In this document: positions 1 through 64,000 of the stretch, in pieces
How the letters are laid out: each line of letters begins with the position of its first letter
Position numbering within the stretch: position 1 is the first letter of the stretch
Origin: a virus
Direction: 5' to 3' (one strand)
Length of the DNA stretch: 64,000 nucleotides
Virus record (IMG/VR): IMGVR_UViG_3300025502_000011
Made by a program: the position numbers and the translations under genes
The notes under the pieces: generated by a model
Database searches by the model: none
Told to the model about the DNA's origin: nothing
What the model saw: only the letters and a program-made list of their open reading frames with translations

Positions 1-1003
1 TTTTTAAAGTTGCTCGTTCTTCTTCCGCGTACTTCTTTAATTCTTCATGAAGTTTTTTTGCATCTCCAGTAACATCTTCCGTATATGCTTCAAACACTTC
101 ATACTGCAGAGCTTGAATATTTTCTATTGAATTGATTTCGACCCAACCCTCTTCGCTGTTAAACCTGTCAATCAAAGGATTGGAAACCAGTTTCACCATC
201 AGCTTCTCTTTGCGTGCATAAGCACTGCTTCGACTGATGTCCAACGTAAGAAGCTTTTCTAAAAATACAGAAACTAATAAACGAACCTGGTCATCTGTGA
301 ATTTGAATCCACGCTCAGCAATGTTTACAGAACTTCCTCTCATTTGGAAAAATCCAAGCTCATTATCAAATGAGCCAAAGTGAATGTCGGCGTACTTTTT
401 GAATAAATCAAAATGGTCGGGATTAAAACCATAACGTCCCATGATTTCGTCACAAGAGTAAAACTGAAGCTCTTTCAGGTTTATAGCACCTTGAGATGAA
501 TACTTAATCTTCCCAATTGTTTCTTTTTTGTAGATAGAATTATCACTTTTTTCTTCGTCTGCTTCATAGCTGATTTTCTCACCAGACTTTGAATGGAATT
601 CGAGACGCGAAAGAGCATCGCACGTTTGTTCGGCAGCTACTAGTGTAATGGCTCCTTTTCTTTTTAACGTATCGTTTTTAATGGCATGCAAGTGCCCATT
701 AAGAATGCTTTCTGGATGGGCAAGGTTTGCATAAAGTAAATCTTTATTGTGTGTAAGCTTTGGTGTTTGAGACACTTTATCATACATCGCATGCTTCATG
801 CAGGTAGGCGAAATAACTAATTTGTAACGAGGCTCTTTTCCATCGTTGTAAATGTTTCTCTTTGCATACATTACGTTGCTATGGTATGATTTTAAGAAAG
901 GGAATTTTTCTCCAATATGGAACCGTTGCTCATTGCTATCGTAATTAACAACGCCATTGCCTTCAATTTCAATTTTAAAAAGAATTGACTTTACTTTGCT
1001 CAT
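1..1003 (-). CDS. cas7: Cas7-like (DevR/Cst2-type) protein, runs off the left edge
   Basis: Own translation: open from ATG 1003 to the edge, MSKVKSILFKIEIEGNGVVNYDS...ISPTCMKHAM...KRKGAITL...KKETIG. These resemble DevR-type Cas7 motifs, and the gene lies directly downstream of cas3. Missing from the ORF track. Confidence 0.6.
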   Translation of the reverse strand, partial: MSKVKSILFKIEIEGNGVVNYDSNEQRFHIGEKFPFLKSYHSNVMYAKRNIYNDGKEPRYKLVISPTCMKHAMYDKVSQTPKLTHNKDLLYANLAHPESILNGHLHAIKNDTLKRKGAITLVAAEQTCDALSRLEFHSKSGEKISYEADEEKSDNSIYKKETIGKIKYSSQGAINLKELQFYSCDEIMGRYGFNPDHFDLFKKYADIHFGSFDNELGFFQMRGSSVNIAERGFKFTDDQVRLLVSVFLEKLLTLDISRSSAYARKEKLMVKLVSNPLIDRFNSEEGWVEINSIENIQALQYEVFEAYTEDVTGDAKKLHEELKKYAEEERATLK

Positions 1004-1045
1004 GGTAATCTGTTTAAAGGTTAATATGTAATTTCTATGAATTGT

Positions 1046-3373
1046 TTACTCGTAAATTGGCTGGTCAAACTCTTCCAGTAAAGTTTTTTTAATATATCCG
1101 TAAATGTCATGATATTCCATATCCATCCTCGGATACGGCATTGATTTGTATTTCGCCATTATACGCAATAATTCAAGATTTGTGCTATGCTTTGGAACTT
1201 TTAAAAATCTAGTGTAATCAAAAGCGCAATCTGGCTCATCGTTAAGATGTTTAATTATCTTAAATACTTTTGCTAGTGCGTTGGAGTCTTCATGGAAGTC
1301 TTCGGGTATAGAATCATAAATAGGAGTTGATTTAGGCTGTGTCCATTCTTTTTTTGCCCATTTTTTAGCAGTAAAAAAGATTTCATTTCCTTTGCTTCTA
1401 TAGCTAGTTTCTTGTATTTTATGGACTTCCGAGTTTTCACTTTTAATCGTTAACCTATTAGGATAAATTTTCTCATGTAAATCCATGCGGCTTTGTCGAT
1501 ATTTTGTGTTTAACCAGATTCTTCTTAAGGCTTCATTTTCTTTACAATGTTTATTATACAAAGAATATAGGTTATCTAAAGTTGTTTCCCCTTGACTTTG
1601 TGTTAGAAAATTAAACCATAAGTCAGACAGTTCTCGTGAGTACATTGTTTCGCGGGCTCTATTCTCACTTCGTCCAGAATTATCTGAAGGGATTCGATAT
1701 GTTAGAATTTCAGACTGGTCATCATAATCTCCCCACCTGTCGACACGGCCTACTCTTTGAAGAGTAGCTTCTGGAGACAGGCAACTTTCAATCAAATGCC
1801 TAAAAGAAACATCTAAAGATGCCTGTGCTATTGGGCTCGCTATTACGTGTTCTTTTTCAATATTTCTGTCGGATTGCTTTCCATAGTTTTGAAGAATAAC
1901 GCTTAATCGCGCTTGATTGTCGTCGTCCTCAAATTTTCCATGAAACAAAATAGTATCTTCATTGTGTTTGTGCTTATTTCTTTGACACTCAACTATAGAA
2001 TTAGAGATAAAAAGAACAGGGCTTTTTTTACTTTCAGATATTCTAGAACGCCCCTCTTTTGTAGTGAGTTTGTATGATTTATTGTGGACAGCAGGAGCAT
2101 GTTCAAATTTTCCAGGCAAATGGGCTGTTGAGTTGTCAAATGAATCCCAATAAACTGATAAATCAAGTGGGGTTGCGGACAGCAGTAAAGAGCGTCCGTT
2201 TGTCATCTGATGTCTTACCTTCATTAGATTTATAAAACCAGCCAGTAAAGCCCCGTCCGACACTAGCTCATGATACTCATCAAATACAACATCTGCATCG
2301 GATACCATTAATAAATCAATATCGTTACAATGCTCTTTTGTCGGACGTAAAAAGTTATCTACGTTGGTTACAATGATATCGCTTGAAAACTTTATTCCTA
2401 AATCTGAATTTGAGGCCTGTTGTTTTCCAGCGTAATATAATTCTACTGAAGTTTCAATTCCTGCATTTTTAAGCTCTCTTAAGATGTTGTGGTACACTGA
2501 TTGTGCCACAGCATTTCTTGGACACACCCAAATAAGCCGTTTATTGTTGACAGTGCTCCAAAGTAAACCTAGAAGTGTTTTTCCGTATCCAGCAGGGGCG
2601 TTGATTTGAACAGTCTTAAACGAGGTCGTCCTAGATGCTAAAGCAACTTGTTGTGTCCATCTTTTTTCATGTCCAGGATATGGGCATTTAGTAAAAGCGT
2701 AACGGTGTTGTTGAATCAGTCGTTCATTTATAGTTTTTTTAATTTCATCAACTGTAAAATCTCCTAATTCACTAACTAAGTGGTCAGCTCTTACCACGCA
2801 CATGCGAATAATCGTGTTGTCAACGTTGAGGTCGCTCGTCTCGTTAAAATCTCTAATATAGTAATGAGGGCTTGATGTTTCAGCTATTCTTGGCCTATCA
2901 AGGACTTGGCCAGGAAATAATTCTTCGACGAATTCAATCATTCTATCGATAGAATTATCTTTCTTCTTCCGAACCCACTCAAGAATAGACGCATCTGTGT
3001 GCTTGCCCATTACATTGTTAATGCCGTGATGCCAGTATACTGCTTCAGCAACTTGTCTTAGCTCCTCTGAGTCAAAGCTGATGTACATTCTTACAAATGC
3101 CCATCCCACTTCATTGTGCGAAAAAATAATGTCTTTTTTCTTTGTTTTAGTGGATTTACCATTTAAAGAGTTTCGGAGTAAAGTTTGAAACTCGGTTTCG
3201 GCTTTTCCAATATCATGAAGAAGCGCCGCTTTGCGGATAACTGATATAAAATGTTTTTTTTCTGTATCTGAGGTAACTATAACTGAGTCGGCAATATATT
3301 CCGCAACCTCAGCAACCTTTCGACTGTGCTCAATCAGGGTTTCGCCAGTACTTTTTGCTAATAACTCATCCAT
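1046..3373 (-). CDS. cas3: CRISPR-associated HD nuclease/SF2 helicase Cas3
   Basis: HD domain (HSRKV, LLHDIGK, SHNEVG, WHHG, RADH) fused to SF2 helicase motifs (APAGYGKT, DEYH, SAT, QRVGRVDR). Confidence 0.92.
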   Translation of the reverse strand: MDELLAKSTGETLIEHSRKVAEVAEYIADSVIVTSDTEKKHFISVIRKAALLHDIGKAETEFQTLLRNSLNGKSTKTKKKDIIFSHNEVGWAFVRMYISFDSEELRQVAEAVYWHHGINNVMGKHTDASILEWVRKKKDNSIDRMIEFVEELFPGQVLDRPRIAETSSPHYYIRDFNETSDLNVDNTIIRMCVVRADHLVSELGDFTVDEIKKTINERLIQQHRYAFTKCPYPGHEKRWTQQVALASRTTSFKTVQINAPAGYGKTLLGLLWSTVNNKRLIWVCPRNAVAQSVYHNILRELKNAGIETSVELYYAGKQQASNSDLGIKFSSDIIVTNVDNFLRPTKEHCNDIDLLMVSDADVVFDEYHELVSDGALLAGFINLMKVRHQMTNGRSLLLSATPLDLSVYWDSFDNSTAHLPGKFEHAPAVHNKSYKLTTKEGRSRISESKKSPVLFISNSIVECQRNKHKHNEDTILFHGKFEDDDNQARLSVILQNYGKQSDRNIEKEHVIASPIAQASLDVSFRHLIESCLSPEATLQRVGRVDRWGDYDDQSEILTYRIPSDNSGRSENRARETMYSRELSDLWFNFLTQSQGETTLDNLYSLYNKHCKENEALRRIWLNTKYRQSRMDLHEKIYPNRLTIKSENSEVHKIQETSYRSKGNEIFFTAKKWAKKEWTQPKSTPIYDSIPEDFHEDSNALAKVFKIIKHLNDEPDCAFDYTRFLKVPKHSTNLELLRIMAKYKSMPYPRMDMEYHDIYGYIKKTLLEEFDQPIYE

Positions 3374-3405
3374 AAATAAAAAGACTTTTTCATTAGCCTT
3401 GGTTT

Positions 3406-3434
3406 AATATACGATGAATTAATAAAAAAGTTTC
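3406..3434 (-). promoter_or_regulatory. Bipartite phage promoter motif GWAAC-N16-CGTATA, upstream of cas3
   Basis: GAAAC-N16-CGTATATT on the minus strand; one of 8 identically spaced intergenic copies. Confidence 0.75.
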
Positions 3435-3446
3435 AACTAACGTTGT

Positions 3447-4052
3447 TTACCACTCTACTATGGATAATTGTTTTGGGTCCCGACCTATCTCTTTAATCTC
3501 CGCCAAACATTCCTTCATGGTTATTCCCACTTGGTCCTTCGAAGATTGAATCACACCATCTGGGTTTACGCAGCACTCGACCGCATTCTTGAATCCAAAC
3601 TGGGGCTCATCCCACCTTAAAGTGCGCTCCACTTTTGGGTTGTACTTCCCTGCTACTTTATAATGCATAATGCAATCTAATGAACAAAAGAAACCATGCG
3701 CAAATCCTTTGGGGATGTACAGCTGTTTCTTATTGTCTCCAGACAATTCGAACTCTGCGTGCTGAGTAAATGTTTTTGAGTATGGGCGCAAGTCTACGAT
3801 AAAATCCGTGACGCTACCCTGTATTACACTAACAAGCTTTGCTTGGGCATGTGGTGGGAGCTGGTAATGAAGCCCTCTTAGAGTGCCTCTGGTGGAGTGA
3901 GATATGTTATCTTGGATAAACACTGGGGCTGCTCCAGTAGCTAATGCAAACTTCTCGTGATTGAATGATTCAAAAAATGAGCCTCGTATATCTTTAAAAA
4001 CTTTAGGTGTTATAATGTATACTCCTTCAAACTTTGTATTCTCTATCTCCAT
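3447..4052 (-). CDS. rmlC: dTDP-4-dehydrorhamnose 3,5-epimerase
   Basis: D.RG.F.E, QDN.S.S..GTLRGLHYQ, QAKLVSV..G, IPKGFAHGF motifs. Confidence 0.92.
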   Translation of the reverse strand: MEIENTKFEGVYIITPKVFKDIRGSFFESFNHEKFALATGAAPVFIQDNISHSTRGTLRGLHYQLPPHAQAKLVSVIQGSVTDFIVDLRPYSKTFTQHAEFELSGDNKKQLYIPKGFAHGFFCSLDCIMHYKVAGKYNPKVERTLRWDEPQFGFKNAVECCVNPDGVIQSSKDQVGITMKECLAEIKEIGRDPKQLSIVEW

Positions 4053-4056
4053 GTGT

Positions 4057-4314
4057 TCATTCTATGAGTTGCCATCCAAAATCTAGATAATCTTTTCTAG
4101 ATATAATTAAGCGTTTTCTTGGGTGCTTGTCAAAAAACTTCTTGAGGGCGCCACACTTTTCATACTCTTCACCGTTCTCAAAAAAGAAAATGGATTCATT
4201 TATTAGAAAAGTGGGAATCAGTTTTCCAAGTGTTCCTGGATGTGCACTTACTGCTTCAAAAAGTAAGTTGTACATTTTAATATCTACGCTGGTTATGTTT
4301 GTTCGACCTTTCAT
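4057..4314 (-). CDS. Hypothetical protein
   Basis: 85-aa ORF, co-directional and tightly packed. Confidence 0.6.
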   Translation of the reverse strand: MKGRTNITSVDIKMYNLLFEAVSAHPGTLGKLIPTFLINESIFFFENGEEYEKCGALKKFFDKHPRKRLIISRKDYLDFGWQLIE

Positions 4315-4410
4315 TGTATTAATAAATACAGGTCTAAAATCAAAAACTAGCCATATTGAAACCAGCTGTTTTTTGCCGTATTACTGGCTATTTAATGCTT
4401 TCTGTTAAAG

Positions 4411-4845
4411 CTACATACTGATGCCTCCGCTAATTGTCTTAGCATCAATGTCTCCACTTTTAGTTGATACCAAACCAGCAATGTCTCCTTTTACATCAAC
4501 ATCTCCAGAAGCTGTTTTAACGCTGCCTTCAATGTTTCCTCCGACTTCGATATCACCAGAAGCGCTTTGAACGTCTCCGCGAATATCTCCTCCTACTTCA
4601 ATGTCTCCGCTTGCTGAGGTTATTCGCCCTGAGTTACCTGTGACGTTTAAATTTCCAAAGGCTCCTTGGACCAGCTCTACATCGCCTTCAACAGTAATAT
4701 TCACGACCCGCTTGCTATCTCCAACATGAACTTGTTCTCCATCGATGTAAATTTCTCCGTCTCCACTAATATTAACAACTTTACCTTCGTACTTATTTGA
4801 ATCAATTCTAAAAATTGCCATAAATAATTTAATTAATTTGTTCAT
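4411..4845 (-). CDS. Beta-helix repeat protein (DUF4097/bactofilin-like)
   Basis: Tandem SASGDIEVGGxIxG repeats. Confidence 0.6.
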   Translation of the reverse strand: MNKLIKLFMAIFRIDSNKYEGKVVNISGDGEIYIDGEQVHVGDSKRVVNITVEGDVELVQGAFGNLNVTGNSGRITSASGDIEVGGDIRGDVQSASGDIEVGGNIEGSVKTASGDVDVKGDIAGLVSTKSGDIDAKTISGGISM

Positions 4846-4899
4846 TTAAAAAAAGTATAGTGATTCTCTTTTTTTTTAGATATAAGCCTTATGTGGGTT

Positions 4900-5334
4900 T
4901 CAAGAAAACTCTGTTGAGGTTGAAAACCTCAACCCAAACCACTTGTTATCAGTCTTTGTGCCATCCACCATATAATAAGGTTTTGAGATTTCTGGATGCA
5001 TTTCTTCCCACTGGTCTGCATATTTATCACCAGTAAGGCCTCCTCGTTTCGCTTTAACCTGCTTCCAAAAATCATCTGCAGTAATGGGTGTATCGTACTC
5101 GTCTAAAATTTGATGATTCAACAGAAACTTTGTCAGAGACTCTAATGAATCATAGTGCATCCAATTATTGTGGTTGAAACAAAACTCCCAACCATGAGAA
5201 GACTTTCCAATGTGGATTATCGTATCAAAAAAAGCTTTTTTTAGCTCTTTTAAGCGTTCTTGGTCCACAAGAGATTTGAGCACCTCTTTTTCATCATTGC
5301 TCACGATTCTGATTGCGTAGTAGTTTGTTCCCAT
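4900..5334 (-). CDS. Conserved phage hypothetical protein
   Basis: MGTNYY...HIGKSS.GW.F motif; preceded by the promoter motif. Confidence 0.7.
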   Translation of the reverse strand: MGTNYYAIRIVSNDEKEVLKSLVDQERLKELKKAFFDTIIHIGKSSHGWEFCFNHNNWMHYDSLESLTKFLLNHQILDEYDTPITADDFWKQVKAKRGGLTGDKYADQWEEMHPEISKPYYMVDGTKTDNKWFGLRFSTSTEFS

Positions 5335-5340
5335 TTTTTG

Positions 5341-5369
5341 AATATACGAAGAAATTAAGAAAAAGTTTC
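5341..5369 (-). promoter_or_regulatory. Bipartite phage promoter motif
   Basis: GAAAC-N16-CGTATATT. Confidence 0.75.
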
Positions 5370-5807
5370 TTATTGGTTGAATTGCTTTTTGAGCATCTCT
5401 CGGATTGCGGAGGTATCTCTTGTTCCCTCAACGACTCCTTTTCCTATGTTCTCCAGGTTAGCCTTGTTGTCAATTGCTTTAGACAACCACTCTAAAGGCT
5501 CTTCTTGAATTACCAGCTGCTGAAGCATTTTTTTCCAAGTTGGAAGTGGCAGGAAATCAAAATCAATTTCTGTTCCTGCTGTTTCTGCGTTCTGTGTTTC
5601 CACTTCCAATAATCTATCATAATGTTCTCCGTTACCAAAAATAGCTTCGGCGAACTCATGCTTAAAGATTAAGCTGTTATAGCCTCCGTTAGTAGTCATC
5701 TGACCCCAGTGTATTTTTGTTCTGTCTATTTTGTGTCCACCTTTCTCAGCTTCATCAATGGCTTTGTTAATTATATCTGTCCAAGTCATGCTTTTTGTGT
5801 TTTGCAA
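5370..5807 (-). CDS. Hypothetical protein
   Basis: 145-aa ORF. Confidence 0.65.
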   Translation of the reverse strand: MQNTKSMTWTDIINKAIDEAEKGGHKIDRTKIHWGQMTTNGGYNSLIFKHEFAEAIFGNGEHYDRLLEVETQNAETAGTEIDFDFLPLPTWKKMLQQLVIQEEPLEWLSKAIDNKANLENIGKGVVEGTRDTSAIREMLKKQFNQ

Positions 5808-5990
5808 AAAATACTTATTAAGCGTTAAATTTTAAAGTCTATGCTTTTCGTGATTCCCATGTTTAGCTACCAAAGATACAGAAAAAAGCATTTTACTTTG
5901 CGTTTGTTTTTTATTATGTTAAATTTGTGTTTCCAATGTTAAGTTAATGTTATGAACTATTTATTGGAGTAATCGCACAAAACATACATT

Positions 5991-6347
5991 ATGAAAAAGA
6001 TATTAATTTTACTTATTATACTATGTACTCTCACCACTACAGCTCAAGGGGAGTTGGAATGTGACTCACTTTTTAGCTGTTTCAGTTATTATGAAAGTGG
6101 TGAAGTCAAATTTAAAGGAACAGCTGATTGTCAAGAAAGAGCTCACGGAAAGTTTGTTGAGTTCCGAAAAAGCGGAGAAATACTTGGAGTTGGAGAATTC
6201 TCGCACGGAGTTCGAGTAGGAGTTTGGATTACATATTCAACACTTGAGAAGTCTTCCTATGTTATATACTTCGATAAACACGGAAACAAGATAAGGGCTG
6301 AAAAGCTTGTTGGGGATTTAATTGTCGAAGCAAAGGAGTACAAATAG
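5991..6347 (+). CDS. Secreted MORN-variant/YwqK-like repeat protein
   Basis: Signal peptide MKKILILLIIL followed by YYESGEVK..G and HG.RVG.W..Y repeats. Confidence 0.6.
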   Translation: MKKILILLIILCTLTTTAQGELECDSLFSCFSYYESGEVKFKGTADCQERAHGKFVEFRKSGEILGVGEFSHGVRVGVWITYSTLEKSSYVIYFDKHGNKIRAEKLVGDLIVEAKEYK

Positions 6348-6359
6348 CAGGTGTATTCT

Positions 6360-6773
6360 CTATGCAAGGAAGCTTTGCAAAGGCTTCATCGCGTATATTC
6401 CATGTGTTCGTATTGTCACCATTGGACTTGAGCCAACCTCTTCACCTTCAATGATAAAACCTTTTTCTGAAAAAGAGTCGTAAACTAGAGGGTATAAGAT
6501 TAAAACCTCTTCCTGAACGTGGCGCCCAATCTTTCCTCGTATAAAGGCGTGCACATTTTTAATTTTAGACGTTATAGCTTTTTTCTTTCCTGCTGGATTT
6601 ACAATAAAGTTAACGTTTTTCATCTCTAGCTCAGTCGCATGGGCCACAACCAGGCTTTTCTGTTTAATGCTAAAAACTGTGCCTTTTCTATTTAAACATC
6701 GATATACGTCGACTGACTGAGAGTAATTGAGTTCTCTCTCTTTAAAAGGTGTTATGCTACTATTTGACATCAT
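6360..6773 (-). CDS. Conserved phage hypothetical protein
   Basis: VYRCLN...FSIKQ...VVAHA...KNVHAF motif. Confidence 0.65.
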   Translation of the reverse strand: MMSNSSITPFKERELNYSQSVDVYRCLNRKGTVFSIKQKSLVVAHATELEMKNVNFIVNPAGKKKAITSKIKNVHAFIRGKIGRHVQEEVLILYPLVYDSFSEKGFIIEGEEVGSSPMVTIRTHGIYAMKPLQSFLA

Positions 6774-6791
6774 GCTGTAAATACAATGTTT

Positions 6792-8408
6792 TTACTTAAC
6801 TAAGAAACCAACTTCATAAGTCATCCATCTGAGTTTTTCTTCAAGGATTTTATAGGCTACCGTTAGTTTTTTAAATAAATCTGGCTTGTCTTTTTTCCAA
6901 TGCTCCTTTAGTTGAGAATAACCCGCATCCCACCTGTCCAAATGGAGTTCTGGGTGAGCTTTGGCATAAACCATTCGTTCTGGGCCGCTCCAATATAGCA
7001 TTTTATTAGCTATCTCCAACACATCTACTGCATCTTGAGACATGTGTTTCACATTGCTCTGAATCATACTGTTCATTATCGTGGCTGACCTGTCTTGTTT
7101 ATGTTCAATGTCTATTAGACATGGGTCGCCCCAGAAAAAGCTGTTTCTTACATCATATTCCTGCTTTTTAAAAACAATTCCGCCTATCGAACTTTGATGT
7201 GACGCTGAATGGAACAAAGAGTAAACTAAAGAGTCTGCAGCGTATTGATTCCATAGTTCAGCAGAGGTGTTTGGGGCCATGTATTCGTCTTTTTGGTTAA
7301 TCCAGGTGGAATACGGTCCCACGTGAGTCTTTCGTGCCGCAAACAAGCTACAAACCTTCTTTAGATTATCTGGTATAATAGAGAACCCGTTTCCTTTTGA
7401 CGCAGCCCAGCTATATAGCGCTACTTGTTGTGGGTTTTCATAAATATTGTTTGATGCATTCAGAAAATATCCAATCGCTCCATCAACAAGGCTTCCTCGC
7501 ATTGTTTTGCCTTCCACTTTCCATTTTAATGCACTTGTGAACTGAGGAATGTTTTTATTTGACCTTAATCCTTTTGTCTCTTCCCTTGCCCAGATAGATG
7601 CTGCTTCTCTTTGGTCTGTGTTGTATAATTCTTTACGTTTTGGAAGAACTCCTTTGATGCGAGGGTCTGCAATCACTTCATAACTCCAAGATGTTCGTTC
7701 ATCTAATCCTGGGGTCATCAAAGTGAAGGTTATTCCCCAGTCTGACTTTACCTCCATGAATTCTGATGCTGGAAACAAAAAACCGTCTTGGACCCTAAAA
7801 TTCTTAAACATCCTTTCTCTAAAAGTTTTAAAACTTGACCCAGTTAAAAAAAGAGGTGGTGAAAACACGGCAATTACAACATTGGAAATACCATATGCTT
7901 CTTTTATCGCATTGATGCGATAAAGAAACTGAGCGTAGAGCTGTTGAGATGACTTTCCCCAACCGTTTTCTCGCATTTCATTATTAATCCAAGTCTTGGC
8001 TGTTCCTGATTTATGGCTTGAGGTTGCTCCTTTATTGTTAGCGGTTGCGTATGGAGGATTTATTAAAAAGACGATTGGTTTGTCATCTTTTATTGCTTGT
8101 TTTAAAGCTGGCGACTGAGTCGTTAGCTTTTCAGAGTCATCATTAAGGAAGTCAAACTGAAAAGCTTGCTGATTTGAAACTGTTTCACACTTATCAATAT
8201 CAGCTTTATGAAGAGTTGAACTATACAATTCTTTAAATTCATATCCTTGGGTAAGGTTCATAAAGCCCGAAGCACAGTCCCACACCACATACTCTTGTTT
8301 CCAGTTTTTTCCCAAGTTGTCCTGAATCAGCCTATGTGCTTCGTCCACCCATATTTGAGGTGTATAAAATTCGCCTTCTCTTTTCTTTTTATCCAATGTG
8401 ATAGTCAT
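6792..8408 (-). CDS. N6-adenine DNA methyltransferase (type IIG/Eco57I-like MTase plus TRD-like region)
   Basis: GEFYTP, VWDCASG (SAM binding), INPPY (catalytic). The likely start is MTITLDKK at 8408; the track extension runs into a cassette-site half. Confidence 0.8.
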   Translation of the reverse strand: MTITLDKKKREGEFYTPQIWVDEAHRLIQDNLGKNWKQEYVVWDCASGFMNLTQGYEFKELYSSTLHKADIDKCETVSNQQAFQFDFLNDDSEKLTTQSPALKQAIKDDKPIVFLINPPYATANNKGATSSHKSGTAKTWINNEMRENGWGKSSQQLYAQFLYRINAIKEAYGISNVVIAVFSPPLFLTGSSFKTFRERMFKNFRVQDGFLFPASEFMEVKSDWGITFTLMTPGLDERTSWSYEVIADPRIKGVLPKRKELYNTDQREAASIWAREETKGLRSNKNIPQFTSALKWKVEGKTMRGSLVDGAIGYFLNASNNIYENPQQVALYSWAASKGNGFSIIPDNLKKVCSLFAARKTHVGPYSTWINQKDEYMAPNTSAELWNQYAADSLVYSLFHSASHQSSIGGIVFKKQEYDVRNSFFWGDPCLIDIEHKQDRSATIMNSMIQSNVKHMSQDAVDVLEIANKMLYWSGPERMVYAKAHPELHLDRWDAGYSQLKEHWKKDKPDLFKKLTVAYKILEEKLRWMTYEVGFLVK

Positions 8409-8478
8409 GCTTTTAATATGAGCATGAGCGTAAAAAAAAGAAAGGAACAAATAATAAAACGGTGCATACGCACAATGC

Positions 8479-8518
8479 TGATAGCAAACTTTATTATACA
8501 CCTTGTTAGTTATACACA
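8479..8518 (+). mobile_element. Inverted half attC-like site
   Basis: 8479-8501 (TGATAGCAAACTTTATTATACAC) is the exact reverse complement of 9935-9957 in site A; it ends in the GTTAGTTATACAC core. Confidence 0.75.
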
Positions 8519-8608
8519 GTACGGTTATTTAAGGTAGAATTTTGATACGAAGAAAGAATAAACTTTTTAAAAATGTGCGGTGAAAATTTTAATTCTGAAT
8601 ATTTATAT

Positions 8609-8790
8609 GTGAACTACCCATCTACAGCAAGCTGATGGAAGGGCTTCTAAAAAAATATAAATGCAAAGAGCAGATACATATTCAGAATTTACAGCGTTTC
8701 GTAGACTTGCCCATTGGCAACGCCTCACCGCCTTTTTATTTATCCTGCGAAGTTGGCCCCAACCCACAGCTTAATATTTTGTTTCGCTTA
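8609..8790 (-). mobile_element. IS200/IS605 right-end (TnpB omega-RNA-like) remnant without TnpB
   Basis: Minus strand ends ...GAAGCCCTTCCATC-loop-GATGGGTAGTTCAC, resembling IS605 right ends; the preceding AKQNI..G reading resembles a decayed TnpB C-terminus. Confidence 0.55.
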
Positions 8791-8868
8791 TGATTTTATG
8801 CAAACAACGAAAAAGAACTTATTTGTAAATATATAAAAAACGCTTACATCTCACCCACGCTAAATCAT

Positions 8869-9186
8869 ATGGAACAAGAAAAAAAATTAAAGAACTTCAT
8901 TAAAACTACAATCATAGAGTTTTTTAATGAACAATATGAAAATATTCAACATTATGATTTATTTGAATATTATGAAAAACAACCAAAAGAATTAAAGGTA
9001 ATTGTAGATAAATATTTGAATTTATTAGATAAACGTAAAGGTTATGATGTGATTAAGAAATTTCACGATGCAGTTTATAAAATAGGTTATACGTTTGATA
9101 GTGGATTAGATGCTGAACCACACGGTTTAAGACCCATAGGGGTTAAATTAAATCAGTTGGTAGGTTGGGAAGATATAGATAATTAA
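8869..9186 (+). CDS. Cassette-borne hypothetical protein with a putative head-targeting N-terminus (inverted cassette)
   Basis: KLKNFIKTTIIEFFNE leader; flanked by complementary cores GTTATACAC (8510) and GTGTATAAC (9204). Confidence 0.7.
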   Translation: MEQEKKLKNFIKTTIIEFFNEQYENIQHYDLFEYYEKQPKELKVIVDKYLNLLDKRKGYDVIKKFHDAVYKIGYTFDSGLDAEPHGLRPIGVKLNQLVGWEDIDN

Positions 9187-9212
9187 AACACGAATGTAGT
9201 ATTGTGTATAAC

Positions 9213-9324
9213 GCCACTTTTCATTTGTGAAAATTTTATCACCAATATTCTCATTTACAAACTGCTTAAAGTTCTTAACTTTATCAATCATTTCTCTCAT
9301 ATCTTTACTCACTGGTCTGTTCAT
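9213..9324 (-). pseudogene. Truncated cassette gene
   Basis: MNRPVSKDMREMIDKVKNFKQFVNEN matches the N-terminus of 12102-12620, then breaks at the GTTATAC core at 9212. Confidence 0.6.
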
Positions 9325-9442
9325 TTTCTTGGTTGTTTGTTAGTGTATGCCGTACACTGTATTGAATTTATTCGCTTGTTATGTGTAAGTGTTACATTCA
9401 TCGTTCTAATCAACATTTAGGTTAAAAAATTTAAAAGACAAT

Positions 9443-9838
9443 TTACCCCAATATTTTTTGAACCCAATCAGGTAATTTACTAAATTTAATTAATTTACAT
9501 TTTACTGTTGGTAAATTATTTCTAATTGATTTTTGAATCCTGTGATTTCCATCAAGAATATATTTAATAGATTTATCATCATTCATCAAAATCAATACTG
9601 GGTATTGTATGTCGGATTTTTCTATTTTATCAATTTCTTCTGTGTTTCCGTCCCAAGTTAATACAATATTTTTTAGTTTATTGGTATCCATTTCTTGAAC
9701 TTTAATGTTTTTTGTAAGGTCTAATATCTGAACTAACGTAACTGTTTGGTTGTCATTATTTGTCCAAGATGTATCTTCTAAACCTTCATTCAAAAATTCT
9801 CTTATAGTTGTTTTAATAAATCCTCTCAAATCTTTCAT
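9443..9838 (-). CDS. Cassette-borne ParB/Srx-like domain protein
   Basis: YPVLI...ILDGNHRI motif; leader MKDLRGFIKTTIREFLNE. Confidence 0.7.
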   Translation of the reverse strand: MKDLRGFIKTTIREFLNEGLEDTSWTNNDNQTVTLVQILDLTKNIKVQEMDTNKLKNIVLTWDGNTEEIDKIEKSDIQYPVLILMNDDKSIKYILDGNHRIQKSIRNNLPTVKCKLIKFSKLPDWVQKILG

Positions 9839-9922
9839 TGTTTTCTTTTATATATAAATACTTAGAATTTAAATTTTTGTTTATTTCTTCGTATCAACAT
9901 TTTACCTTAATTAACCACACCC

Positions 9923-10020
9923 ACACATAACAACGTGTATAATAAAGTTTGCTATCAAGTTCAGTGGTAATTTAAAAGTTCATCTAAGCAAACCTTCTCA
10001 TACACCCATTCGTTACCCAC
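9923..10020. mobile_element. attC-like site A
   Basis: ACATAAC...GTGTAT..AGTTTGCT / AGCAAACC..ATACAC...GTTACCC imperfect palindrome. Confidence 0.85.
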
Positions 10021-10041
10021 AATGTAAAAAGCCGCCAAGCT

Positions 10042-10560
10042 TTACGGCTGTATGTTTAGCAACTCTTTTTCTCTTTTTCTAATACTTCTATAATCTATAA
10101 AGTTATGTGTTCCTTTATTCGCTTTTTCGCCAAATATTATAATACTCATTCCCATCCATAAACCTCGTGGTTCATCATTAAAATTTACTTCACCGTTTAT
10201 AAAACGTATTTCTGCATCAATCATAGTTTCTGCCCACCATTTTGTATTACTTCTTACTGGTATTAAGCAAACTTTTGTGCCACCATTTATTAACGCTTCG
10301 TTATGTGCTTTTTTAACCCATTTACTTAAATTTCTATCAAATGGAGGGTTCATCCAACAATTACCAATCCAATCTTTATTTAAAGAATTATCTTCTTTAG
10401 TCCAGTATTTTGGTAATTTATGATTTAATGAACTTGCACAAACATCAGTAGTTATTGCAAACTCTTTTATTAAAGGTTGTACAATCGTTTTAGGTGTACT
10501 ATACTCAATGCTTTTACTCTCAAAAGAGTTGTTTTTATTTCCAATTTTATCTATTCCCAT
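10042..10560 (-). CDS. Cassette-borne phage N6-adenine methyltransferase (Dam-phage family)
   Basis: YSTP, DVCAS, W.GNCWMNPPF, LIPVRSNTKWW motifs. Confidence 0.85.
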   Translation of the reverse strand: MGIDKIGNKNNSFESKSIEYSTPKTIVQPLIKEFAITTDVCASSLNHKLPKYWTKEDNSLNKDWIGNCWMNPPFDRNLSKWVKKAHNEALINGGTKVCLIPVRSNTKWWAETMIDAEIRFINGEVNFNDEPRGLWMGMSIIIFGEKANKGTHNFIDYRSIRKREKELLNIQP

Positions 10561-10605
10561 TCTGTATGTATTTGCCCTCGTACCTCACGCACGGCTTTTT
10601 AAAAA

Positions 10606-10739
10606 GTGGGTAACACCGTATAAAAAACATTGCTAAATTGTGCAATATCAAAGGTCTGTTAATATTAATTTACTTTATTTCTAATCGTTAATTCTGTGCT
10701 TTCTAAACGCAACATTTCTTATACATGTACGTTAGCAGA
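10606..10739. mobile_element. attC-like site B
   Basis: GTGGGTAAC-ACC-GTATAAA ... TTATAC-ATGTAC-GTTAGCA. Confidence 0.85.
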
Positions 10740-10746
10740 AATAAAA

Positions 10747-10953
10747 TTATCCAGCCACCACACCATCAATAACCTTTCGTAGTTCAACATTTATTTCATC
10801 TCGCAAGTCCAACAATTCATCCATTGTTAAGTAACTTAAACTATCTTCATTCAGCCATAGTTCAAATGACCTTCTACCAGTTGAATGATAGATACGAATT
10901 GTTTCAATCTTCGTTTTCAGTGTTTCCGTTTGTCCCCCGTCTTTGATTTTCAT
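10747..10953 (-). CDS. Cassette-borne hypothetical protein
   Basis: 68-aa ORF filling the interval between sites B and C. Confidence 0.65.
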   Translation of the reverse strand: MKIKDGGQTETLKTKIETIRIYHSTGRRSFELWLNEDSLSYLTMDELLDLRDEINVELRKVIDGVVAG

Positions 10954-11016
10954 TTTTGTTTCAATTTATATTTACGAGCATCCCACGCTCAAAAGGGATA
11001 ATTTTACATCTGCTAA

Positions 11017-11071
11017 TGCTAACAACGTATAAAGTGCATTAAAACGCCACTTATACTAAGCATTAGCAAAC
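11017..11071. mobile_element. attC-like site C (right core ATT instead of GTT)
   Basis: TGCTAAC-AAC-GTATAAAGTG...CACTTATAC-TAAGC-ATTAGCA. Confidence 0.85.
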
Positions 11072-11263
11072 ATTAAAATCCACCTCTCTACCTTCTCCGC
11101 AAATATGGTAAAAGTCTTCTTTGTGGGCTTGCTCTCCTTTTTTCCAAACCCTTATATAAACATTTCTCGTAATTTTATTTCTCCTTGCTTTTATACCGTT
11201 TAGCTCTCCGTACTCAAACGGTTTGCTAACAAAGTATAAATAACATTGCTTAATTAGGTTCAT
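11063..11263 (-). CDS. Cassette-borne hypothetical protein whose start codon lies inside site D
   Basis: MNLIKQCYLYFVS N-terminus is encoded by site D; the stop codon overlaps the core of site C. Confidence 0.65.
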   Translation of the reverse strand: MNLIKQCYLYFVSKPFEYGELNGIKARRNKITRNVYIRVWKKGEQAHKEDFYHICGEGREVDFNVC

Positions 11264-11319
11264 AGTTTTAAATTTAGTGCTGCAAGTCGCAACGTTTCTT
11301 ATACTAGTCATTAGCACCA
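11221..11319. mobile_element. attC-like site D (right core ATT)
   Basis: TGCTAAC-AAA-GTATAAA...TTATAC-TAGTC-ATTAGCA; closely related to sites B and H. Confidence 0.85.
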
Positions 11320-11322
11320 ATA

Positions 11323-11898
11323 CTACGAAAGTACTTCGATTGAAAGTATTTTAATTTTAGTTTCATCGAATATCAATAAATTTAATTCTTTTGTTTCGAT
11401 GATATATGTTCCGTCATAACCATTAAGTTTCAACCAATCATATACCCAAGTTTGCTCAATTGATGAATAATCACCATCCAATAAATTATTATACTTTCTA
11501 TCAATGTCATCATCAGGAAATTTATCCTCGATATATTCTAAAAGATTTTTACCAATTACATAATATTCTACGCCAATTTTATCATTTACTTTACTTTTTT
11601 CATAATACATTAATAAATCATAGGTTGATGGTAACTTTCTAAAATCTATAATATTATTAGTTAAAACTTGAATTTTGTAAATATGTGGTGAATAATTACC
11701 AGCATAGTATTTAGCAAATTCAATATTTGATGTTAAAAATATTGGTGATTTGTAATTTATATCAAATAAAGTTCCGTTTTTTATCTTGAATTTATCGAAT
11801 TTTTCTTTAGAACCGTGATACCAAGTATTATCATTTACTATAAGTTGCTCATTAAGATATTCTCTAATCGTTGTCACTATAAACTTTCTCAATTCCAT
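11323..11898 (-). CDS. Cassette-borne protein with an ADP-ribosyltransferase-like fold and head-targeting leader
   Basis: WYHGS..F..F and IFLTSN..FAKYYAG ART-like motifs; leader MELRKFIVTTIREYLNE. Confidence 0.55.
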   Translation of the reverse strand: MELRKFIVTTIREYLNEQLIVNDNTWYHGSKEKFDKFKIKNGTLFDINYKSPIFLTSNIEFAKYYAGNYSPHIYKIQVLTNNIIDFRKLPSTYDLLMYYEKSKVNDKIGVEYYVIGKNLLEYIEDKFPDDDIDRKYNNLLDGDYSSIEQTWVYDWLKLNGYDGTYIIETKELNLLIFDETKIKILSIEVLS

Positions 11899-11949
11899 TC
11901 TTTTATATATAGATATTCCAAAATTAAATTTCTGACAAACAAACCGTAC

Positions 11950-12019
11950 TGGTGCTAACGCTATGTATATTCCAGTTTTGTGAAAAACAAAACCGATAAC
12001 ATACATTTAACGTTATGCT
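11950..12019. mobile_element. attC-like site E
   Basis: 11956-12012 is identical over 57 bp to 12683-12739 in site F. Confidence 0.88.
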
Positions 12020-12101
12020 CCATGCCTTAGTTCAGTTCTTCAATTTAACATTTGTGATAAAAAACAAAAAGAATTTTGCCAACGCACCTTATTTTTCAAG
12101 A

Positions 12102-12620
12102 CTATCTCTGTTTATTAATTTCTTTCATCACTTCACTATAATTCATATTAGGTTCGACATCGTAATAATTAATTACATCCTTAAAAACATCTTCACCATC
12201 AAATCCATCTCCAAGTATAAAATTTGAACTTTTAAACACTACAAGTTCTTGTTGTAGACTATCTTTATGATGCCAAGAAATATCTTCAATTTCTTCAATA
12301 GCCTTATTGAACGATTTTTCATCATCAAATCCATATCCTGATAAACCCCATTCGGGTTCACTATTCCACATACCATTTGTAACATCTTTTCTTGGTGGAT
12401 ATGGTACATATTTACCGTCCCCAACTCTCTCGTTGTAATCATCCATAGCATCTTTCTCCGTTTCAAACCATGCTTGCATATTTCCACTAAAATTACGTCT
12501 AGTATCATCATCTGCATCGCTTGTCCATCTTAGAAAATATTTGGAATTATTAAGATTTTCATTTACAAATTCCTTAAAGTTCTTAACTTTATCAATCATT
12601 TTTCTCACATCTTCGCTCAT
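12102..12620 (-). CDS. Cassette-borne hypothetical protein with a putative head-targeting leader
   Basis: MSEDVRKMIDKVKNFKEFVNEN; likely start at 12620. Confidence 0.7.
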   Translation of the reverse strand: MSEDVRKMIDKVKNFKEFVNENLNNSKYFLRWTSDADDDTRRNFSGNMQAWFETEKDAMDDYNERVGDGKYVPYPPRKDVTNGMWNSEPEWGLSGYGFDDEKSFNKAIEEIEDISWHHKDSLQQELVVFKSSNFILGDGFDGEDVFKDVINYYDVEPNMNYSEVMKEINKQR

Positions 12621-12678
12621 AGTATCTTTATATAAAAATAGTTTCAAATAAACATCATCCTTTAATAATTCAACACGT

Positions 12679-12748
12679 AGCATAACGCTATGTATATTCC
12701 AGTTTTGTGAAAAACAAAACCGATAACATACATTTAACGCTGTGTGTA
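12679..12748. mobile_element. attC-like site F
   Basis: 57-bp identity to site E; right core GCTGTGT. Confidence 0.88.
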
Positions 12749-12751
12749 ATG

Positions 12752-12934
12752 CTACACTTTTGTACGTCTTGGCGGTGGCTTAGATTTTTTGGTTCTGATT
12801 TCTTGGAAGTCACACTCTTTGTCGTAAAATTTACTACAACATCTTGCGCCTATTCCAAACAATGAGCGTTTAATATTTTCATTGGTACACCAAGCACCTT
12901 TGTTATTATATTTACAATTTATCTTTCTTTCCAT
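12752..12934 (-). CDS. Cassette-borne small Cys-rich protein
   Basis: 60-aa ORF between sites F and G. Confidence 0.6.
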   Translation of the reverse strand: MERKINCKYNNKGAWCTNENIKRSLFGIGARCCSKFYDKECDFQEIRTKKSKPPPRRTKV

Positions 12935-12963
12935 TTCAATATTATTTAATTAATAATCCGCAC

Positions 12964-13030
12964 TACACACAGCACTTTGTATAGTGCATAGTTCGTTCCT
13001 CACAACGCCACCATACAAGGGGCGTTGCCA
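12964..13030. mobile_element. attC-like site G
   Basis: ACACAGC-ACTTTGTAT...ATACAAGGGGC-GTTGCCA. Confidence 0.8.
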
Positions 13031-13245
13031 TTAGAGTTTAACCAAACATAAGCTGTCGGGTCATACTTTTTTGGCTTTCCTAAATATTGGCTTTTATCGC
13101 AAACCTTACACTCTCGTCTAAATCCTTGTTCGTATATCTGTTTACATTTTTTATCTTTAAATCTAGTCCATTTGCTTATCTCCCAAAAGTGTAAGGAAAA
13201 ACGGCAACTAACATTGTATAAAAAACATTGCTTAATTCTATTCAT
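13000..13245 (-). CDS. Cassette-borne hypothetical protein starting inside site H
   Basis: MNRIKQCFLYNVS N-terminus is encoded by site H; CKVC motif. Confidence 0.65.
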   Translation of the reverse strand: MNRIKQCFLYNVSCRFSLHFWEISKWTRFKDKKCKQIYEQGFRRECKVCDKSQYLGKPKKYDPTAYVWLNSNGNAPCMVAL

Positions 13246-13268
13246 AATTTTAAATTTAGTGCTGCAAG
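13203..13268. mobile_element. Truncated attC-like site H (array boundary)
   Basis: Matches site D through ...TTAGTGCTGCAAG, then similarity stops abruptly. Confidence 0.8.
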
Positions 13269-13300
13269 AACAGGTCTTTGAACTTGGGTCAAATCGTCCA

Positions 13301-13990
13301 TTAAAAAACTCTCTGTGTTAGTCTCTCAAATCCGTCCTTCCATGTTTCGTGTTTATCAAATCTTTCACCACAACCAGTGGTTCCACCTTTCCAGCTTCCT
13401 CTTCTCTTTCCTACTTCTGAAGAGAATTCAACGTCAATTGTACGACTCACTTGGCTGAACATAGTTGTTCGTTTGAACCATCTCATTCTCCATTCTCTCT
13501 CCGAGATGGATATATCGGCATTAACCACGTTCAGTTCTCCATTTGGAGTGTGCTTATCAACATACGGCATATTAGTTCTCCACATTTTCTCTTTCCATTC
13601 GTCTTTATAAAAGTCTTGTTTGTCGCCTTTTATTGAATGAACCCATGTTCCATCCTTCAGTTTAATGCTGTGGCGAACGTGGTCGAGATTCCAGGGCATA
13701 TTAATGTATTTAGATTTCTTTCCGTAACGAATAACAAAGCTCTGACTCTGCCAACCATCCTGATACCAATAACAGCCGTACTGTTCTGAGTCGCCGTAAT
13801 CCTTTCTCTTGTGTGACCAGGGCATACTCCAAAACAGGCTCCAGAATAGGAATGCTATATGGATTTGGGGTCTCTCATCATCAGAATACCCGTGGCACTC
13901 GTAAGTTAAGTGAAAAGCAACTGGTTTTCCCCAGCTGTATCTATAAAATGATATATTATCGTTTTCAAACTTCTTTGTGGGGTTTCGCAT
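13301..13990 (-). CDS. Phage hypothetical protein
   Basis: 229-aa ORF. Confidence 0.7.
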   Translation of the reverse strand: MRNPTKKFENDNISFYRYSWGKPVAFHLTYECHGYSDDERPQIHIAFLFWSLFWSMPWSHKRKDYGDSEQYGCYWYQDGWQSQSFVIRYGKKSKYINMPWNLDHVRHSIKLKDGTWVHSIKGDKQDFYKDEWKEKMWRTNMPYVDKHTPNGELNVVNADISISEREWRMRWFKRTTMFSQVSRTIDVEFSSEVGKRRGSWKGGTTGCGERFDKHETWKDGFERLTQRVF

Positions 13991-14062
13991 TCTACAAATG
14001 TAATCAATTTTACAAATATAAAAACTGTTCGAAGGGCGGCCTTTTTCTATCTGTAATTCAAG

Positions 14063-14134
14063 AGGGGCGTAGGGGGTTCGAACCCCTGACGTACAGGGTT
14101 AAAGCCTGATGTTCTACCTCTGAACTAACGCCCC
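14063..14134 (-). tRNA. tRNA with anticodon UUA (ochre suppressor)
   Basis: GGGGCGT-TA-GTTC AGAGGTA GAAC-A-TCAGG CTTTAAC CCTGT-ACGTC-AGGGG TTCGAAC CCCCT-ACGCCCC-T; canonical cloverleaf with a 7-nt anticodon loop. Confidence 0.88.
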
Positions 14135-14328
14135 TTGTGGTAATGTGCTATCCGATACAGCCAGTCTCCACAATACGGTGAAGATAGAATATCTTTCTTA
14201 GCCTGCATAACTCTTCGTAACGAGGAATATGGACCAGAGTATTTGGTCCAAGCCACCCTGGGGCGATGCTTAGCTGTATAGTTTGAAGTCCATTCTATAC
14301 AATATCTCGTGTTATCTACAGTAGCCAT
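14125..14328 (-). CDS. Hypothetical protein
   Basis: 67-aa ORF overlapping the 5' end of the tRNA. Confidence 0.45.
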   Translation of the reverse strand: MATVDNTRYCIEWTSNYTAKHRPRVAWTKYSGPYSSLRRVMQAKKDILSSPYCGDWLYRIAHYHKGR

Positions 14329-14347
14329 AGCATTAAAATAGTGGTTA

Positions 14348-15106
14348 CTAACTAGGTTTTGAAGTTATCAACCATTCTTTTAATGTCATGAATTCTTTCA
14401 CCTTACCTGGGACAGAATTTTCTAGTTTGGCTAACTTTATGTTGATTTTATCTTTGTTTTTTCTATCATAGATGTAGTCTATTATGCCTGGATTCTCTTT
14501 AAAGTACCATATCGCATATTCTAGTGTTCTCTCTATTTCTTCATCAATGGTTTTTGATTCATCAATATGCGTCAATACAATGGTTGGAAAATAAGAGCAG
14601 CATGGAATGGCGTCATTGCAGTTTGTTGACATATGTATACCATACTTTGATTTCTCTGGACTTTCTAACTCGAATATTTCCACGGACAAAGATTCTCCGA
14701 TACTGTACAAGGATTTCATCCACGAAGGATTTCTTTCTGGATTAAACTCTGTGTCTTTTACAATGTAAGTCTGTTTTGATATTTTGCTTGCCATTTCTTG
14801 CGCTGATTCTTCTTTAGCATTTAATTGGTCTATTTTTTTAAACACATCTCCATACTCAGAGAAGATTAAATCTGTTTTTTCACAAAACTCATCTATTATA
14901 TCAAAGAAGTTTGATGCCATTGGGCTCATGTAGTACATCAGTACAAAGTTGTAAGACATTCTGTCTCCATTCCAGTATTGGACTTCAAAACTAATTTCAC
15001 CACCCAACTCGGTGCCAAAATTAATATCCACACACTCAAACTTGTCATTATAATCCATTACTTTTTTAAACCAATCCATTATTTTTTTTGTTTTTAATCC
15101 TCGCAA
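14348..15106 (-). CDS. Hypothetical protein
   Basis: 252-aa ORF. Confidence 0.7.
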   Translation of the reverse strand: MRGLKTKKIMDWFKKVMDYNDKFECVDINFGTELGGEISFEVQYWNGDRMSYNFVLMYYMSPMASNFFDIIDEFCEKTDLIFSEYGDVFKKIDQLNAKEESAQEMASKISKQTYIVKDTEFNPERNPSWMKSLYSIGESLSVEIFELESPEKSKYGIHMSTNCNDAIPCCSYFPTIVLTHIDESKTIDEEIERTLEYAIWYFKENPGIIDYIYDRKNKDKINIKLAKLENSVPGKVKEFMTLKEWLITSKPS

Positions 15107-15510
15107 GGCAAGTGACCATATTTATGAAAATACTTTAATGGACGTTTCAATTTTCCATTAATCCAAAAACCCCATTTTCGTCGTGGCTTAAACGCTAATA
15201 CAAATGTCCAGCAAGACACATCTTTAGGAAGCACTACATTATGTATATGTTCTGCTTTTCTAAAGCGAATGCTTCCTTGTCTTAACTTATCGATTCCATT
15301 TGGGCTTATGTCTAAATAGCCTCCTTTCAGTATGAAAGTGATAAAATCCCAAGCATGGTCATGCTGGTGCGCGATTGGTTCACTTCTTATGAAGTTGTGA
15401 ACTCGGAACGAAAATAAGTAGAAATTGAACACCCATCTGTAAGCATACGGGCAACTTTTTTCACCTAAAGCTTCGTTCCATCTGAACTGAATTGGTCTGA
15501 ACTTTTTCAT
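15094..15510 (-). CDS. Cupin-like protein
   Basis: HQHDHAW.F...ILKGGY and H.HNV motifs. Confidence 0.7.
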   Translation of the reverse strand: MKKFRPIQFRWNEALGEKSCPYAYRWVFNFYLFSFRVHNFIRSEPIAHQHDHAWDFITFILKGGYLDISPNGIDKLRQGSIRFRKAEHIHNVVLPKDVSCWTFVLAFKPRRKWGFWINGKLKRPLKYFHKYGHLPCED

Positions 15511-16019
15511 TTCTTGATTCGGATTATAGCTGAGGGTACAGTTTTGTAATCCTCAACAAATGAATAATCTGGGACCATTGTCACGGAGTAGTTCTTATCT
15601 TGAAGCCACTCACGGAATTCTTTGTGCAGTTAAGTCTCTCCAACCATCCAAAAAGGAGATGTTAAGCTTGAGATTGTTCCGCCTGGTGCAAGTTGGTCAT
15701 ACATGTGCATGATGTGTTTGCAATCGACATTGTCTCGAAAGTTAGGACAGGCAATGACGTAATCATATGGTGTCTGGGCTTCGAATCGGAAGAAGTCTGA
15801 GCCAACCAACTCATATTCTTTTTCTTTCAGTGTGACTCGGCATTCTTGATTAAGTTCTACACAGTCAATTTTACACTGTTGGAATTTTTCTTGAACCCCG
15901 TCCGCCAATACTCCTGTGCCTGCAGATGGTTCTAGTATTCTCGCTCCAGGCTTCGGGTTTAATCTCTCACATAAAGCATCAATCACCACTTGGGGTGTAA
16001 TTCTGTTTGTCTCTACCAT
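15507..16019 (-). CDS. SAM-dependent methyltransferase with an internal in-frame TAA (15630-15632)
   Basis: ILEPSAGTG, VELN, ACPNF; past the TAA the frame continues LHKEFREWL...VPDYSFVED..TVPSAIIRIKK to a TGA overlapping the next ATG. Confidence 0.8.
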
Positions 16020-16041
16020 AGCTTTCGTTTTTTTTATTGTT

Positions 16042-16132
16042 TGGTGAACGGAATAGGAATCGAACCTACAACTTTTCTTATGGCCGCTAAGCCATCTAGT
16101 TTTGCGCCTTCCATCCTTTTAAGTACTCGTTC
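16042..16132 (-). tRNA. Degenerate tRNA-like gene with encoded CCA
   Basis: T-arm GTAGG TTCGATT CCTAT, acceptor GAACGAG/TCCGTTC, ACCA end; no canonical anticodon arm could be resolved. Confidence 0.4.
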
Positions 16133-16173
16133 GAACATTTCCTTAAAAATCTTGGTGCAATCCGCCCATGTTG

Positions 16174-16225
16174 TGGCGTGGGGAGAAACGAATCTCACGC
16201 GAATCTTCTTTCAGATTCTCACGCC
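16174..16225 (-). ncRNA. Mini tRNA-like RNA, family B copy 1
   Basis: GGCGTG-AGAATCT gaaaga AGATTCGC-GTGAGA TTCGTT TCTCCC-CACGCC-A. Confidence 0.65.
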
Positions 16226-16285
16226 ATGTGGGGGAAGTTGTTTATGAGAACAGCGCCTCCCCAAGCATCTCACTGCTCATTATAA

Positions 16286-16452
16286 TGGTCCCGCGAGAGG
16301 GTTCTGCCCCCCATCATTTCTTCAACATCAACTACTAACTCACTCTTGTGGCCACGCAAGTGAGTTTTTGTGTTTGCATCCCGAACTGAGTCCTTTCGGT
16401 TCGTCTTCCACATTATCAGTGTGGTGCTTTAACATATCTAAGCTATCGCAGG
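16286..16452 (-). tRNA. tRNA-Ile(GAU) with a ~90-nt insertion in the variable region
   Basis: CCTGCGA/TCGCGGG acceptor plus ACCA, intact CCACA CTGATAA TGTGG arm, non-canonical T-loop (GCAGAA). Confidence 0.65.
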
Positions 16453-16458
16453 AAATTG

Positions 16459-16601
16459 TCCTGGAGGAAGGGCTCGAACCCCCGACCCCCACCGTTCGAT
16501 TCCAATTCTCTACTTCACAACCCTTGTGGCCACGCAGGTTGCGTTTCAATCCTTTTCCTCATTTATCAGGGTGGTGCTCTAACCAACTGAGCTACTCCAG
16601 G
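16459..16601 (-). tRNA. tRNA-Ile(GAU) with a 69-nt insertion at position 37/38
   Basis: CCTGGAG/CTCCAGG acceptor and canonical D and T arms; removing 16495-16563 restores CCACC CTGATAC GGTGG. Confidence 0.8.
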
Positions 16602-16605
16602 AAGT

Positions 16606-16650
16606 GCCGCTAACAGGAATCTCACCTATTCTAGTGCTAATGCAAGCGGC
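16606..16650 (-). ncRNA. Mini tRNA-like RNA, family A copy 1
   Basis: GCCGCT-TGCATTAGCACTAG-AATAGG TGAGATT CCTGTT-AGCGGC. Confidence 0.75.
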
Positions 16651-16651
16651 G

Positions 16652-16731
16652 TGGTGGTGAGGGAAGGACTTGAACCTTCGACCTCCAGGGTTTTAAAGCC
16701 TGGTGCTCTGAACCAACTGAGCTACCTCACC
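16652..16731 (-). tRNA. tRNA with a 9-nt anticodon loop (CUUUAAAAC)
   Basis: GGTGAGG/CCTCACC-A-CCA; CCAGG CTTTAAAAC CCTGG; canonical D and T arms. Confidence 0.8.
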
Positions 16732-16735
16732 AAGA

Positions 16736-16780
16736 GGCCCCAGGAAGACTTTCTCTTCCTCTAGTGCTAATGCAGGGGCC
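16736..16780 (-). ncRNA. Mini tRNA-like RNA, family A copy 2
   Basis: GGCCCC-TGCATTAGCACTAG-AGGAAG AGAAAGT CTTCCT-GGGGCC. Confidence 0.75.
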
Positions 16781-16781
16781 G

Positions 16782-16835
16782 TGGTGGCGTGGGAAGAAAC
16801 GAATCTCCCGCGAATCCCTAATGGACTCTCACGCC
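16782..16835 (-). ncRNA. Mini tRNA-like RNA, family B copy 2 (CCA encoded)
   Basis: GGCGTG-AGAGTCC atta GGGATTCGC-GGGAGA TTCGTT TCTTCC-CACGCC-ACCA. Confidence 0.7.
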
Positions 16836-16871
16836 TTTTTTAAATTCCAACACGTCAATGAACTTTTGTTG

Positions 16872-16945
16872 TGACAGGAGAAAGATTCGAACTCTCGTCC
16901 CCAGGTTTTTAAGGCCTGGTGCTCTAACCGCTGAGCTATCCCGTC
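16872..16945 (-). tRNA. tRNA with a 9-nt anticodon loop (CCUUAAAAA)
   Basis: GACGGGA/TCCTGTC-A; CCAGG CCTTAAAAA CCTGG; T-arm GAGAG TTCGAAT CTTTC. Confidence 0.8.
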
Positions 16946-16994
16946 TGGTGGCGGATTCAGGACTTTAACCTGAACTGGTGCTTATGCATCCGCC
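16946..16994 (-). ncRNA. Mini tRNA-like RNA, family A copy 3 (CCA encoded)
   Basis: GGCGGA-TGCATAAGCACCAG-TTCAGG TTAAAGT CCTGAA-TCCGCC-ACCA; its CCA abuts G1 of the next tRNA. Confidence 0.8.
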
Positions 16995-16998
16995 GTAG

Positions 16999-17045
16999 TG
17001 GTGCGGGGACAATCGAATGTCCCATGAGCCAAAAGCTCTCGCACC
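16999..17045 (-). ncRNA. Mini tRNA-like RNA, family B copy 3
   Basis: GGTGCG-AGAGC ttttg GCTCAT-GGGACA TTCGAT TGTCCC-CGCACC-A. Confidence 0.7.
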
Positions 17046-17066
17046 GTGATATGGAAACCTGCATCA

Positions 17067-17486
17067 TCATGCGGCTTCTTTACAATTACAACTCTTGAGA
17101 GTTGGTTGATTCGTAAATTCTTTGAAAGCAAGTGGTAGACTAGATAACCAACGGGCAGATTCTTTCCCTGGTTCTACGGTAATAGACGTGAACTGGTTGT
17201 CGAGGTCAGGCTCCTGGAAGGAACTGAAATTAATACCTTTTTGCGTGAGTTTGTCTCGGAGCTCGATGAGTTCTTGCTCGTCTTTGACTGATAAGAATCC
17301 TAAATATGGATTCGATAACCATTTTTCATAAATGGCTGTGTATTCTTGATTGAATACGTGGAATGAATGCATTCCTTGAGTTGCCTGCGCTCCAGGAGCG
17401 AGGTCTCGTCTTACGACGATGTAAAGCTTTAAGTTTTTCTTCTCTGTAGAAGGGTGTACTTACTGGTTGTCTAATGCTTTTTTCAT
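17067..17486 (-). CDS. Peptidyl-tRNA hydrolase II (PTH2)-like protein with an in-frame TAA at codon 9
   Basis: MKKALDNQ*VHPSTEKKNLKLYIVVRRDLAPGAQATQGMH...LSVKDEQEL...FQEPDLDNQFTSITV; ends TGA TGA. Confidence 0.8.
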
Positions 17487-17622
17487 GACTCTTATTTTTT
17501 GTTTGTTTCTGAACCTACTTCTTCAACTTCCGTGCCATCTGATATTAGATGTCATTTTGTCAGGCTGTAGAGTTGGCTCTCAATACAATCTACGACAAAG
17601 ATATAAAAAAGTTTCACTTATT

Positions 17623-17856
17623 TCAATCTTTTTTTGAAAATAAATCATCCGACAGCCCTGAGAAGTCCATTCCCTTTGTGTTTTCAGAGATTTCATCATT
17701 ACTCTCAAATTCTGTATTTATTGCAACTCCTCTTCTTTTTTTATACTCGGAACGGACTCTTTTCGTCAGTGTTGTCTGCTCCTAGTCCGCTAACAAGTAC
17801 CTGACAAAGGAAGCTGCAATACTGGCAGCAATGCGTCTTTGTTTTTTACCAATCAT
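17623..17856 (-). CDS. Possible small protein with an in-frame TAG at codon 25
   Basis: 24 codons, TAG (17782-17784), then 52 open codons to a TGA. Confidence 0.35.
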
Positions 17857-18139
17857 AATTGCTTACCCCGTGAAGGAGTAGGAAGAATAACAACCATCCA
17901 CCACCACTCTTATCTAGGGAGTATAGAGCGACTGCTCCTGCAATCAACCCCAAAGGAACTATGTTTTTCTTTAACACTTCCGCGAAAGATTTGTCGTTTT
18001 TCGCGCTTGCTTCTGCTTCATCTAGTGCCGCAGCGGTTTTTTTCCTCAAATCAACAACCGTAGTTGCCTCCGTTTTGAGATTTAATTCATTCAACGCTGA
18101 TTCCAGCTCTTTGAATTTAGGTCTATTCTTTGCGCTCAT
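17846..18139 (-). CDS. Small membrane-anchored protein
   Basis: Two hydrophobic C-terminal segments. Confidence 0.6.
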   Translation of the reverse strand: MSAKNRPKFKELESALNELNLKTEATTVVDLRKKTAAALDEAEASAKNDKSFAEVLKKNIVPLGLIAGAVALYSLDKSGGGWLLFFLLLHGVSNYDW

Positions 18140-18593
18140 TTGCTTTTTGTAGTAGGTGTAATGTTATGTCACTCCAGTTTGTAAATCTTTCATCGTGGCC
18201 ATAATGGATGTGTTCACCACCGTAATCTGGCTGACCGTGTTCGTTTCCATCATCAACAAGCGCTGCTCCAGAGAGTCTTCCTTTGTAGGATGTAATCGTA
18301 AGTTCTTTTAGAAATGATTCCCCAAAGTGTTTTTGGACCCACATTGCTTTTCCTGTCCAACAGGCATTGTTTCGAATTGAAGGAGCTGTCAGAAATTTAA
18401 TGTCGTAGTGGTCTTTAAGTTTTTCGTAAGCCTCCATAAATCCAAACATAGGGTCAAGATTAATCCAGAAATCCAAATGTGAATGTGGGAACTGTTCATC
18501 AGGATGTCTTTTTCGCCACTCTGATGTACCTTTCGCAAAATCAACTGCACAATGGTCCATGTCTATGTCTATGATTGGTCTTAAGTTTTTCAT
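18123..18593 (-). CDS. 5'(3')-deoxyribonucleotidase (HAD, NT5C-like)
   Basis: IDIDMD..AVDF, FLTAP, K..WV.KHFG, LVDD motifs. Confidence 0.85.
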   Translation of the reverse strand: MKNLRPIIDIDMDHCAVDFAKGTSEWRKRHPDEQFPHSHLDFWINLDPMFGFMEAYEKLKDHYDIKFLTAPSIRNNACWTGKAMWVQKHFGESFLKELTITSYKGRLSGAALVDDGNEHGQPDYGGEHIHYGHDERFTNWSDITLHLLQKANERKE

Positions 18594-18652
18594 ATAATTT
18601 TATTCACATTGCCAGGGTTTGAGCTCCTGGTAGATAGCGTTTGTTGGTAATT

Positions 18653-18775
18653 TTACTCTTCCTTCAAGGCTTCGTCTATTCTTTTTATTAATCTTTCAGC
18701 CTCATTGCCTCCATCATCCCAAGGCTGTATGAAGTTTGCACAATCAATTAATAATTGTTTAATTTTATTGGTCAT
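18653..18775 (-). CDS. Small hypothetical protein (possible readthrough to TGA at 18590)
   Basis: 40-codon ORF; the frame stays open for 20 more codons to a TGA overlapping the next ATG. Confidence 0.45.
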   Translation of the reverse strand: MTNKIKQLLIDCANFIQPWDDGGNEAERLIKRIDEALKEE

Positions 18776-18781
18776 GCAGCG

Positions 18782-18991
18782 TTAGGTATCGATTCTCATT
18801 TTAGATAAAGACCTTGTTAAGTCTAAAGACGCTCTTTTTAAGGCTCCAGAAGTTTTGTCTCCTCTAATCCAGGAATGTTTGGGGTTTTTTTCAAAAAGGT
18901 GTTTATTTGAATCACTTTTTTTGAATTCTTTCAATCTTTTTAGAAATCTTTCTATTTCCGATTCAACTTCTTTTATATTTTCTATTCTCAT
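18782..18991 (-). CDS. Hypothetical protein
   Basis: 69-aa ORF. Confidence 0.6.
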   Translation of the reverse strand: MRIENIKEVESEIERFLKRLKEFKKSDSNKHLFEKNPKHSWIRGDKTSGALKRASLDLTRSLSKMRIDT

Positions 18992-19045
18992 AATGAGGAA
19001 AAGTTTTTAGCTGATTGCAGCTTTAAAATAAATGCTAAGATACAG

Positions 19046-19267
19046 TTAAGATTTTGTTTTTTCGTCACAGTCTGAGTGGTACTGTTGCTCGTCTTTCGGA
19101 GAAGTTTCTATTTGATATCTTAATAGTTTTTCCGCAACTGTTTTTAGATATTCAATTTCTTCTTCTCCCATTGCACAGCTTGCTTTCGTTTCTTGTAAGT
19201 GAGATTTAAGTCGTCTTGCAAATGTTTTGTCGTTTATTATTCTGTTTTCTTTAATTGGATTTTCCAT
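19046..19267 (-). CDS. Hypothetical protein
   Basis: 73-aa ORF downstream of a promoter motif. Confidence 0.6.
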   Translation of the reverse strand: MENPIKENRIINDKTFARRLKSHLQETKASCAMGEEEIEYLKTVAEKLLRYQIETSPKDEQQYHSDCDEKTKS

Positions 19268-19278
19268 TTTGATTTTTA

Positions 19279-19307
19279 TATATACGGTAATATATAAAAA
19301 AAGTTAC
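19279..19307 (-). promoter_or_regulatory. Bipartite phage promoter motif
   Basis: GTAAC-N16-CGTATATA. Confidence 0.7.
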
Positions 19308-19367
19308 ATAAATCAATAGTTTGGAAACCACTATTTCTTTACAGGCTATTTATTAAAAACGAAATAC

Positions 19368-19637
19368 ATGAAAGCTTTTAAACAATTCTGGCGAGACCTT
19401 TTTACAAAAGATTTCTGGGACTTCACACTCTTGAGCAAGTCTAAAAAATGGAGACTTGTTCTTGTTACAGCACTTGTGACTTATGCCATTTTCTCATGCA
19501 TTAAAGATTTTCCAAGTGTTGGTTGGAAAATAGGCGGCTCAGCAATAGCTGTTGGTTGGTGGTTTTTAAATGCTGCTCAGCTATACAGCACATATTACAA
19601 GGTTACATACAAGCTTAAAACGCAAGATAAAAAATGA
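19368..19637 (+). CDS. Two-TM membrane protein
   Basis: Two hydrophobic helices; CTATTTATT motif upstream. Confidence 0.65.
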   Translation: MKAFKQFWRDLFTKDFWDFTLLSKSKKWRLVLVTALVTYAIFSCIKDFPSVGWKIGGSAIAVGWWFLNAAQLYSTYYKVTYKLKTQDKK

Positions 19638-20086
19638 GCAGAATCCTAAAGGACATGCTTACTGAGACCAGTAAAGGGCGGACAAAGTACAGCCAGGGTC
19701 GTATCTACTTGTTCGTTTCCTTTGGTGTTTTTTTTCTCTTGAATGTCATTTTAGCATTTTGTGCTATTACGAATTATACTCTAGAGGATAAAGACACACT
19801 TCTTGTGGTGTCTGAGAACTTGAGATGGGCTTTAGGTACGTTTGGACTCTATGTTCTTGGCGGTAAAGGCATTGGTGCTTTTAGGGATAAACAAACTGGA
19901 ATATCAAATGACTACCAGCACGAAGCTCAATACCCTAGCGGAGGTTATTATCCGCCATATGGAGGCCACTCGCACCCTGGGGGAGGGAAGCCGACCTTTG
20001 ATGATGCTGACACATATCACGATGATTATTCAGACTCTCCTAATGAGGACGAGTATTATGCGCAGGACGATGAAGAGGTGGATTAA
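19634..20086 (+). CDS. Membrane protein (holin-like topology) with an acidic tail
   Basis: KYSQGRIYL followed by two TM segments. Confidence 0.55.
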   Translation: MSRILKDMLTETSKGRTKYSQGRIYLFVSFGVFFLLNVILAFCAITNYTLEDKDTLLVVSENLRWALGTFGLYVLGGKGIGAFRDKQTGISNDYQHEAQYPSGGYYPPYGGHSHPGGGKPTFDDADTYHDDYSDSPNEDEYYAQDDEEVD

Positions 20087-20430
20087 ATTTTTCTACTAAG
20101 CGTTTTTTCCCAATCCGACTGGGCTTTTTTACGCTCCACTAAGAAGTTGGCGCTAACTTCTTTTTCTTTACATTCAGTTAAAAAAGCATCCTCTATTGAA
20201 AGGTCAAACCTAAACCATTCTCTCCAATGATGATTGGCGGTTTTTGAAATATGCATCAACTGCTCAACCTCTTTGTAATTACAAGTGCTATAGTAGTTTA
20301 TTAGATGAAGTTGGGTTGGGTTTCCAGTTTGAAGTTCTCCTAGCCTGGCTTTAGGGTGGTTAGATGTGTGTCCTATTTTATATAGGTCCGTATCTCCTTG
20401 TCGCACTAGATAAACATATCCTTTTCTCAT
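20083..20430 (-). CDS. GIY-YIG family protein (T5 orf172/MUG113-like)
   Basis: GYVYLV...LYKIGHT..P..RL.ELQTGNP...EWF. Confidence 0.85.
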   Translation of the reverse strand: MRKGYVYLVRQGDTDLYKIGHTSNHPKARLGELQTGNPTQLHLINYYSTCNYKEVEQLMHISKTANHHWREWFRFDLSIEDAFLTECKEKEVSANFLVERKKAQSDWEKTLSRKI

Positions 20431-20463
20431 AAAGAAGAATACTCTACATCGATGTAAAAGTAA

Positions 20464-20499
20464 AGAAAACCCTGCCAAAATTAATCGACAGGGTTTTCT
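20464..20499 (-). terminator. Intrinsic terminator-like hairpin
   Basis: AGAAAACCCTG...CAGGGTTTTCT. Confidence 0.6.
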
Positions 20500-20601
20500 A
20501 AAAGCTTTTAATCCTTGTGTGACCTAAGTGATTGGCATCCACCCGTAGGTGAACCGATGTGTTTTTCGGGGATACACGTTTGCCACAAGTACTATTATCC
20601 C

Positions 20602-22122
20602 TTATTCCTTAGTTGCAAGCTCAGCAAAATCAACATAATTGTTGATAGTGTTGATAAGCGCTCTTTTGTCGACTTCTAGATTGTCAATGACATCAAAAAT
20701 CTTTTCAGAGAATCCTCTTAGCGCGAATACGTTCTTCTCTGGGAACTGCATGCTTCCGCTTGCAGCCAAGTTGAACTCGTAAACTTTACAGTCCTGAGCA
20801 CCGTACTTCTTCTTGTACGCTGCAAACTGAGTTTTTGGAGTATTGTACTCCATCCACGCTTGCATGTCCGAGAAGATGAATACACGGTCGTATTTCGCCT
20901 TCATCTTAACGAAGATGTCTTGGAAGTTCGTTCCGTGACCAACCCTGTACTTGCCAACGTTGCCGTAGCCTTGGTTTGTATCAACAATCCAGTTTGCCAT
21001 ACCCATTACTGAGTCATTCACGTTAACTGGAAGGTACATTGCGTGTGTTCCAAACGACATTACATCAGCATCACTAGCCTTGGCCATCATGGCTCCAAAT
21101 AGAGCTGCCACTTTATTCCTGTAAGTTTTACCTCCAGCAATTGGGCAATCCATAGAACCTGACAGGTCAATTACGACTGCAGTGTTTCCATCAAACTTTG
21201 GAATGTTAGAACAAGCTAGGTCTACGGCGGTGTTAAGCGCTCTTTGAACTTTCTTAGACTTTGTTCCAGTCAACACTGTAATCTCGTCGAGTGCAGTGAT
21301 GTATCTGAATGGAAGAATCAGTGACTTCTTAATTCTTGCCTCTGTAGTCAACAGCTCGCATGCCTTGTTAAGAACCTCGTCAGAAGCATCTTGGATGATG
21401 TTTCTAAGGTTTCTTAGAAGAGCAAACTGTCCAATCTTACCTGACATAACCAAGTCAGACCAAGCCTCAGCTTTGTTTGCGGCTTTCTCCTCAGAGGTCT
21501 TCGCTCCCTGGCCAGCTGCGGACAGCTTAGACTCGAAAGTGTTTTCACTCTTTAGGGTTCCAGCAACAAGCTCGGCAAGTGCCTTCTCGTTTCTAGCCGT
21601 TCCTTTTGGACGAACCAAGTTTACAACGTCAACAAGCGATACTTCATTCTTGTCTCCTCTGTACTTGGCAAGCTGGTATGCATCGAACTTTCCGAAAGCT
21701 TTCTTGAAACCTTTCTTTAGCGCGTTTGGCAAAGATGCTTTCTTACCCTCTCTACCGAAGTAGTAGGACATAATCTCAGTCATGTCGTCTGGACGACGTA
21801 CAATAGCTGCGTAAAACTCTTTAGCCCAGGCCTTACCTGAGGCGTGCTTAGCGATTTCACCCGCAAGTACGTGGGTGATAGAACGCATTCCAAACTCGTT
21901 ACGGGCATAGACAGCCGCCTTTGCTGCGAACTCTGGGTCCACTTTGCTAAGAACGGATGTCAACTCCTTTATTTGGTCTCCTGCCTTCGAATAGAAGTCA
22001 TCAGACACAAACGAGTTCAACAGAATCGTCACAAGCTCTAACTCTGGAGTCGACTTATAAGCCTCTCCTCCCGCTTTGTTGGTAGTCATTTCTACCTTTG
22101 ATTTTTCGTTAAATTTTGACAT
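20602..22122 (-). CDS. Ro60/TROVE-domain RNA-binding protein
   Basis: TTNKAGGEAY, FAAKAAVYAR.EFGMRS, FDAYQLAKY, FALLRNLRNI, LPFRY..A and vWA IDLSGSM motifs; likely start MSKFNEK. Confidence 0.93.
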   Translation of the reverse strand: MSKFNEKSKVEMTTNKAGGEAYKSTPELELVTILLNSFVSDDFYSKAGDQIKELTSVLSKVDPEFAAKAAVYARNEFGMRSITHVLAGEIAKHASGKAWAKEFYAAIVRRPDDMTEIMSYYFGREGKKASLPNALKKGFKKAFGKFDAYQLAKYRGDKNEVSLVDVVNLVRPKGTARNEKALAELVAGTLKSENTFESKLSAAGQGAKTSEEKAANKAEAWSDLVMSGKIGQFALLRNLRNIIQDASDEVLNKACELLTTEARIKKSLILPFRYITALDEITVLTGTKSKKVQRALNTAVDLACSNIPKFDGNTAVVIDLSGSMDCPIAGGKTYRNKVAALFGAMMAKASDADVMSFGTHAMYLPVNVNDSVMGMANWIVDTNQGYGNVGKYRVGHGTNFQDIFVKMKAKYDRVFIFSDMQAWMEYNTPKTQFAAYKKKYGAQDCKVYEFNLAASGSMQFPEKNVFALRGFSEKIFDVIDNLEVDKRALINTINNYVDFAELATKE

Positions 22123-22226
22123 CTCGTCGTTGTTTATAATTGTTGTTATTCTATTAATTCTTTGTTTTTGGCGCATAAAAAAAAAGCACCACATCTTTGC
22201 AGAGGGTGCTTTTTCGAAAAATATAA

Positions 22227-22306
22227 TGCCTTGGTCGGGTAATCCTGGAGAGAGTGGTTTTTCTATTTGTAGTTGAAGTAACTCATCTCCTTAACACCGT
22301 AAGGCA
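22227..22306 (-). ncRNA. Candidate Ro-associated (Y-like) RNA 1
   Basis: Ends pair (TGCCTT/AAGGCA; GGAGA/TCTCC) around GAGTTACTTCAACT. Confidence 0.55.
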
Positions 22307-22317
22307 AATAACTGTTC

Positions 22318-22571
22318 GAGGTAAAATAGAGGGGGGTGATAAGGTTGAAAGTTCTTTCTCTTTCGGTCATACGGTCTACCGTAATCGTGATTGTACTGTT
22401 CCAATCCGTCACCAGCTCATTAATGGCTGAAAATCCAAGTCTATCCTTGGTGTCTGGGTTTCTGTTTATGGTCTTTTCGAAACGGTCTTTCGACTATTCC
22501 AAAAAAGCCTGTTTGCTTGTTTGTTTATAGTTGAAGTAACCCCTAGGAAACGTCAAAAACGTTCACACCTC
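22318..22571 (-). ncRNA. Candidate Ro-associated (Y-like) RNA 2 with a multi-hairpin insert
   Basis: GAGGTGTGAA/TTTTACCTC closing stem, GGGTTACTTCAACT motif, at least five short internal hairpins. Confidence 0.5.
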
Positions 22572-22583
22572 TCAACACTCTGA

Positions 22584-22663
22584 AAGTCGTAAACTCTTGG
22601 TATATTTTGGAAAAAAATTGTTAAATGTGGAAATGAAGTAACTCTCTTTACCATTCTTACCTT
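22584..22663 (-). ncRNA. Candidate Ro-associated (Y-like) RNA 3
   Basis: GAGTTACTTCA motif; TGGTA/TACCA pairing. Confidence 0.45.
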
Positions 22664-22919
22664 AAGTTGTATTTCAATATGGCAATCGGAACCGTTGTTC
22701 CTACCAGTGAAATTAAATAGGGACAAATTTTAGAAACTCGTCTCTCGTTCAATCGCTCTGCAAATATAATTATGTTTTTGGAAACCACAAGCATAATTGC
22801 AAAAAAAATATACTTTTCTTATAACTATCTGACTATTAGGGTTAAAAGATTACAGCGGTGGAATAATTTATGAGTCTTTAGATATTATCGTTATAGATTC
22901 ATATTTATAGAAAAGAAAA

Positions 22920-23195
22920 GTGATGAGCGAGAAGCAAGAACAACCAGATAGCGCACCTGATGCGCCACAAACTCCGCAGACTACGGAATTTCAAATAGAA
23001 GAATCGGGAGAAGTAAGCATGCTTGAAATGGCTTGCCTTATCAACAGTATTTTAGATTATTATACAGACGAGTCTGAAATTGATGGCGATGATTGGAAAA
23101 AGAAGACAGGCGTTGTCAAGGGGTTTGTTCCAGAAAGCGTTGATAAAGAAGTTGAAAAAGCTTTTGTGGCTCAGTTGAGAAAGTTTCAAGACTGA
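22920..23195 (+). CDS. Hypothetical acidic protein
   Basis: 91-aa ORF; ATATTTATA motif upstream. Confidence 0.6.
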   Translation: MMSEKQEQPDSAPDAPQTPQTTEFQIEESGEVSMLEMACLINSILDYYTDESEIDGDDWKKKTGVVKGFVPESVDKEVEKAFVAQLRKFQD

Positions 23196-23198
23196 TGT

Positions 23199-24059
23199 AT
23201 GTTCGAAGATACTAATCTACACTTGTTTTTAGCAGCAACTGTCCCAGCGTTAAGTTATTTGGGTTTTATCTACTTTTTTGGTCGAAAACTAATCAACTGG
23301 AAATCATCTATCATATATCTCCTTTTCGGATTTGTGTCCATTTTTTTTGTAGAAATGATTCAGTTTATTTTCCCACATATTCAAGACTTAATGTTCGTGA
23401 ATAAAGATTTGGTGGAGATTGATTTTAATACAATGCAAGTAAACTACTCTCCTACCGTGTGGAGTTGGGTGTGTTTAGCTTTCATTCAAATTGCTTTGCT
23501 AGAAGAAATTATTAAGGGGGCAGCTTTTAAACTTACTTCACTGCCTAGACGTCACAAGCTACGGAAAGAGAAGGACTCTTTGTTCGCAATCATGTTTTAT
23601 AGTTGTTGCGTGGCTGTGGGGTTTGCAATTTTTGAAAATGTTACCTATGCCATGAGATTCCTTCCTGCTCAAGGAGATGTTGCTACTCAATATTTAATGT
23701 CTCAACGTAGTATTTTTTCAGTCACCTCACACATGATAGCAGGATTAATTATGGGCTATGGTTTTGCTGTAGGTAGCATTAAGTCTGGGTTTAGGAAGAT
23801 TCTCTATCCCTTAATTGGTTTTTTTGGAGGAATGATGTATCACGGGACTTTTGACTACTTACTAATAACTGCCGATAGCCACGAGTCGTTTGAACTGTTT
23901 AAAGGATACTTTATCCATCTGCCAACAACAATGTTGATGGTTATGAGTCTGGTGTTTACATTTCTATTGGGGTCGCATCTTCGCTCTTACTCGTTGCGGT
24001 ATAATAGAGTTCATCGAAAACGAAAACTATCAACTCTAAAAATGAAAAGCTCTGATTAA
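23199..24059 (+). CDS. prsW: PrsW-family intramembrane metalloprotease
   Basis: Multi-TM protein with EE.IK, GFA.FEN..Y, H and HG.FD motifs. Confidence 0.85.
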   Translation: MFEDTNLHLFLAATVPALSYLGFIYFFGRKLINWKSSIIYLLFGFVSIFFVEMIQFIFPHIQDLMFVNKDLVEIDFNTMQVNYSPTVWSWVCLAFIQIALLEEIIKGAAFKLTSLPRRHKLRKEKDSLFAIMFYSCCVAVGFAIFENVTYAMRFLPAQGDVATQYLMSQRSIFSVTSHMIAGLIMGYGFAVGSIKSGFRKILYPLIGFFGGMMYHGTFDYLLITADSHESFELFKGYFIHLPTTMLMVMSLVFTFLLGSHLRSYSLRYNRVHRKRKLSTLKMKSSD

Positions 24060-24495
24060 GGTCTGAAAGAATAATGACACCGTCGTGGTTCTTTATAGAA
24101 AAGCGCGTGTTTATATCTAAGGTTAAGTCTCGAAACATCTTTCTAGGCTCTTCTCCTTCTTTGAGGGTGAAGTCTGCAAAAAAAGGATTTATTACTTCAT
24201 TTTCGTGAGATACAACTATTTCTCTCCTGACTGTGATATTAGAAACATCTTGAAAAAAAGACATATCCATAGCGGAGTAAACGGTGTTCACCACATAGTA
24301 ATCCTCGCAAGTATAATTTTCAATAAAGTCCTTTATGTGAAACATTAAGTTCATTATCTCCGCTACAGTCACTCCTGGGTCGATAAATGTTTTCTCTGAT
24401 AGATTTGCCAGTAAAAAGCTGGGTAGCTCATCGCCACCCAGCTTTACTGTCTGCCCGTCAAACTCTAGTACGTTATTCGGCTTTATTTTTAGCAT
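23956..24495 (-). CDS. Hypothetical protein
   Basis: 179-aa ORF. Confidence 0.65.
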   Translation of the reverse strand: MLKIKPNNVLEFDGQTVKLGGDELPSFLLANLSEKTFIDPGVTVAEIMNLMFHIKDFIENYTCEDYYVVNTVYSAMDMSFFQDVSNITVRREIVVSHENEVINPFFADFTLKEGEEPRKMFRDLTLDINTRFSIKNHDGVIILSDLNQSFSFLELIVFVFDELYYTATSKSEDATPIEM

Positions 24496-26518
24496 TCGTA
24501 TTTCTTTTTTGGATAAACACCTTTTTATCTTTCTCTCTATAAGAGAAGGTTATTGAGGCTCCTTCTTTTATTTCGCCCTTGAGGACAGCTTGCGCAAAAG
24601 TGTTCTCCAAATGTGATGTTATAGCTCTTTTAAGGGGTCTTGCTCCAAACTTCTTATCATAACCTACGTCTGCTATGAAATCTTTCACACTGTCTGACAC
24701 TTTAACCTTATAACCTCTTTGTTCAATTCTGCTTATAACAACTTGTAGTTCCAAGCTAACAATGTCCATTATCTCGTCCTTTGTAAGTGGCATGAAGATT
24801 ATTTTCTCGTCAATGCGGTTGATTAGCTCTGGTCTGAAAAAATTTCCAAGCTCTCCCATGATAAGTTTCTCAATATCTTCTTGCTCTGTTTCTTTTGCAG
24901 CAAATCCAAGTGATTTATTCTTAAACAGCTTATCAGTTCCAATATTTGATGTCATAATGATGACAGTGTTTTTAAAGTTAATCTCTTGCCCATGATTATC
25001 CGTCAGTTTGCCTTCGTCAAAAATTTGAAGCATAATATTGAATACGTCTGGATGCGCTTTCTCTATTTCATCAAACAATAGTATGGAGTAAGGTTGGTTC
25101 TTAATTTTTTCAGTCAACAAACCCTTGTCTTCATGGCCAATGTAACCAGGGGGAGACCCAATCAACTTAGCGACCGATATCTTCTCCATGTATTCACTCA
25201 TATCAAACCTAATGAAAGACTCTGGGAGGTCAAACATGTACTCAGCTAGCATTTTGCTTAAGTATGTCTTACCTACTCCTGTTGAACCTAAAAACAATAA
25301 AGATGCAATTGGTTTGTTTGGGTCCTGTATGCCTACGCGAGACCTTTGGACTGCCTCACAAATTTTTTCAATAGCTACTTTCTGTCCGATGACTCTATCT
25401 GAAAGGTATGTTTGCATTTTCAAGAGCTTATTGCTTTCATTATCTGTAAGCTTAGACACAGGTATACCTGTGTGGGATGCGATGATTGCTGCTACGTCTT
25501 TTTTTGTGATAGGTTGTTTGTCATCTTTTAAGGACTGCTTCCATTTTTCAGTCATATTCTGGATGTTCTGCTTAGTGCTTCGCTCTTTATCGCGAAGTTT
25601 TGCTGCGACTTCATATTGCTGCTTCGCTACGGCTTTTTTCTTATCTTGTTCAATCTCTTGAAGACCTTCTTCGGCATCTTTTAGGTCTTTAGGTATTTCT
25701 CTAAATCCAAGCTTTGCTTTTGAGCCGACTTCATCTAAGACATCTATTGCTTTATCTGGGAAATTCCTGTAGTTAATATATCTATCTGACAGCTCAACTA
25801 TAAATTCTAATGTTTCGTCTGAAAATGATACGCCGTGATAATCTTCATAGCGTTCCTTTATTTGTTTTAGAATTTCAACCGTCTGCTTCGCAGTTGGAAC
25901 CGACAGCATGACTTTCTGAAATCTTCTATCAAGCGCTGAGTCATTAGCAATTGTTTTTTTGTGTTCCTCTAAAGTTGTTGCTCCAATAACACGCATTGTA
26001 CCACGAGCTAGCTCTGGTTTAATGATTTGAGATGCATCCATTGAACCAGATGCACCACCAGCTCCCATGAGATTGTGAATTTCATCAATAAATATGATAA
26101 CATCGTCATTTTTTACTGCTTCGTCAATAATAGCCTTCATTCGCTCTTCGAACTGGCCACGGTACTTTGTTCCTCCGACCAAGGAGGACAAATTTAATTC
26201 AATAATTCTTTTATTGAGTAACCATCTATCAGTTTTGCGATTTACGATTCGCAAAGCCAGCCCTTCGACTAATGCTGTTTTTCCTGTTCCAGCCTCTCCT
26301 ACGATTATGGGGTTATTCTTCTTTCTTTTGTTGAGAATTTGGACCATCATGTCGATTTCTTCTTCTCGCCCTATTACAGGGTCGAGTTCTCCTTTTGCTG
26401 CTAGCAGCGTTAGGTCTCTACCAAAATGTTCTAATACCTGCGTGGAACCCTCTGTGAAAGAAGGGCCCATCCCTTTTTCATCGTCATCAGGGTCTTGAGA
26501 AAATGCTCGTCCTGCCAT
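24473..26518 (-). CDS. clpB: ClpB/ClpC-type double AAA+ ATPase lacking the N-terminal Clp-N domain
   Basis: LDPVIGR, GEAGTGKT, KYRGQFEERMK, FIDEIH, GSTGVGKT, LFDEIEKAH, GARPLKR. Confidence 0.9.
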   Translation of the reverse strand: MAGRAFSQDPDDDEKGMGPSFTEGSTQVLEHFGRDLTLLAAKGELDPVIGREEEIDMMVQILNKRKKNNPIIVGEAGTGKTALVEGLALRIVNRKTDRWLLNKRIIELNLSSLVGGTKYRGQFEERMKAIIDEAVKNDDVIIFIDEIHNLMGAGGASGSMDASQIIKPELARGTMRVIGATTLEEHKKTIANDSALDRRFQKVMLSVPTAKQTVEILKQIKERYEDYHGVSFSDETLEFIVELSDRYINYRNFPDKAIDVLDEVGSKAKLGFREIPKDLKDAEEGLQEIEQDKKKAVAKQQYEVAAKLRDKERSTKQNIQNMTEKWKQSLKDDKQPITKKDVAAIIASHTGIPVSKLTDNESNKLLKMQTYLSDRVIGQKVAIEKICEAVQRSRVGIQDPNKPIASLLFLGSTGVGKTYLSKMLAEYMFDLPESFIRFDMSEYMEKISVAKLIGSPPGYIGHEDKGLLTEKIKNQPYSILLFDEIEKAHPDVFNIMLQIFDEGKLTDNHGQEINFKNTVIIMTSNIGTDKLFKNKSLGFAAKETEQEDIEKLIMGELGNFFRPELINRIDEKIIFMPLTKDEIMDIVSLELQVVISRIEQRGYKVKVSDSVKDFIADVGYDKKFGARPLKRAITSHLENTFAQAVLKGEIKEGASITFSYREKDKKVFIQKRNTNAKNKAE

Positions 26519-26626
26519 TTTTTTATGTCTATTGTTATATTGTAGTACAACAATAGACATAAAATGGGACAAATTCAAATTTATTCATGATGCCCACAAA
26601 TCGTTTTTACGTTTGTGGGTAGTTCA

Positions 26627-26842
26627 CTATACCACCAGTGACGGCTTTAATTCAAAATAAATGCTGTCTTCTTCTTCAATTGTATGAAGGTCAAATTTTT
26701 TTTCAGGATAGTTCTTTCGAATTTCATCCCACAAAGAATCGAAACCTCTTCTTCTTAGCTCGTCTGCAGTTGCTTCAAAAACAATCTTCTTTACACTACG
26801 TGTTATAATTTTCATAACCACCTTTTTAAAAGTTATCACCAC
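26627..26842 (-). CDS. Hypothetical protein
   Basis: 71-aa ORF. Confidence 0.5.
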   Translation of the reverse strand: MVITFKKVVMKIITRSVKKIVFEATADELRRRGFDSLWDEIRKNYPEKKFDLHTIEEEDSIYFELKPSLVV

Positions 26843-27237
26843 TGAACTGGCTTTGTGCCAAAGCGGTATTTCTCCCTTAATTCAGAATAGAATTGAGGGT
26901 TGCCTTTCAGTTGTGAAATCACCTTGTCGGCCACTTCTAAGATGTTAAATTCTGGGTTTCTCTGTTTTTCGATTTTCAATCCGAGATTGAATTCCGTTGT
27001 TGGAAATTCATAAATCTCTTTATTGTCAGCTAGTTGAGCATAGTCCCACAGATAATCTGCTACGGGGTCTACGTCTTGAGGAACCTGTGTCGCCTCCCTT
27101 CCTTCATAAGGAAACTTACCCTTGTCGTTTGTCGCATACACATGGGCTTGCCCATCATTTTCATGAATTGCGTATTTCTCAAAAAGAGCACTTCTTACTA
27201 TGGAACGGATTAATTTCACGCCTATTTGGTTTCCCAT
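26836..27237 (-). CDS. Hypothetical protein
   Basis: 133-aa ORF. Confidence 0.6.
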   Translation of the reverse strand: MGNQIGVKLIRSIVRSALFEKYAIHENDGQAHVYATNDKGKFPYEGREATQVPQDVDPVADYLWDYAQLADNKEIYEFPTTEFNLGLKIEKQRNPEFNILEVADKVISQLKGNPQFYSELREKYRFGTKPVQW

Positions 27238-27300
27238 AAATAGGCACGAAAACCTATTTAGTCGCCTCTATTTAGTCGCCTCTAGCCTGTCTATTTCAGC

Positions 27301-27927
27301 TTAGATAAAGTCAATCTTGTTTTGAGTAGTCTGCCCTTTATATCCAACGTCTTTCAACATTTCCAAGAGTTTGACTCTAATTAGCTGCTCCCCGATGTTT
27401 TCAATCTTCATTTGGAGTGAGTTATACTCACCAATCTCAAATTGGTCCTTAGCTTCCTTTTTGTCATTGACAGATTTAATTAGGACGTTGATGGCGTCTC
27501 TCATTAAATCACGAAAACCTTCTGGTGGAGCAAACTCTTTGTTTCGGAGAATGTCATACTGAATAGTGTGGATGTTGGCCATCATTGTCTTACAAGGGCA
27601 ATCGTGAAGCTCCCCTTTGTAGTCCATGACTCTCACACAGCCGTCAATCATATCTAAGATAATCGACTGTTCCTTAGTGAACACGATTGTTTCCTCTTGA
27701 GTATCTTGAGCCACAATCATAGATACAAATCCTCTGATTTGTTCCATATTCATTTCTCTCTCTGGAAATAAGAATGTCGTCTTGGTGATGGGAATCATCT
27801 TCTCTAGGTCGTTGTAAGAAGAGTATGGGACGATGATGAATTTGATTATTTTACCATTGTAAAACATCTTTGACATTGATTCTTGCTCTGGTGTGAGGTC
27901 GAATATTCCTTTTTTAAACTGACTCAT
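27301..27927 (-). CDS. Hypothetical protein
   Basis: 208-aa ORF. Confidence 0.7.
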   Translation of the reverse strand: MSQFKKGIFDLTPEQESMSKMFYNGKIIKFIIVPYSSYNDLEKMIPITKTTFLFPEREMNMEQIRGFVSMIVAQDTQEETIVFTKEQSIILDMIDGCVRVMDYKGELHDCPCKTMMANIHTIQYDILRNKEFAPPEGFRDLMRDAINVLIKSVNDKKEAKDQFEIGEYNSLQMKIENIGEQLIRVKLLEMLKDVGYKGQTTQNKIDFI

Positions 27928-27938
27928 GTTCGCTTATG

Positions 27939-28553
27939 TTAGTTGTCAAACCAGAAAACAATTCGGTACTCCAAATCTTTTTTTTCATTTGACCTATTAT
28001 CGTATCTAAAAACTTCTTCTTTTCTTTGCTCCATCGCCTCAATCAGGCCTTTGAGAGTATCTCTTTGAGATTCCCACTTTCTAAAAATTTGGCTTGGTGC
28101 GTTTCCACCGTGCCACCAAAATTTAGGCATTTCTCCCGCATCTACTCGTGCTGCATCGTCTGGCGACATAAACCCAGAGTATTTAGTCTCTTTCTGGTTT
28201 TTTCTGTATTCTTTTAGCTCTGCCAAAGTTAACCAGGAATGCGAATGACCATCACCGCCCCAATACTCTTGTTGTTCCATGATGTACGCACAACAATCGC
28301 TAGGAATGCCTTTGGGTTCGCATATAAAATTATTATCCCTTTCGTTTCTGACGTTGGCCAAGACTCCGAACAAATCGTAATTCCTTCCTCCGCAGACCTC
28401 GACAACATTAAACTGGCTTTCACCTTCTTCGTTATCTCTCTCGAAGTATTTATTCATCGTGAACAGGTCACAATTTTCCCAAACTTCTTTGTCTTCATCC
28501 ATTGCTGGCCGTTGTGGCTTGCGCTCTGAAAACATGTGAATATCACATCCCAT
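27939..28553 (-). CDS. Conserved phage hypothetical protein (MGCDIH family)
   Basis: MGCDIH, RNY.LFG.LA.VR, GDGHSHSWLTL.EL, RIVFWFDN motifs. Confidence 0.8.
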   Translation of the reverse strand: MGCDIHMFSERKPQRPAMDEDKEVWENCDLFTMNKYFERDNEEGESQFNVVEVCGGRNYDLFGVLANVRNERDNNFICEPKGIPSDCCAYIMEQQEYWGGDGHSHSWLTLAELKEYRKNQKETKYSGFMSPDDAARVDAGEMPKFWWHGGNAPSQIFRKWESQRDTLKGLIEAMEQRKEEVFRYDNRSNEKKDLEYRIVFWFDN

Positions 28554-28573
28554 TGCTATTGTTTTTAATGCTC

Positions 28574-28602
28574 AATATACGCAAGAAATTGAATTAAGTT
28601 AC
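28574..28602 (-). promoter_or_regulatory. Bipartite phage promoter motif
   Basis: GTAAC-N16-CGTATATT. Confidence 0.75.
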
Positions 28603-29564
28603 ATTCCAAAATGAGTCTCCATTGAAGATTGACAAATCATAAGCAAACCACACTGGTATTCAACTTGGCTATCAAACCCTTCTTTCACTAGCTTGTTTTG
28701 ACTAATAGTCATTTCAGCCTTGAAATCCTCGTAATTGTCATGATTCCTCCACGCATCAATGTAGCCTTGCATTGCAGATTGAATCATATCAGCCAAAGTA
28801 TATCCTCGTTTGTGCACCATCCATTCTGAGGGTGACCAAAACTGGACACCTTTTCTGTCTTCACGGAACGAGTAGTATAATCGCTTATAAACCTCTCCAT
28901 CTCGGTTTTTTTGCTGGAATTCTAAGTAGCGTTCGTTTGCTTTCTTATCGAAAGTCAAGTGCAAGTGAGCATCAACCAATTGCATTGCTTCTTGAGAACC
29001 TGCAAAATCCTCTTCCTTGGTTACCATGCCAATAACGAACACTGTTCCCCCAGTTTCTTTCGCCCATTTAAGAAGCATACGAACCGCCTCTACTTCGCGC
29101 TCTAATTTTCCGCCTGGAATATCAGATGCAGCAGTTTGAAGTGAGTCCACAATGATGAACTCTGTTTTGTTTTCTTTTGTCAATTCCAAAAAAGAGACAA
29201 GCGTAGGAATGCTTCTCTCGTCGTCCAAATGAGCATTAGCATGGAAGTCCATGTTTTGATTACGAGAGCGCACTTTACCTGCGCTAGACTCTCTTTGATA
29301 TTGTGCGGACTTCATGCTTTTAAGCTCACATTGTAGTTGAGTAAATAGTGTGGTTTTGCCTGCCCCTGAGGAGCCAGTTACAAAATACACTTGCTCTTTA
29401 ACGATTCCTCCATCAAACGAAAATAAATCATTAAGAAGATTGTGTTCTGTGAGAAAAACTTGTAAAGGAATGTCTATCACTTTGGTAGACGGCGTCAACT
29501 GTGGTTTTAATTGGTCTGCTAAGTCTTGTTCTTCCATGATTATATTTATATAGTGCTCATTCAC
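28599..29564 (-). CDS. RadA/Sms-like RecA-superfamily ATPase
   Basis: TGSSGAGKTT Walker A, IVDSLQT Walker B, AG...QLVD, KNR motifs. Confidence 0.75.
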   Translation of the reverse strand: MNEHYINIIMEEQDLADQLKPQLTPSTKVIDIPLQVFLTEHNLLNDLFSFDGGIVKEQVYFVTGSSGAGKTTLFTQLQCELKSMKSAQYQRESSAGKVRSRNQNMDFHANAHLDDERSIPTLVSFLELTKENKTEFIIVDSLQTAASDIPGGKLEREVEAVRMLLKWAKETGGTVFVIGMVTKEEDFAGSQEAMQLVDAHLHLTFDKKANERYLEFQQKNRDGEVYKRLYYSFREDRKGVQFWSPSEWMVHKRGYTLADMIQSAMQGYIDAWRNHDNYEDFKAEMTISQNKLVKEGFDSQVEYQCGLLMICQSSMETHFGM

Positions 29565-29593
29565 AGTATACGGTGAGAATTTAAAAAGGTTAC
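29565..29593 (-). promoter_or_regulatory. Bipartite phage promoter motif
   Basis: GTAAC-N16-CGTATACT. Confidence 0.7.
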
Positions 29594-29594
29594 A

Positions 29595-30146
29595 TTAGGC
29601 TTCTGTGATATGCTCTGTGGTGAATAAATATCTCACTTTCTGATTTTTCCAGTAGGCTAATTTTTCATCCTGGGCCTGGCGTGTGATGTTGATTTTCGTT
29701 AGGAATCCCATGCAATCATCCTCTAAGGCAAATCCTGCATAGATAGACTTAGGGTGTTCGGGAAGGAATATACAAAACATATCGAATTCCAAAACGTCTG
29801 AGCCGTTGGCTCCTTTGGCTTCTTGAAGTTGCTCTGCTACAATCTTTTCTCGGTCGTAATCGTTTACGTCATTGTTAGACATGTAATTCCAAGCAGTCTT
29901 TACACCTTCTGGGAGGTCTACTACTCTCGTTCCGTCTACTCTGTACCAGATTATTCCGTAATCCGTTAACAGTCTCAACTGGTCCTTATCGACTCTATCC
30001 ACGATTAGAATCCAGGTCTTCTTAGTTTTGTTTGGCGCTCCTCTTGTTGCTCTTATAACGGAGCCATCGGAAAACAACTTGCTTCGCTCTGGGCGAACTT
30101 TCTTCAGGGCCCTATCGCGCCACCATTTTGTTGAAAATATCCGCAT
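29595..30146 (-). CDS. Hypothetical protein
   Basis: 183-aa ORF. Confidence 0.7.
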   Translation of the reverse strand: MRIFSTKWWRDRALKKVRPERSKLFSDGSVIRATRGAPNKTKKTWILIVDRVDKDQLRLLTDYGIIWYRVDGTRVVDLPEGVKTAWNYMSNNDVNDYDREKIVAEQLQEAKGANGSDVLEFDMFCIFLPEHPKSIYAGFALEDDCMGFLTKINITRQAQDEKLAYWKNQKVRYLFTTEHITEA

Positions 30147-30928
30147 TATGCTTTCTGAGGTTTAGGGAGAACAATAGTTTGAATGAATTTAAATGGGGTG
30201 TTGGTTGTCGATTCCCAAGAGATAATGTCTCCTATGTCTCTGCTTCCTTCGTAAAGTGGGTAGTCAAACGCAGCATAGTTGGTTGCATCTTTAGGCTTCA
30301 CCTCTTGACCAGTGTTCCATTTGTATTTTTTGATTCCATGCTCAATCTTGAGCGAGATGGTGTCTAGCTTAGGGAACAGCTCGTCGAACTGCTTTTTGCT
30401 CAAGAATTCCTCCTGGCCTTCAATCCTAACTCCAACTAACCCGTTGAAGTTATCATCCCAATCTTTATCTGATTTTCTCTCAAAAACAAAGTCCACTATT
30501 GGAACTTCTTGTTGATGCAGGTCCCAGTAGAGCCTAAAGGTTTTTTGAAATGAGTCGTTTTGGTCCAAGTGAATCATTGTCCAAATTAAGCTTTCGATGT
30601 GGCCGTCAATATGCTCGTCAATGACTGCTCTTGTTCTTCCTTTCTTTTTCCCTTCCACATCTGGAACTGGAACTTCTTTAGTTCGTACAAAACAGCTAAA
30701 AATATCTCCTTGGCGCAATCCTTTGTGGAAGCCTTGAAATGCGTCTTCTGAGTTTTCCCAGTGCCCTGGTTCTGGTTTCATGTAACAGGAGAGCATCTTA
30801 TTGAAATTGGCCTCACCCATCATTTTCATGAATGTGCCCCACACACCAATTATGTCATGCGCATGCGCATCTGAATGATGGTTCATTTCATCTTCTATGC
30901 GCTTTTGAAACTTTTTGTATAAACTCAT
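30146..30928 (-). CDS. Hypothetical protein
   Basis: 260-aa ORF. Confidence 0.7.
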   Translation of the reverse strand: MSLYKKFQKRIEDEMNHHSDAHAHDIIGVWGTFMKMMGEANFNKMLSCYMKPEPGHWENSEDAFQGFHKGLRQGDIFSCFVRTKEVPVPDVEGKKKGRTRAVIDEHIDGHIESLIWTMIHLDQNDSFQKTFRLYWDLHQQEVPIVDFVFERKSDKDWDDNFNGLVGVRIEGQEEFLSKKQFDELFPKLDTISLKIEHGIKKYKWNTGQEVKPKDATNYAAFDYPLYEGSRDIGDIISWESTTNTPFKFIQTIVLPKPQKA

Positions 30929-30945
30929 AAGACTGATTTATTATC

Positions 30946-30974
30946 AATATACGAGCCTCAGCTTAAAAAGTTTC
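30946..30974 (-). promoter_or_regulatory. Bipartite phage promoter motif
   Basis: GAAAC-N16-CGTATATT. Confidence 0.75.
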
Positions 30975-31281
30975 ACCTTTTCTTGTTAGCGTCCATCTCT
31001 TCCCATGTTATTAGCCTTTCTGTATCTGGCTGGTCCACCATCTCAATCATATTAAGACGTTCTGAAATTCTAATCATCTGACTCACGTGCCCTAGGTCAT
31101 CGTAGAACTTTTTGCAACAAACCCCTTCTTTTCCTTCCCCTGTCATGTCTTTATGGCAAGTGAAATACGTTTGCTCTTTTACACATGTTTGAATGATTTC
31201 ACTAGCTCGTTCTGGAGAGACAATTCTGTTTTTTGTGAGCAAGCAGTTTTTGCACGGACGTTTGTATACTTTGAATCCCAT
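30973..31281 (-). CDS. Cys-rich phage hypothetical protein
   Basis: PCKNCL, FTCHK, CCKKF motifs. Confidence 0.65.
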   Translation of the reverse strand: MGFKVYKRPCKNCLLTKNRIVSPERASEIIQTCVKEQTYFTCHKDMTGEGKEGVCCKKFYDDLGHVSQMIRISERLNMIEMVDQPDTERLITWEEMDANKKR

Positions 31282-31285
31282 ATCC

Positions 31286-31720
31286 TTATTTTCCTTTTAG
31301 AATGGCCAATTCGTTTTCTAATTGTTTAATCCTGGATTCGTTTCGTGAAAGCTGATGCTTCTCTTCATGCAAATCTGCCGTGGCAATATCCTCTTGAGTA
31401 GATAATCGGAGCACTCCATAGTCAAACATATACCCACTGTGGTCGGAATGATGTTCAATTTTTACGTGGGTTGCTCCTTTGGATTTAAAGTCAGCAAGAA
31501 GCTTTTCTATTTGTTCAATAGAGACCCACGCCCCTCCTGCAGTTAGGTATCTATTGAGAATCTCACCATCTTTATCAAGGCGAATCTCACGCTTACAGTA
31601 AACGCAATCTGCGCCTGGCTCATTCCAGCCAGGGAGAGACTCTCTGGTTTCGAAATCTAAGTCAGAAATCTCGGTGTCTCCGAAAATTTGAACTGTCAAA
31701 CATTTTTCTATATCTCCCAT
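31286..31720 (-). CDS. Hypothetical protein
   Basis: 144-aa ORF. Confidence 0.65.
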   Translation of the reverse strand: MGDIEKCLTVQIFGDTEISDLDFETRESLPGWNEPGADCVYCKREIRLDKDGEILNRYLTAGGAWVSIEQIEKLLADFKSKGATHVKIEHHSDHSGYMFDYGVLRLSTQEDIATADLHEEKHQLSRNESRIKQLENELAILKGK

Positions 31721-32802
31721 TATGACATCTTGTATTTGAAGTCGTGGCCCGCTTTCAATTGAATTAAAAACTCGTACATTGATGCGATAACACTTTTTAC
31801 ATCTTCTTTATGTACAGTCTCAACTGTTGTGTGCATGTATTTTAGCGGGAAAGACATTAGAACAGATGCTGTTCCTTCACCAGCATAAGCAATTGCGTCT
31901 GTATCTGTTCCAGTGTGGTTAGAAGACGCTGCTAACTGATACGGGATGGCGTTGCTGTCACAAACCTCTCGAACCATTTTAAGAAGATTATTTTGAACCG
32001 CTGGAGCGATAGTCAACACACCGCCTTGCCCAGCCTCAAACAAGCCTTGTTTTGACGAGTTGTATGCTGGTGACGTGGTTTCGTGACAAACATCCACTAC
32101 GAACGCCACATCGGGCTCTATTCGCTTCGCAACCATACCTGCTCCACGCAAACCAATCTCCTCTTGTACGGCGTTCACCACACAAAGCTTAAATGGTAAT
32201 TCCACATTGTTCTCCTTCAAGAGTCTTGCGACTTCCGCTATTGCAAATCCGCCAATCTTGTTGTCGAGAGCTTTTGCGGTGAAGTAATCTTTTCCGAGCC
32301 TCATGAAGTCCGCTTGGAATGTGATGATGGTTCCTACTTCGATTCCCATTTTCTCGGCATCCTTCTTATTTTTTGCTCCGATGTCCACAAAGATGCTTTC
32401 CAATGTCGATTCTTTCGCTCGCCCTTTTACATGAATTGCTGGATGACCGAACACTCCTTGAATTTTTCCTTTGGTTCCCCATACATCTACTCGCATAGAT
32501 GGGGCTATTTGAGTATCGCTTCCTCCGTTGCGAATCACTTTAAGATAACCTCGGCTGTCAACTTGTTGAACATACCAAGCAATCTCGTCAGCATGGGCCT
32601 CAATCATTACTGTGTAATCGGAATCCATATCTCCCATTTCGGCTATGGCGCTTCCATATGTGTCCAGGTAAACATTATCCACGTAATCTGAAATGTGTTT
32701 TACCCACACTTGCTGTCCACCCATCTGAACTTCAAACCCACTAGGCGAGCATGTGTTCAGGTATTCTTTTAAAAATTTCTTTTGGAGTTTTATTTTCGTC
32801 AT
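31720..32802 (-). CDS. M42-family metallopeptidase
   Basis: PSGFE, AHADEI, KALDNKIG, QEEIGLRGA, VDVCH, GTDTD, YMHT motifs. Confidence 0.92.
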   Translation of the reverse strand: MTKIKLQKKFLKEYLNTCSPSGFEVQMGGQQVWVKHISDYVDNVYLDTYGSAIAEMGDMDSDYTVMIEAHADEIAWYVQQVDSRGYLKVIRNGGSDTQIAPSMRVDVWGTKGKIQGVFGHPAIHVKGRAKESTLESIFVDIGAKNKKDAEKMGIEVGTIITFQADFMRLGKDYFTAKALDNKIGGFAIAEVARLLKENNVELPFKLCVVNAVQEEIGLRGAGMVAKRIEPDVAFVVDVCHETTSPAYNSSKQGLFEAGQGGVLTIAPAVQNNLLKMVREVCDSNAIPYQLAASSNHTGTDTDAIAYAGEGTASVLMSFPLKYMHTTVETVHKEDVKSVIASMYEFLIQLKAGHDFKYKMS

Positions 32803-33248
32803 TTAGTAAGGTTATTGTTGAGCTCCTTTAAACCATCATCGATGGATTTGAGTAATTCTATATCTTTTGGAGTCTCCTCAGTCTTGTCGTCTGGGTCCTC
32901 TCGGCGAGCCTTATATAGGTTATATCCTTTTACTACAAAATACATTACCAAAGCTACAATTAAAAAGTCAATTGCAACCTCTATAAACTGTCCATAATTT
33001 ATCGACACCGCTTCTTTTATGACGTCTCCATTTAGTTTTGTTTCATTCCTTAATGTTAATTGCATATCAGCAAAATTTGCATAAGATGTAAACAAAGAGA
33101 AAGGAGGCATTATAATGTCTTTGACTAAAGAATTAATTAAGACACTGAATTTCATTCCGACTATGATTCCCACGACCATGTCTACGAAGTTCGCTTTGAG
33201 AGCAAACTTTTTAAATTCGGATACAAACTTTTTAACTGGGGCCATCAT
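32799..33248 (-). CDS. mscL: Large-conductance mechanosensitive channel
   Basis: EFKKFALKANFVDM.VGII.G..F..L..SLV.DIIMPP...YG.FI...IDFLI; ELL..I.D tail. Confidence 0.9.
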   Translation of the reverse strand: MMAPVKKFVSEFKKFALKANFVDMVVGIIVGMKFSVLINSLVKDIIMPPFSLFTSYANFADMQLTLRNETKLNGDVIKEAVSINYGQFIEVAIDFLIVALVMYFVVKGYNLYKARREDPDDKTEETPKDIELLKSIDDGLKELNNNLTK

Positions 33249-33592
33249 ACTGCGTATTCATCGCAGAAATCAAAAGTGAGTTCAAGCTCTGGGTCTTCCG
33301 CTGCTGCGTATTTTGCTTTGAACTGGTTTTCTTCGCAAAAATCAAGAAAGTTTTTGACCAGGTTTGCTGAATCAAACTCTTGGCCCTTGTCGAACAACCG
33401 TCGCACGATTGGGAACATCACCATTGCAGGATTAACTGTTATCGACTTCACCTGTTTAATCATTTTTTCATAGCCTGGAGATAGAAGAAAATTCTTCATC
33501 GCCTCCATCTTGCTTGTGCATGCTACTTTTTTCGAATCATTGAGATGGTTAAGTAGTCCTGACTTCTCCCATAGCTCCATTATTTTATTCAT
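33245..33592 (-). CDS. Hypothetical protein (LWEKSGLL motif seen in capsid-protein N-termini)
   Basis: 115-aa ORF. Confidence 0.55.
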   Translation of the reverse strand: MNKIMELWEKSGLLNHLNDSKKVACTSKMEAMKNFLLSPGYEKMIKQVKSITVNPAMVMFPIVRRLFDKGQEFDSANLVKNFLDFCEENQFKAKYAAAEDPELELTFDFCDEYAV

Positions 33593-34022
33593 TCCAAGGT
33601 GTTTTTTTACAAATTTCTATTACCTTCTTGCATCTATTTACAGAAAACATGCCTATGTGACACAATGCTTTGGGGATTCCCATTTTCTTTCTAAGCCAAC
33701 TGTAGGCTTCTCTTCTGTTCCAGTTCTTTCTCCTCTCGTAAGCAATGGGGTCGAAAGCCGCGTGGGCTTGCTTCCTCCAGTTGCGAAGCTCTCCTTTGGC
33801 AACACTGCCTAAGCTCTCCTTTGAGGTCTTATGGTGAACCCCAACATAAGCATCACAGGGCTCGCATAAATACATCATCCCATAACTACGACCATACACA
33901 AGGGATGAATCCACGTATTTTGTTTCGCCTTTGCAGTAAGGACACTTCTTTCCTCGAAGTATTTCAAAGTCCGCCCCCAAATGTTCGCATGCACTCTTTA
34001 ATTCTGCATCATCTATTTCCAT
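33585..34022 (-). CDS. Zinc-finger protein (DUF3268-like)
   Basis: CPYC, YLCEPCDAYVGVH, AHAAFDP, CHIGMF motifs. Confidence 0.85.
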   Translation of the reverse strand: MEIDDAELKSACEHLGADFEILRGKKCPYCKGETKYVDSSLVYGRSYGMMYLCEPCDAYVGVHHKTSKESLGSVAKGELRNWRKQAHAAFDPIAYERRKNWNRREAYSWLRKKMGIPKALCHIGMFSVNRCKKVIEICKKTPWNE

Positions 34023-34039
34023 AAGTCTCTACTCTGTAT

Positions 34040-34501
34040 CTATGACGGGTCGCGCACTTCCGACCAAACTTTACTATTTAACCCTCTCTTGTATGTGGTC
34101 CCAAATCTGATTGGAGACGCCATGTTTGTTAATGCGATTTGCATCACAATCTTCGTCTCTTGAAATACTCGATACATTCGGAAATAATTCTCCTTGTACC
34201 AGGCTTTGTATTCCTCTAAATCCATTTTTGAAAACTCTTCCTGGGTCTTCTCTCCCATTTCTATTGCAATATCTTGGTCCCACGGTTTATTTCCGAACGG
34301 ACGCTTATCGTCTGTACAGAATATACCTTCGTAGCAAACGTCGTAGTCTGCTCCAAATGTGATATCTATTCTTGATGCTAATTGGATGTGGTGGGGTTCG
34401 ATTCTAAACTCCTGCGCATTTTCGAGCTCTGCACTAATAGAATTCTTTTGTGCGTCTAATGTTATAAGCTCGTCTTCTTTCCAAATTTCTCTAAACCACA
34501 T
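34040..34501 (-). CDS. Hypothetical protein
   Basis: 153-aa ORF. Confidence 0.65.
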   Translation of the reverse strand: MWFREIWKEDELITLDAQKNSISAELENAQEFRIEPHHIQLASRIDITFGADYDVCYEGIFCTDDKRPFGNKPWDQDIAIEMGEKTQEEFSKMDLEEYKAWYKENYFRMYRVFQETKIVMQIALTNMASPIRFGTTYKRGLNSKVWSEVRDPS

Positions 34502-34526
34502 AAGGGGACATTTTTAGTGTGCCTCC

Positions 34527-34555
34527 AATATACGGTAGAATTCAGAAAAGGTTTC
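34527..34555 (-). promoter_or_regulatory. Bipartite phage promoter motif
   Basis: GAAAC-N16-CGTATATT. Confidence 0.75.
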
Positions 34556-35903
34556 AGTCTTTTAACTTGGAAATCATTTCTCGTGCATCACGGTAGTTCA
34601 TAATTGCTTTTCGATTATGCTTGTCTACGTTTATAATTTTAAGCATCACGCATACTTTGAGAAAATCTTTAATTGCTTCTGTAGTCATCTCTAAGCCTAT
34701 TGACTCAACAGCTATCGTAAAATCACTAAACGTGTATAAATTCCCGCCTGGTATAACCTGTCCTTGGATGTAAAGAACACCCAAAAGTCTCATGTACATT
34801 TGAGACGTTTCGTCAAGAGAAGAAATATCAATCGCATCTACATTATTATTTATGTTTTCTAATACAATCAAATGTGAGTCTTCTGGGATATCCGTGTATA
34901 CGGGCTCTTTCTTTTCTTCAGCTATCTCTTCTATCTTTAAAACGTCCGCTTTGGGAATGAAGTCTCCTGTAACGGTTTCTTTATAAACAATCTTATTAGT
35001 TCCTAAAGCAGGTTCGGGCTCAGTTGCTGGTCCAGGTTCTAGAAAAGGTTCGGGCTCAGTTGCTGGTCCAGGTGTTGGAATCTTCTTTAAATCTTCTTCT
35101 TCTTTCCTAACGACCGTCATTTCAACGTTAAAGAAAAGTACGAGCATGATAGCAAATGGGTCAAATATTAAAACAAAAAACCCAAAAAACCCTTTTGTTG
35201 CTGTATCCATCTCCACTCCAAGCATATCCGCAATCATTTTTAACGGAGCTGCTTCACCCTGAGAGAGTTCCCCGCTCATTACAACGATGGAACTGTCGAC
35301 CACTGCGATATTTTCTATCACTAATCCAATCTCATTATTTAGTGAGTCAATGTCGAAGTTAAGTAGAGATATCTCTGTATTTGTTTCTTGTAGAAGGTTT
35401 TTTGCTTCACGTGCACTTCTCCATGCTTGTCTATTTTGAAGTGAGTCCATCCTGTCCTCCTGCTGCTTTCTGAGGCTAGAAAGTCCGTCAGCTCTATTTT
35501 CTTTTCTGTTAATCTGGTCTTCGAATCGAACAACTTTTCCTTTAAGCGATTCTTTTTCTCTTTCTTTAAGTTGAATCTCTTGATTGCCTATTTGAAATTC
35601 AGCACTCGTCTCGGCATAGCCCCCAATTAGTTGGCCAAATATACCTATAGATGTTAAGGCCATTGCTACGATAATTCCAAATATAGCTCCTGCTCTTTGC
35701 AAGATTCCAATTTCATTCCATCGCCTGTGAACAAAAGATGCTATAACCAATTTCCCAACCTCTAGCGCTGCTACTAAAAGTATTGCTGCCGTTCCTGCTC
35801 CAGAGGCGAGTTTTCCCACACCTGTTACAGAGAAGAACGCAGCGCATCCTGCCATAAAAAGGGCTGTCAATGCAATTAGGTATGCTCGTAATCGTCTTTT
35901 CAT
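34554..35903 (-). CDS. Membrane-anchored coiled-coil phage protein
   Basis: N-terminal TM helices with LEVGKLV, a long coiled coil, and F.LIFDPFAI.L. Confidence 0.75.
   Translation of the reverse strand: MKRRLRAYLIALTALFMAGCAAFFSVTGVGKLASGAGTAAILLVAALEVGKLVIASFVHRRWNEIGILQRAGAIFGIIVAMALTSIGIFGQLIGGYAETSAEFQIGNQEIQLKEREKESLKGKVVRFEDQINRKENRADGLSSLRKQQEDRMDSLQNRQAWRSAREAKNLLQETNTEISLLNFDIDSLNNEIGLVIENIAVVDSSIVVMSGELSQGEAAPLKMIADMLGVEMDTATKGFFGFFVLIFDPFAIMLVLFFNVEMTVVRKEEEDLKKIPTPGPATEPEPFLEPGPATEPEPALGTNKIVYKETVTGDFIPKADVLKIEEIAEEKKEPVYTDIPEDSHLIVLENINNNVDAIDISSLDETSQMYMRLLGVLYIQGQVIPGGNLYTFSDFTIAVESIGLEMTTEAIKDFLKVCVMLKIINVDKHNRKAIMNYRDAREMISKLKD
35010..35073. repeat. 28-bp direct repeat (period 36) encoding PGPATEPEP twice
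   Basis: AGGTTCGGGCTCAGTTGCTGGTCCAGGT at 35010 and 35046. Confidence 0.9.
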
Positions 35904-35949
35904 TTATTACAAAGTAACAAAATTATAGTTTAAAGCAAAGATATAATAA

Positions 35950-36384
35950 TTACTTTTCTCCTGGCTCAAGGTCAGTGTGTATGTTATCGCCAATGTTGTT
36001 TTTATTTTTAAAGACTTTGATTTTTAAATCAATGAAATTTTTTGACTTTCCTATCGCGTGTTCATTGGGACGCAAATCTTTCAAGTGACGTCGAGTCCAG
36101 ATATTAATTTCCCCATCTGGAAGGTAATAGTCTTCATAGTTGTAGTACCACAAGCCTGTTCTACTGTCGTGAAGGTATAGAGGGTGTTGTTCTCCATAAG
36201 AATAGGCTACATACATTTGCCCAAGCTCGCCTAAATCTTCCCCATAAGTGTGTGACCCAACAAAATTCTCTTGTCTATTTATAAAATCTGCTGCTTCTTT
36301 ATTTGTAATTCTTTCTTCATCAAGCTGCTCTTCATCAATGAACTGCTGCAAGGACTCGCGTATTGTTTTCAGTAACCTTTTCAT
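35950..36384 (-). CDS. Hypothetical protein with a head-targeting-type leader
   Basis: MKRLLKTIRESLQQFIDEEQLDE. Confidence 0.65.
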   Translation of the reverse strand: MKRLLKTIRESLQQFIDEEQLDEERITNKEAADFINRQENFVGSHTYGEDLGELGQMYVAYSYGEQHPLYLHDSRTGLWYYNYEDYYLPDGEINIWTRRHLKDLRPNEHAIGKSKNFIDLKIKVFKNKNNIGDNIHTDLEPGEK

Positions 36385-36483
36385 GAACAGTATCTTTTAG
36401 ATGTAAATAGGTGATTATTTAAGAATGGAAACCTTTGATTGACTCTTACGTATCTTTTATAAAACTACAATAACAACACTGAC

Positions 36484-37257
36484 ATGAGGATAAAGCATTT
36501 ATTCATTATTTTGACTGCCTTGTTAAGTTTTACAATTTTTGCCTTCAACAACCCTAGAGAAGTTGACGCCGATTTTTTTAAACACAGCTCAAGCGTGTCT
36601 GTTTTGGGGGCTCTAGTTCTATCAATGGAAGAAGCTAGATTTGACAAGCGAAAAGACTCTATTTACTCAAACTTGTTAGTTTACAATAAAGACGCTGTAA
36701 AGACCACGGCAATAAACATTTTAAATGCCATCGAAGCATTCCATTTAGATGAGACTAAGCAAATGTATGAGTATTCTCTTTTTCAACTCTTATATGAATC
36801 TAGAGGAATACATATGAATGGCGGCTCTTTATTGAAATCATCCGCAGGCGCTCTGGGGATTTGTCAAATAAAATCTACTACAGCATTTCATTATTTAAAA
36901 CTAGTAATGGGCGAGGATGACATGGATTTTCTAAGCAGTCTTGGTGCCACCCCTATTTCATTTACAGTAAATGATAAAGTCTCAAAAGTAGTTAATGGCG
37001 ATGGTAAAGCTATTTGGATTACTCCTGTAAAAACTAAGAAAAAAGTTGCTAAATGGATGGAGAATGAAAAAAACTCTACTCTCTTGTGGGGTTTTATAAT
37101 GAGGCGTAACACCGACAAATACGGTCACATAAATGCGCTCGTTATTTATAACACTGGAAAAGGTACTTGGGGTAAGCTTAGAAAGTCTGGATTCAATATG
37201 AATTCCCATTCTTATCTTCGAGGGATTCGAAAAGTGGAAAAAGTATTAAACAACTAA
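36484..37257 (+). CDS. Lytic transglycosylase (SLT) with a signal peptide
   Basis: ESRG, SSAGALGICQI.S.TA, ALVIYNTG motifs. Confidence 0.8.
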   Translation: MRIKHLFIILTALLSFTIFAFNNPREVDADFFKHSSSVSVLGALVLSMEEARFDKRKDSIYSNLLVYNKDAVKTTAINILNAIEAFHLDETKQMYEYSLFQLLYESRGIHMNGGSLLKSSAGALGICQIKSTTAFHYLKLVMGEDDMDFLSSLGATPISFTVNDKVSKVVNGDGKAIWITPVKTKKKVAKWMENEKNSTLLWGFIMRRNTDKYGHINALVIYNTGKGTWGKLRKSGFNMNSHSYLRGIRKVEKVLNN

Positions 37258-37323
37258 AGAATATTCAACCTTTTGTCGTGAACAACCTATCTGATGAATG
37301 GGTTTTTCGCTTGGTCATATAAA

Positions 37324-37358
37324 AAAAGCGGTTGATGAATAATTCATCAACCGCTTTT
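37324..37358. terminator. Bidirectional terminator hairpin
   Basis: AAAAGCGGTTGATGAAT/ATTCATCAACCGCTTTT between convergent genes. Confidence 0.8.
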
Positions 37359-37386
37359 TAACATGTAATTTCAGCAGAGACTTCCT

Positions 37387-37959
37387 TTAGAAAGGAAGGT
37401 CGTCACTTGATTCGTTAAAATCATTTTGAGTAAAAGACTGACCTTGTGGTTGACCTTGTGGTTGACCTTGTGGTTGACCTTGTGGTTGACCTTGTGGTTG
37501 ACCTTGTGGTTGACCTTGTGGTTGACCTTGTGGCTGACCCTGTGGCTGACCTTGTCCCGCATACTCGTTTACGTTTTGCTGCGCCTGACCTTGATTGCTT
37601 GATTGCTCACGCTGATTAGGGAGAAGCGTTAGCTTCCTAGCATGTACATAAGCTTTTTCTTTTTTCTGGCCAGATTCTTTATCTACCCAGCTGTTGTAGC
37701 GAAGTTCTCCTTCTATTAGTAAGGAGTTTCCTTTTTTTGTGAAGTTTTTCACCACATCCGCTTGAGCACCCCACACCTCTATAGTATGCCAGTGCGAATC
37801 CTGTTGCTTGTTTCCACTCGCGTCCATGTAAGTGCGGTTTGTCACCATGTTTATTAAAGCTTTTGGCGTAGTCTTGCCTGAGGCTTTTGAAGTAATCTGG
37901 CTATACTCTGGGTCACTACCTAAAGTTCCGCAAAGAGTTACACTGTTAAATCCGTCCAT
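37387..37959 (-). CDS. ssb: Single-stranded DNA-binding protein
   Basis: NSVTLCGTLGSDPE, WHTIEVWG, KKG..L.IEGELRYNSW, DDLPF tail. Confidence 0.93.
   Translation of the reverse strand: MDGFNSVTLCGTLGSDPEYSQITSKASGKTTPKALINMVTNRTYMDASGNKQQDSHWHTIEVWGAQADVVKNFTKKGNSLLIEGELRYNSWVDKESGQKKEKAYVHARKLTLLPNQREQSSNQGQAQQNVNEYAGQGQPQGQPQGQPQGQPQGQPQGQPQGQPQGQPQGQPQGQSFTQNDFNESSDDLPF
37441..37548. repeat. 12-bp tandem repeat x9 encoding (QPQG)n in the SSB linker
   Basis: ACCTTGTGGTTG x7 plus 2 variant units. Confidence 0.95.
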
Positions 37960-38161
37960 TTTGTTGTTTTTTGTTGTGTTTTTGTGAAGCCAAACATTAG
38001 CCTCCTGTCCAATTGTAAATTTATAATTTATCTTTATAATTATAATACATTTAGCAAGTATTTTAAAGGTTTTTTTAAACATTTGTTTAACTTTTTTTAT
38101 ATCAGACAAGATATAGGTGAAAAAGGGCTTTTTAGGCTTATTTATGTGAAAGCATAATCAA

Positions 38162-39667
38162 ATGAGTAAGAAGAAAATCTTTAGTCTGGTCGAGAACTTT
38201 GTAAAGGCCTTTGAGAAAAAATACAGTTTGATTTCAGAAGCCGACGAAGAGGCTCCGAAATCGGCTAGCCCTGAAGCTAGAGAAATGCGCAAACAAGTTA
38301 TCAACGCCTTGATAGCTCCTCAGCCTAATAGGGAAGGGAAAGTAAAACCTCCAGCTACCGCTCAGAAGGCGGAGGAAATGGCTAAGGCAATAGTTTCTAG
38401 GGGAGCTGCTGCACGAACCATGATTAAAGGAAAGAGTAGTTACATAAATTACCAAACAACAATTGGAGATGCTAATAAAGGAGATTTAGGGGCTTCTGCA
38501 GAGTCTCAAACATTGGATTTGGTAATTGAGCTTCTAGTCCAAGCATATAATACTCCGCTAGGTGAGGAAGGGCCACTTAGCCTTTCTGCTGTGACTCCTG
38601 AGATGAAGAGAAACATTATAGATGGACTTCGTTTTATATTTTTTCCTCTTGATGCTGCTGGGAACCCGACGCCTTTCTTTTTCTGGACATGGTATGGGCC
38701 TCAGGTTGGGATGAGTGTTCAGCTTTATAAGCCGCGAAAAGTAAATCCTGACACAGGGCAAGATTACGTAAACAAAGAGGCTATGGTCGAATATTCTCTT
38801 GAAGCTTATGATTACATTGCTTCATACACCATTCCTACGGCTTTAGCGAGAGAAGTAGCTAGTTCTGGCGAAAAGACATCGAGTTACATAATTGGCTCCA
38901 CTAGAAATAGAATTAGCAAGATTATGTCTAATGATTCAAAGTTTGGTGACGTTGGTTTTGGTGGGACTAAGGGTCAGAGGCAAGATAGAAGCGGCACACC
39001 AAGAGGGCGGTCAATGAATATAAGTACTGATGTAGACAAGGATTATGAAAAACTCCAAGGAGACGATGAAGCTTATTTTGACATCTCTAAATACGGTGAC
39101 TTAGGTGCGAGTGCTGCTCAAGACATAGAAGCGGCTCTTTACGCTCTAGGCGGAACAAAGCCACCAATGCACCAAAAGCAAATGTATTCAGCCGTAATCT
39201 CTAACAATGAGAAATTTGACAGCTTGAAAAGCTTTGCTGAATGGATGGTTGATAATGTGTCTCAATATCCAGCTATCTCTGAGTACTTCGGAAACTGGCC
39301 TGGAGAAGACTCTAAGTTCTATGTGAAAAAGACAATGAACGAAATTGCATCACTGTTTAAAAGTGGTAAGTTCCTAAAAGTTCGACAAGAAGTTTTTGAT
39401 GAAAAGTATGCAAAAATAATCAATAAAAACCCAGAGTTAGGGGCGAGTTTTGCTGGCGACTTCTTTGGACTCGACGCAAATGCAGACGATAGCTCTAAAA
39501 CAATGGGTGGATACGACCCTGTCTCAGGAAAAGAGTGGGGAGCAGTTGGAGACGACGGCGAACGTTATGCTCAAGTTGATGACCCAGACGCTTTCTACGC
39601 AAATCTTGAAGAGGCTGTGAACTTTAGATTGTTTGAATTAGCTTTGAACCGCGCTCTACTAATCTAA
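38162..39667 (+). CDS. Hypothetical protein, probably virion-associated
   Basis: 501 aa; TATTTAT motif upstream; leader ends LISE. Confidence 0.65.
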   Translation: MSKKKIFSLVENFVKAFEKKYSLISEADEEAPKSASPEAREMRKQVINALIAPQPNREGKVKPPATAQKAEEMAKAIVSRGAAARTMIKGKSSYINYQTTIGDANKGDLGASAESQTLDLVIELLVQAYNTPLGEEGPLSLSAVTPEMKRNIIDGLRFIFFPLDAAGNPTPFFFWTWYGPQVGMSVQLYKPRKVNPDTGQDYVNKEAMVEYSLEAYDYIASYTIPTALAREVASSGEKTSSYIIGSTRNRISKIMSNDSKFGDVGFGGTKGQRQDRSGTPRGRSMNISTDVDKDYEKLQGDDEAYFDISKYGDLGASAAQDIEAALYALGGTKPPMHQKQMYSAVISNNEKFDSLKSFAEWMVDNVSQYPAISEYFGNWPGEDSKFYVKKTMNEIASLFKSGKFLKVRQEVFDEKYAKIINKNPELGASFAGDFFGLDANADDSSKTMGGYDPVSGKEWGAVGDDGERYAQVDDPDAFYANLEEAVNFRLFELALNRALLI

Positions 39668-39937
39668 TAAAATTTCTATCTCTCTCAAAAAATTCTCAAA
39701 CTCGGAAGGGTTTGGGAATTTTTGCTTTAGAGAGATTGCTAATTTGCCCCAATCGTCGTCCCACATCGTTGTGTTGTTCGATTTAGTTACTCCATTTTCT
39801 CTAAGGAAAGCATTTCCCGCAGTTACTATTGAAGCAACTTCATTCGTTTTAAACCAGTTCTTAACGATTGCTCTTGTGATGTCTTCCTCTGTTATCTCAA
39901 CATCAACATTGATGCTCTTTTTTACGTACAATGCCAT
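39659..39937 (-). CDS. Hypothetical protein
   Basis: 92-aa ORF. Confidence 0.6.
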   Translation of the reverse strand: MALYVKKSINVDVEITEEDITRAIVKNWFKTNEVASIVTAGNAFLRENGVTKSNNTTMWDDDWGKLAISLKQKFPNPSEFENFLREIEILLD

Positions 39938-40025
39938 TATAATTTGATTATTGTGTTATAGCAAAACTATAAAAAAAAAAGGGTTGACATCGCACCGCCA
40001 ACCCTTCCTTTTCAGACTAATGCTC

Positions 40026-40283
40026 TTAAAGAGCCTTTACCACTACGGTATCAAAGTCGTTGGATTCTACTTTTACAATAGTTCCAGCGTCAGTGATTTT
40101 ATATATAAGTCCTTTTGTGTCAAAAAACAGCTTATCATAGTTCATTGTTGCAGAGTGCTCTATAACTAGACCAGTTTTTTTGTTTCTTATCATAATTCGG
40201 GGCTTGACATCTGTTGCCAAATAGGATTCAAAAATCTTATTTGCGTCCGAATGAAATGATTCATTTTGTACTTGCTCTTGCAT
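40026..40283 (-). CDS. Hypothetical protein
   Basis: 85-aa ORF. Confidence 0.6.
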   Translation of the reverse strand: MQEQVQNESFHSDANKIFESYLATDVKPRIMIRNKKTGLVIEHSATMNYDKLFFDTKGLIYKITDAGTIVKVESNDFDTVVVKAL

Positions 40284-40296
40284 GGGACAAATATAA

Positions 40297-40752
40297 TCAC
40301 CTATTCTTGAAAAATCTAATTAAGTTCTCTACAATTCGGACATCGTTTTCAAAAAACTCAGCCAAATCGTCTAACATGTTTTCTGGAAGGTCGTCTAGTT
40401 TAAACCAGCCCCAACCAGAAGCTTCTTTTTCAGTTTCGATATCTGGAATCCATTCTGCATCAAACAAACCAGCATAAATGTAATATTTAAAATGATTAGT
40501 GTTTATGATATCGATTGGTCTATTTGATATTTTATAGTCGATTTTGCATCTAGTCTCTTCCCAAAACTCTCTTTTGGCACAGTCCTTTGGAGTTTTATCT
40601 TGACCTTCCTCGAATCCTCCTCCCCAGGTTGCCCATTCAAGCGGATTGCTTTGGTGCTCGCCACGTTTACATAGCAAGACTCGTCCTGTTGTGTAACATA
40701 TAGGAAGGATTCCTGCTCCAATTAGTTTGTGCTTTAGTTCGTGCTCTTTCAT
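40297..40752 (-). CDS. NUDIX hydrolase
   Basis: GGGFEEGQDKTPKDCAKREFWEET Nudix box. Confidence 0.88.
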   Translation of the reverse strand: MKEHELKHKLIGAGILPICYTTGRVLLCKRGEHQSNPLEWATWGGGFEEGQDKTPKDCAKREFWEETRCKIDYKISNRPIDIINTNHFKYYIYAGLFDAEWIPDIETEKEASGWGWFKLDDLPENMLDDLAEFFENDVRIVENLIRFFKNR

Positions 40753-41049
40753 TACTAATAAATAGAGTTCTTTCTTTGTTTGTTCCATGTCTCCATAACT
40801 AAGATTGGAACCGCAATAAACAAGAAGAAAGCCGATGTGAATAAGAAGACGGTTGGAATTATTAAACAATAAACAACTAAGAGCGCAAAGGTGTTTCGTA
40901 ACATGAAATAGTGCTTTGTTATAGGTAGTCTGAAATATTATGACTAATGTTTATGTTGTTAGCGGTTTCTAAAAATTTGTAGTGCTTTTCTGTCAAAGAC
41001 ATAAAAAAATTAATGTCATGAAAACTGTGCCACGTGGTTGCTTTTTTTT

Positions 41050-42513
41050 TCACATGATTCCCCATAACATATAAAAAAGCTTGTGCTTAGCTCTTGTTAC
41101 TGCGACATAATGAATATTCTGTGCCTCTCTGTCTTTGGCATCATAATTGAAACTTACTTTCTTGAGCTCTTTTTTTGGAAGGACGAAGCCATTGTCTATT
41201 AATATCTCTGGTGCACATGAGTTAACCACTACTACGTCTTCAAACTCTCTTCCTTTTGATTTATGAATGGTAGTAATAAATTTTTTAGAATCTTCGTTGA
41301 TTTTTATGAACGCTATAAGCTCTTGTGGAGAGTCAAAGTGACTTTGCATATCTTTCACTTTTCTATCTAAAACAGGATTTGATTTGTTTTTTTTCATATC
41401 ATCCAAATCTTTTTTTGTGAGATAATTTTCATACCTCATTGGGTACCTTTCCACCAGTAGCTTCTTTTCTAATTGTCGAATCACTGCGTTAGTTCGAACC
41501 AGGACGGCGCACTCTCTTGAATTATCAAGAATTGTTATCAATTCTTGAGTGCTAGTTCTAATGATGTAATCCACTTCTCCAGGCATTGGGGAATTGGGCT
41601 GTGCTTCTAATTCTGAATACGAGTTTGAATTATTAACGATTTCAATGTCACTTCTAAAGTTAACTGTCAGCGTCATTTCTTTTGATTTGCGCCTATCTGA
41701 GAGCATTTTAATCAATCGATTCGCGTTTGCTCCAGAGTATCCGTATATTGACTGAAATATGTCTCCAATTAAGTAGTAGTATCGAGCGTTTAAAGATAAA
41801 AGAACCCTTAACTGCAAGGCAGATGTGTCTTGGAACTCGTCCACAAAAATATAATCATACTTACCTTTGAACATTTTAAGCCATTTATCATCCTTGAAAA
41901 GTTTATCAACCTCTATCAACATGTCTGAGAAATCGCGAGCGTAAGTTTCTCTCTGAAACCTTTCGTACTCCAAGAGAAAGTTTGGAAAAGCAGACTTTTC
42001 ACCTTCGGCCTGCATAAGCTTGTAGGCAGCTATTTTAGACGAAATAACATCTGCACTGGTGTACATTTCACTGATATTTGTGTAAAACTCTTCTTTCTCT
42101 TCCGACGATGCGTGTCTTGGTGGAGAAAATTGTTCTTTATACCATTTGACAAAGTCAAACCAGCTTGTTACATCTTTCCATTTGCCAGCCTTATTAAGGA
42201 TATGGAAGCAGAATGAGTGAATTGTTGTTATTTTAATTTGGTCATTTCCAATTCTCGATTTTAATTCTTCGGTCGCAGCCTTTGTAAAAGAGAAAAAGAT
42301 AATTCTAGATGGGTCAACCCCGCGTCTAATTAAATTTTTTAGTCGTTCAACACAGGAAAAAGTTTTACCGCTTCCTGCAACTGCAGATAAGACAATAGAC
42401 TCTTTTCCTTTGAACTCAATAAATGTCCTTTGCTCTTCTGTAAGTTGTCTGTCGTGAATCTCGTCGAAAATGTCAATTTGGCTAAGGTCTCTTCCTTTTT
42501 GCTTTTTTGCCAT
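41050..42513 (-). CDS. UvrD/Rep-like SF1 helicase
   Basis: AVAGSGKT, FSFTKAAT, TIHSFC, VDEFQD, GDIFQSIYG, TIHKSKGREF, YVAVTRAK. Confidence 0.92.
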   Translation of the reverse strand: MAKKQKGRDLSQIDIFDEIHDRQLTEEQRTFIEFKGKESIVLSAVAGSGKTFSCVERLKNLIRRGVDPSRIIFFSFTKAATEELKSRIGNDQIKITTIHSFCFHILNKAGKWKDVTSWFDFVKWYKEQFSPPRHASSEEKEEFYTNISEMYTSADVISSKIAAYKLMQAEGEKSAFPNFLLEYERFQRETYARDFSDMLIEVDKLFKDDKWLKMFKGKYDYIFVDEFQDTSALQLRVLLSLNARYYYLIGDIFQSIYGYSGANANRLIKMLSDRRKSKEMTLTVNFRSDIEIVNNSNSYSELEAQPNSPMPGEVDYIIRTSTQELITILDNSRECAVLVRTNAVIRQLEKKLLVERYPMRYENYLTKKDLDDMKKNKSNPVLDRKVKDMQSHFDSPQELIAFIKINEDSKKFITTIHKSKGREFEDVVVVNSCAPEILIDNGFVLPKKELKKVSFNYDAKDREAQNIHYVAVTRAKHKLFYMLWGIM

Positions 42514-42524
42514 TCTCTAGTTTG

Positions 42525-43355
42525 TTATTGAGGTTGAGGAGTGTTCATTTTTTTAATGAAACTCTCAATGATGTTTTTTGTGTCTCTAGGAGTTTTTTCT
42601 GAATTTATCATCCACGTGATATACCCCATATCTGTTGTAACGATTTCATCCAATGGTCTTCCTTTATACTTTCCAAAGTTCAGGTTGATTTTTCCGCTGT
42701 CGTCTTTTACAAGCTGCCCTTTCATATCAACTGCGCCTTTTCCTTTTCCGAATGTCTCAGAAATAGATGATGTGTTGTTGTTGAATGACTTTTCAACTCC
42801 GTTTTTGTCTGTAATTATTTGACCTTGATGTTTATCAATCATCCCATTAAGGATTTTGACATAGTTCACGGTGTGGGCCTCGCTACCAATCGGAGCTCCT
42901 CTCATGAAATCTTGATTCGCAAATTGCGCTGATGCCTGGATGAAGTCTCTTGGAGATATCTGGTGATACATAGACTGTAGGTCTACGATGTTTCGGTCTG
43001 AACAAGAAAACGCAAGGCCTGCTCTTGCAAACTCTTCCATTAAAAAGTTGAGGTCGAATTCAACATTGAACCCCGCGATGTCTGCATCGCCAATAAAGCG
43101 GTGAAGATTTTGAGCTATGCTGAAAAATGTGGGTTGACTGCTCACTATATCATCGGTGATGCCGTTCCTACTTGATGCCTCCTCTGGGATGGGCATTTCG
43201 GGGTTAATTAGTCTTGTCCCTGTCTTTTGTGTGCCGTCTGGGTTGTATCGAGTGATTGTGAGTTGTACAATCCTATCCAAATTCGGCTTTAACCCTGTCG
43301 TATGCGCCTTAATGAATACGATGGACTTTGTGAGCTGTAAATTCAATGTATCCAT
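42525..43355 (-). CDS. DnaQ/epsilon-like exonuclease homolog with substituted catalytic residues
   Basis: Fold motifs (TTGL, DRIV, INPEMPIP, GIT, FD..FL, NFGKYKG) are intact, but ExoI reads FIKAHTTG. Confidence 0.75.
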   Translation of the reverse strand: MDTLNLQLTKSIVFIKAHTTGLKPNLDRIVQLTITRYNPDGTQKTGTRLINPEMPIPEEASSRNGITDDIVSSQPTFFSIAQNLHRFIGDADIAGFNVEFDLNFLMEEFARAGLAFSCSDRNIVDLQSMYHQISPRDFIQASAQFANQDFMRGAPIGSEAHTVNYVKILNGMIDKHQGQIITDKNGVEKSFNNNTSSISETFGKGKGAVDMKGQLVKDDSGKINLNFGKYKGRPLDEIVTTDMGYITWMINSEKTPRDTKNIIESFIKKMNTPQPQ

Positions 43356-43397
43356 GATTTTTGTATTTATAATCCAAAAGTATAACTTTTTTTGGAA

Positions 43398-43673
43398 TTA
43401 TAACCATGATTCTTCAATCATTTTTCTCCTCGCTTCTAAATCAAGAGGACTCCATAATTCAACTGTTTCTTCTTGAAAATCAACCTCTTCATCCTTTGCC
43501 CAAAACCATCGAACCTGACTCACATTCTCTACAGTGTTGTATAGAAAGTGCCCGTCCTCCTCCACGGAGCTTTTAATCAAAAGCTCCCCATTAGGGATGC
43601 AATTCCCATTTGAAAATATTTTAACCTCTTTAAGTCGATAATAAGCTACCTGTGTTTCAACACACTTACTCAC
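43398..43673 (-). CDS. Hypothetical protein
   Basis: 91-aa ORF. Confidence 0.55.
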   Translation of the reverse strand: MSKCVETQVAYYRLKEVKIFSNGNCIPNGELLIKSSVEEDGHFLYNTVENVSQVRWFWAKDEEVDFQEETVELWSPLDLEARRKMIEESWL

Positions 43674-44547
43674 CGCTTCCTAGGTTTGTATTCAAAAACT
43701 CTTTTAGGGCAGAACTTTTTTCAAAAACCCTAAGCCTTCTAAGTGTGTCTTCTTTTATTTGTCTAACTCTCTCGTTGGTTAATTCTAATCTCTCAGCGAT
43801 GTCGCGAAGAGTCGTAGCCTCTTCATTGTTTAATCCGAAATACATGTTTAATATAACCTTTTCTCTTTCAGTTAAATTGTCAAACAACTCGTTTAACTCA
43901 TCTTTCAATGCCTGGTGATTCATATCTTGTTCAAACCGTTGATAAGAGTCTCCAATTAAAAAGTCTTTTACCTCTGTTTGTGAGTCAGATTTTATCTGGT
44001 CATCAATAGAAACTTCGAAGTTTCCATTGATGTTAAAGCTTTTAATATCGCTTTCTGTAATTTCATCTATCTCGGCTAAGATTTCTTCATCAGAAGGCTC
44101 TCGACCTAAACGTTGGTAAAGCTTTTCTTTTGTTTTTACAATCTTGTTGATGGAGTTGATTCGATTTACAGGGAGCCTGATGTTCCCAGAGTGGTCGTTT
44201 ACCGCTTTTATAAGTGCGTGGCGAATCCACCATACGGCGTAGGAAATAAACTTAAAACCCTTTGTCTCATCAAACCTGCTAACAGCTTCCATAAGGCCGA
44301 TATTACCCTCTGAAATTAAATCCTCCAGAGGAAGTCCGCTGTATAGATATTCTTTTGCCACAGAAATAACAAATCTCAAATTAGTCTTTGTTAAGTCATG
44401 AAATGCTTTCTCGTCTCCAGCCTTAGCCTTGACAGCCAGTTTAACTTGGTCATCCCCACTAAGGACTTCTATCTTTTTAATGTCTTTGTAATAGCTTTTT
44501 ACGGAAACTGATTCCTTATAATAGCTACTTTCTCTTTCTTTTTGCAT
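43666..44547 (-). CDS. Sigma-70 family RNA polymerase sigma factor
   Basis: NLRFVISVAK, DLISEGNIGL..AV.RFD, FISYAVWWIR, TLRDIAERLELTNERVRQI. Confidence 0.93.
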   Translation of the reverse strand: MQKERESSYYKESVSVKSYYKDIKKIEVLSGDDQVKLAVKAKAGDEKAFHDLTKTNLRFVISVAKEYLYSGLPLEDLISEGNIGLMEAVSRFDETKGFKFISYAVWWIRHALIKAVNDHSGNIRLPVNRINSINKIVKTKEKLYQRLGREPSDEEILAEIDEITESDIKSFNINGNFEVSIDDQIKSDSQTEVKDFLIGDSYQRFEQDMNHQALKDELNELFDNLTEREKVILNMYFGLNNEEATTLRDIAERLELTNERVRQIKEDTLRRLRVFEKSSALKEFLNTNLGSGE

Positions 44548-44577
44548 CGCCGCGAAGTTTGGTAAACACTATAAATC

Positions 44578-45045
44578 TTAATCGTTCCAATTAAGATTCG
44601 CAAAGAACTCTTTTAACTCTTCAAAGTCTTCTTTACTTGTTACATTCATTAGGCATTCCACAGCGCCTTCCTCTTTTTTGTCCATCCTCATCCCTTTGAT
44701 GCGAACATTTAAATACCTCTTTTCCAACCCTCTCTGCCTATGCGAAACCAGGTCAAACTCAAGTTCCCCATGTTTCTCAGAACTTAAACTGTAATAAGTT
44801 TCATCATAAGGCTTTGATTCAGCGGTGTCTGGAACGCTGTTAAATTGCTCCTCTGTTACTAACGATGGCTGAGACACAGGCTGTTGCTTATCGGCGACAA
44901 TTGGTTCTTGAACAACTGGTTCTTGAACAGTTTGTGATTGAATAGTTTGTGATTGAATAGTTTCTCCCAAAGAAGGTAGTTGAACCTGAGGGGGAATTCT
45001 TGGTTTAATTCTGCGAGATGGCATACCTGTACCTTTAATTTTTTG
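44578..45045 (-). CDS. Hypothetical protein with a Pro/Gln-rich N-terminus
   Basis: ORF 44578-45153; the true start is uncertain, probably near MPSRR. Confidence 0.55.
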   Translation of the reverse strand, partial: QKIKGTGMPSRRIKPRIPPQVQLPSLGETIQSQTIQSQTVQEPVVQEPIVADKQQPVSQPSLVTEEQFNSVPDTAESKPYDETYYSLSSEKHGELEFDLVSHRQRGLEKRYLNVRIKGMRMDKKEEGAVECLMNVTSKEDFEELKEFFANLNWND

Positions 45046-45097
45046 TTTCTTCTTCAAAGGTAGCACGATTATAATCAGAAAACAAATTATAATTATG

Positions 45098-45895
45098 TCA
45101 AATAGTCCTAGAATCTCTAATGTTTGTAACATGATGTCCAAAGAAATTAACATTCGGGAAAACTTCCCTAACCTTGTCTTCAGTAGTTTTTAACCAATTG
45201 GCTTTGTCCTCATAAAAATGAACTTCGTCATATTGACCTTCTTCTATCTCTTTCAAGATGACAGTGGATTTCCACTCTGGGATTCCGATTTTTCCTGCTC
45301 CTGGAAAACAATGTAAACCTCTGTTTGGATATTCTAAATTAGCCCATCGCAGTGTAATGTCTATTGCTTTTTTTAATTTTTCATCTCGGCCCGTAACAAT
45401 CATCTTGTTTTGAGCGGCATTATAAGCAGAAATGAGTTTTTCGTTTACTTTTGACCCAATAGTTGAATCGTCCTTATGAAAGCCTTTAATTTCTTTTACG
45501 GTAAGATACCCTTGTTTTTCAGTGAAAGCCCCAGGAAAGTCTCTCATTTCACTCCGTCGGACACCGTGGCGTTGAGTAAACTCTTTCGCTGGAGTTGAAT
45601 CAACCACGTCATCTATTTTATCCTGTATAATACCCATCTGGGCGCCAGGAAGAGGGCGTCCGTTTCTAGCGTCAACGACAATAATAAAATCACCTTTCAC
45701 TTGAAAAATAACATCCTTACCAAAAATCATATTGAATATATGCTTGGATTTTCGGAGTTGAGACTTATTATCAGCTCCGTCTCCAGAAACTCCAAGGTCT
45801 ATGACCCCTTTTTCGTCTGAGTCCATATACTCTGCGAATGTAGGTGTGTATGTCAGAGTGTCGTCGTAATCAAACACATCTAGTCTTTTGTTCAT
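45098..45895 (-). CDS. HAD-superfamily phosphatase-like protein
   Basis: VFDYDDTL, IVTGR, FYED motifs. Confidence 0.75.
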   Translation of the reverse strand: MNKRLDVFDYDDTLTYTPTFAEYMDSDEKGVIDLGVSGDGADNKSQLRKSKHIFNMIFGKDVIFQVKGDFIIVVDARNGRPLPGAQMGIIQDKIDDVVDSTPAKEFTQRHGVRRSEMRDFPGAFTEKQGYLTVKEIKGFHKDDSTIGSKVNEKLISAYNAAQNKMIVTGRDEKLKKAIDITLRWANLEYPNRGLHCFPGAGKIGIPEWKSTVILKEIEEGQYDEVHFYEDKANWLKTTEDKVREVFPNVNFFGHHVTNIRDSRTI

Positions 45896-45897
45896 GC

Positions 45898-45926
45898 GTA
45901 ACTTTTTTTACTCATCTTCGTACATA
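45898..45926 (+). promoter_or_regulatory. Bipartite phage promoter motif (plus strand)
   Basis: GTAAC-N16-CGTACATA upstream of the plus-strand ORF. Confidence 0.65.
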
Positions 45927-45932
45927 TATAAG

Positions 45933-46349
45933 ATGAAGCTATTTTTAATAAAATTTAAGAGTATAGACAACGAAAAAGAGGTCTATGATAAGCTTTTTGA
46001 GCTAGCTGACGGCAGGTCTTTTATACCGTTGGACTCTACTACTTTTATATTATTGGCTAATAGAACTAAAAAAACTGTCCTTCATACCTTAAAGTTTGAA
46101 TTAGAGCCAGGATTTTTATTAGTTGACATCTCCGAAAATAACATAGAAGATTTCTTTGTCGATAACAGCTTTGACCAAACTCATCTCCATAATTTCATTG
46201 AAGAGTATCATAATGAGCGTGACAAATGTAGTTCAAATTCAAGCAAGACTCTATCTGAGCTTGATATTATTTTAGATAAAATCAGTGCCCATGGAATTGA
46301 CGAGCTGACATGGAGAGAGAGAAAGCGCTTAGAAGAATTGTCTAATTAA
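45933..46349 (+). CDS. Hypothetical protein
   Basis: C-terminal LDIILDKIS..GI..LT..E...L motif. Confidence 0.65.
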   Translation: MKLFLIKFKSIDNEKEVYDKLFELADGRSFIPLDSTTFILLANRTKKTVLHTLKFELEPGFLLVDISENNIEDFFVDNSFDQTHLHNFIEEYHNERDKCSSNSSKTLSELDIILDKISAHGIDELTWRERKRLEELSN

Positions 46350-46750
46350 ACCTTTAACTTCATGTCTGGGGTGTGAAAGTTTTTCTTTCGCATGATTGTT
46401 TGATTAACTAATTCATACTGGCCCTTCCCAGTTTTGTTTAATGCGAATGGGATATTGATATTGGAATTTAAATCAATAATAACCGCTTCTGTTCCTTTTT
46501 TAAAATTTGGAATCTTCTGCCCATATTTTCTATAAGTCTTTGTGAATAAATCTACTAGCTCTTGAGATTCAATCTCTTTACCATTCCTTGGGTCGTTGAG
46601 TCTATCAACGAAGTGGTGGGTGAACTCTATGTCTACCCCAACATCTCTGAATAAGTCATCAGCATAATCCTCTACTTGGTTTAAGTCTTTCTGAGTCATA
46701 AACTCCATTAAGTAACCTCTAACCGTGTGTCTCAAATGTTCTAAGTCCAT
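46346..46750 (-). CDS. Conserved phage protein with a head-targeting-type leader
   Basis: HFVDRLNDPRN motif; leader MDLEHLRHTVRGYLME. Confidence 0.65.
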   Translation of the reverse strand: MDLEHLRHTVRGYLMEFMTQKDLNQVEDYADDLFRDVGVDIEFTHHFVDRLNDPRNGKEIESQELVDLFTKTYRKYGQKIPNFKKGTEAVIIDLNSNINIPFALNKTGKGQYELVNQTIMRKKNFHTPDMKLKV

Positions 46751-47052
46751 TAGTAAAGTGTTTTGTATTTGAGTATCTTTTGCATCGCTACAGCGTCCAG
46801 CACAAGGCCTTCTCCATTTTGCAGTGTAAGCGTGTATTGTTTGCTGATTGCATCCTCTAAAGTCTCAAAACTTAACCTGGTTCCATCGATGGAAAATCCT
46901 CTTTCTGAATATACCACTGCAAACGGTGATTCTGTTTGAGAATCAAACTGAACAACTGTCTCAGGTTTCCTAGCTTGCTGCTGTGGGACTTGTGGAGGCA
47001 TTTGAGAAAGCGCCTCTTTCACCAACTTTAATATATGCGTTGCTTTGTCCAT
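46750..47052 (-). CDS. Hypothetical protein
   Basis: 100 aa; CTATTTATT motif upstream. Confidence 0.6.
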   Translation of the reverse strand: MDKATHILKLVKEALSQMPPQVPQQQARKPETVVQFDSQTESPFAVVYSERGFSIDGTRLSFETLEDAISKQYTLTLQNGEGLVLDAVAMQKILKYKTLY

Positions 47053-47155
47053 TTAATAGCTTTTCAATAAATAGGTAAAGAAAAACGCCTGGCGGTAGAG
47101 CTCAGGCGTCTTCATTAATGAGAAACAAACAATAATTATGGCAACAAATATTGAT

Positions 47156-47407
47156 TTATTCTTTTTCTGGTTTATCAAAATCAGGAACAAACTCTTCTCC
47201 TCCAGTTTGCTGATTACGTGCTGATTTCATGAATTCAGAAAATTGCATGAATTCTTTCTCTTCTTTCCCTTTCTTTCTAGCAAGCTTATTAGAGTATCCA
47301 ACGCTTCTTGCTTTTTGTTCAGCAACAGTTCTTTTTTTGCCAGCCTTCTTAGAGTGGTGTTTTTTGTACTTGGCTATGTTTTTCATCTTTTTCATTGCTT
47401 CATTGTT
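47156..47407 (-). CDS. Small basic protein
   Basis: Lys-rich MKNIAKYKKHHSKK; start uncertain. Confidence 0.5.
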   Translation of the reverse strand, partial: NNEAMKKMKNIAKYKKHHSKKAGKKRTVAEQKARSVGYSNKLARKKGKEEKEFMQFSEFMKSARNQQTGGEEFVPDFDKPEKE

Positions 47408-47462
47408 ATGGAATAATATGAGAGCACTTAAATCAAATCCAAAGCATAAACCAAAATTATCC

Positions 47463-47807
47463 TTAACATACGCAATCTCCACCGCATCCTCCGTCTCCTA
47501 AATCGTTGTTACAGGTGGATGGCGGTGTTGGGTTGTACGGGGTGCCTGTGTTGTTTGTGATGTACGAATTAGGGATGCTAAAGATGTGGGGAAGCTCTAG
47601 GCCCAAATCTTCAAGAAGCTTTACAGATTTTTGAGCAGCTAGAGTTTCTTTTAAAACCCAATCGACTCCTATTCCTTGTTCGTCAGAATAATCTGTGTTG
47701 TCTTGGATTTTGTAGGCAAACTTTGATATTTCAATAACCTTCCATTCTTGAATATCTCCTTCCTCTTCTATCACAAGGTATCTGTGATTTAATTTTAGGT
47801 TTTTCAT
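47463..47807 (-). CDS. Hypothetical protein
   Basis: 114-aa ORF. Confidence 0.55.
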   Translation of the reverse strand: MKNLKLNHRYLVIEEEGDIQEWKVIEISKFAYKIQDNTDYSDEQGIGVDWVLKETLAAQKSVKLLEDLGLELPHIFSIPNSYITNNTGTPYNPTPPSTCNNDLGDGGCGGDCVC

Positions 47808-47947
47808 GTTTTTTTACTTTTAATTATATTGATATAATATTAATTCTTCTTGCAAATAACATCAAGATGTTATTTGCAGAGCATGGAGAATTTTTTTTAA
47901 TTATAAAAAAAGACCCCCACTAAGGAAGGTCTTTTTATACATCAAAA

Positions 47948-48598
47948 TTATGCTCCACAGCCAAAGCAATCAAAATCGCTTTCTTCTGGTCTAGCAGGTA
48001 GGTCATCGTAATCAGCTGTTGGTTCGTCTAATTGTTCTTCTTGCGCTTTTTTTGTCACAGTAAACTGAATAGCATCTGCAGCAGGCTTTGTCCGTAAGTA
48101 ATACATTCCAGTCTTAAGTCCTTTGTTCCATCCATAGAAGTGCATTGAGGTTAATTTTTGAAAATCTGGTTCGTCAATAAACACATTCATAGACTGACTT
48201 TGACAAATAAATGCACCTCTATCTGCTGCCATGTCAAGAATATTTTTCTGCTTAATCTCCCAAACAGTTTTGTAAACATCCTGGATATCTTCTGGAATCT
48301 CATCGATTCCTTGGACAGAGCCTCTGTTAGCGATGATTTTATTTCTAAGATTAAAGTCCCAGATTTTCAATTCGATTAATCTTTCAACCAAGTGAGGGTT
48401 CACCAATACAAAGTTTCCAGAAAGAACTTTACGCTCGTAAATGTTTGAAGTAAAAGGCTCAAAACATTCGTTGTTTCCTAGGATTTGTGCTGTGTTATGA
48501 CTTACGCATCCGTTCCCCATTATGTAATGCTCCTCTCCTGGTACCGCTAAATCCCATGTAGGCTTTACTTTGCTTGGTGTTATTTTTTTTACTTTCAT
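47948..48598 (-). CDS. nrdA: Ribonucleotide reductase class Ia alpha, C-terminal fragment fused to a split-intein C-half (35 aa)
   Basis: MKVKKI...TWDLAV...[12 protein letters not shown]|[13 protein letters not shown]...[11 protein letters not shown]...CFGCGA. Confidence 0.93.
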
Positions 48599-49863
48599 TT
48601 TATATTGTTTTTAAGAAGAAAGTCTTCTACTTTCTCGTTGTTTACCTCTTTAGTTGAGCTGCTCCAAAGCTCTAAATATTTATACCCTTTCTCTAAAGCT
48701 AAGTCCTTCTTTCTCTGGTCTATGTTGTGTATTTCATCTGCAGACATTTTAACTCTATTAATACCTGAGCCTTTTAATCTCCAAGATTCCCAATTTTTCC
48801 ACTCCTCCTTACTTAGCCTTTCTGGGTTTGGATGATATCTTTCGCCATGATACTCAATTATGATTTTTCGCTCAGGAATAGAAAAATCATAAAACCTCAT
48901 GCAAGCGGAGTATTCGTCGTAAATACCTAACTCCTTACTCTCATCTATACCCACAAGTACTTCGAGTTCGCTTGAAAACTTATCAAACAGCGGTTGAAAA
49001 AACACAAGACTCTCTTTAGAAGCTCTTCCGAAATGTACTTGTTTCTTTAAAAAAATCTGCTCCACTTTGTTAATCGATTCTTTCTTTGACAAGCCTTTTG
49101 ATATCCAATAATCCACTGAAGAGGTGTTTAAATTTTCTGTATGAAACTTTTTTCTCATCTCTTCCGCATCCTCCTTGCTATATCCTTTATTAATCCAGTG
49201 TTTAGAAGTGAATACGCTTGTTTCTTTTTTTGCATCAACGTACTTATCCCACATATCTTTACCTTTATCTTCTCCGTGCTGTTGAATATACTTTTCTTTC
49301 GTGTGCTTTGAAGAATCTTGAAACTCTTTAAACAAGCTCAACCCTTTCTTTTCTCCATGTCTTTCTATAAAACCTTTCTCAGACGTTGCTTTGGAAGATT
49401 TGAAATTATCAATCTCAACCAGTGCTTCTTTCTCTGAAAAGCCCTTCTCAACCCAGTACTCCACTTTATAAGGAGTAACCCTGCTGCTGTAGGCATTTTC
49501 TTTTTTAATATTACCTAGCTCTAAACCCCATTTTAAATGGTAAAACTTATCTGAGTTAGAATCTGTCTTATTGGTTAATCTATACTTTACATATTTTTTA
49601 AACCTTTCTCCATCAAAACTCTCAGACAACTCTTTTATGTTATCCCTTACTTTATGGCCAGGCATTTCTTTGCTTTGAATTACTTCAAAAGCAGAAATAA
49701 AGTGACTCACATCTAAGGACTCATGCATTTTAATTAATGCATACCCTGCCTTGATGTTGTCAAATATTAATTTGTCCATTTCAATGTTTGAGTTTCTTCT
49801 GAAAAAATCAGATACCCCCTTTAAAGTTCTTATCTCTGTATTATTAATTTTAAACCTATCCAT
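48595..49863 (-). CDS. Free-standing homing endonuclease (Vsr/PD-(D/E)xK-like) between the nrdA halves
   Basis: Repeated YW..KG.S..EA units; C-terminal FYDF....[10 protein letters not shown]...D..K...A...GY. Confidence 0.8.
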
Positions 49864-49894
49864 TCTGTGCTATTTATTAATAAATAGCACAGAA
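49863..49894. promoter_or_regulatory. Perfect 32-bp palindrome covering the endonuclease initiation region
   Basis: TTCTGTGCTATTTATTAATAAATAGCACAGAA is its own reverse complement. Confidence 0.85.
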
Positions 49895-49920
49895 CTTTAG
49901 GCTGTCATGCCAGACGCAAC

Positions 49921-52137
49921 TTAGTTTTCAATTAGTTCTTCACATTTAATAGTTAGAATATCATCGTCTTCTTTTAACTCATTTACATAAACCCACTCAT
50001 CTCCTGTAGTTCGACTCACAAGAAATCTATGATTTCCCGTAGCCTCCATTGTAGACCCATCTTCCATTTCTATATGGTAGACCTGCTTATGCCCATTGTA
50101 GTACATCTTATCAGTTTCAACCTCTCCATTCATCGTGTCAACAATAACTGACTCTTTAAGAGTAATCCAATGTGGAGCATCAACCGACTCAATAGTTTTC
50201 CAATCAATTCCACTTTGTTCTAAAATAGATTTGAAATTATTCACTTTTCCTTGGCTAAAGAACTCAGTGTCAATTACTTGACAACTTGCTGTAGGCATTG
50301 GAGCCAACAGCAGAGAGTTTCTAGCTCCAAACTCTTTCACTTTGTCCTTTAGACCATTCCAGTCCAAATTTAGATTCGGTGAGAGCTGAGACTCTTCCCA
50401 GTAATCAAACTGGAAAATGCCTTTGCTTAGGTCTGAGCCTGGGAACGTTTCATATGCTCCATCTTTCATAGCTTCCTCCATAGAGGCCTCCATAGAAGCG
50501 AAGTAAATCATTTCGAAGATTTCCCTATTAAGTTGCTTTGCTACCTCCGAATCGAATGCCACGTGCATCTTAGCGAACACATCGGCTAAACCTTGAACAC
50601 CAATGCCAATTGGTCTGTGACGTAGGTTTGATTTCTTAGCCTCCACAACTGGGTAGAAATTTCGGTCGATAACCTTGTTAAGGTTTTTTGTGACCACCTT
50701 TGTAACCTCATATAGCTTATCAAAATCAAACTCGTACACTTTCTTGCTTGGGGTCTTAGCTGTGTTTGTTTGCTTCAAATACATTGGCAACGCAATAGAT
50801 GCAAGATTACAAACAGCTACTTCATCTGGAGAAGTGTACTCCATAATTTCTGTACAGAGATTAGAGGACTTGATTGTTCCCAAGTGCTTTTGATTAGATT
50901 TATGGTTAGCGGCATCCTTGTAAAGCATGTATGGAGTTCCTGTTTCAATTTGAGATTCAAGAATCTTGAACCAAATGTCTTGAGCAGGGATTGTCTCACG
51001 CCCTTTGCCTTGCCTCTCATATTTGGTGTACAACTTCTCAAAGTCATCTCCATAGCAGTCTGAAAGCCCAGGGCACTCGTTAGGGTCCATTAAAGTCCAG
51101 CTTGCGCCTTCATCAACTCGTTTCATAAACAAGTCTGGAATCCACATCGCGTAAAACAAATCTCTCGCACGCATCTCTTCTTTTCCTGTGTTCTTTTTCA
51201 AATTAAGAAACTCGCGTATGTCTGCATGCCAAGGCTCTAAGTAGATTGCAAAAGAACCTTTTCGTTTTCCTCCACCCTGGTCAACATAACGAGCTGTGTC
51301 GTTAAAGTTTCTAAGCATTGGAACAATTCCATTAGAGGTTCCGTTGGTTCCTTTAATATAAGAGCCTTTGGCTCTTATGTTGTGAATGCTCAACCCTATC
51401 CCTCCAGCTGATTGTGAAATCAATGCACACTGCTTTAAAGTGTCATATATTCCATCAATAGAATCATCTTTCATCGTTAACAGGAAACAGGAAGACATTT
51501 GCGGTTTTGGAGTCCCTGCATTAAACAATGTAGGTGTTGCATGAGTAAAATACTTCATGGATAATAAATCATAAGTCTCTATAGCTTTGTCAATATCATC
51601 CATGTGAATACCTACTGCAACGCGCATAAAAAGATGTTGAGGCCTTTCTGCTGGTGTTCCATGAGTCTTAAGAAGATACGAGCGTTTCATTGTCATGAAT
51701 CCAAAATAGTCAAGCTGAAAATCTCGGTCTTGAATGATTGCCCCATTAAGTCTTGCACTGTTTTTTTTCACCACCGCATAGGCTTCCTCGCTAATAAGCG
51801 GTGCTGGTGCTTTTGTGATTGGGTCGACATACTCGTAGAGGTCTTTTATTGTCTGAGAAAACAATTTCTTTGTTTCCTTGTGAAGTGAAGTAATGGCTAT
51901 TCTGGCTGCCAACTTTGAGTAATCTGGATGTGTTGTAACAAGAACGGCTGCCTTCTGAGCTGCTAATTCATCTAATTGCGTTGTTGATACACCGTCGAAT
52001 ATTCCTTGAATAACTTTTTGGGCTACTTCTGAATAATTAACTGCCTCCGATAAATCATAGCATTGCTTTTTAATTCTAGCAGCTATCTTATCAAACCTAA
52101 CTTCTTCCTTAGAGCCGTTGCGTTTAGTAACTTGCAT
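49921..52137 (-). CDS. nrdA: Ribonucleotide reductase class Ia alpha, N-terminal fragment (618 aa) fused to a split-intein N-half (120 aa)
   Basis: ATP cone, [36 protein letters not shown]|CQVIDT...ATGNHRFL. Confidence 0.95.
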
Positions 52138-52221
52138 GTTTTGATTGTTATGTTGTAAAAAAAAAGAATAAGAGCCCCTATCCGATACTGCCCATATCGG
52201 TTAAGTATAGGGGCTTTTACT

Positions 52222-53211
52222 TTAAAAATCTGCGTCTTTGCTGAATGTCCTGGAGGATTTCCCACTGGCAACTCCAGGCTTTGCGTATTCACCGACTCGC
52301 CCTTCGAAGAAATTTGTTTTTGTGTCCACAGAAATCTTTTCCATGAAGTCAAACGGATTGATTGCATTATATTGTTTTGGACAGTTGAACTCGACAAGTA
52401 ATCGGTCTGCCACAAACTCAATATAACTTTGCATCTGAAGAGCATTCATCCCTAAAAGACTCACTGGTAATGCATCTGTCACGAATTCTTTCTCTATATT
52501 GACAGCATCTTTAATGATTTCAATGATTTCATCTTTAGAAATCTTGTTCACTAAGTGTTTGTTGAAAATGTGTACAGCAAAATCACAGTGCAATCCTTCA
52601 TCTCTGGAAATTAGCTCGTTTGAAAAAGCTAACCCTGGCATTAATCCTCGGTCTTTTAACCAAAAAATAGAGCAAAAGCTTCCTGAAAAGAAAATGCCCT
52701 CGACTGCTGCAAACGCAACTAATCTTTGAGCAAATGTCCCTTCATCAATCCATTTTAAAGCCCATTCAGCTTTCTTGCGAACACAGTCAAGAGTTTCTAT
52801 CGCTCTAAAGAGCTTGTCTTTCTCGTTGCCGTCTTTAACGTAGGTATCGATTAATAGGGAATATGTTTCCGAGTGTACGTTCTCCATTGCTATTTGGAAT
52901 CCGTAGAAGAACTTAGCCTCTGGATATTGAACCTCTGAAAGGAAGTTCTCTGCCAAATTCTCGTTTACAATTCCATCACTAGCTGCAAAAAAAGCAAGAA
53001 CATGCTTAATGAAATGACGCTCATTATCGTTTAATTTATCATTCCAATCTACAAGGTCGGCCTCTAAATCAATTTCTTCAGCCGTCCATATACACGCCTG
53101 TTGTTGTTTATAGTGTTGCCAAATATCATTGTGTTGAATCGGAAAAATCACAAAGCGGTTTGGATTTTCTTGTAAAATAGGCTCTATCCTATCAAGCGTC
53201 TTTTCACTCAT
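52222..53211 (-). CDS. nrdB: Ribonucleotide reductase class Ia beta subunit
   Basis: [44 protein letters not shown]. Confidence 0.96.
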
Positions 53212-53379
53212 AGTAATTAAATTTTAGTCTTTAAGAATTATTAATACTCAATCCGAAAACCAGTTGAGTTTTTGGGGGGCCTTTCTAAATATGGCTTCTT
53301 TTTACTAAGTCGGGCTTAGTTTTTTCACATCGTCATTTAGCCCTTATAAACGACAATAAAAGCAGCTAAATAAGTTTTT

Positions 53380-55584
53380 TTATTCCTCACCAAAGGAATC
53401 ATAGTCTTCAAAATCTTCTGGGTCCCAGTCGTTCGTGTCCAAACCGAGCTCGCCTTCTAGTTGTTGACTTTCTTTTTCGTTTCTCGCGGTCGATTCTGAG
53501 TCACTTCTCTCTTCTTCTTGCTGTTGAAAAGCTGACCAATCATTCTCAGAAACTTTCGTCTCAGGGTTTGACATAGACTCGTGGTGAACATACTCTTTAT
53601 CGAACGGAGTGTAAATTTCCTTTGCATCAACACTTGAGTCCTCATAACTGTGGTCTAGCTTTTCTTCATGATACCTAGCTGTTTCAATATTGTAAATCAA
53701 ATTTGCCGTACCTGGGCGACCAATGAGTTTCTGCTTCTTAATTTTTTGAGACACAAACTGTACAAGCCCAGGATGTCGGAACGTGTCGAAGTGTGCTTCA
53801 TTTCCTTGGGTGCGTCTAGCTCTCAGTCTTGAGAGGTAATATGGCTGATACGTTGCAAGCAAGTTATCTACTTTATTGCTCCACATTGCTCCACCAGCCA
53901 AGTTGTACTGGTCAGGAAGCTGATGGTTTCCTGCGTTCATCAAATCGTCGGTCTGATTGCGGTCAGTAACTTTCTCAATGTTTCCTTTAGGGTGACAAAC
54001 GATAATTTTGTATATGTTGTGGTCCAGAGCGAATCTTTTTTCCTTGCTCAGGTACACTCCGATATATTGGTCGTCTCTACCTCCTGCTGATGCCCAGTCA
54101 TTATCCAACTGGTTAAATGGGTCAGTCATGCACCCCTTGATGTCATGCTTGATAATTAGTTCTTCAAACCTGTCATTAATGTATCGTGGAGTCGGAGTGT
54201 CGTCCTTTGGGTACACAAAGTAAAAGTGCTCCATCATAAAATCAATTCCACGGTTGTACTCCGCAAGTGTCATTTGATTAGGGTGATAATGCTCTGTGGA
54301 CTGCCCTACATACATATGTATTAAGTCTTTATAGAAGTCAATAGGAGGGTTTTGCTCTGGTGAGAAAATGCCCCATTTTGTTCCTTCTTTAAAGCTTTTA
54401 ATAAGCATTAGTTGGAGCATTAGTGTGGTTTTACCGTGATTAGGTATTCCGTGCATAATGTTCACCTCTCCTAGCTTCCACCTCCAGTGTGGGTCAATAG
54501 AATTAAAGTAAGTGGTCTCTCCTTTCGCATCTCCTTTGATGTAGGACTGAACCATCGCCTCCCTGATATCTTTCAAGTATATTACGTCACGCGCTGGCGA
54601 TTCTGGGTCAAAGTCGCTCATCTCACCTTCTTGGGTGAAAAAAGAGTTTTCGTGCTGATTAGCATACGTAATATAAACCCTCTTTACAATCTCTCTAAAG
54701 TCTCTTGAGTCAACAGAAGATGCCCTGGGTTGGTAATCCTCGATTAGGTTTTCGATGACAAAATCCATCTTTAACCCAAATCTATTACAGGCTGAAGCTA
54801 TGTAAACTAAAAATTTATGCTTGTTTCCGTCTCCATAATCATTTGTCCTGTCTGCCCACGCTTTTACTCGACGATAAACTTCACGTCGGTCTGAAAGTTT
54901 TGTTCCGTCTTTAGAGAACTCAGTGACCACTGGTTTCTCTTTAATCATGATATCAAACACCTTACTATCTGGATTCACAAATAGATTTGGGTCATAGCTC
55001 TCATAGCATAACCTCGAAATATCTTTCAAATCATCCCAACCTTCAAAGTCGTCCATCTTAAAGTACATTCGAAGTGCTTCGAAATACTTACTATAGTCGC
55101 TTATTACTGCTGGGATTTTTATCAGCACTTTGATACCATCTCCACTTGGAGAGCGGAAATAGGCGTATGTATACGAATCCTTCTCTAATGCCCCTGTCCA
55201 CTTCTCGTAGTGTTCTATGTGGTCAAAATCAAGGCAAATTAATCCTGCAGATTCCTGGATTGCATCGTTCGCTCTCCATTTAAACTTTCCCGAAAAAGAG
55301 TACGCTGGCAGATTCTTTTTAAGAGTGCTTCGCTGCTCTTTAAATTCCTCAGTGATTGGAAGCGCTCTTAGACCTTCAATCCACTCTTTTGAATGACCAG
55401 ACTTTATTCTCTCCAATGCTTTCGTTACATCAATGTGATGTGGGTTTTTCGAGTCGAAAGTGTTTTTGTAAATTGTTATAGTTCTTGTCCCTACTTCATG
55501 ATTCTTCTTGTCCATCTGTATCTTTTCGTTGCGTTGCTGTTCCATAATAGTTCCCGATTGTCCATTTTCGAGAACTGTGCCCAT
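53380..55584 (-). CDS. Primase-helicase (VirE-N/BT4734-like plus PriCT plus DnaB/Twinkle-like helicase)
   Basis: KKNLPAYSFSG, LICLDFD, SPSGDGIK, D.SRLCYESYD, HGIPNHGKTT, DPFNQL, HP.G, GGAMW.NK.DN. Confidence 0.85.
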   Translation of the reverse strand: MGTVLENGQSGTIMEQQRNEKIQMDKKNHEVGTRTITIYKNTFDSKNPHHIDVTKALERIKSGHSKEWIEGLRALPITEEFKEQRSTLKKNLPAYSFSGKFKWRANDAIQESAGLICLDFDHIEHYEKWTGALEKDSYTYAYFRSPSGDGIKVLIKIPAVISDYSKYFEALRMYFKMDDFEGWDDLKDISRLCYESYDPNLFVNPDSKVFDIMIKEKPVVTEFSKDGTKLSDRREVYRRVKAWADRTNDYGDGNKHKFLVYIASACNRFGLKMDFVIENLIEDYQPRASSVDSRDFREIVKRVYITYANQHENSFFTQEGEMSDFDPESPARDVIYLKDIREAMVQSYIKGDAKGETTYFNSIDPHWRWKLGEVNIMHGIPNHGKTTLMLQLMLIKSFKEGTKWGIFSPEQNPPIDFYKDLIHMYVGQSTEHYHPNQMTLAEYNRGIDFMMEHFYFVYPKDDTPTPRYINDRFEELIIKHDIKGCMTDPFNQLDNDWASAGGRDDQYIGVYLSKEKRFALDHNIYKIIVCHPKGNIEKVTDRNQTDDLMNAGNHQLPDQYNLAGGAMWSNKVDNLLATYQPYYLSRLRARRTQGNEAHFDTFRHPGLVQFVSQKIKKQKLIGRPGTANLIYNIETARYHEEKLDHSYEDSSVDAKEIYTPFDKEYVHHESMSNPETKVSENDWSAFQQQEEERSDSESTARNEKESQQLEGELGLDTNDWDPEDFEDYDSFGEE

Positions 55585-56197
55585 TTTGAAGCCTGTGATT
55601 TGGGTTCTGATTTAGATACTCTATAAACTTATCACCGTAAAGTGTGCGCGGTCGAATGAAGTTTGTCATCTTATCGTTGTCTTGCCACTCTAGCGTCTTT
55701 ATTTCGTTTACTATTTTAAAGTCTTTTACTGTTTTCCCGTCTTTCAGCCATCTCTCTACAAACTCAAATGTCTCCAAACTGTCTGTGGGGAAGCTTCTTT
55801 TTGCAAACAAATTTAAGTGCTCTACAATTTCTTTCACCACTGGATAAGTTGGTGATTTAAGAAAGTCTGCAGACTTTATTTTGCTATTCTTGTGCTCTTG
55901 GAGCATGCGCTTGCTGAAGTAGGCTCCTGTTGATGAATCTTGAAGCAATACGCCTTTGTCAAAGAGCTCTCCAAATGCGTTGTTGAATACGTTTTCATTT
56001 GTTACCCTCAACATTTTCTGTATATCAAACCTTGACATCACTTTGTTTCGAAAAACCATGTAACCATATGGGTCTCCTCTATGCATATGACATAGAAGGT
56101 CAATCCACATCCCTTTCGCCGTTAAAGAGCAATGCTTTAACTTAGCATCATCCAACCAGTCTTCTGGGTAAAATGTAAATCCTTGTCTGTCTATCAT
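55496..56197 (-). CDS. Phage replication initiator/organizer protein
   Basis: FYPEDWL.D, KGMWIDLLC.M and C-terminal RP.TLYG.KF..YLNQ. Confidence 0.75.
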   Translation of the reverse strand: MIDRQGFTFYPEDWLDDAKLKHCSLTAKGMWIDLLCHMHRGDPYGYMVFRNKVMSRFDIQKMLRVTNENVFNNAFGELFDKGVLLQDSSTGAYFSKRMLQEHKNSKIKSADFLKSPTYPVVKEIVEHLNLFAKRSFPTDSLETFEFVERWLKDGKTVKDFKIVNEIKTLEWQDNDKMTNFIRPRTLYGDKFIEYLNQNPNHRLQNGHSSRKWTIGNYYGTATQRKDTDGQEES

Positions 56198-57219
56198 AGT
56201 TGTATATTGTTGTAGTTTCTTCCGTACTCTCTCTCGTTCACCATTAAGGAATAAAACACTGAAAAAAAGTCTTCTATAGTTCCACTAATGTAATCTTCGT
56301 ACCCGTCTGAACGGAAATAACTGATTGTTGTTTGTATGTCTCTATCCTCGCTTAGTGGCAAATAAATAGTTTCACTAATTTGCTCGTAGTCTTCTAGTTG
56401 TAAAGAAGGGTTTTCTAAATTAAGCATACTTGCGTTTCTAATCAACAGGTCTCTTGACTCTAAGATTTGCCGATAAACAATTAAGCTTTTTTCTTCCTGG
56501 AGGATTTCAGCTTCCTCACACATCTGTTGGTATGTATATTTCTCATCTTTAATAATTGGGAAGAATTTAATGATTTTATCTCTACTTAACCTGTCTACTC
56601 CATCTACAAAACTGTTTCCCACGAAGCAATTAAGCATTAGTTCATTTTCAATATTGTAACCAAGCTTCTTCTGAAAATTTGCCTTGGTTATCAAATTCAT
56701 TTTTGGAGTCATTACAGAAACGTTATCATCTATCAATTGATAGAATTCGTGCTCCCTAGAGAATATTATAATTCGCTCACCTTCTTTTGTTGATTGGTTA
56801 ACATATCCAGCTAGCATATCTGTGCCTTCGGTTTTTTTTGAAATCAACTGACGAACAGAGCAATTATCTAAAAGTCTCTGACATTTGTTTATTTGTCTCA
56901 ATATTGCCAAGTCATGTTCTTCACGTTCAGTTTCCACACCAAAATCCGTTTCAATATAGAGTCGCTTTCTCTTTTCCCATTCTTTTTGCTTTTCAAGATG
57001 ATAGGGAGGGTAGTTTTTGTACTTTGTATCCCCAGCCTCCATACCATCCCATGCCACCACAACCCTTGACGGTCGAACGTGGTGAAGAAGGTAATTGAGT
57101 GCCTCGAAGAACCCAACAATTCCTCCACACTTTAACCTCTGCTCTTTGTTCTCATACTTCAAACGCTTAAAATGTTGGCGCTTAACCAACCAGTCTCCGT
57201 ACAAGATTAAAGTCTGCAT
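56194..57219 (-). CDS. 5'-3' exonuclease (PolI-N/T4 RNase H-like), partly degenerate
   Basis: LILYGD.L, VVAWDG, YPPY, E..DM.A, VDGV motifs. Confidence 0.7.
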   Translation of the reverse strand: MQTLILYGDWLVKRQHFKRLKYENKEQRLKCGGIVGFFEALNYLLHHVRPSRVVVAWDGMEAGDTKYKNYPPYHLEKQKEWEKRKRLYIETDFGVETEREEHDLAILRQINKCQRLLDNCSVRQLISKKTEGTDMLAGYVNQSTKEGERIIIFSREHEFYQLIDDNVSVMTPKMNLITKANFQKKLGYNIENELMLNCFVGNSFVDGVDRLSRDKIIKFFPIIKDEKYTYQQMCEEAEILQEEKSLIVYRQILESRDLLIRNASMLNLENPSLQLEDYEQISETIYLPLSEDRDIQTTISYFRSDGYEDYISGTIEDFFSVFYSLMVNEREYGRNYNNIQL

Positions 57220-57274
57220 GCTGAAATTATAATTTATTCTACAAATATAAAAAATATCTGTTACCATCAAAGCA

Positions 57275-57319
57275 GAAAACGCCTGAAACTCATGTCAACT
57301 CATGAGTTTAGGCGTTTTC
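57275..57319. terminator. Long terminator-like inverted repeat
   Basis: GAAAACGCCTGAAACTCATG / CATGAGTTTAGGCGTTTTC. Confidence 0.7.
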
Positions 57320-57363
57320 GCTATTCTAAGAACTTATGTTTTCAGAGGTATTAGCAAAGAGTT

Positions 57364-58500
57364 CTAGTCCAAGCTAACATGGTCCCAATCGTTATCATAT
57401 TCAAGACTCCACCCGTCTTTTGTCGACGCTTTGTAATCGTCAATTGCTTTCTTTTCGTCCATAATGAAGCCGTGGTCTGTGCAGAGAATTTTTCCCCTAG
57501 CAGATACGTTATTTACGTGATTTTTAACGAGTCGAATGGCGCTTCGAATTGCAAAGGATACTTTTATTCCATCTTTTGTAGCTTCTACTTTAGATGACCT
57601 TGATTGAACTCCACCCATTTGTATAACAAATGTTGATGCTAACCAAATACCTTCTCCTCCGTATGGTGCCAAAGATGACATCGTTGCTGGTGGTGTTGGT
57701 GGCTTAGTGTAAGCGTGATTTACAAAGAAGATAGAGTTTGTGTAAGGATAATCATCTCTTCTTGAACTGTTTATCTTTTTGCAGATGTGTCGTTTTATTC
57801 TCTGGTGAATTACTCTTGCTGTAGACATCATTCCACCACTACCTTTTCCTGCGTCAACAGCCTCACGCTCAGCGTTAGACTGTGCTTGGCCGATAGAATC
57901 CCAGATAAACACGATGTCCATTGGGAATTCTCCATTCTCTTGCATTTTGATATACCTATCAACAATGTCACAACCTTCCTCAATAGTATCTACATCATTA
58001 TGGATGTGACAATAGTTCTTGTCGGTGATTAGCCCCATAATCTCAGCTCTCTCTATGGAGAACTTGTTCTCGGTGATAATCAACACAGGGAATATTCCTT
58101 GTTTTTGAGCAAACGTGCCCAATTCGACCGCCATTGTTGTTTTACCGACATCTGAGTGCCCGTAAACCATCGATGCGTGACCCATTGGCAATCCAGGCTG
58201 CCTTAGCGTCTCTTTGAATGCAGTGGACATGTTAATCCATTCCTGCGGTTTCATTTTTACTTGTTTGAAATCAATTTTGTCTGTAATTGATTCCATTTTA
58301 GCGAATTTTTTAGATATTTCCATCTTTTTTTTATCCATTCGCTTTTTAAACTTTATCTGTTCAGTTAAAAGACCAACCATATGTTCGTTGTTCTCTTTTT
58401 TCGAAAATTCTAAAGCCGATTCCAGCTCAATAAGTGTCATCTTATCGAGCCCGTAGTCCTTAGGGTCATTTGATTTTATTTCTTCCGCTTTTCTTGCCAT
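57364..58500 (-). CDS. recA: RecA/UvsX-like recombinase
   Basis: GHSDVGKTT, ENKF, WDSIG, FFVNH, GGEGI, KNHVN motifs. Confidence 0.85.
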   Translation of the reverse strand: MARKAEEIKSNDPKDYGLDKMTLIELESALEFSKKENNEHMVGLLTEQIKFKKRMDKKKMEISKKFAKMESITDKIDFKQVKMKPQEWINMSTAFKETLRQPGLPMGHASMVYGHSDVGKTTMAVELGTFAQKQGIFPVLIITENKFSIERAEIMGLITDKNYCHIHNDVDTIEEGCDIVDRYIKMQENGEFPMDIVFIWDSIGQAQSNAEREAVDAGKGSGGMMSTARVIHQRIKRHICKKINSSRRDDYPYTNSIFFVNHAYTKPPTPPATMSSLAPYGGEGIWLASTFVIQMGGVQSRSSKVEATKDGIKVSFAIRSAIRLVKNHVNNVSARGKILCTDHGFIMDEKKAIDDYKASTKDGWSLEYDNDWDHVSLD

Positions 58501-58646
58501 TGCTACTTTTATTGCTGTTAATTACTGCCTTGGTTCCAAAGCTACATGCTGGGTTGACCTAGTTATAGCAGTCGTTTTTTTCTATAAATAAGCGATAAAA
58601 AACACCTATCAATAAGCGTTTATATTGCTAAATAAATCCTTCGTGC

Positions 58647-58901
58647 TTAATCGTGCTCTACACTGATTCTTATCGTTAGTACGCCTTCTAGCCCACTTTC
58701 GTGAATAAACTCTAGCCCTACTAGCATGCCTTCTTTTGTAAGAAGCTCTGCCCCAACTCCATGACCAAACTCCGCACATCTGTCTATAAACTCGTAAAGA
58801 ATAAGCTGTCTCGTTTCTTCTATGACTTGCTCAAAAGCGTATTTTTGAACTACGTGCTGAAAACACAGACTAAGAGCAGTCTTTATTTGCTCTTTTGTCA
58901 T
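58647..58901 (-). CDS. Hypothetical protein
   Basis: 84-aa ORF. Confidence 0.55.
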   Translation of the reverse strand: MTKEQIKTALSLCFQHVVQKYAFEQVIEETRQLILYEFIDRCAEFGHGVGAELLTKEGMLVGLEFIHESGLEGVLTIRISVEHD

Positions 58902-59278
58902 CGTCTGTTATTCTGTGTGTCATCGGATTGAGGGACCCTCCAGTCATACACTGGCCATCCATCTGTTGTTTTTAATGGGCTTCCATCTGGGTTTTTTTTA
59001 GTTCTCAAAAAAACCACATCAGATTTCTTTTGCTGTCCAAAGTTTACTCTGGCTTTACAATCTTTACACGTGATGTGTGTGTACTGCAATTCATCCTCTT
59101 TAGTGATATGAGAACTAAGCGCAAGGTGGTCTCCCCCACAATTTCCACATTTATACACGTCAGGAAATGAGAACATTTTAGCTCCCTCGACAATTTCGAA
59201 CATAGTGTCTCCATTAACTATGAAAGCATGCATTTCTCTTCCTATTTTTTTCTTAATTATTCGCCCATATTTGGCCAT
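58898..59278 (-). CDS. Zinc-ribbon protein
   Basis: CGNC and CKDC motifs. Confidence 0.7.
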   Translation of the reverse strand: MAKYGRIIKKKIGREMHAFIVNGDTMFEIVEGAKMFSFPDVYKCGNCGGDHLALSSHITKEDELQYTHITCKDCKARVNFGQQKKSDVVFLRTKKNPDGSPLKTTDGWPVYDWRVPQSDDTQNNRR

Positions 59279-59568
59279 GACGTTTGGTTTTAAATATTAT
59301 AAAATGTTTATTAAAAGTGAACCCAAACTCTTGTAAAATCAAGTTGTTTTATAAGGAAAAAATGTTCAAGGGAAGCTTTTTATAAGGTAAATCTGTTTCG
59401 CTACGATTAAATTTATCTAGCAATTCTGATGTGGTACCTTTCTTAATTGAAAACGTGGCTTATCTGTAAGGTTTTCCCAGTTACGCCCCATTTTAATCCT
59501 ACTGTCTGTGTGCTGTAGCGTTTAAAAAAAATACGTTTAACGCAAACACATGCTTGCCTAATAAAAAA

Positions 59569-62500
59569 TTAGTTCAATAAACCTTGAGCTTTATCCCACA
59601 ACTTCTGATAACGAAGTATATTCGTAGCCCTATCTGTAACTAAAATCTGTTCAACACTCGTTAAAGCAGGTGATAGCCATTTAAGAATATAATAATCCAT
59701 TATATTATCTCTAGTAATAGGGCCTTTGAAACTGACTGATTTTCCATTTTCAAGTTGTGCAGTTCTAGGTTTTTTCGTTTTACTAGTTATAGTTTTTGCC
59801 ATAAACAACAACCCTTTCTCATCGCTCTCGAAAGAAGCAAAAGCGCGATATTTAGTTGTTCTTACACCTTGCCCTCCTTTCCCTTCACTTGATAAAATGC
59901 TTCCATTAATTAATTCACTATTACCCCATCGACCAATGTCTGCCATAATGCCAAAATGGTTATAGTTAAACCCACCAATAACTTCGCCATTGTATTGTTC
60001 CTTAAGGGCAGTAAATAATATGGCTGTTTTTATATCAAGATTAGCGGTAACACTTGACTTAATTTTATTCGCTAATTCTTCAGGAGTGATAGCTGTCCAA
60101 AAACGAGATTTATTTGTGTACACAGGAAAATACTTGATTTTATTACCAGGTAATTCTGATATAGGAATGATGTCTGCGTCACCTGTATATTCGCTTTGTG
60201 GTGCTGTTAAATTATCGCCTTCTGGCTTCAAATATTCTAACTCAACTCCTCTGTCTTCTGCTGTTTTAGCTAAGGTCTCTATGGTGATAGGAAATATTCC
60301 TCCGTAGTCGTTCTCTAAATAAAACCGCATTCGCATTCCCTCCATAGTCGTCTCAAAATTGTTCGGAGTGATTGAGTGCTTCACACTTAATATCTGATAC
60401 AGTCCGTCAAACATTGGGAGATTTCTTAGAAAGAAAAATTGCATCGGAAATATTTGAGCATTTCCTAGTACATCAATTGTGGATGTGTACGAACGCCCAG
60501 CCATCACGTTGAGCATCGAGCAATCAGTTGTGACTCGTTTGTTGGAGTTCTCATTGTTCACAAGACGCTCAAGGTTAATTACTGATTCCGCTGTTACCTT
60601 ATTATCTTGTGTCGAAACTTGAATATTCTTTACAATATTGTTTTCTGTAGAACCGTACTTCACCTCTAAAGCATCTACATCCAAATCCTCTTGGCTTCTA
60701 GATAGCGCAGCTGGAGTCGTATACGTGTCTGATGGCTTCAGCGCTCTGGACTCTGGTGTCGGAATAAACATTACATGGAAAAAGTTGATGACTCTTTGAG
60801 CCCCGTCATAATTCTTAGGTGTGTAGATATCGTTTACGTCTAAATAGTTTGCGTATCCAGGAATTGGAATAAACATGAAATTGTTCTTGGAACATATCGC
60901 TTGAATGACATTCAATACAGTTGTATCTGAACGAGCCTCACTTAAAGCATCTGTGTTGATGAGTGCGTTTTCTACCTGTATAAACTGATTATTAGCCGTT
61001 GAGTTAGCTTGTTTAATCCTTTGAAGAGGAAAGTCATAAACAAACACCCCGCTCCTAGAAGACACTGTGTCACTAGCTGACGCCGTTGCTGCATAGTTTA
61101 CGTCTGTCGTATTTAAACCTCTTCCAAGTGTTCCTAAACCACATGAACCATATTCTTTCATTAACTCCACAGCAAGTTGGCTGTGTCCTGGTGCTATAGT
61201 GTTTGTGATGTTTCCACCTGAATCGACATCATCTCTGAACACGATGGAATTCCACTGTTGGAATAGCGAGTGGAATTGCTTGTAGATTATATTTTCTCCT
61301 TCTTGTGCATTTCCTAGAATTTGAGTTATAACGTTATTATCCTCTGTTTCAATCTCTTGAATTAACTCTAAAATTTTAGAACACACTTTATAAATATATC
61401 TTCTTTGATATGTTCCTTCTATCGCACCATTATTGACTGCGCCATTTCTTTTTCCTGTGAATAAATCAAAAGAAATTCTTTCATTTAGTTCAACAAAATC
61501 AGCTGCTGCTGCCGAGTTCGATATTTCTACAGCGGGAGAAATAATAGCGGCAGCAGCATCACTCACTAAAGTTGAAGACGAATCTTCAGAAAAGATGCTT
61601 GTAACAAGGTTTAGTCCTCCTTGAAAAAGGTTTGCTCCTACTTGAAAAATGCCTGTTACTATTTGAGCATAACCTTGAACAACGTCTGCTGTTGCGTCGG
61701 CGATTATCCCATCTAGTATTTCGTCGGAATTCTTATAGGCATTATCGTTTAAGTAAAAAGCTTTTACGAATAAAATTGGATTTTGGCTTGATACTTCAAC
61801 TCCACCAGTATTATCCTCTGGGACGTTGGGGTTTTTTATTTTCCTTCGAAAAAGGAATGCTTCTTTATAGTCTTCTGTAGATGCAAACGAATTAATCCAT
61901 GTATTTGTTTGAAAGTTTCCGAGATTATCGTTTAATTCCGTGCTGCTATCATTGGAACGTATCTTTTGGTAATCAAACACTATATCTTTGGAGATAATCT
62001 TGTTAAAAAGCTCTACTGCTTCTGTTAAGTCCTCTCCGTCTTCTCCTAGAGCTTCCTCTATGTAATAAAAGTTTTCATTGGTGGCGGATGCATCGTTGTT
62101 ATCACCTGCTTCATAGCCTTGCCCAATTAAGACTTCTTTTGCTCTAATTGCATCTTCTCCTTCATAAGCTAGCCAGAAAGTTCGAAAATCTCTCTCCTTC
62201 TTGTGTACTCCTGTAAAATAAGGCACGCCGTTATTTATAAAGTGGTTTCCAGCCATGCTGGCTTGGTCTATAGACGCCAAGTCGCCCGTGAAAAGGCCTT
62301 CTAAGGCTTCTTTTACAGACATCGTTACAGGTCTCTTTTTGTCGTCGTTTATCCCAGCTACAAAAGTTTTCAACTCTTCTTGAGTTGTAATTTTTTCTAT
62401 CTCAGTTGTTTGTCCATTATGTTCAATTACGACCTCATAATTCAAAATAACTGAATCCACAGCATCTTCTGAATCAGTTTTTAGAAAATCTTCTAAATCA

Positions 62501-64000
62501 AACACATTTTTGTCTAATGCTCCATTTGGAAGCTTAAAACCAGTTCCTTTTGGAGTGAGGAGGCGTGTCCAGAAGGTGCAAAAATTCTTTAGTTGCTGCT
62601 TATGTAAATCTGAGCCTGAATTTGGCAATCTTCGTATGTCACTGGCTGATATGTTCTGAATATCTTTATCAGTAAGGGCGTCGATTCTATCTTCGTCTGC
62701 ATCTCCTGGGTCAGTAATAACGTCGTTTTTAGTAAACCAAGCCGCTATAGCTGAACGTCCTAAAATGTCTTTAGCAAAGCTTGTATAACTTGAGCCATTA
62801 TATGGTTTTGGTGCAAATAGTTCCAGAACACTTATCGGGTGTGCAACGTTTTCGTTTACAGCGGTCGTGTCGATGTTTGCAATATTCTGAAATTCTAGAA
62901 TACCTTGGGTAATTGCGGCGGTAAATGTTCTTACAAAGTCTAGCTCGTTTCCCGCTTCTTCTATTCCAAATATTCCTTTTGCTGGAACTTCCTCTCCCTC
63001 CTCTGTAATCAGTAGAGGATAGTGACGAGCAATTAAATTATCCTGCTCGACTGCTGCTTTTCTTGTTAATTTGAATTCTGAATATCCTTTTATTCCAGCC
63101 TCTAAAATTCTTCCCATCACATAAGCAGAGTCTGATGCTATCTGGTTTAAAACTCTGCTAATTGTGAGCGCATTTAGTTTCCCATATGTTCTCGCATATC
63201 TTTTGGCAGAAATTTCTTTTTGTATCTCTTCCAGATTTGCATTTATAACCGAATAAACTCTGTCTCTTATCTCTTTTTTTTCGTCTCTAGAAATAATATT
63301 ATTTTCTTGAACATCAGTTGCATCCTCTGAAGCAATAATGTCATCTCCTTGAAAATCGGTTATATCTCTGTCAAAAAAACGACCTTTCTTTGAGTCAATG
63401 AGAACCTTCGATAAAACGAATTCTAAGCTACCCGTCAGGCTACCTTTAAGGTCTTCTTCGTCGACTTTTTCAACTGCTTCCCTATCTAGCTGTATCGTTT
63501 TAAAGCCTTGAACTTGTTCCCCATCTACACTTCCACTCAATATAGAAAATGCAGCTGAACCTTTATTTGTTGCATATGCTGTTGCATTCGACTTTAAATC
63601 CCCAAGTGCAGTAACCAGGTTGTCAAATGTTTCAGTAACCTGATTTGTTGTTATTTCTACCTCGTTTCCAATCTCCATAAGTTCTTGTATACTTGAGCTG
63701 TACTCTGGAGCAGCGGCTAGGTCAGGGTTAGGGTTGTCTGGGTCTATTGTACCGTCCATCACTTTTAATGCGTTCGCTGCTAAAATAAAAGAGAATGGCA
63801 AGTCAGCAAAAAACCCCCATTGATGAGGAACAAATACACCTTTAATGGAGTATGATGCATCGTCTGAGTTAAAAGAAATATCATACTTCTTCATACTCAA
63901 CATGTAGGTTACTTGTCTGCCTAAATAACCTTTAAATGTAAACTTAAACTTTGGTGGTGGCCAAGCAAAAAATACACTGTAATCTATTCCTTGAGAGTTA
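59569..64000 (-). CDS. Large virion (baseplate hub/tail-like) protein, 5'-truncated by the window
   Basis: The frame is open to the edge (FFAWPPPKFKFTFKGYLG upstream of the track Met); hub-like G.S..IQPMQ.F.L...P.F.G.Y.I..V.H.IT region; C-terminal YNHFGI..YRAFAS resembles glucosaminidase motifs. Confidence 0.65.
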   Translation of the reverse strand, partial: NSQGIDYSVFFAWPPPKFKFTFKGYLGRQVTYMLSMKKYDISFNSDDASYSIKGVFVPHQWGFFADLPFSFILAANALKVMDGTIDPDNPNPDLAAAPEYSSSIQELMEIGNEVEITTNQVTETFDNLVTALGDLKSNATAYATNKGSAAFSILSGSVDGEQVQGFKTIQLDREAVEKVDEEDLKGSLTGSLEFVLSKVLIDSKKGRFFDRDITDFQGDDIIASEDATDVQENNIISRDEKKEIRDRVYSVINANLEEIQKEISAKRYARTYGKLNALTISRVLNQIASDSAYVMGRILEAGIKGYSEFKLTRKAAVEQDNLIARHYPLLITEEGEEVPAKGIFGIEEAGNELDFVRTFTAAITQGILEFQNIANIDTTAVNENVAHPISVLELFAPKPYNGSSYTSFAKDILGRSAIAAWFTKNDVITDPGDADEDRIDALTDKDIQNISASDIRRLPNSGSDLHKQQLKNFCTFWTRLLTPKGTGFKLPNGALDKNVFDLEDFLKTDSEDAVDSVILNYEVVIEHNGQTTEIEKITTQEELKTFVAGINDDKKRPVTMSVKEALEGLFTGDLASIDQASMAGNHFINNGVPYFTGVHKKERDFRTFWLAYEGEDAIRAKEVLIGQGYEAGDNNDASATNENFYYIEEALGEDGEDLTEAVELFNKIISKDIVFDYQKIRSNDSSTELNDNLGNFQTNTWINSFASTEDYKEAFLFRRKIKNPNVPEDNTGGVEVSSQNPILFVKAFYLNDNAYKNSDEILDGIIADATADVVQGYAQIVTGIFQVGANLFQGGLNLVTSIFSEDSSSTLVSDAAAAIISPAVEISNSAAAADFVELNERISFDLFTGKRNGAVNNGAIEGTYQRRYIYKVCSKILELIQEIETEDNNVITQILGNAQEGENIIYKQFHSLFQQWNSIVFRDDVDSGGNITNTIAPGHSQLAVELMKEYGSCGLGTLGRGLNTTDVNYAATASASDTVSSRSGVFVYDFPLQRIKQANSTANNQFIQVENALINTDALSEARSDTTVLNVIQAICSKNNFMFIPIPGYANYLDVNDIYTPKNYDGAQRVINFFHVMFIPTPESRALKPSDTYTTPAALSRSQEDLDVDALEVKYGSTENNIVKNIQVSTQDNKVTAESVINLERLVNNENSNKRVTTDCSMLNVMAGRSYTSTIDVLGNAQIFPMQFFFLRNLPMFDGLYQILSVKHSITPNNFETTMEGMRMRFYLENDYGGIFPITIETLAKTAEDRGVELEYLKPEGDNLTAPQSEYTGDADIIPISELPGNKIKYFPVYTNKSRFWTAITPEELANKIKSSVTANLDIKTAILFTALKEQYNGEVIGGFNYNHFGIMADIGRWGNSELINGSILSSEGKGGQGVRTTKYRAFASFESDEKGLLFMAKTITSKTKKPRTAQLENGKSVSFKGPITRDNIMDYYILKWLSPALTSVEQILVTDRATNILRYQKLWDKAQGLLN

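Follow-up and report, generated by a model that had tools for sequence, protein, structure and literature searches.

Introduction

Integrons are regarded as bacterial devices that need a special IntI domain for folded hairpin sites. Their attC sites have the architecture R''-L''-loop-L'-R' with AAC...GTT and measure 57-141 nt, and strands are exchanged between the G and the TT of R', so that the whole site moves together with a single cassette. The folded substrate is the bottom strand, which has extrahelical bases. In classical integrons, attC lies 3' of the ORF and the cassettes are transcribed away from intI. Other modular systems use Xer recombinases. The pdif modules of Acinetobacter plasmids and the CTX-type phages have 28-bp dif-like sites and depend on host XerCD, and CTX-type phages integrate as folded single strands by one strand exchange. 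The PeSL elements, which Arbiol et al. are said to have described in 2010, are reportedly repeated stem-loops between small genes in a hyperplastic region of T4-type phages, where shuffling via circles is said to have been proposed; each repeat reportedly combines an early promoter with a terminator-like stem-loop, and recombination between the repeats is reportedly ascribed to homology. PeSLs are not known to have cassette-specific complementary cores, a fixed crossover point or a dedicated recombinase.

Integrase-less attC clusters have been described in virulent phages, including a Polaribacter phage (Qi et al. 2023, Front Microbiol 14:1091391, PMC9892861). These phages had 2-4 sites each, which were treated as parts of bacterial integrons, and site attC1 of Polaribacter phage P12002L was called attC by HattCI (Qi et al., PMC9892861). 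No publication was found on a recombinase-linked cassette platform of phages.

Here we analyzed a stretch of 64,000 nt (the window) of IMG/VR record IMGVR_UViG_3300025502_000011, which comes from a large uncultured phage of a salt lake (contig of 141 kb, about 64% complete). We consider it likely that integron-type site-specific recombination has built region 8479-13268 from about nine mobile gene cassettes, arranged as an array. The preliminary description had proposed an integron-like cassette array with attC-like sites and no integrase in the window, and this was supported by core pairing, covariation, cassette sharing and neighbour switching. As in integrons, including the sedentary chromosomal ones, there was one gene per cassette, and outer (R) and inner (L) boxes with conserved AAC/GTT lay in sites of 55-136 nt. 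The array also resembled the clusters of Qi et al. in being a recombinase-less attC-like array in a phage with DNA methyltransferase cargo, and P12002L attC1 belonged to the same site family. However, chains of at least eight cassettes with paired cores, the 5' site position and a non-IntI recombinase beside arrays were absent from that report.

Layout of the cassette array

Region 8479-13268 contained seven full sites and two half-sites between single small genes, about nine of which were each carried as their own cassette (Table 1). The sites were imperfect palindromes of 55-136 nt. Eight palindromes (A-H) plus half-sites had been named at first; B-H were retained as the seven full sites, together with the two half-sites, but A (9330-9386) was not a site of this family. 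All nine core pairs quoted earlier were present in the sequence, with the start of the inverted pair corrected from 8510 to 8509. The GC content at 9-13 kb was 27-32%, compared with 37-40% in the flanks, which confirmed that the region is more AT-rich than its surroundings. No further site of the family was detected in the rest of the 141-kb contig by blastn-short or the covariance model.

Table 1. Features of the cassette array and its flanks, in window coordinates. Scores are covariance-model bits.
Feature	Position	Strand	Gene	Site	Cores	Remarks
Flanking gene, outside array	6792-8501	-	about 540-569 aa			position where relatives carry recombinase
Inverted cassette	8479-9212	+ (sense strand +)	8869-9186, 105 aa	3' half of B-type site, 8479-8508	GTTAG/TTATACAC (8505-8517); end core GTGTATAAC (9204-9212)	exact core pair; half-site 97% identical to reverse complement of 9928-9957
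Remnant	9213-9377	-	truncated 5' part of cassette 6 gene paralogue (ORF 9148-9324)			
Cassette 1	9379-10012	-	9443-9838, 131 aa	5' site B, 9923-10020; 56.8	GTTATGTGT + ACACATAAC	phrog_17560
Cassette 2	10013-10731	-	10042-10560, 172 aa, Dam-type DNA adenine methyltransferase	5' site C, 10606-10739; 54.6		PF05869 (2.2e-21), phrog_111 (1e-35); terminator-like hairpin of its own at 10030-10049 (terminator scan)
Cassette 3	10732-11062	-	10747-10953, 68 aa	5' site D, 11017-11071; 46.1	GTTAGCA + TGCTAAC	
Cassette 4	11063-11310	-	short ORF 11063-11263, 66 aa from MNLIKQ	5' site E, 11221-11319; 58.5		ATG of ORF inside site E
Cassette 5	11311-12012	-	11323-11898, 191 aa, weak ART-PolyVal likeness	5' site F, 11950-12019; 69.9		
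Cassette 6	12013-12739	-	12102-12623/12683, 173-193 aa	5' site G, 12679-12748		
Cassette 7	12740-13024	-	12752-12934, 60 aa	5' site H, 12964-13029; 55.3	GCTGTGTGTA + TACACACAGC (non-canonical)	
Cassette 8	13025-13268	-	ORF 13000-13245, 81 aa	half-site I, 13203-13268	GTTGCC + GGCAAC	start of ORF inside half-site I
Flanking gene, outside array	13301-13990	-	Acb3-like CBASS inhibitor			PF25187 (7e-34)

At the downstream end of the array, the inverted cassette was followed by an unrelated gene; its own gene and leader resembled a cassette of locus L033 (4746-5540), which has the normal orientation there. The remnant met the inverted cassette exactly at the GTTA core and was 88% identical at 9244-9311 to 12552-12619, a contig joint from 12086 to 9247 was present in two runs, and no family site was found in 9213-9377 (no covariance-model match). 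The upstream end was half-site I, an E-type site lacking its distal half, which was 91% identical at 13216-13268 to 11234-11286. The inverted cassette, the truncated gene and the half-sites suggest partial decay of the array.

Pairing of the cores across each cassette

The outer core of each cassette was the exact reverse complement of the core at its other side in all eight cases. Run length was measured as perfect complementarity outward from the TT/AA of the core, between the right core of a site and the left core of the next. The cognate runs were 8, 8, 6, 9, 9, 7, 9, and 5 nt (mean 7.6), whereas the 56 non-cognate combinations had a mean run of 2.4 and a maximum of 6. The cognate run was the row maximum in every row, with one row tied because three cassettes share TTAGCA. 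Such cassettes, flanked by their own inverted cores, would be expected because an excised circle joins both cores into one palindromic site. A cassette-specific core complementing that of the other end is also found in integrons.

Inverted repeats of 7-14 nt around every gene could also mean that each gene is a MITE-like unit or small transposon bounded by terminal inverted repeats, or that it forms a unit like the pdif modules with inverted double-stranded Xer sites, and the enzyme linked to such arrays in relatives is indeed Xer-like. This explanation is barely credible. The inner stems matched within a site (13/16 in site C) and poorly across the cassette, no transposase was found in the contig, and no target duplications were noted on reading the sequence. 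The sites were covarying hairpins of 55-136 nt in a single orientation, unlike 28-bp Xer sites, which have an 11-6-11 layout and alternate in orientation. The array resembled pdif modules and CTX-type phages in having modules bounded by inverted sites and, in relatives, a Xer-family recombinase, but it differed in its long covarying hairpins and, in relatives, a phage-encoded, array-linked enzyme.

Structure and covariation of the sites

On the plus strand, the sites read xxxxxTAAC, 3 nt, an inner stem (GTATA type), the loop, an inner stem (TATAC type), 5-6 nt, and (G/A)TTAxxxxx. The seven full sites (55-136 nt) thus had the box architecture of attC. The inner stems had their partners in the same site, while the variable outer cores had theirs across the cassette, and the spacers were asymmetric (5-6 against 3 nt). 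Sites F and G were 100% identical over 57 nt, their identity reaching from TAAC as far as the G of R', and sites E and I were 89-91% identical over 53-61 nt. Folding, a check that had been proposed at the outset, gave lower energies for the minus strand than for the plus strand (-12.9 and -9.1 kcal/mol in one example, -9.2 and -5.6 kcal/mol in another), and in integrons, too, one strand folds better.

A covariance model was built from the seven sites of the window, which score 46-70 bits by construction. In 30 of the 45 sources searched, it found 61 sites, 54 of them in arrays other than the window's own. All 61 ran in the same direction as the genes and the recombinase, and none was found in control loci. 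The stems of these 61 related sites were 90% paired and showed 80 double-sided changes, whereas shuffled sites gave 29 such changes and slid controls no more than 33. On the gene-sense strand, G.T pairs outnumbered A.C pairs by 104 to 8, a strand bias. The sites may fold as single-stranded DNA.

The site was placed 5' of its gene throughout the array, and the E-type sites supply the start codon of the gene (cassettes 4 and 8). Because the mRNA has the same sense as the folded strand, conservation of the hairpin could partly reflect an RNA function. These three features would fit palindromes that are regulatory (terminators, promoters or RNase-processing hairpins lying between early genes), with shuffling as a by-product of homologous recombination between repeats. 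The PeSL elements of T4-type phages reportedly provide a precedent, and the array shares with them repeated stem-loop elements between small phage genes. Nevertheless, this reading is very improbable. The sites were long AT-rich hairpins without T-runs, and only two terminator-like matches were found, which is chance level. Sigma-70-like promoters were not enriched (34 against 28.9, in a scan that does not cover Bacteroidota promoters). Homologous exchange between repeats cannot make cassette-specific inverted cores that complete a palindrome. Homology ended at a single fixed point, TAA|C, and in relatives a dedicated recombinase adjoins the sites.

Probable exchange point and shuffling of cassettes

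Contigs of the salt-lake metagenome were compared with the array. The neighbouring sequence changed exactly at 9378, 11311, 12012, and 13026. One contig with no mismatches began at 9378 and had 43 foreign letters on its left, and another, identical over 11311-11927, had 39 foreign letters left of 11311. In another run, GTT of site H was followed by AGCTGC..., which is a different cassette. Two of these switches, at 11310|11311 and behind the GTT at 13026, agree with the integron crossover, in which the G of R' is separated from the TT and the site stays with one cassette. Some of the branching among contigs may reflect other phages with these sites and not variants of this phage. No cassette circles or excision products were found among the salt-lake metagenome sequences, which consisted of contigs only.

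Cassettes were also shared between different phages. A methyltransferase cassette with its F-type site was common to Flavobacterium phage mymlan6-1 and loci L019 and L021. Its neighbours differed among the three, and homology between the copies started and ended at TAAC(G), that is, at TAA|C. The site types recurred in otherwise unrelated phage contigs carrying other cargo and in the cultured phages mymlan6-1 and P12002L.

Recombinase linked to arrays in relatives

The search for a recombinase, also proposed earlier, gave a divided result: none was present in the 141-kb phage contig, but an Xer-like enzyme of 267 aa was found beside arrays in other phages. No tyrosine, serine or Y1 recombinase was detected in the contig, nor any PF00589 match. 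Likewise, the 267-aa recombinase and its TAAC-TATTATATATA terminal motif were both absent from the window and the contig. The protein encoded at 6792-8501 is not a recombinase; it had no Pfam match, and its homologue loci L001-L006 had no cassette chains. Since the contig has no recombinase gene, the array either depends on an enzyme acting in trans or is a relic. The phage is not close kin of the sampled recombinase-bearing phages, so a recombinase in the missing third of the contig cannot be assumed.

The recombinase gene began 45-60 nt beyond the end of an array with sites of this family in about 20 phage contigs other than this one. Arrays with paired cores ended about 50 nt before the recombinase start in L027, L030, L032, L033, L035-37, L039, L042, L043, L048-50, and L052. 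The conserved TAAC-TATTATATATA motif preceded the gene in the array-linked Bacteroidota phages, which resembles the special terminal site beside the tyrosine recombinase of integrons. No arrays stood beside recombinases that were only 21-28% identical. The enzyme was the sole tyrosine recombinase in two complete jumbo phages (310 and 362 kb). It lacks the segment that distinguishes integron integrases, having 32 residues where Vibrio IntI4 (PDB 2a3v) has 80, about 48 fewer, and it scored 144 bits on the integron-integrase model TIGR02249, whose cut-off is 265. Adjacency is not universal, since the complete phages mymlan6-1 and P12002L had arrays and no tyrosine recombinase. Window site B was 80-89% identical to B-type sites in the recombinase-linked arrays L033, L035, L041, and L043. 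The loop of site D, CGTTTTAATGC, was that of L007 103-160 and of P12002L attC1, while the stems differed by compensating changes. The enzyme of the array is probably this short Xer-like recombinase, not classical IntI, and it may catalyze exchange at these sites.

We also considered whether these are ordinary bacterial integron cassettes with classical attC sites, which the phage acquired and on which an IntI of the host acts; the array would then be a CALIN as Qi et al. (2023) use the term. A CALIN is defined by at least two attC sites that the IntegronFinder or HattCI models call, in the absence of a nearby integrase. The box layout and the AAC/GTT cores match attC, some cores are fully canonical (GTTAGGC), and in P12002L attC sites have been called and one was recombined by IntI1 (Qi et al., PMC9892861). 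The family model matches P12002L attC1; however, this is the only published-tested site that it matches, and that site failed with IntI1 (PMC9892861). Among genomes carrying the site core, two of Flavobacterium, one Sediminibacterium MAG and one Bacteroidota MAG had no integron integrase above the cut-off; the sole exception was a Melioribacteraceae MAG, which encoded one on a different contig. The position of the site 5' of the gene is the opposite of that in classical cassettes, and the recombinase adjoining the arrays in about 20 phage contigs is not IntI. A bacterial origin of this kind therefore appears unlikely. Moreover, no IntI with the IntI-specific insertion lay next to the array, and the recombinase of the relatives is downstream of and co-oriented with the genes, while the integron integrase is divergent. 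The platform is carried by phages of Bacteroidota, a phylum from which the Flavobacterium genomes examined yielded no classical integrons.

Cargo of the array

The array encoded a Dam methyltransferase and a protein with weak ART likeness, along with other small proteins. By profile matches, the methyltransferase was the only solid identification among the cargo types named earlier. The ART-like protein matched PF18760 weakly (7e-6), at 27.2 bits and below the Pfam cut-off of 31.2 bits. A ParB-like protein had also been listed, and none was found by profile comparison of the array genes. Putative head-packaged proteins were on that list as well, a label that the analysis did not support. An anti-defence role may be suggested for the cargo.

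Proposed mechanism

In gene sense (minus strand), a cassette begins with the hairpin site and the core GTTAxxxxx, continues with a single small gene and closes with the complementary core, xxxxxTAA. The hairpin site comprises, in the same sense, C-G, a spacer of 5-6 nt, an inner stem, the loop, the other inner stem and a spacer of 3 nt. On excision as a circle, a putative intermediate, the two cores would meet and complete one palindromic site. Exchange would take place at TAA|C on the gene-sense strand, which is G|TT on the other strand, the position used in integrons. The 267-aa Xer-like tyrosine recombinase, encoded elsewhere 45-60 nt downstream of the last cassette, would act as the enzyme.

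Judged from sequence comparison, the array is part of a widespread system of Bacteroidota phages, which elsewhere lies beside its own short recombinase. We lean modestly towards a wider reading, in which these phages run their own integron-like platform, with a short Xer-like recombinase without the IntI insertion and a hairpin site 5' of the gene that can supply the start codon. Recombinase-less arrays would be serviced in trans at co-infection, and together they would form a network through which unrelated phages, as small as 38-kb siphoviruses and as large as 360-kb jumbo phages, exchange methyltransferases and other counter-defence genes. The logic of integrons would then operate in phages with an apparently simpler enzyme and the opposite gene orientation. 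If true, this bears on the origin of integrons and on the trade in counter-defence genes, such as methyltransferases, among unrelated phages, and experimenters would gain a compact pair of recombinase and site. Such arrays also matter for annotation, since they break metagenome assemblies at every site and the sites are miscalled as small ORFs.

Core pairs and site anatomy of the cassette array

Seven full sites and two half-sites were found in the array. On the plus strand, the full sites read xxxxxTAAC, 3 nt, an inner stem of the GTATA type, a loop, an inner stem of the TATAC type, 5-6 nt, and (G/A)TTAxxxxx. The inner stems paired within the same site, and the variable outer cores paired with the far end of the neighbouring cassette. 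Counted outward from TT/AA, the complementarity of cognate cores ran for 8, 8, 6, 9, 9, 7, 9, and 5 nt, versus a mean run of 2.4 nt (maximum 6) in the 56 non-cognate combinations. The chained version of the inverted-core search was the sole discriminating one; a regular-expression site finder and a plain count of inverted 10-mers did no better than shuffles in such AT-rich DNA. The GC content of the array region was 27-32%, and that of its surroundings 37-40%, which bears out the AT-richness described earlier. The source IMG/VR viral contig (141,051 bases, 38.7% GC, linear, estimated completeness 64%) was present in 24 salt-lake metagenome runs, and no sites were found elsewhere in it. All core pairs quoted in the preliminary description were found in the sequence, and only the inverted pair was shifted by one base, to a start at 8509. 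The reported cassette array with attC-like sites was confirmed, and its integron-like interpretation was supported. Readings of the array as a MITE or transposon, as pdif modules, or as hairpins with a purely regulatory role were rejected.

Coordinates of the cassettes, sites and flanking features
Feature	Position	Strand
Cassette 1	9379-10012	
Cassette 2	10013-10731	
Cassette 3	10732-11062	
Cassette 4	11063-11310	
Cassette 5	11311-12012	
Cassette 6	12013-12739	
Cassette 7	12740-13024	
Cassette 8	13025-13268	
Leftmost, inverted cassette	8479-9212	
Site B	9923-10020	
Site C	10606-10739	
Site D	11017-11071	
Site E	11221-11319	
Site F	11950-12019	
Site G	12679-12748	
Site H	12964-13029	
Half-site	8479-8517	
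Half-site	13203-13268	
Cas3-like protein	1046-3373	-
Suppressor tRNA	14062-14134	-
tRNA-Leu(UAA) genes (two)	16652-16945	
Ro60/TROVE protein	20602-22194	-
ClpB-like ATPase	24473-26578	-
Ribonucleotide reductase large subunit	49921-52137	-

Folding, covariation and strand bias of the sites

When the sites were folded as single strands, the minus strand was more stable than the plus strand at most of them (for example, -12.9 versus -9.1 and -9.2 versus -5.6 kcal/mol); the minus strand also serves as the sense strand for every array gene except one. A covariance model derived from the seven full sites of the window detected sites in 30 of the 45 sources searched, 61 in total. All 61 lay inside cassette arrays and were co-oriented with the genes and, if present, with the recombinase, and the control loci contained no model sites. 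In the site alignment 90% of the stem cells were paired, and double-sided changes were seen in 80 cells, compared with 29 after shuffling and no more than 33 with slid partners; these stem counts are biased towards structure because the alignment was fitted to the model. The slid controls and the strand bias, in which G.T outnumbered A.C by 104 to 8 in the stems of the gene-sense strand, are independent of that fitting. In the D-type sites the loop CGTTTTAATGC was kept, and the stems varied in a compensating fashion.

Cassette unit and exchange point

A methyltransferase cassette and its F-type site were common to Flavobacterium phage mymlan6-1, the contig L019 (88-92% identity), and the locus L021 (75%), and its neighbours differed in each of them. 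In the gene sense, the homology began at TAAC(G) of the upstream site and ended at TAACG past the gene. These borders indicate that the unit consists of a site followed by a gene, and that exchange occurs between TAA and C in the sense strand, which corresponds to G and TT in the other strand. The E-type sites (site E and the half-site of cassette 8) supplied an ATG plus some 13 conserved codons (MNLIKQCYLYFVS / MNRIKQCFLYNVS), in frame with the bodies of cassettes 4 and 8, which are short and unrelated to each other. The recombination site therefore doubles as a gene start, in keeping with its 5' position.

Neighbour switching was analyzed in Logan contigs, not reads, of four salt-lake runs. 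The contigs broke or swapped neighbour exactly at 9378, 11311, and 12012. A zero-mismatch contig over cassette 1 had 43 foreign letters left of 9378, and one over cassette 5 had 39 left of 11311. Past GTT (13026), site H ran into another cassette (AGCTGC...), and F/G-type sites had other cores, for example GCCGATAAC, GGGCGGTAAC, and GTTACCTGC, before or after them. Some of this branching may be due to other phages with the same sites. In contigs of two runs, X19 and X24, position 12086 was joined to 9247, so that the 3' end of cassette 6 abutted a truncated paralogue of its gene, which suggests a variant short cassette in the population.

The same sites in other genomes

Outside the window, the F/G core occurred in eight contigs from Bacteroidota genomes or MAGs and in four viral contigs that were otherwise unrelated. 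L007, a contig sharing this core, had its own cassette chain with other cargo, in which the outer core at one cassette end was again the reverse complement of that at the other (the flank rule). This 11-kb 'viral' contig encodes a CTnDOT-type integrase, which has an arm-binding domain, as well as an ECF sigma factor (7559-8767 and 9696-10271 of L007, both on the minus strand), and could derive from a bacterium or an integrative element, not a phage. The cultured phage mymlan6-1 (MN812227) carried four methyltransferases and at least seven cassettes whose core pairs were perfect over 10 nt, and the site types of Polaribacter phage P12002L were those of the window. L019, a 4,991-base MAG contig, was one cassette chain with the same F-type site and the same core GTTACCAACA at both ends, and could represent an assembly circling through an array. 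The F-type core was also present in L020 and at 1440-1460 of L023, a contig of the cultured Flavobacterium psychrophilum DSM 3660, where it lay within a stretch of about 7 kb common to F. psychrophilum and a Flavobacterium MAG (88-96% identity). The site finder showed no array around the core of either, and the F. psychrophilum stretch may be a prophage or hold a lone site.

Megablast with the array found no match among 50,697 phage records, a distant-mode search yielded nothing beyond the Dam gene and one site, and viral contigs contained no exact copy of the E/C-type core pattern. Relatives found through the 569-aa flanking protein were only 36-44% identical, and for a comparison of cassette order they offered neither synteny nor arrays.

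A recombinase adjoining related arrays

The preliminary description had reported no integrase in the window, and tyrosine, serine, and Y1 recombinases were all absent from the entire 141-kb contig. Two of the four contigs sharing site F encoded a tyrosine recombinase, one a CTnDOT-type integrase and the other a 267-aa Xer/IntI-like protein (PF13495 + PF00589) located directly after a cassette. About 25 viral contigs, many of them 100-360 kb long, encoded homologues of the 267-aa protein (47-76% identity), and wherever upstream DNA was available a flank-rule array ended about 50 nt ahead of the start of the recombinase gene. No such array adjoined recombinases of just 21-28% identity. Within the 45-60 nt upstream of the start (loci L027-L052), a conserved motif, xxxxxTAAC-TAT(A)TTATATATA, lay between the last cassette and the gene; it was present in most of the 19 loci listed and is a candidate for an attI-like site. 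Two complete jumbo phages had a recombinase of this type as their sole tyrosine recombinase.

Among solved structures, the best relative of the 267-aa recombinase was archaeal XerA. The 267-aa protein has 32 residues in the segment where Vibrio IntI4 has 80, and thus is without the integron-specific insertion, which is incompletely conserved in the integron-like subgroup of Smyshlyaev et al. (2021). Its score with the integron-integrase model was 144 bits (cut-off 265 bits), and no integron integrase above the cut-off was found in two Flavobacterium genomes and two other Bacteroidota MAGs carrying the site core. The homologues in Flavobacteriaceae genomes had at most 50% identity and were mostly proteins of about 380 aa. 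Neither the 267-aa recombinase nor the terminal motif was present in the window, and the small, complete phages mymlan6-1 and P12002L were also without the recombinase. In protein comparisons, the window's phage was not closely related to the recombinase-bearing phages sampled. The recombinase-bearing stretch G002 was found in other runs, from lake water, and salt-lake runs had only small shares of it.

Integrase-less attC clusters with methyltransferase cargo have been described in virulent phages, P12002L included, and attC1 of P12002L failed in an IntI1 assay that was positive for a terminal site of that array (Qi et al., 2023; PMC9892861). The covariance model placed this attC1 in the site family of the window. 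The system was thus partly anticipated in print, as phage CALINs; we found no description in the literature of a recombinase-linked phage platform, the 5' site position, or long flank-rule chains in phages.

State of the array, its cargo and its flanks

The leftmost cassette was inverted, retained half of a B-type site, and resembled a cassette of normal orientation in another locus (L033). Beside it, the truncated paralogue of the cassette-6 gene was joined at a GTTA core, and half of the upstream terminal site was missing. These three features point to past recombination at the cores with some decay, and the data support the view that the array belongs to an integron-like cassette system found in Bacteroidota phages, has no recombinase of its own, and is partly decayed.

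The DNA methyltransferase reported among the cargo was a solid Dam methyltransferase, but the likeness of the proposed ART-like protein to ART-PolyVal fell under the cut-off and no ParB-like protein was found. The remaining cargo consisted of small proteins without assigned function, and cargo homologues in other arrays gave weak and partial matches only. The upstream flank gene encodes an Acb3-like CBASS inhibitor, and an anti-defence theme of the cargo is plausible. Just upstream of the array, ARAGORN identified a suppressor tRNA with anticodon UUA, which reads TAA, and two tRNA-Leu(UAA) genes lay further away. The window also encodes a 775-aa Cas3-like protein that contains an HD nuclease, a DEAD helicase, and the C-terminal domain of Cas3. 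Further genes code for a Ro60/TROVE protein that includes a vWA domain, for a ClpB-like ATPase of the double AAA+ type, and for the large subunit of a class I ribonucleotide reductase with a C-terminal intein-like segment.

Follow-up and report, generated by a model that had tools for sequence, protein, structure and literature searches.

A probable array of integron-like gene cassettes with inverted gene polarity in a large salt-lake phage

In bacteria, the textbook example of a gene-capture system is the integron. In CTX-phi, the host XerCD recognises attP as a hairpin of one phage DNA strand and exchanges one strand pair. IS200/IS605 elements insert strand-specifically just 3' of TTAC, near a hairpin. 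Clusters of attC sites that lack an integrase, CALINs, have been reported in virulent phages (Qi et al. 2023, PMC9892861); only a handful of such clusters have been reported from phages. A predicted attC site, P12002L_attC1, was published from Polaribacter phage P12002L, and in an IntI1 assay it was the sole site of six without a verified attI1/attC junction (PMC9892861). The PeSL cassettes of T4-type phages consist of a terminator and a sigma-70 promoter and are exchanged by homologous recombination (PMC2839356, PMC4122927).

We analysed a stretch of 64,000 nt (the window) from virus record IMGVR_UViG_3300025502_000011. The source is a large salt-lake phage, whose accessory genes are small and lie in integron-like cassettes. 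All genes between 9.4 and 14 kb are encoded on the minus strand. The region from 11,063 to 13,268 probably belongs to an array of about eight mobile gene cassettes (Table 1). We suggest that these are integron-type cassettes with inverted gene polarity, whose gain, loss and exchange occur at the 5' box and which carry their hairpin in front of the gene. We give this reading a probability of about two in three.

Table 1. Sites, genes and repeats of the cassette array, with positions in the window.
Feature	Coordinates	Strand	Description
Site H	13208..13268	-	half-site: loop with ATG, 3' arm, 3' box GTTA from 13212; no 5' arm
ORF H	13000..13245	-	81 aa, Cys-rich, no family match
Site G	12965..13034	-	5' box CAAC ends 13024; 3' box variant GCTG at 12973; covariance model 17.7 bits
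Gene of cassette G	12752..12934	-	60 aa, Cys-rich
Site F	12678..12749	-	5' box CAGC ends 12739; 3' box GTTA at 12686; covariance-model match
Gene of cassette F	12102..12683	-	likely start 12620 (MSEDVRKMIDKV...); repeat family D1
Site E	11951..12022	-	5' box TAAC ends 12012; 3' box GTTA at 11959; 24.6 bits; folding z -5.3
Gene of cassette E	11323..11898	-	weak ART-PolyVal (ADP-ribosyltransferase) match, below threshold
Site D	11222..11320	-	full hairpin; 5' box TAAT ends 11310; 39-nt loop, ATG at 11263; 3' box GTTA at 11230; 40.1 bits
Cassette D unit	11063..11310	-	248 nt: hairpin, ORF D, end GTTTGCTAA
ORF D	11063..11263	-	66 aa
Repeat family D3	11226-11286 and 13208-13268		61 nt, copies 89% identical; under the starts of ORFs D and H
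Site C	11015..11072	-	short form, family loop CGTTTTAATG; 5' box TAAT 11062-11065; 62.7 bits; z -3.5
Site B	10605-10740	-	precedes Dam methyltransferase gene (10042-10560); part of the array outside 11,063-13,268
Site A	9925-10020	-	part of the array outside 11,063-13,268

The surrounding region is a hyperplastic accessory block of small ORFans and anti-defence genes. An Acb3 CBASS inhibitor gene flanks the array, and the Dam methylase gene lies inside it. The match of the cassette E gene to PF18760 (E 7e-6, 27.2 bits) is under the Pfam cut-off of 31.2 bits. Sites F and E are 97% identical across 62 nt (repeat family D2). A G-type site is present in contig L003 too, and in contig L010 a complete site-H hairpin precedes the same gene, an orthologue of ORF H.

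The sites belong to a hairpin family with the consensus YAAC, a spacer of 4-7 nt, a GTATAA stem, a loop, a TTATAC stem, a spacer of 2-3 nt and GTTR, as read on the sense strand. Loops are 10-150 nt long. We found the family in at least 119 viral contigs and in at least 120 genome contigs, mostly of Bacteroidota. On the minus strand, sites C, E, F, G and D are recovered by a covariance model that we built from 77 family members. Compensatory stem changes amounted to 154 both-side cells against 67 in shuffles, and none of 500 shuffles scored as high. The AAC/GTT pairs are kept in 67-77 of the 77 sequences while outer pairs decay, and about 20 of the 77 carry a bulged base in the 3' arm. A search of Rfam gave only chance-level microRNA and snoRNA matches. 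A strict site regex found no copies elsewhere in the 141-kb record, a blastn search of positions 9800-13400 against a phage collection gave no match, and a simple hairpin scan around relatives of the flanking 569-aa gene (36-44% identical) revealed no convincing family sites. Mimicry of type VI-B CRISPR repeats, which start with GTTG and end with CAAC, was rejected since the box order is reversed here, and N4-type hairpin promoters were rejected on the stems, which are about 25 bp here.

An earlier annotation made without database searches (the sequence-only reading) had proposed that the genes run against attC polarity, the short-spacer core coming first on the plus strand and the genes lying on the minus strand. 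Both proposals were borne out. On the plus strand, site D has a first spacer of 3 nt and a second one of 5 nt. A crossover at the 5' (upstream) box on the sense strand is supported by three independent tests, namely breakpoints, insertion alleles and end complementarity, and the hairpin therefore travels with the downstream gene.

The first of these tests concerns long-homology breakpoints between contigs, 64 of which fall at the 5' box, one at the 3' box and nine inside the site. Those at the 5' box comprise 52 starts and 12 ends, at 21 and 8 distinct sites respectively. For the second, one locus was found as three alleles, empty in L067, with an insert of 1175 nt in L084 and with an insert of 254 nt in L144. 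Both inserts are placed exactly after ATAAC and end in ATAAC. In the L144 mini-cassette, an ORF opens within the loop and is closed by the TAA of the box that follows. For the third, a cassette ends at its 3' side in a sequence reverse-complementary to the one that follows its own hairpin, with runs of 6, 4, 6, 6, 3 and 5 in the window against a control mean of 0.69. In cassette D, for instance, the end GTTTGCTAA is the reverse complement of the cassette's own 3' box GTTAGCAAAC, and the variant core CAGC/GCTG of cassette G covaries with the far end of the same cassette. In viral arrays, pairing in circle form gave perfect runs of at least 5 in 7 of 30 consecutive pairs, compared with 4/153 for array-form pairing and 34/3060 for random pairing. 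The one chromosomal array tested, from Tenacibaculum, showed no circle-form complementarity; its copies resemble a dispersed repeat.

It should be noted that some joints are at the 3' box (the D, H, L271 and L272 bodies; P0003) or in the loop (the half-sites of the window and L270), and these are not explained by a single crossover point.

Could the hairpins instead act mainly in mRNA? They would then be intercistronic structures that set transcript ends, stability or downstream translation, with long-range stems closing the cistrons and gene shuffling as a side effect of other recombination. Strand data that we count in favour of the cassette reading would also fit such a role. The sites are co-oriented with genes in 61 of 67 cases in phages, and in a second tally of 97 phage sites about 80 have their flanking genes on the folding strand, which is thus the sense strand, and three have both flanks opposite. 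With RNA parameters, all seven full sites of the window fold better on the minus strand. With DNA parameters that strand is no less stable than the other, but the long-loop sites A, B and D barely beat shuffles (z -2.0, -0.15 and -1.0), which counts against the cassette reading. G.U pairs stabilise the sense strand only: the position that closes the box is most often a G.U pair (45/77), where the opposite strand would have A.C. In addition, loops hold start codons, and the complementarity of the 3' extension to the next 5' flank could form an RNA stem around each ORF. However, on the chromosomes of Bacteroidota the flanking genes lie opposite to this conserved strand, 58 of 89 sites being opposite/opposite or ambiguous/opposite compared with 8 same/same. 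An RNA function also does not account for breakpoints that are one-sided or for insertion alleles that are base-precise at ATAAC. There is no Rfam family for the hairpins and no terminator-like T tail, and cutting both stem arms would separate a loop-borne start from its ORF. We therefore consider it unlikely that the role is mainly at the RNA level.

It is also conceivable, if quite improbable, that shuffling here is PeSL-like, with hairpins that are terminator and promoter motifs and homologous recombination between copies that swaps the flanking genes, as in T4-type phages. This concept has been described (PMC2839356, PMC4122927), and it would fit a hyperplastic block of small ORFan and anti-defence genes. 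It would also fit site B, which together with a 45-nt leader is shared with L004, where a different gene lies behind it, and with P12002L. Such swapping should however yield '3'-box end' and '5'-box start' breakpoints in equal number, and the counts are 0 and 52. The body of cassette D occurs in four downstream contexts (the window, L011, L012-15 and L270) and divergence always sets in after GCTAA, which is all that the four downstream sites, otherwise unrelated, have in common. Circle-form complementarity is unexpected under homologous swapping. Furthermore, sigma-70-like promoter matches are not enriched at the sites (34 vs 28.9 +/- 5.9), and none of the sites was called as a terminator.

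Returning to the cassette reading, ORFs D and H begin inside their own homologous sites with near-identical N-termini, MNLIKQCYLYFVS and MNRIKQCFLYNVS, as the sequence-only reading had it. Both starts lie on copies of the D3 repeat, and BLASTP similarity between the two proteins ends after residue 13. Site D forms an imperfect hairpin with the ATG in its loop, and its 3' arm and 3' box make up codons 5-13. The first 13 codons of ORF H are likewise derived from the site, and its last seven (APCMVAL) enter site G. At least four different reading frames (D, H and those in L271 and L272) follow this same start module. The exact pattern of the module is absent from the viral contigs searched and occurs three times in metagenome contigs. 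Judged from substitution counts, ORF D is under purifying selection, because synonymous changes (24) exceed non-synonymous changes (13) in three orthologue pairs. Translation from the loop ATG is inferred, as is any promoter in the loop, in the absence of RNA or protein data. That the two N-termini are incidental, with ORFs that are spurious or start elsewhere and a loop ATG that is due to chance in A/T-rich DNA, is hardly tenable: ORFs D and H are short and without family match, the ATG in short-form loops gives just a 6-codon frame and the frame from the L272 module stops after 22 codons, but orthologues (P0001-P0003) occur at 92-95% identity in several metagenomes, synonymous changes are in excess, no other in-frame ATG, GTG or TTG precedes codon 61 in D or codon 78 in H, a stop closes the upstream in-frame extension in L011, and ORFs start inside the site in 16 of 44 long-loop family members in sense compared with 3 of 44 in antisense.

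The site had further been described as a portable start and stop module whose stops overlap the neighbouring core. The first half of this description stands, given the number of reading frames behind the start module. The second is true of ORF D, whose stop TAA (11063-11065) comes from the 5' box TAAT of site C, and does not extend to the other genes, ORF D being the only one of seven window genes with a stop that overlaps the neighbour's 5' box. In the wider family the box supplies the stop at 15 of 67 short sites, roughly the one-in-three expectation for frame. The stop module is opportunistic: the TAA is the end of the upstream cassette itself and is in frame about as often as chance allows. 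We also considered whether the ochre suppressor tRNA of the phage allows translation past the TAA at 11063 and rejected this, as only three codons would be added before the next stop. A related proposal, that a 4-nt loss of TAAC at site G extended ORF H, was confirmed by comparison. The H-G joint in the window reads AAT GGC AAC GCC CCT ... TGA. The predicted TAAC and stop exist in a relative, since P0001 in L010, a 95% identical orthologue of ORF H, reads AAT AGC AAC TAA C.

The 5' box is where cassettes are inserted, removed and exchanged, and the coding strand is the better-folding strand. A cassette's ends represent the two halves of a single ancestral paired box, as though a circle had been cut between AA and C. 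In our model, a cassette read along its coding strand would begin with the last base of the YAAC box, followed by an unpaired spacer of 4-7 nt and an imperfect hairpin (GTATAA... stem, loop of 10-150 nt, ...TTATAC stem), a spacer of 2-3 nt, and the GTTR box with a short extension. The gene would come next, and then the reverse complement of the extension, closing in YAA. We infer that a structure-specific tyrosine recombinase exchanges the folded single strand. Because the hairpin is upstream of the gene, its loop could have been turned into the 5' expression module of that gene. In the D/H subtype, the loop would provide an A/T-rich leader, an ATG and four further codons, the 3' arm and box would encode (I)KQC(Y/F)LY.V(S), and new bodies joined at the 3' box would inherit this N-terminus. 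The TAA of the closing YAA may serve as a stop when in frame. At the H-G joint of the window, the inner AAC of GCAACTAAC was presumably used, which would have removed TAAC and the stop, so that ORF H reads seven codons into site G.

The enzyme is probably a Xer-like recombinase of the host or a helper; this is inferred, and no such enzyme is encoded in the 141-kb record. Profiles for tyrosine, Y1 and serine recombinases (PF00589, PF01797 and PF00239) gave no match in this record, which is about 64% complete. No relative of the bacterial Xer-like recombinase was found in the 141-kb record, in P12002L or in three site-bearing contigs, and 13 of 18 near-complete site-bearing phage records are without a PF00589 match. 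Bacterial recombinases adjoin some of the sites, and one subfamily of them occurs next to sites in Tenacibaculum and Natronoflexus; these enzymes are Xer-like, without the insertion of IntI. Phage tyrosine recombinases adjoining sites in L004 and L006 were rejected as the cognate enzyme, having 24% identity or none to the bacterial ones. P12002L_attC1 is a member of the phage hairpin family. The label attC, as used in the sequence-only reading, is apt as a likeness, with regard to the AAC/GTT hairpin boxes, and not as a statement of membership, given the lack of an integrase and attI, the conserved stems and loop, and the lack of a verified IntI1 recombinant for P12002L_attC1.

We found no report of a phage-wide system of this kind, or of inverted polarity combined with coding use of the site, in the literature searched. 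Whether Bacteroidota phages own an integron-like cassette exchange with inverted polarity, in which the hairpin is a 5' expression module, N-termini are mixed with new bodies and the recombinase is not IntI and probably Xer-like from the host, is evenly balanced in our view. The hairpin family organises blocks of accessory and anti-defence genes whose gain and loss are base-precise. Each cassette would be self-expressing because the site is placed in front of the gene, and a common promoter would therefore not be needed. Recombination may also create in-frame N-terminal fusions, a cheap route to new small proteins. The family makes it possible to test how counter-defence genes are traded among phages whose hosts are marine and saline bacteria of the Flavobacteria type.

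Among the known systems, IS200/IS605 elements resemble the phage cassettes in strand-specific insertion 3' of a tetranucleotide that adjoins a hairpin. They need a Y1 transposase and carry a hairpin at each end, whereas the phage units have one hairpin, with no PF01797 match in the 141-kb record. A likeness to CTX-phi and XerCD would explain sites without a phage-encoded enzyme, but in CTX-phi the whole genome integrates at dif and there are no gene-cassette arrays. PeSLs, like the phage sites, are short conserved stem-loops between small non-essential genes in hyperplastic regions and mark the places at which related phages swap genes; a circular intermediate has also been suggested for them. 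The phage cassettes differ from PeSLs in breakpoints that are one-sided and base-precise at the YAAC box, in complementary ends and in a host range within Bacteroidota; promoter-like enrichment, a T tail and two-sided breakpoints, by which a PeSL is recognised, are all absent from the phage sites. Integrons have IntI, attI and Pc, and the phage system, as judged from a record that is about 64% complete, is without all three. Integron attC sites share with the phage sites an imperfect hairpin and paired AAC/GTT boxes (PMC9892861). The asymmetric spacers of the phage sites, predicted to be unpaired, and their terminal loops of variable length may also be likened to those of attC. In both systems each cassette has one hairpin, the crossover lies between AA and C of the folding strand and the cassette ends are mutually reverse-complementary, and integron and CALIN arrays, like those of the phages, carry small accessory genes including DNA methyltransferases. 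The attC site lies 3' of an ORF on the top strand, whereas phage genes are on the folding (bottom) strand with the hairpin 5' of the gene. Typical attC sites vary in sequence, while the stems and loop of the phage sites are conserved (GTATAA, CGTTTTAATG), and the phage sites, unlike integron attC, hold the start and N-terminal codons of a gene within the site itself.

The window sites belong to integron-like cassettes of inverted polarity, whose recombination hairpin doubles as the 5' end of the gene; the enzyme, its action on single-stranded DNA and initiation of translation at the loop ATG are inferences. The sequence-only reading, that cassette genes run against attC polarity and use the recombination site as coding sequence, is confirmed as an observation, and its interpretation is supported. 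It had placed the starts of two unrelated genes, ORF D and ORF H, inside the homologous sites D and H, and this was borne out. A 61-nt repeat with 89% identity lies beneath both starts, and the two proteins show no relation beyond residue 13. On the coding strand, site D opens with the 5' box TAAT and a 5-nt spacer; two 16-nt arms, the first starting GTATAAG and the second ending TTATAC, enclose a 39-nt loop and are followed by a 3-nt spacer and the 3' box GTTAGC. The ATG of ORF D lies inside the loop, and the 3' arm and box supply codons 5-13. Site H has no 5' arm in the window; the hairpin is complete at the orthologous locus L010. No in-frame ATG, GTG or TTG other than the loop ATG precedes codon 61 in ORF D or codon 78 in ORF H. 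Upstream, the frame stays open in the window but meets a stop in L011.

Features of the cassette array and accessory block
Feature	Coordinates	Strand	Remarks
ORF D	11063-11263	-	N-terminus MNLIKQCYLYFVS
ORF H	13000-13245	-	N-terminus MNRIKQCFLYNVS
Dam methyltransferase gene	10042-10560		accessory block
Possible ADP-ribosyltransferase	11323-11898	-	weak ART-PolyVal match, under Pfam cut-off
CBASS inhibitor Acb3	13301-13990		accessory block

Other metagenomes hold an orthologue of ORF H (P0001, 95%) and two of ORF D (P0002, 92%; P0003, 86%). Over three ORF D orthologue pairs, 24 codon changes are synonymous and 13 non-synonymous. P0003 carries another 47-residue N-terminus, joined precisely at the end of the site-derived residues (..SSC/KPFEYG vs ..FVS/KPFEYG). 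The proposed portability of the start module also held, since searches of metagenome contigs recovered ORF D behind a half-site (L270) and two further bodies behind the module, MKRIKQCYLYHVI.. (40 aa, L271) and MKRIKQCYLYRVD.. (22 aa, L272). Among 44 long-loop members, a sense ORF begins within the site in 16 and extends at least 30 codons past it (antisense, 3); the proteins include ones of 222, 247 and 359 aa.

Folding strand and coding strand coincide at 61 of 67 sites on phage contigs. In a second tally of 97 phage sites, the neighbouring genes share the folding strand at about 80, and at 3 both neighbours are opposite. Breakpoints were counted where two different contigs align over 200 nt or more. 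The 5' box holds 52 starts and 12 ends of long homology (21 and 8 distinct sites, respectively), the 3' box a single endpoint, and nine fall within the site. Homologous exchange within the shared motif predicts equal breakpoints at both boxes, but 64 were found at the 5' box and one at the 3' box. This concentration indicates that the hairpin is inherited together with its downstream gene. Such cassettes can be seen at one locus with three alleles, empty in L067 and carrying 1175 nt more in L084 and 254 nt more in L144. Both inserts start directly after ATAAC with their own hairpin arm and terminate in ATAAC. The ORF of the 254-nt cassette begins in the loop, crosses the 3' arm and ends at the TAA of the following box, which is the design of cassette D.

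If a cassette were a circle cut at AA/C, the bases before the next YAAC would have to complement those after its own GTTR. Perfect complementary runs of at least 5 occur in 7 of 30 consecutive pairs in viral arrays; pairing the two flanks of a single site gave 4 of 153, and random pairing 34 of 3060. Within the window, run lengths are 6 (G to F), 4 (F to E), 6 (E to D), 6 (D to C), 3 (C to B) and 5 (B to A), against a mean of 0.69 over 49 non-cognate combinations. Cassette G has a variant core, GCTG after the hairpin and CAGC at its end, two compensating changes 230 nt apart. Codons 12-15 of cassette D, GTT AGC AAA C, and its final codons, GTT TGC TAA, are reverse complements, and the N-terminal V-S-K and C-terminal V-C-stop are thus halves of one box.

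Stop codons had been read as overlapping the neighbouring core, and the TAA of ORF D is indeed the TAA within the 5' box of site C. The upstream stop is the box TAA at 15 of 67 short sites, about the reading-frame expectation, so the site's role as a stop module is opportunistic. For ORF H, a 4-nt loss had been proposed whose restoration, TAAC, recreates the stop. The 3' box of H, GTTAGTTGC, contains two GTT motifs; in L010 it is complemented exactly by the cassette end, GCAACTAAC, which carries an in-frame TAA. The window joins site G after the inner CAAC, a normal 5' box within the hairpin family. The ORF therefore lacks TAAC and the stop, and continues with GCC CCT TGT ATG GTG GCG TTG as far as TGA. 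The restored stop is thus upheld; use of the alternative AAC describes the joint better than a deletion.

Joints are also found at the 3' box, as with the four bodies following the D/H module, and within the loop, where window H and L270 share a joint adjoining CTTGCAGCAC. Two independent half-sites, window H (13269-13300) and L270, lost the 5' arm at nearly one base, just before (C)TTGCAGCAC, which suggests that the loop contains another recurrent joint or a module boundary. A conserved upstream block, GTGCG.TGG.AAAATTCTTTTTGTTTTT.ATCAC, is common to the leader of the cassette E region (12040-12095, minus strand) and the L272 copy of the D/H start module (about 2140-2200).

A search with a 3'-arm pattern turned up sites of this architecture in further viral contigs. 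The short-form pattern (GTATA, 3-7 nt, CGTTTTAATG, 3-7 nt, TATAC) matched at least 119 viral contigs and at least 120 genome contigs, nearly all Bacteroidota (Flavobacteriales, Cytophagales, Bacteroidales and Chitinophagales). An alignment of 77 members gave the consensus YAAC, 4-7 nt, GTATAAAnnnn, CGTTTTAATG, nnnnTTTATAC, 2-3 nt, GTTR. Stem pairs covary, three central ones each being altered on both sides in 30-39 sequences. The box-closing pair is most often G.U (45 of 77), and can form on the consensus strand only. A covariance model from this alignment detected five of the window sites (C, E, F, G and D) on the minus strand. At no window site is the plus strand the more stable one; as DNA, the long-loop sites show only weak folding. 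No Rfam family matched the hairpins, and no terminator-like tail was found at the sites. The invariant short-form loop ends in an ATG opening a six-codon frame, M-x-F-I-x-C (e.g. window 11036-11045, L026-L105), closed by the TAG of GTTAG where that is the 3' box. The loop of site A contains ATG AAC TTT TAA, and L011 site 4 a 12-codon mini-ORF.

The 141-kb viral record of which the window forms part encodes large-phage replication genes and three tRNAs, one an ochre suppressor, and its genes lie almost only on the minus strand. They lack Shine-Dalgarno motifs when read directly from the sequence, which fits a Bacteroidota host. The accessory block (9.4-14 kb) also holds several small ORFs without family. 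The suppressor tRNA (anticodon UUA; 14062-14134, minus strand) adjoins the array; were the TAA at 11063 read through, ORF D would gain just three codons. Window and genome record differ by single bases at 14300, 33039 and 61443.

Other modules are shared as well. The N-terminal motif ..FIKTTIREFLNE.. occurs on three otherwise different genes (8869-9186, plus; 9443-9838 and 11323-11898, minus), and M.(E/K)MIDKVKNFK.FVNEN on two (9148-9324 and 12102-12620, minus). Each has a TATATAAA-like motif upstream, and one of the carrier genes has a weak, below-threshold ART-PolyVal (ADP-ribosyltransferase) match. Both motifs end L/V-x-E, as do the capsid-targeting sequences of T4 internal proteins. The 3' half of site A and its leader of about 130 nt recur inverted (8445-8615, plus; 9840-9952, minus), ahead of the sole plus-strand gene of the block, which suggests a cassette lying the other way round. 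Site B recurs, together with a 45-nt leader that contains another small hairpin (TTTTTAAAAA.. GCC..GGC AAATA; 10544-10725), in the 53-kb phage L004 (11639-11819) ahead of a different 308-aa gene. Similar leaders follow sites in Polaribacter phage P12002L (38016-38117, 38817-38949, 30849-30964). Site B and its leader look like a portable 5' untranslated module.

No recombinase was found in the 141-kb record, which is about 64% complete, and only 5 of 18 near-complete phage records bearing sites have any tyrosine recombinase. Integrase-less attC clusters have been described in virulent phages including P12002L (Qi et al. 2023, PMC9892861). The P12002L_attC1 oligonucleotide from that study is a member of the hairpin family, and at least six further members lie between methyltransferase genes of P12002L, on the coding strand. 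P12002L_attC1 alone, one of six sites, had unverified IntI1 recombinant junctions (PMC9892861). Hardly any integrons are reported in Bacteroidetes by IntegronFinder 2.0. The hairpin family also occupies intergenic gaps of ordinary Bacteroidota chromosomal genes, in antisense (L145-L224, L265-L267). At 58 of 89 chromosomal sites in Bacteroidota, genes lie antisense to the conserved strand; 8 are in the same/same arrangement. In Tenacibaculum and Natronoflexus, the IntI model matches best, in each genome, a Xer-like protein that lacks the IntI insertion and lies 1-4 kb from sites. The recombinases near the Tenacibaculum clusters and the Natronoflexus site are related (40-53% identity). Circle-form complementarity was absent in the one Tenacibaculum array tested. 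Unlike a simple integron, the window system has no recombinase found, extra joints at the 3' box and in the loop, and long-loop sites with weak DNA folding. The bacterial copies, antisense to genes, have the classical integron orientation, whereas the phage sites have the opposite one.

What the first reader, a model, noticed from the sequence alone, without database searches (positions are those of the whole stretch)
14063..14134. Canonical ochre-suppressor tRNA (anticodon UUA) in a genome that still uses TAA as its main stop
The cloverleaf is clean, with loop CUUUAAC. Most genes in the window end in TAA, so this is not wholesale recoding; it points to regulated partial readthrough. A UUA anticodon reads UAA and can wobble to UAG but not UGA, matching the TGA ends of the two TAA-interrupted genes nearby.
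Basis: partly seen in the sequence, partly recalled or inferred. Interest (0 to 1): 0.8.

Follow-up and report, generated by a model that had tools for sequence, protein, structure and literature searches.

The report
Phage ochre-suppressor tRNA with two client genes
A salt-lake phage that normally ends its genes with TAA keeps a well-formed tRNA that reads TAA, and two nearby genes carry a conserved in-frame TAA that only such a tRNA could read, which gives an "orphan" phage suppressor tRNA concrete targets.

Summary
Window 14063-14134 (- strand) encodes a canonical 72-nt tRNA with loop CUUUAAC and anticodon UUA (ARAGORN; Rfam tRNA 66 bits). The record is a 141-kb standard-code phage fragment in which TAA ends 91 of 155 predicted genes.

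The tRNA recurs in four sequence-distinct relatives. Ten of its 21 stem pairs show compensatory changes, and the anticodon loop is invariant.

Two genes within 3.4 kb carry one in-frame TAA each: a Pth2-like hydrolase and a small N6-adenine-methyltransferase-like gene. I found about nine related lineages on metagenome contigs. In every contig that covers either site, the internal stop is TAA and the final stop is TGA. The sequence beyond each TAA is under purifying selection in frame. For the methyltransferase it matches the C-terminus of uninterrupted homologues.

A syntenic outgroup phage has TAG in the same two genes and carries two CUA-anticodon tRNAs instead.

Best reading: a dedicated, probably weak or context-limited ochre suppressor that gates these genes. 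Expression, charging, the inserted amino acid and the efficiency of readthrough are untested.

This scan has noted amber versions of the Pth2 gate on other DNA. I found no published description.

The parts
14063..14134 (-). tRNA gene with anticodon UUA (ochre-suppressor type), class I, discriminator U, no encoded CCA
   Evidence: ARAGORN. Rfam RF00005 66.2 bits. Four distinct orthologues show 10 of 21 pairs with compensatory changes, 98.8% of cells paired and 0 of 500 shuffles as good.
14100..14102 (-). anticodon 5'-UUA-3' within the invariant loop CUUUAAC
   Evidence: Read directly from the sequence. The loop is identical in the window, L005, L011 and L137.
15633..16019 (-). MTase-like gene, first 129 codons up to the in-frame TAA
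   Evidence: ORF list. Weak Pfam MTS and N6_Mtase hits. 35% identity to a domain of a Vibrio phage polyvalent protein. The fold matches the M.TaqI and CamA catalytic domains, TM 0.75.
15630..15632 (-). conserved in-frame TAA of the MTase-like gene, followed by CTGCA
   Evidence: TAA at the same codon in the window, L004/L005, L010, L011, L136, L137 and L138-140. Intact homologues have T, D, P or E in this column.
15510..15629 (-). 40-codon readthrough extension of the MTase-like gene; it ends at TGA 15507-15509, which overlaps the ATG of the next gene (ATGA)
   Evidence: Homologous to the C-terminus of uninterrupted homologues P0027-P0031. Window vs L011: 16.5 synonymous against 11.5 non-synonymous changes, dN/dS about 0.07, and the pattern reverses in shifted frames. 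The model places a helix and two core strands here.
17463..17486 (-). 8-codon leader (MKKALDNQ) of the Pth2-like gene
   Evidence: Conserved as M-K-K-x-L-D-N/H-Q, with mostly synonymous changes, in eight lineages.
17460..17462 (-). conserved in-frame TAA at codon 9 of the Pth2-like gene, context CAG-TAA-GTA-CA
   Evidence: TAA in all eight lineages that cover it. No ATG, GTG or TTG lies between it and the domain.
17067..17459 (-). linker plus PTH2-family domain; ends in TGA (17067-17069), followed by a second TGA
   Evidence: PF01981 at 28.9 bits, cut-off 23, starting 10 codons after the TAA. 34% identity to the mycobacteriophage Phabba peptidyl-tRNA hydrolase. Linker lengths of 13, 12 and 11 codons in different lineages all keep the frame.

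Best explanation
The gene encodes a functional, phage-borne ochre-suppressor tRNA. Its selected job is to decode one UAA codon in each of at least two phage genes in the same tRNA-rich module: a Pth2-like (peptidyl-)tRNA hydrolase and a minimal N6-adenine-methyltransferase-like protein. Without readthrough, the hydrolase mRNA yields only an 8-residue peptide, and the methyltransferase lacks a helix and two core beta-strands. Full-length product therefore needs the tRNA to win against the release factors at UAA. Both genes then stop at UGA, which a UUA anticodon cannot read. Suppression is probably weak or favoured by local context (UAA followed by G/C-U-A/G-C-A). That would explain why the phage can still end 59% of its genes with TAA. 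Shown here: the tRNA is conserved as a tRNA; the two TAAs are conserved; coding constraint continues in frame beyond them; the stop type matches the anticodon in two sister lineages. Inferred: expression, aminoacylation (the leads are Lys or Asn; the phage also encodes an AsnRS-like synthetase), the efficiency of readthrough and the biological purpose of the gate.
For: 1. tRNA quality and selection: Rfam 66.2 bits. Across four orthologues (window, L005, L011, L137) the loop CUUUAAC and the D arm are invariant and 10 of 21 stem pairs show double compensatory changes, against 0-2 in slid controls.

2. MTase-like gene: TAA sits at the same codon in seven lineages of 65-98% identity. The 40 codons after it are conserved with many synonymous changes (dN/dS about 0.07; shifted frames reverse the pattern) and align to the C-terminus of uninterrupted 172-190-aa homologues. 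The AlphaFold model (pLDDT 89.5) places a helix and two strands in the extension.

3. Pth2-like gene: the leader MKKxLDxQ-TAA is conserved in eight lineages. The family normally starts M-x-KLYIVV, but that ATG is absent here and no ATG, GTG or TTG follows the TAA. Three linker lengths all keep the frame.

4. The internal stop is always TAA and the final stop always TGA, in both genes.

5. Both TAAs are followed by S-T-R-C-A. None of the other 90 TAA terminators has this, and only 10 of 6546 TAA trinucleotides in the genome do.

6. The syntenic outgroup L143, which also uses the standard code, has TAG at codon 17 of its MTase homologue, ATG-AGA-TAG in frame before its Pth2 gene, and two tRNA(CUA) genes directly after Pth2. 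Outgroup L144 has an intact MTase and no suppressor tRNA within 20 kb.

7. The sequence is not an error: it is held by at least 24 salt-lake DNA runs, and no variant was seen in the four runs laid.
Against: There is no RNA-seq, tRNA-seq, charging or peptide evidence; no RNA run was listed. TAA ends 91 of 155 phage genes, with no enrichment of nearby TAG or TGA back-up stops, so an efficient suppressor should be costly. The amino-acid identity is unresolved. The L011 orthologue is 83% identical to E. coli tRNA-Lys, but the window copy has discriminator U, and neither copy resembles tRNA-Lys of a candidate host family. The tRNA was seen only in the four lineages whose contigs reach far enough, so co-occurrence with the TAAs cannot be counted for the other lineages. 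The downstream motif was defined after looking at the sites. The record is about 64% complete, so further clients or factors may be missing.
Confidence: 0.7

Rival explanations
1. The two UAA codons are read through by host near-cognate tRNAs (Gln, Lys or Tyr) or by slow termination in a special context. The tRNA(UUA) then has another main role, such as host takeover by global readthrough of host TAA stops, or acting as a decoy or substitute against tRNA-targeting defences.
For: Both sites share a rare, conserved downstream context, which by itself could raise basal readthrough. The module is rich in anti-defence genes such as Acb3, an ART domain and a Cas3-like helicase. It also holds aberrant tRNA-like genes with 9-nt anticodon loops. 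Phage tRNAs that counter anticodon nucleases are known (PMC11464382, listed).
Against: The stop type tracks the anticodon: TAA with UUA in this clade and TAG with CUA in the syntenic outgroup L143. The anticodon loop is invariant while the stems co-vary. A decoy role would not explain why both client genes avoid TAA and TAG as their real terminators in every lineage.
Confidence: 0.13
2. There is no readthrough. MKKALDNQ is a regulatory upstream mini-ORF, comparable to a lambda bar minigene, and the Pth2 domain is started by re-initiation at a non-canonical codon. The MTase works as a 129-aa fragment, or as two pieces. The tRNA is unrelated to both genes.
For: The leader is short and conserved as a peptide. 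Linker nucleotides are unusually conserved in most lineages (dS 0-0.19 against 0.5-0.7 in the body), as an initiation region might be. Bacteroidota start sites need no Shine-Dalgarno sequence (general knowledge).
Against: No start-like codon is conserved between the TAA and KLYIVV. The ancestral M-x-K position is N-L-K, N-F-K or N-D-K here. Three independent linker lengths keep the frame with the leader. In the MTase, constraint begins at the first codon after the TAA, 15 codons before any ATG, and those residues belong to the conserved fold.
Confidence: 0.06
3. TAA is reassigned to an amino acid across the genome, or across a block of it or a phase of infection, as TAG and TGA are in crAss-like, Lak and related phages.
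For: The phage carries a suppressor tRNA and a synthetase gene, which resembles the 'code-change' gene sets of recoded phages (10.1101/2021.08.26.457843).
Against: Coding density under the standard code is normal. TAA terminates 59% of genes. A genome-wide scan found only two in-frame TAAs with coding signal on both sides. Surveys report no TAA-recoded phages (PMC13037316).
Confidence: 0.03
4. The interrupted genes are decaying pseudogenes or sequencing errors, and the tRNA is a chance mutant of an ordinary tRNA.
For: Single nonsense changes in phage accessory genes are common; other notes of this scan give examples.
Against: The same TAA sits at the same codon in seven or eight lineages down to 65% protein identity. 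Purifying selection acts downstream. The sequence is identical in independent runs. The tRNA is conserved with covariation.
Confidence: 0.01

Closest known systems
Laboratory ochre suppressors of E. coli (supG/supL = tRNA-Lys with anticodon UUU changed to UUA; also supB, Gln, and supC, Tyr)
   Same: An ordinary elongator tRNA body carries anticodon UUA and should read UAA, and by wobble UAG, but not UGA. One orthologue (L011) shares the acceptor stem, T arm and discriminator A with E. coli tRNA-Lys at 83% identity. By established knowledge these suppressors are weak, which is how cells tolerate them.
   Different: This one is natural, virus-encoded, conserved across lineages and paired with conserved client codons. 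The window copy has discriminator U, and its amino acid is unknown.
Stop-codon-recoded phages with their own suppressor tRNAs (TAG to Gln 'code 15', TGA to Trp 'code 4': crAss-like, Lak, Garnet, Topaz, Jade and others; Borges et al., 10.1101/2021.08.26.457843; PMC9523058)
   Same: A phage-encoded suppressor tRNA lets phage genes with in-frame stops be translated in a standard-code host. Sometimes a phage aminoacyl-tRNA synthetase gene is present as well.
   Different: In those phages, tens to hundreds of genes, mostly late ones, are recoded and the reassigned stop is avoided as a terminator. Here only two genes are affected, the codon is TAA (not reported as recoded in phages, PMC13037316), and TAA remains the main terminator.
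'Orphan' suppressor tRNAs of standard-code phages (for example tRNA-Sup-TTA of Klebsiella phage phiKp24, PMC8386662; two CUA tRNAs of Xanthomonas jumbo phage XacN1, PMC5852040)
   Same: A suppressor-type tRNA in a phage that otherwise uses the standard code.
   Different: For those phages no target genes could be identified. The XacN1 authors say so explicitly. Here two conserved targets lie within 3.4 kb of the tRNA.
prfB (RF2) autoregulation through an in-frame UGA, and programmed readthrough in viruses (Q-beta A1 protein, MuLV gag-pol)
   Same: An in-frame stop early or late in a gene makes output depend on competition between termination and an alternative decoding event. The local context matters.
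   Different: prfB uses a +1 frameshift, and Q-beta and MuLV use host tRNAs. Here the decoder appears to be a dedicated tRNA supplied by the virus itself.
Stop-gated PTH2-like gene next to a matching suppressor tRNA, noted earlier by this scan on other phage and bacterial DNA (unpublished AI notes e1-3412306, e1-3446603, e1-3288186, e1-933198)
   Same: A PF01981-family gene has a very early in-frame stop whose type matches a neighbouring suppressor tRNA. I saw the amber form myself in L143.
   Different: This is the ochre form. The stop is at codon 9 after a conserved 8-residue leader, the tRNA lies 3.3 kb downstream rather than adjacent, and a second, unrelated client (the MTase-like gene) has its stop late in the gene.

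Membership tests
Canonical elongator tRNA (Rfam RF00005) | Full cloverleaf scoring above the family's gathering threshold | tested here: met
   66.2 bits against a gathering score of 29, model positions 1-71 of 71. ARAGORN cloverleaf.
Canonical elongator tRNA (Rfam RF00005) | 7-nt anticodon loop with U33 and a purine at 37, G18-G19 in the D loop, T loop TTCRA | tested here: met
   Loop C-U-U-U-A-A-C, D loop AGAGGTA, T loop TTCGAAC.
Canonical elongator tRNA (Rfam RF00005) | Stems maintained by compensatory change among relatives | tested here: met
   10 of 21 pairs changed on both sides, 98.8% of cells paired, 0 of 500 shuffles as good, slid controls 0-2.
Ochre-suppressor tRNA | Anticodon 5'-UUA-3' | tested here: met
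   Window 14100-14102. Invariant in four orthologues.
Ochre-suppressor tRNA | The tRNA is transcribed, processed, given a CCA end and aminoacylated | not testable with these tools
   No RNA run was listed. CCA is not encoded.
Ochre-suppressor tRNA | Inserts an amino acid at UAA in vivo | not testable with these tools
   Only indirect support: conserved in-frame TAAs with coding constraint beyond them.
Lysine-type ochre suppressor (supG/supL-like) | tRNA-Lys body (acceptor stem, discriminator A73) with a UUU to UUA change | tested here: inconclusive
   The L011 orthologue fits, at 83% identity to E. coli tRNA-Lys with the same acceptor stem, T arm and A73. The window, L005 and L137 copies have U73 and other acceptor stems. 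No copy resembles the candidate-host tRNA-Lys.
Alternatively coded (stop-reassigned) phage | Many genes carry the in-frame stop, coding density under the standard code is low, and the reassigned stop is avoided as a terminator | tested here: not met
   Density under the standard code is normal. TAA ends 91 of 155 genes. Only two credible in-frame TAAs were found.
Programmed stop-codon readthrough gene | The in-frame stop is conserved at the same codon in diverged relatives | tested here: met
   MTase in 7 lineages and Pth2 in 8 lineages, always TAA.
Programmed stop-codon readthrough gene | Sequence downstream of the stop is under purifying selection in the same frame and homologous to uninterrupted relatives | tested here: met
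   dN/dS about 0.07 in frame and reversed out of frame. Aligns with P0027-P0031. Pth2 linker insertions and deletions keep the frame.
Programmed stop-codon readthrough gene | The readthrough protein is detected | not testable with these tools
   No proteomic data were available.
PTH2 peptidyl-tRNA hydrolase family (PF01981) | Profile match above the curated cut-off | tested here: met
   28.9-29 bits against a cut-off of 23, profile positions 1-103 of 115. Catalytic residues and substrate were not examined.
Gamma-class N6-adenine (amino) methyltransferase catalytic domain | Rossmann-type SAM fold resembling M.TaqI and CamA, with an (N/D/S)PP(Y/F)-type motif IV | tested here: inconclusive
   Foldseek TM 0.75, E 1e-11 to M.TaqI. 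The SAM motif LEPSAGxG is present. Motif IV reads C-P-N-F rather than NPPF. There is no target-recognition domain, and the substrate (DNA or RNA) is unknown.

The most novel reading that the evidence does not exclude
This is a self-contained translational lock and key. The phage supplies a dedicated UAA-reading tRNA, possibly charged by its own AsnRS-like class IIb synthetase. It uses context-specific readthrough to switch on a tRNA hydrolase and an adenine methyltransferase only in cells where that tRNA is active. The lock co-evolves with the key: TAA with UUA here, and TAG with CUA in a sister phage. That would make 'orphan' suppressor tRNAs of standard-code phages gene-specific expression switches rather than relics or first steps of code change.
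Probability: 0.45. Interest if true: 0.85.

Novelty: new variant of a known kind. Interest (0 to 1): 0.78.

Why it matters
Suppressor-type tRNAs are regularly annotated in phages that use the standard code, but no targets have been identified. The authors of the XacN1 and phiKp24 genome papers say this explicitly (PMC5852040, PMC8386662).

Here the targets can be named. The stop type matches the anticodon in two sister lineages. The codon involved is TAA, which surveys have not found recoded in phages and which this phage still uses as its main terminator.

That turns an open question into simple experiments: a reporter with and without the tRNA, peptide mass spectrometry and charging assays.

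It also raises a mechanistic puzzle. How does a virus tolerate, or confine by context, suppression of its own commonest stop codon? If the short context (UAA followed by S-U-R-C-A) proves sufficient, it would also be useful for engineering site-selective readthrough.

Tried and rejected
- Exact and degenerate DNA patterns of the tRNA found nothing in IMG/VR or in the metagenome contig collection.
- Single-protein scans of IMG/VR with the Pth2 and MTase proteins found nothing. Relatives came instead from the protein-cluster search and look-ups by identity.
- No close relative is in the INPHARED phage set.
- BLAST and global alignment of the tRNA against the tRNAs of a Crocinitomicaceae genome gave no clear isotype. 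The best matches were Phe and Gly at 0.72-0.76, so host-based assignment of the amino acid was dropped.
- The best phage tRNA hits were mixed: Gly, Asn, Gln, Thr and Lys.
- The consensus fold of the Pth2 leader region is weak (-6.4 kcal/mol) and shows no covariation support, so no RNA structure downstream of the Pth2 TAA is claimed.
- TAA-terminated genes show no enrichment of nearby TAG or TGA back-up stops and no bias in the base after the stop.
- Sigma-70 promoter and terminator scans were no better than shuffles and do not suit Bacteroidota.
- No release-factor domain was found in the record.
- A genome-wide scan for further in-frame stops with coding signal on both sides gave no convincing extra client. 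It relies on a hexamer score only, and the record is about 64% complete.
- No RNA run was listed.

Full report
**1. What is there**

ARAGORN finds a 73-nt tRNA with anticodon tta at 14062-14134 on the - strand. The Rfam tRNA model matches 14063-14134 end to end at 66.2 bits, E 3.6e-12.

The cloverleaf is regular:
- acceptor stem GGGGCGU/ACGCCCC
- D arm UAGUUCAGAGGUAGAAC
- anticodon stem of four pairs plus one U.U
- loop C-U-U-U-A-A-C
- five-base variable loop
- T arm AGGGG-UUCGAAC-CCCCU
- discriminator U, and no encoded CCA

The anticodon is at 14100-14102.

**2. Genomic setting**

The window is bases 30320-94319 of a single 141,051-bp virus record with 38.7% G+C. CheckV rates it about 64% complete.

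It encodes ribonucleotide reductase, a primase-helicase, a Cas3-like HD helicase, a ClpB-like ATPase, a Ro60/TROVE protein, Acb3 and at least 16 tRNA or tRNA-like genes.

The primase resembles those of Flavobacteriia phages. The RNR small subunit is 74-77% identical to those of Crocinitomicaceae and other Flavobacteriales, so the host is probably a member of that group.

The same DNA is held by at least 24 salt-lake metagenome runs.

The genome reads well under the standard code. TAA ends 91 of 155 predicted genes, TGA 42 and TAG 22. This is therefore not a recoded genome.

**3. The tRNA is under selection as a UUA tRNA**

Protein-cluster searches with the two neighbouring genes led to short metagenome contigs from related phages.

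A tRNA with the same loop occurs in L005, L011 and L137, and in the near-identical L012 and L013.

In the alignment of the four distinct copies, the loop CUUUAAC and the D arm never change. Ten of the 21 stem pairs change on both sides while staying paired, and 98.8% of cells are paired. No shuffle out of 500 does as well, and structures slid by 1-3 columns give 0-2 such pairs. A decaying or accidental tRNA would not behave like this.

**4. First client: the methyltransferase-like gene**

The ORF 15630-16019 (129 codons) ends in TAA. The frame stays open for 40 more codons, to a TGA at 15507-15509 that overlaps the next gene's ATG.

- A Vibrio phage homologue aligns straight across the stop.
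- Uninterrupted homologues of 172-190 aa (43-49% identity) align to the very end of the extension. They have T, D, P or E where this gene has TAA, so this is a tolerant loop position.
- Seven related lineages (65-98% identity) all have TAA at this codon, the same 40-codon extension and the same ATGA ending.
- Between the window and L011 the extension has 16.5 synonymous against 11.5 non-synonymous differences (dN/dS about 0.07). In the two shifted frames the ratio reverses.
- An AlphaFold model (pLDDT 89.5) puts a helix and two sheet strands in the extension. The whole domain resembles the catalytic domains of M.TaqI and CamA.

The 129-residue product would therefore be an incomplete fold.

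**5. Second client: the Pth2-like gene**

The PF01981 domain begins at KLYIVVRRDL.

Members of the family normally start M-x-K-L-Y-I-V-V. Here that methionine is gone, and no ATG, GTG or TTG lies upstream of the domain until an ATG at 17486. That ATG is followed by seven codons and then TAA at 17460-17462.

Eight lineages keep the leader M-K-K-x-L-D-N/H-Q, with mostly synonymous differences, then TAA, then a linker, then the domain. The linker has 13, 12 or 11 codons in different lineages, so the frame is always kept. The gene always ends in TGA.

**6. Link between the tRNA and its clients**

- Both internal stops are TAA and both real terminators are TGA in every lineage.
- Both TAAs are followed by G/C-T-A/G-C-A. 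None of the other 90 TAA terminators of the genome has this. Of the ten such sites in the genome, only these two lie in coding frames. I defined the motif after seeing the sites, so it is a lead, not a test.
- The strongest link is a syntenic outgroup contig, L143 (Ro60 ... NT5C ... Pth2 at 46% identity; standard code, with 14 of 18 terminators TAA). Its MTase homologue has an in-frame TAG at codon 17 and ends in TGA. It has ATG-AGA-TAG in frame before its Pth2 gene. It also has two tRNAs with anticodon CUA immediately after Pth2.
- A further outgroup, L144, has an intact MTase and no suppressor tRNA within 20 kb.

The stop type thus follows the anticodon, and the MTase was interrupted independently at two different codons.

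**7. How it probably works**

The phage makes a UAA-reading tRNA that competes with the release factors.

At the two client sites this yields full-length hydrolase and methyltransferase. Elsewhere most ribosomes still terminate. I infer that from two facts: TAA remains the main stop, and TAA-terminated genes show no enrichment of back-up stops.

No conserved RNA structure follows the Pth2 TAA, so any site preference would come from the immediate context.

Why a tRNA hydrolase and an adenine methyltransferase should be gated is unknown. One idea is that they are needed only when the phage's own tRNA set is active. This is speculation.

**8. Which amino acid**

This is unresolved.

The L011 copy shares the acceptor stem, T arm and A73 with E. 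coli tRNA-Lys at 83% identity. That recalls the lysine ochre suppressors supG and supL (general knowledge). The window copy, however, has U73, and no copy resembles the tRNAs of a candidate host family.

The record also encodes an AsnRS-like class IIb synthetase (TIGR00457, 371 bits) and no tRNA-Asn. By established knowledge, class IIb enzymes rely heavily on U35, which UUA retains. That makes Asn a second candidate. I did not test it.

**9. What is known, and novelty**

Phage suppressor tRNAs are known mainly from TAG- or TGA-recoded phages. Surveys report no TAA recoding. Suppressor tRNAs in standard-code phages have been left without targets. I found no paper that links a suppressor tRNA to a stop-gated Pth2 or methyltransferase gene.

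Earlier notes of this scan describe amber-gated Pth2-like genes beside CUA tRNAs on other DNA, and one says the stop type can be TAG, TGA or TAA. First readers noted the same Pth2 TAA on two other genomes that share all 34 sampled words with this gene. Those are unchecked AI notes. What I verified myself is the ochre case here and the amber case in L143.

I class this as a new variant of a known kind. The published kind is a phage suppressor tRNA plus programmed readthrough. What is new is that it is gene-specific, uses ochre, has two clients, and occurs in a genome that keeps TAA as its main stop.

**10. Limits**

- Nothing here is experimental.
- Relatives are short contigs, so the tRNA could be looked for in only four lineages.
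- The search for further clients used a hexamer score only.
- About a third of the genome is missing.

Noticed in passing
L142:1198-2394 (+) = G000:C1:138853-140049, outside the window: The phage encodes a 398-aa asparaginyl-tRNA-synthetase-like class IIb enzyme (TIGR00457 371 bits, with an OB-fold anticodon domain). ARAGORN calls no tRNA-Asn in the 141-kb record. It could be the enzyme that charges the UUA tRNA.
   Followed up: partly
window 16655-16731 (-) and 16872-16945 (-): Two tRNA-like genes that ARAGORN calls tRNA-Leu(taa) have short variable loops and 9-nt anticodon loops (CUUUAAAAC and CCUUAAAAA). Relatives keep them but with varying loops (CGUUAAAAA, UGUUAAAAC, CGUCAAACA). They do not look like ordinary decoders.
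   Followed up: partly
window 16459-16601 (-): A tRNA-Ile(GAU)-like gene has a 69-nt insert after the anticodon. The insert, with a conserved GCGUGGCCACAAGGG hairpin, recurs in all relatives and in a second, neighbouring tRNA-like gene.
   Followed up: no
window 16892-16996 (-) and 20602-22194 (-): A Ro60/TROVE gene lies 3.6 kb upstream of the tRNA-like array (PF05731 at 1e-25, plus the vWA_Ro60 domain). Part of the array gives a weak YrlA (Y RNA-like) hit, 22 bits, E 0.5. Some tRNA-like elements may therefore be Y-RNA modules.
   Followed up: no
L143:10441-10631 and L143:11718-12227: A syntenic outgroup phage contig carries two CUA-anticodon tRNAs directly after its Pth2 gene. Its homologue of the MTase has an in-frame TAG at codon 17. 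This is the amber counterpart of the module studied here.
   Followed up: yes
window 47948-52137 (-): The RNR large subunit is split. The ORF 49921-52137 holds barrel positions 1-395 and ends in an intein N-terminal splicing motif. The ORF 47948-48598 holds positions 392-523. A 422-aa ORF with no Pfam hit (48595-49863) lies between them. This looks like a split or invaded intein.
   Followed up: partly
window 1046-3373, 10042-10560, 11323-12006, 13301-13990 (all -): The region is rich in counter-defence-type genes: a Cas3-like HD nuclease-helicase, a Dam-like N6-adenine MTase, an ART-PolyVal ADP-ribosyltransferase domain and the CBASS inhibitor Acb3. Acb3 lies directly downstream of the UUA tRNA.
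   Followed up: no
G000:C1:22202-22286 and 24683-24766 (outside the window): Two further phage tRNAs have unusual lengths for their class: Arg(cct) at 85 nt and Trp(cca) at 84 nt. This suggests more aberrant or insert-bearing tRNAs elsewhere in the genome.
   Followed up: no
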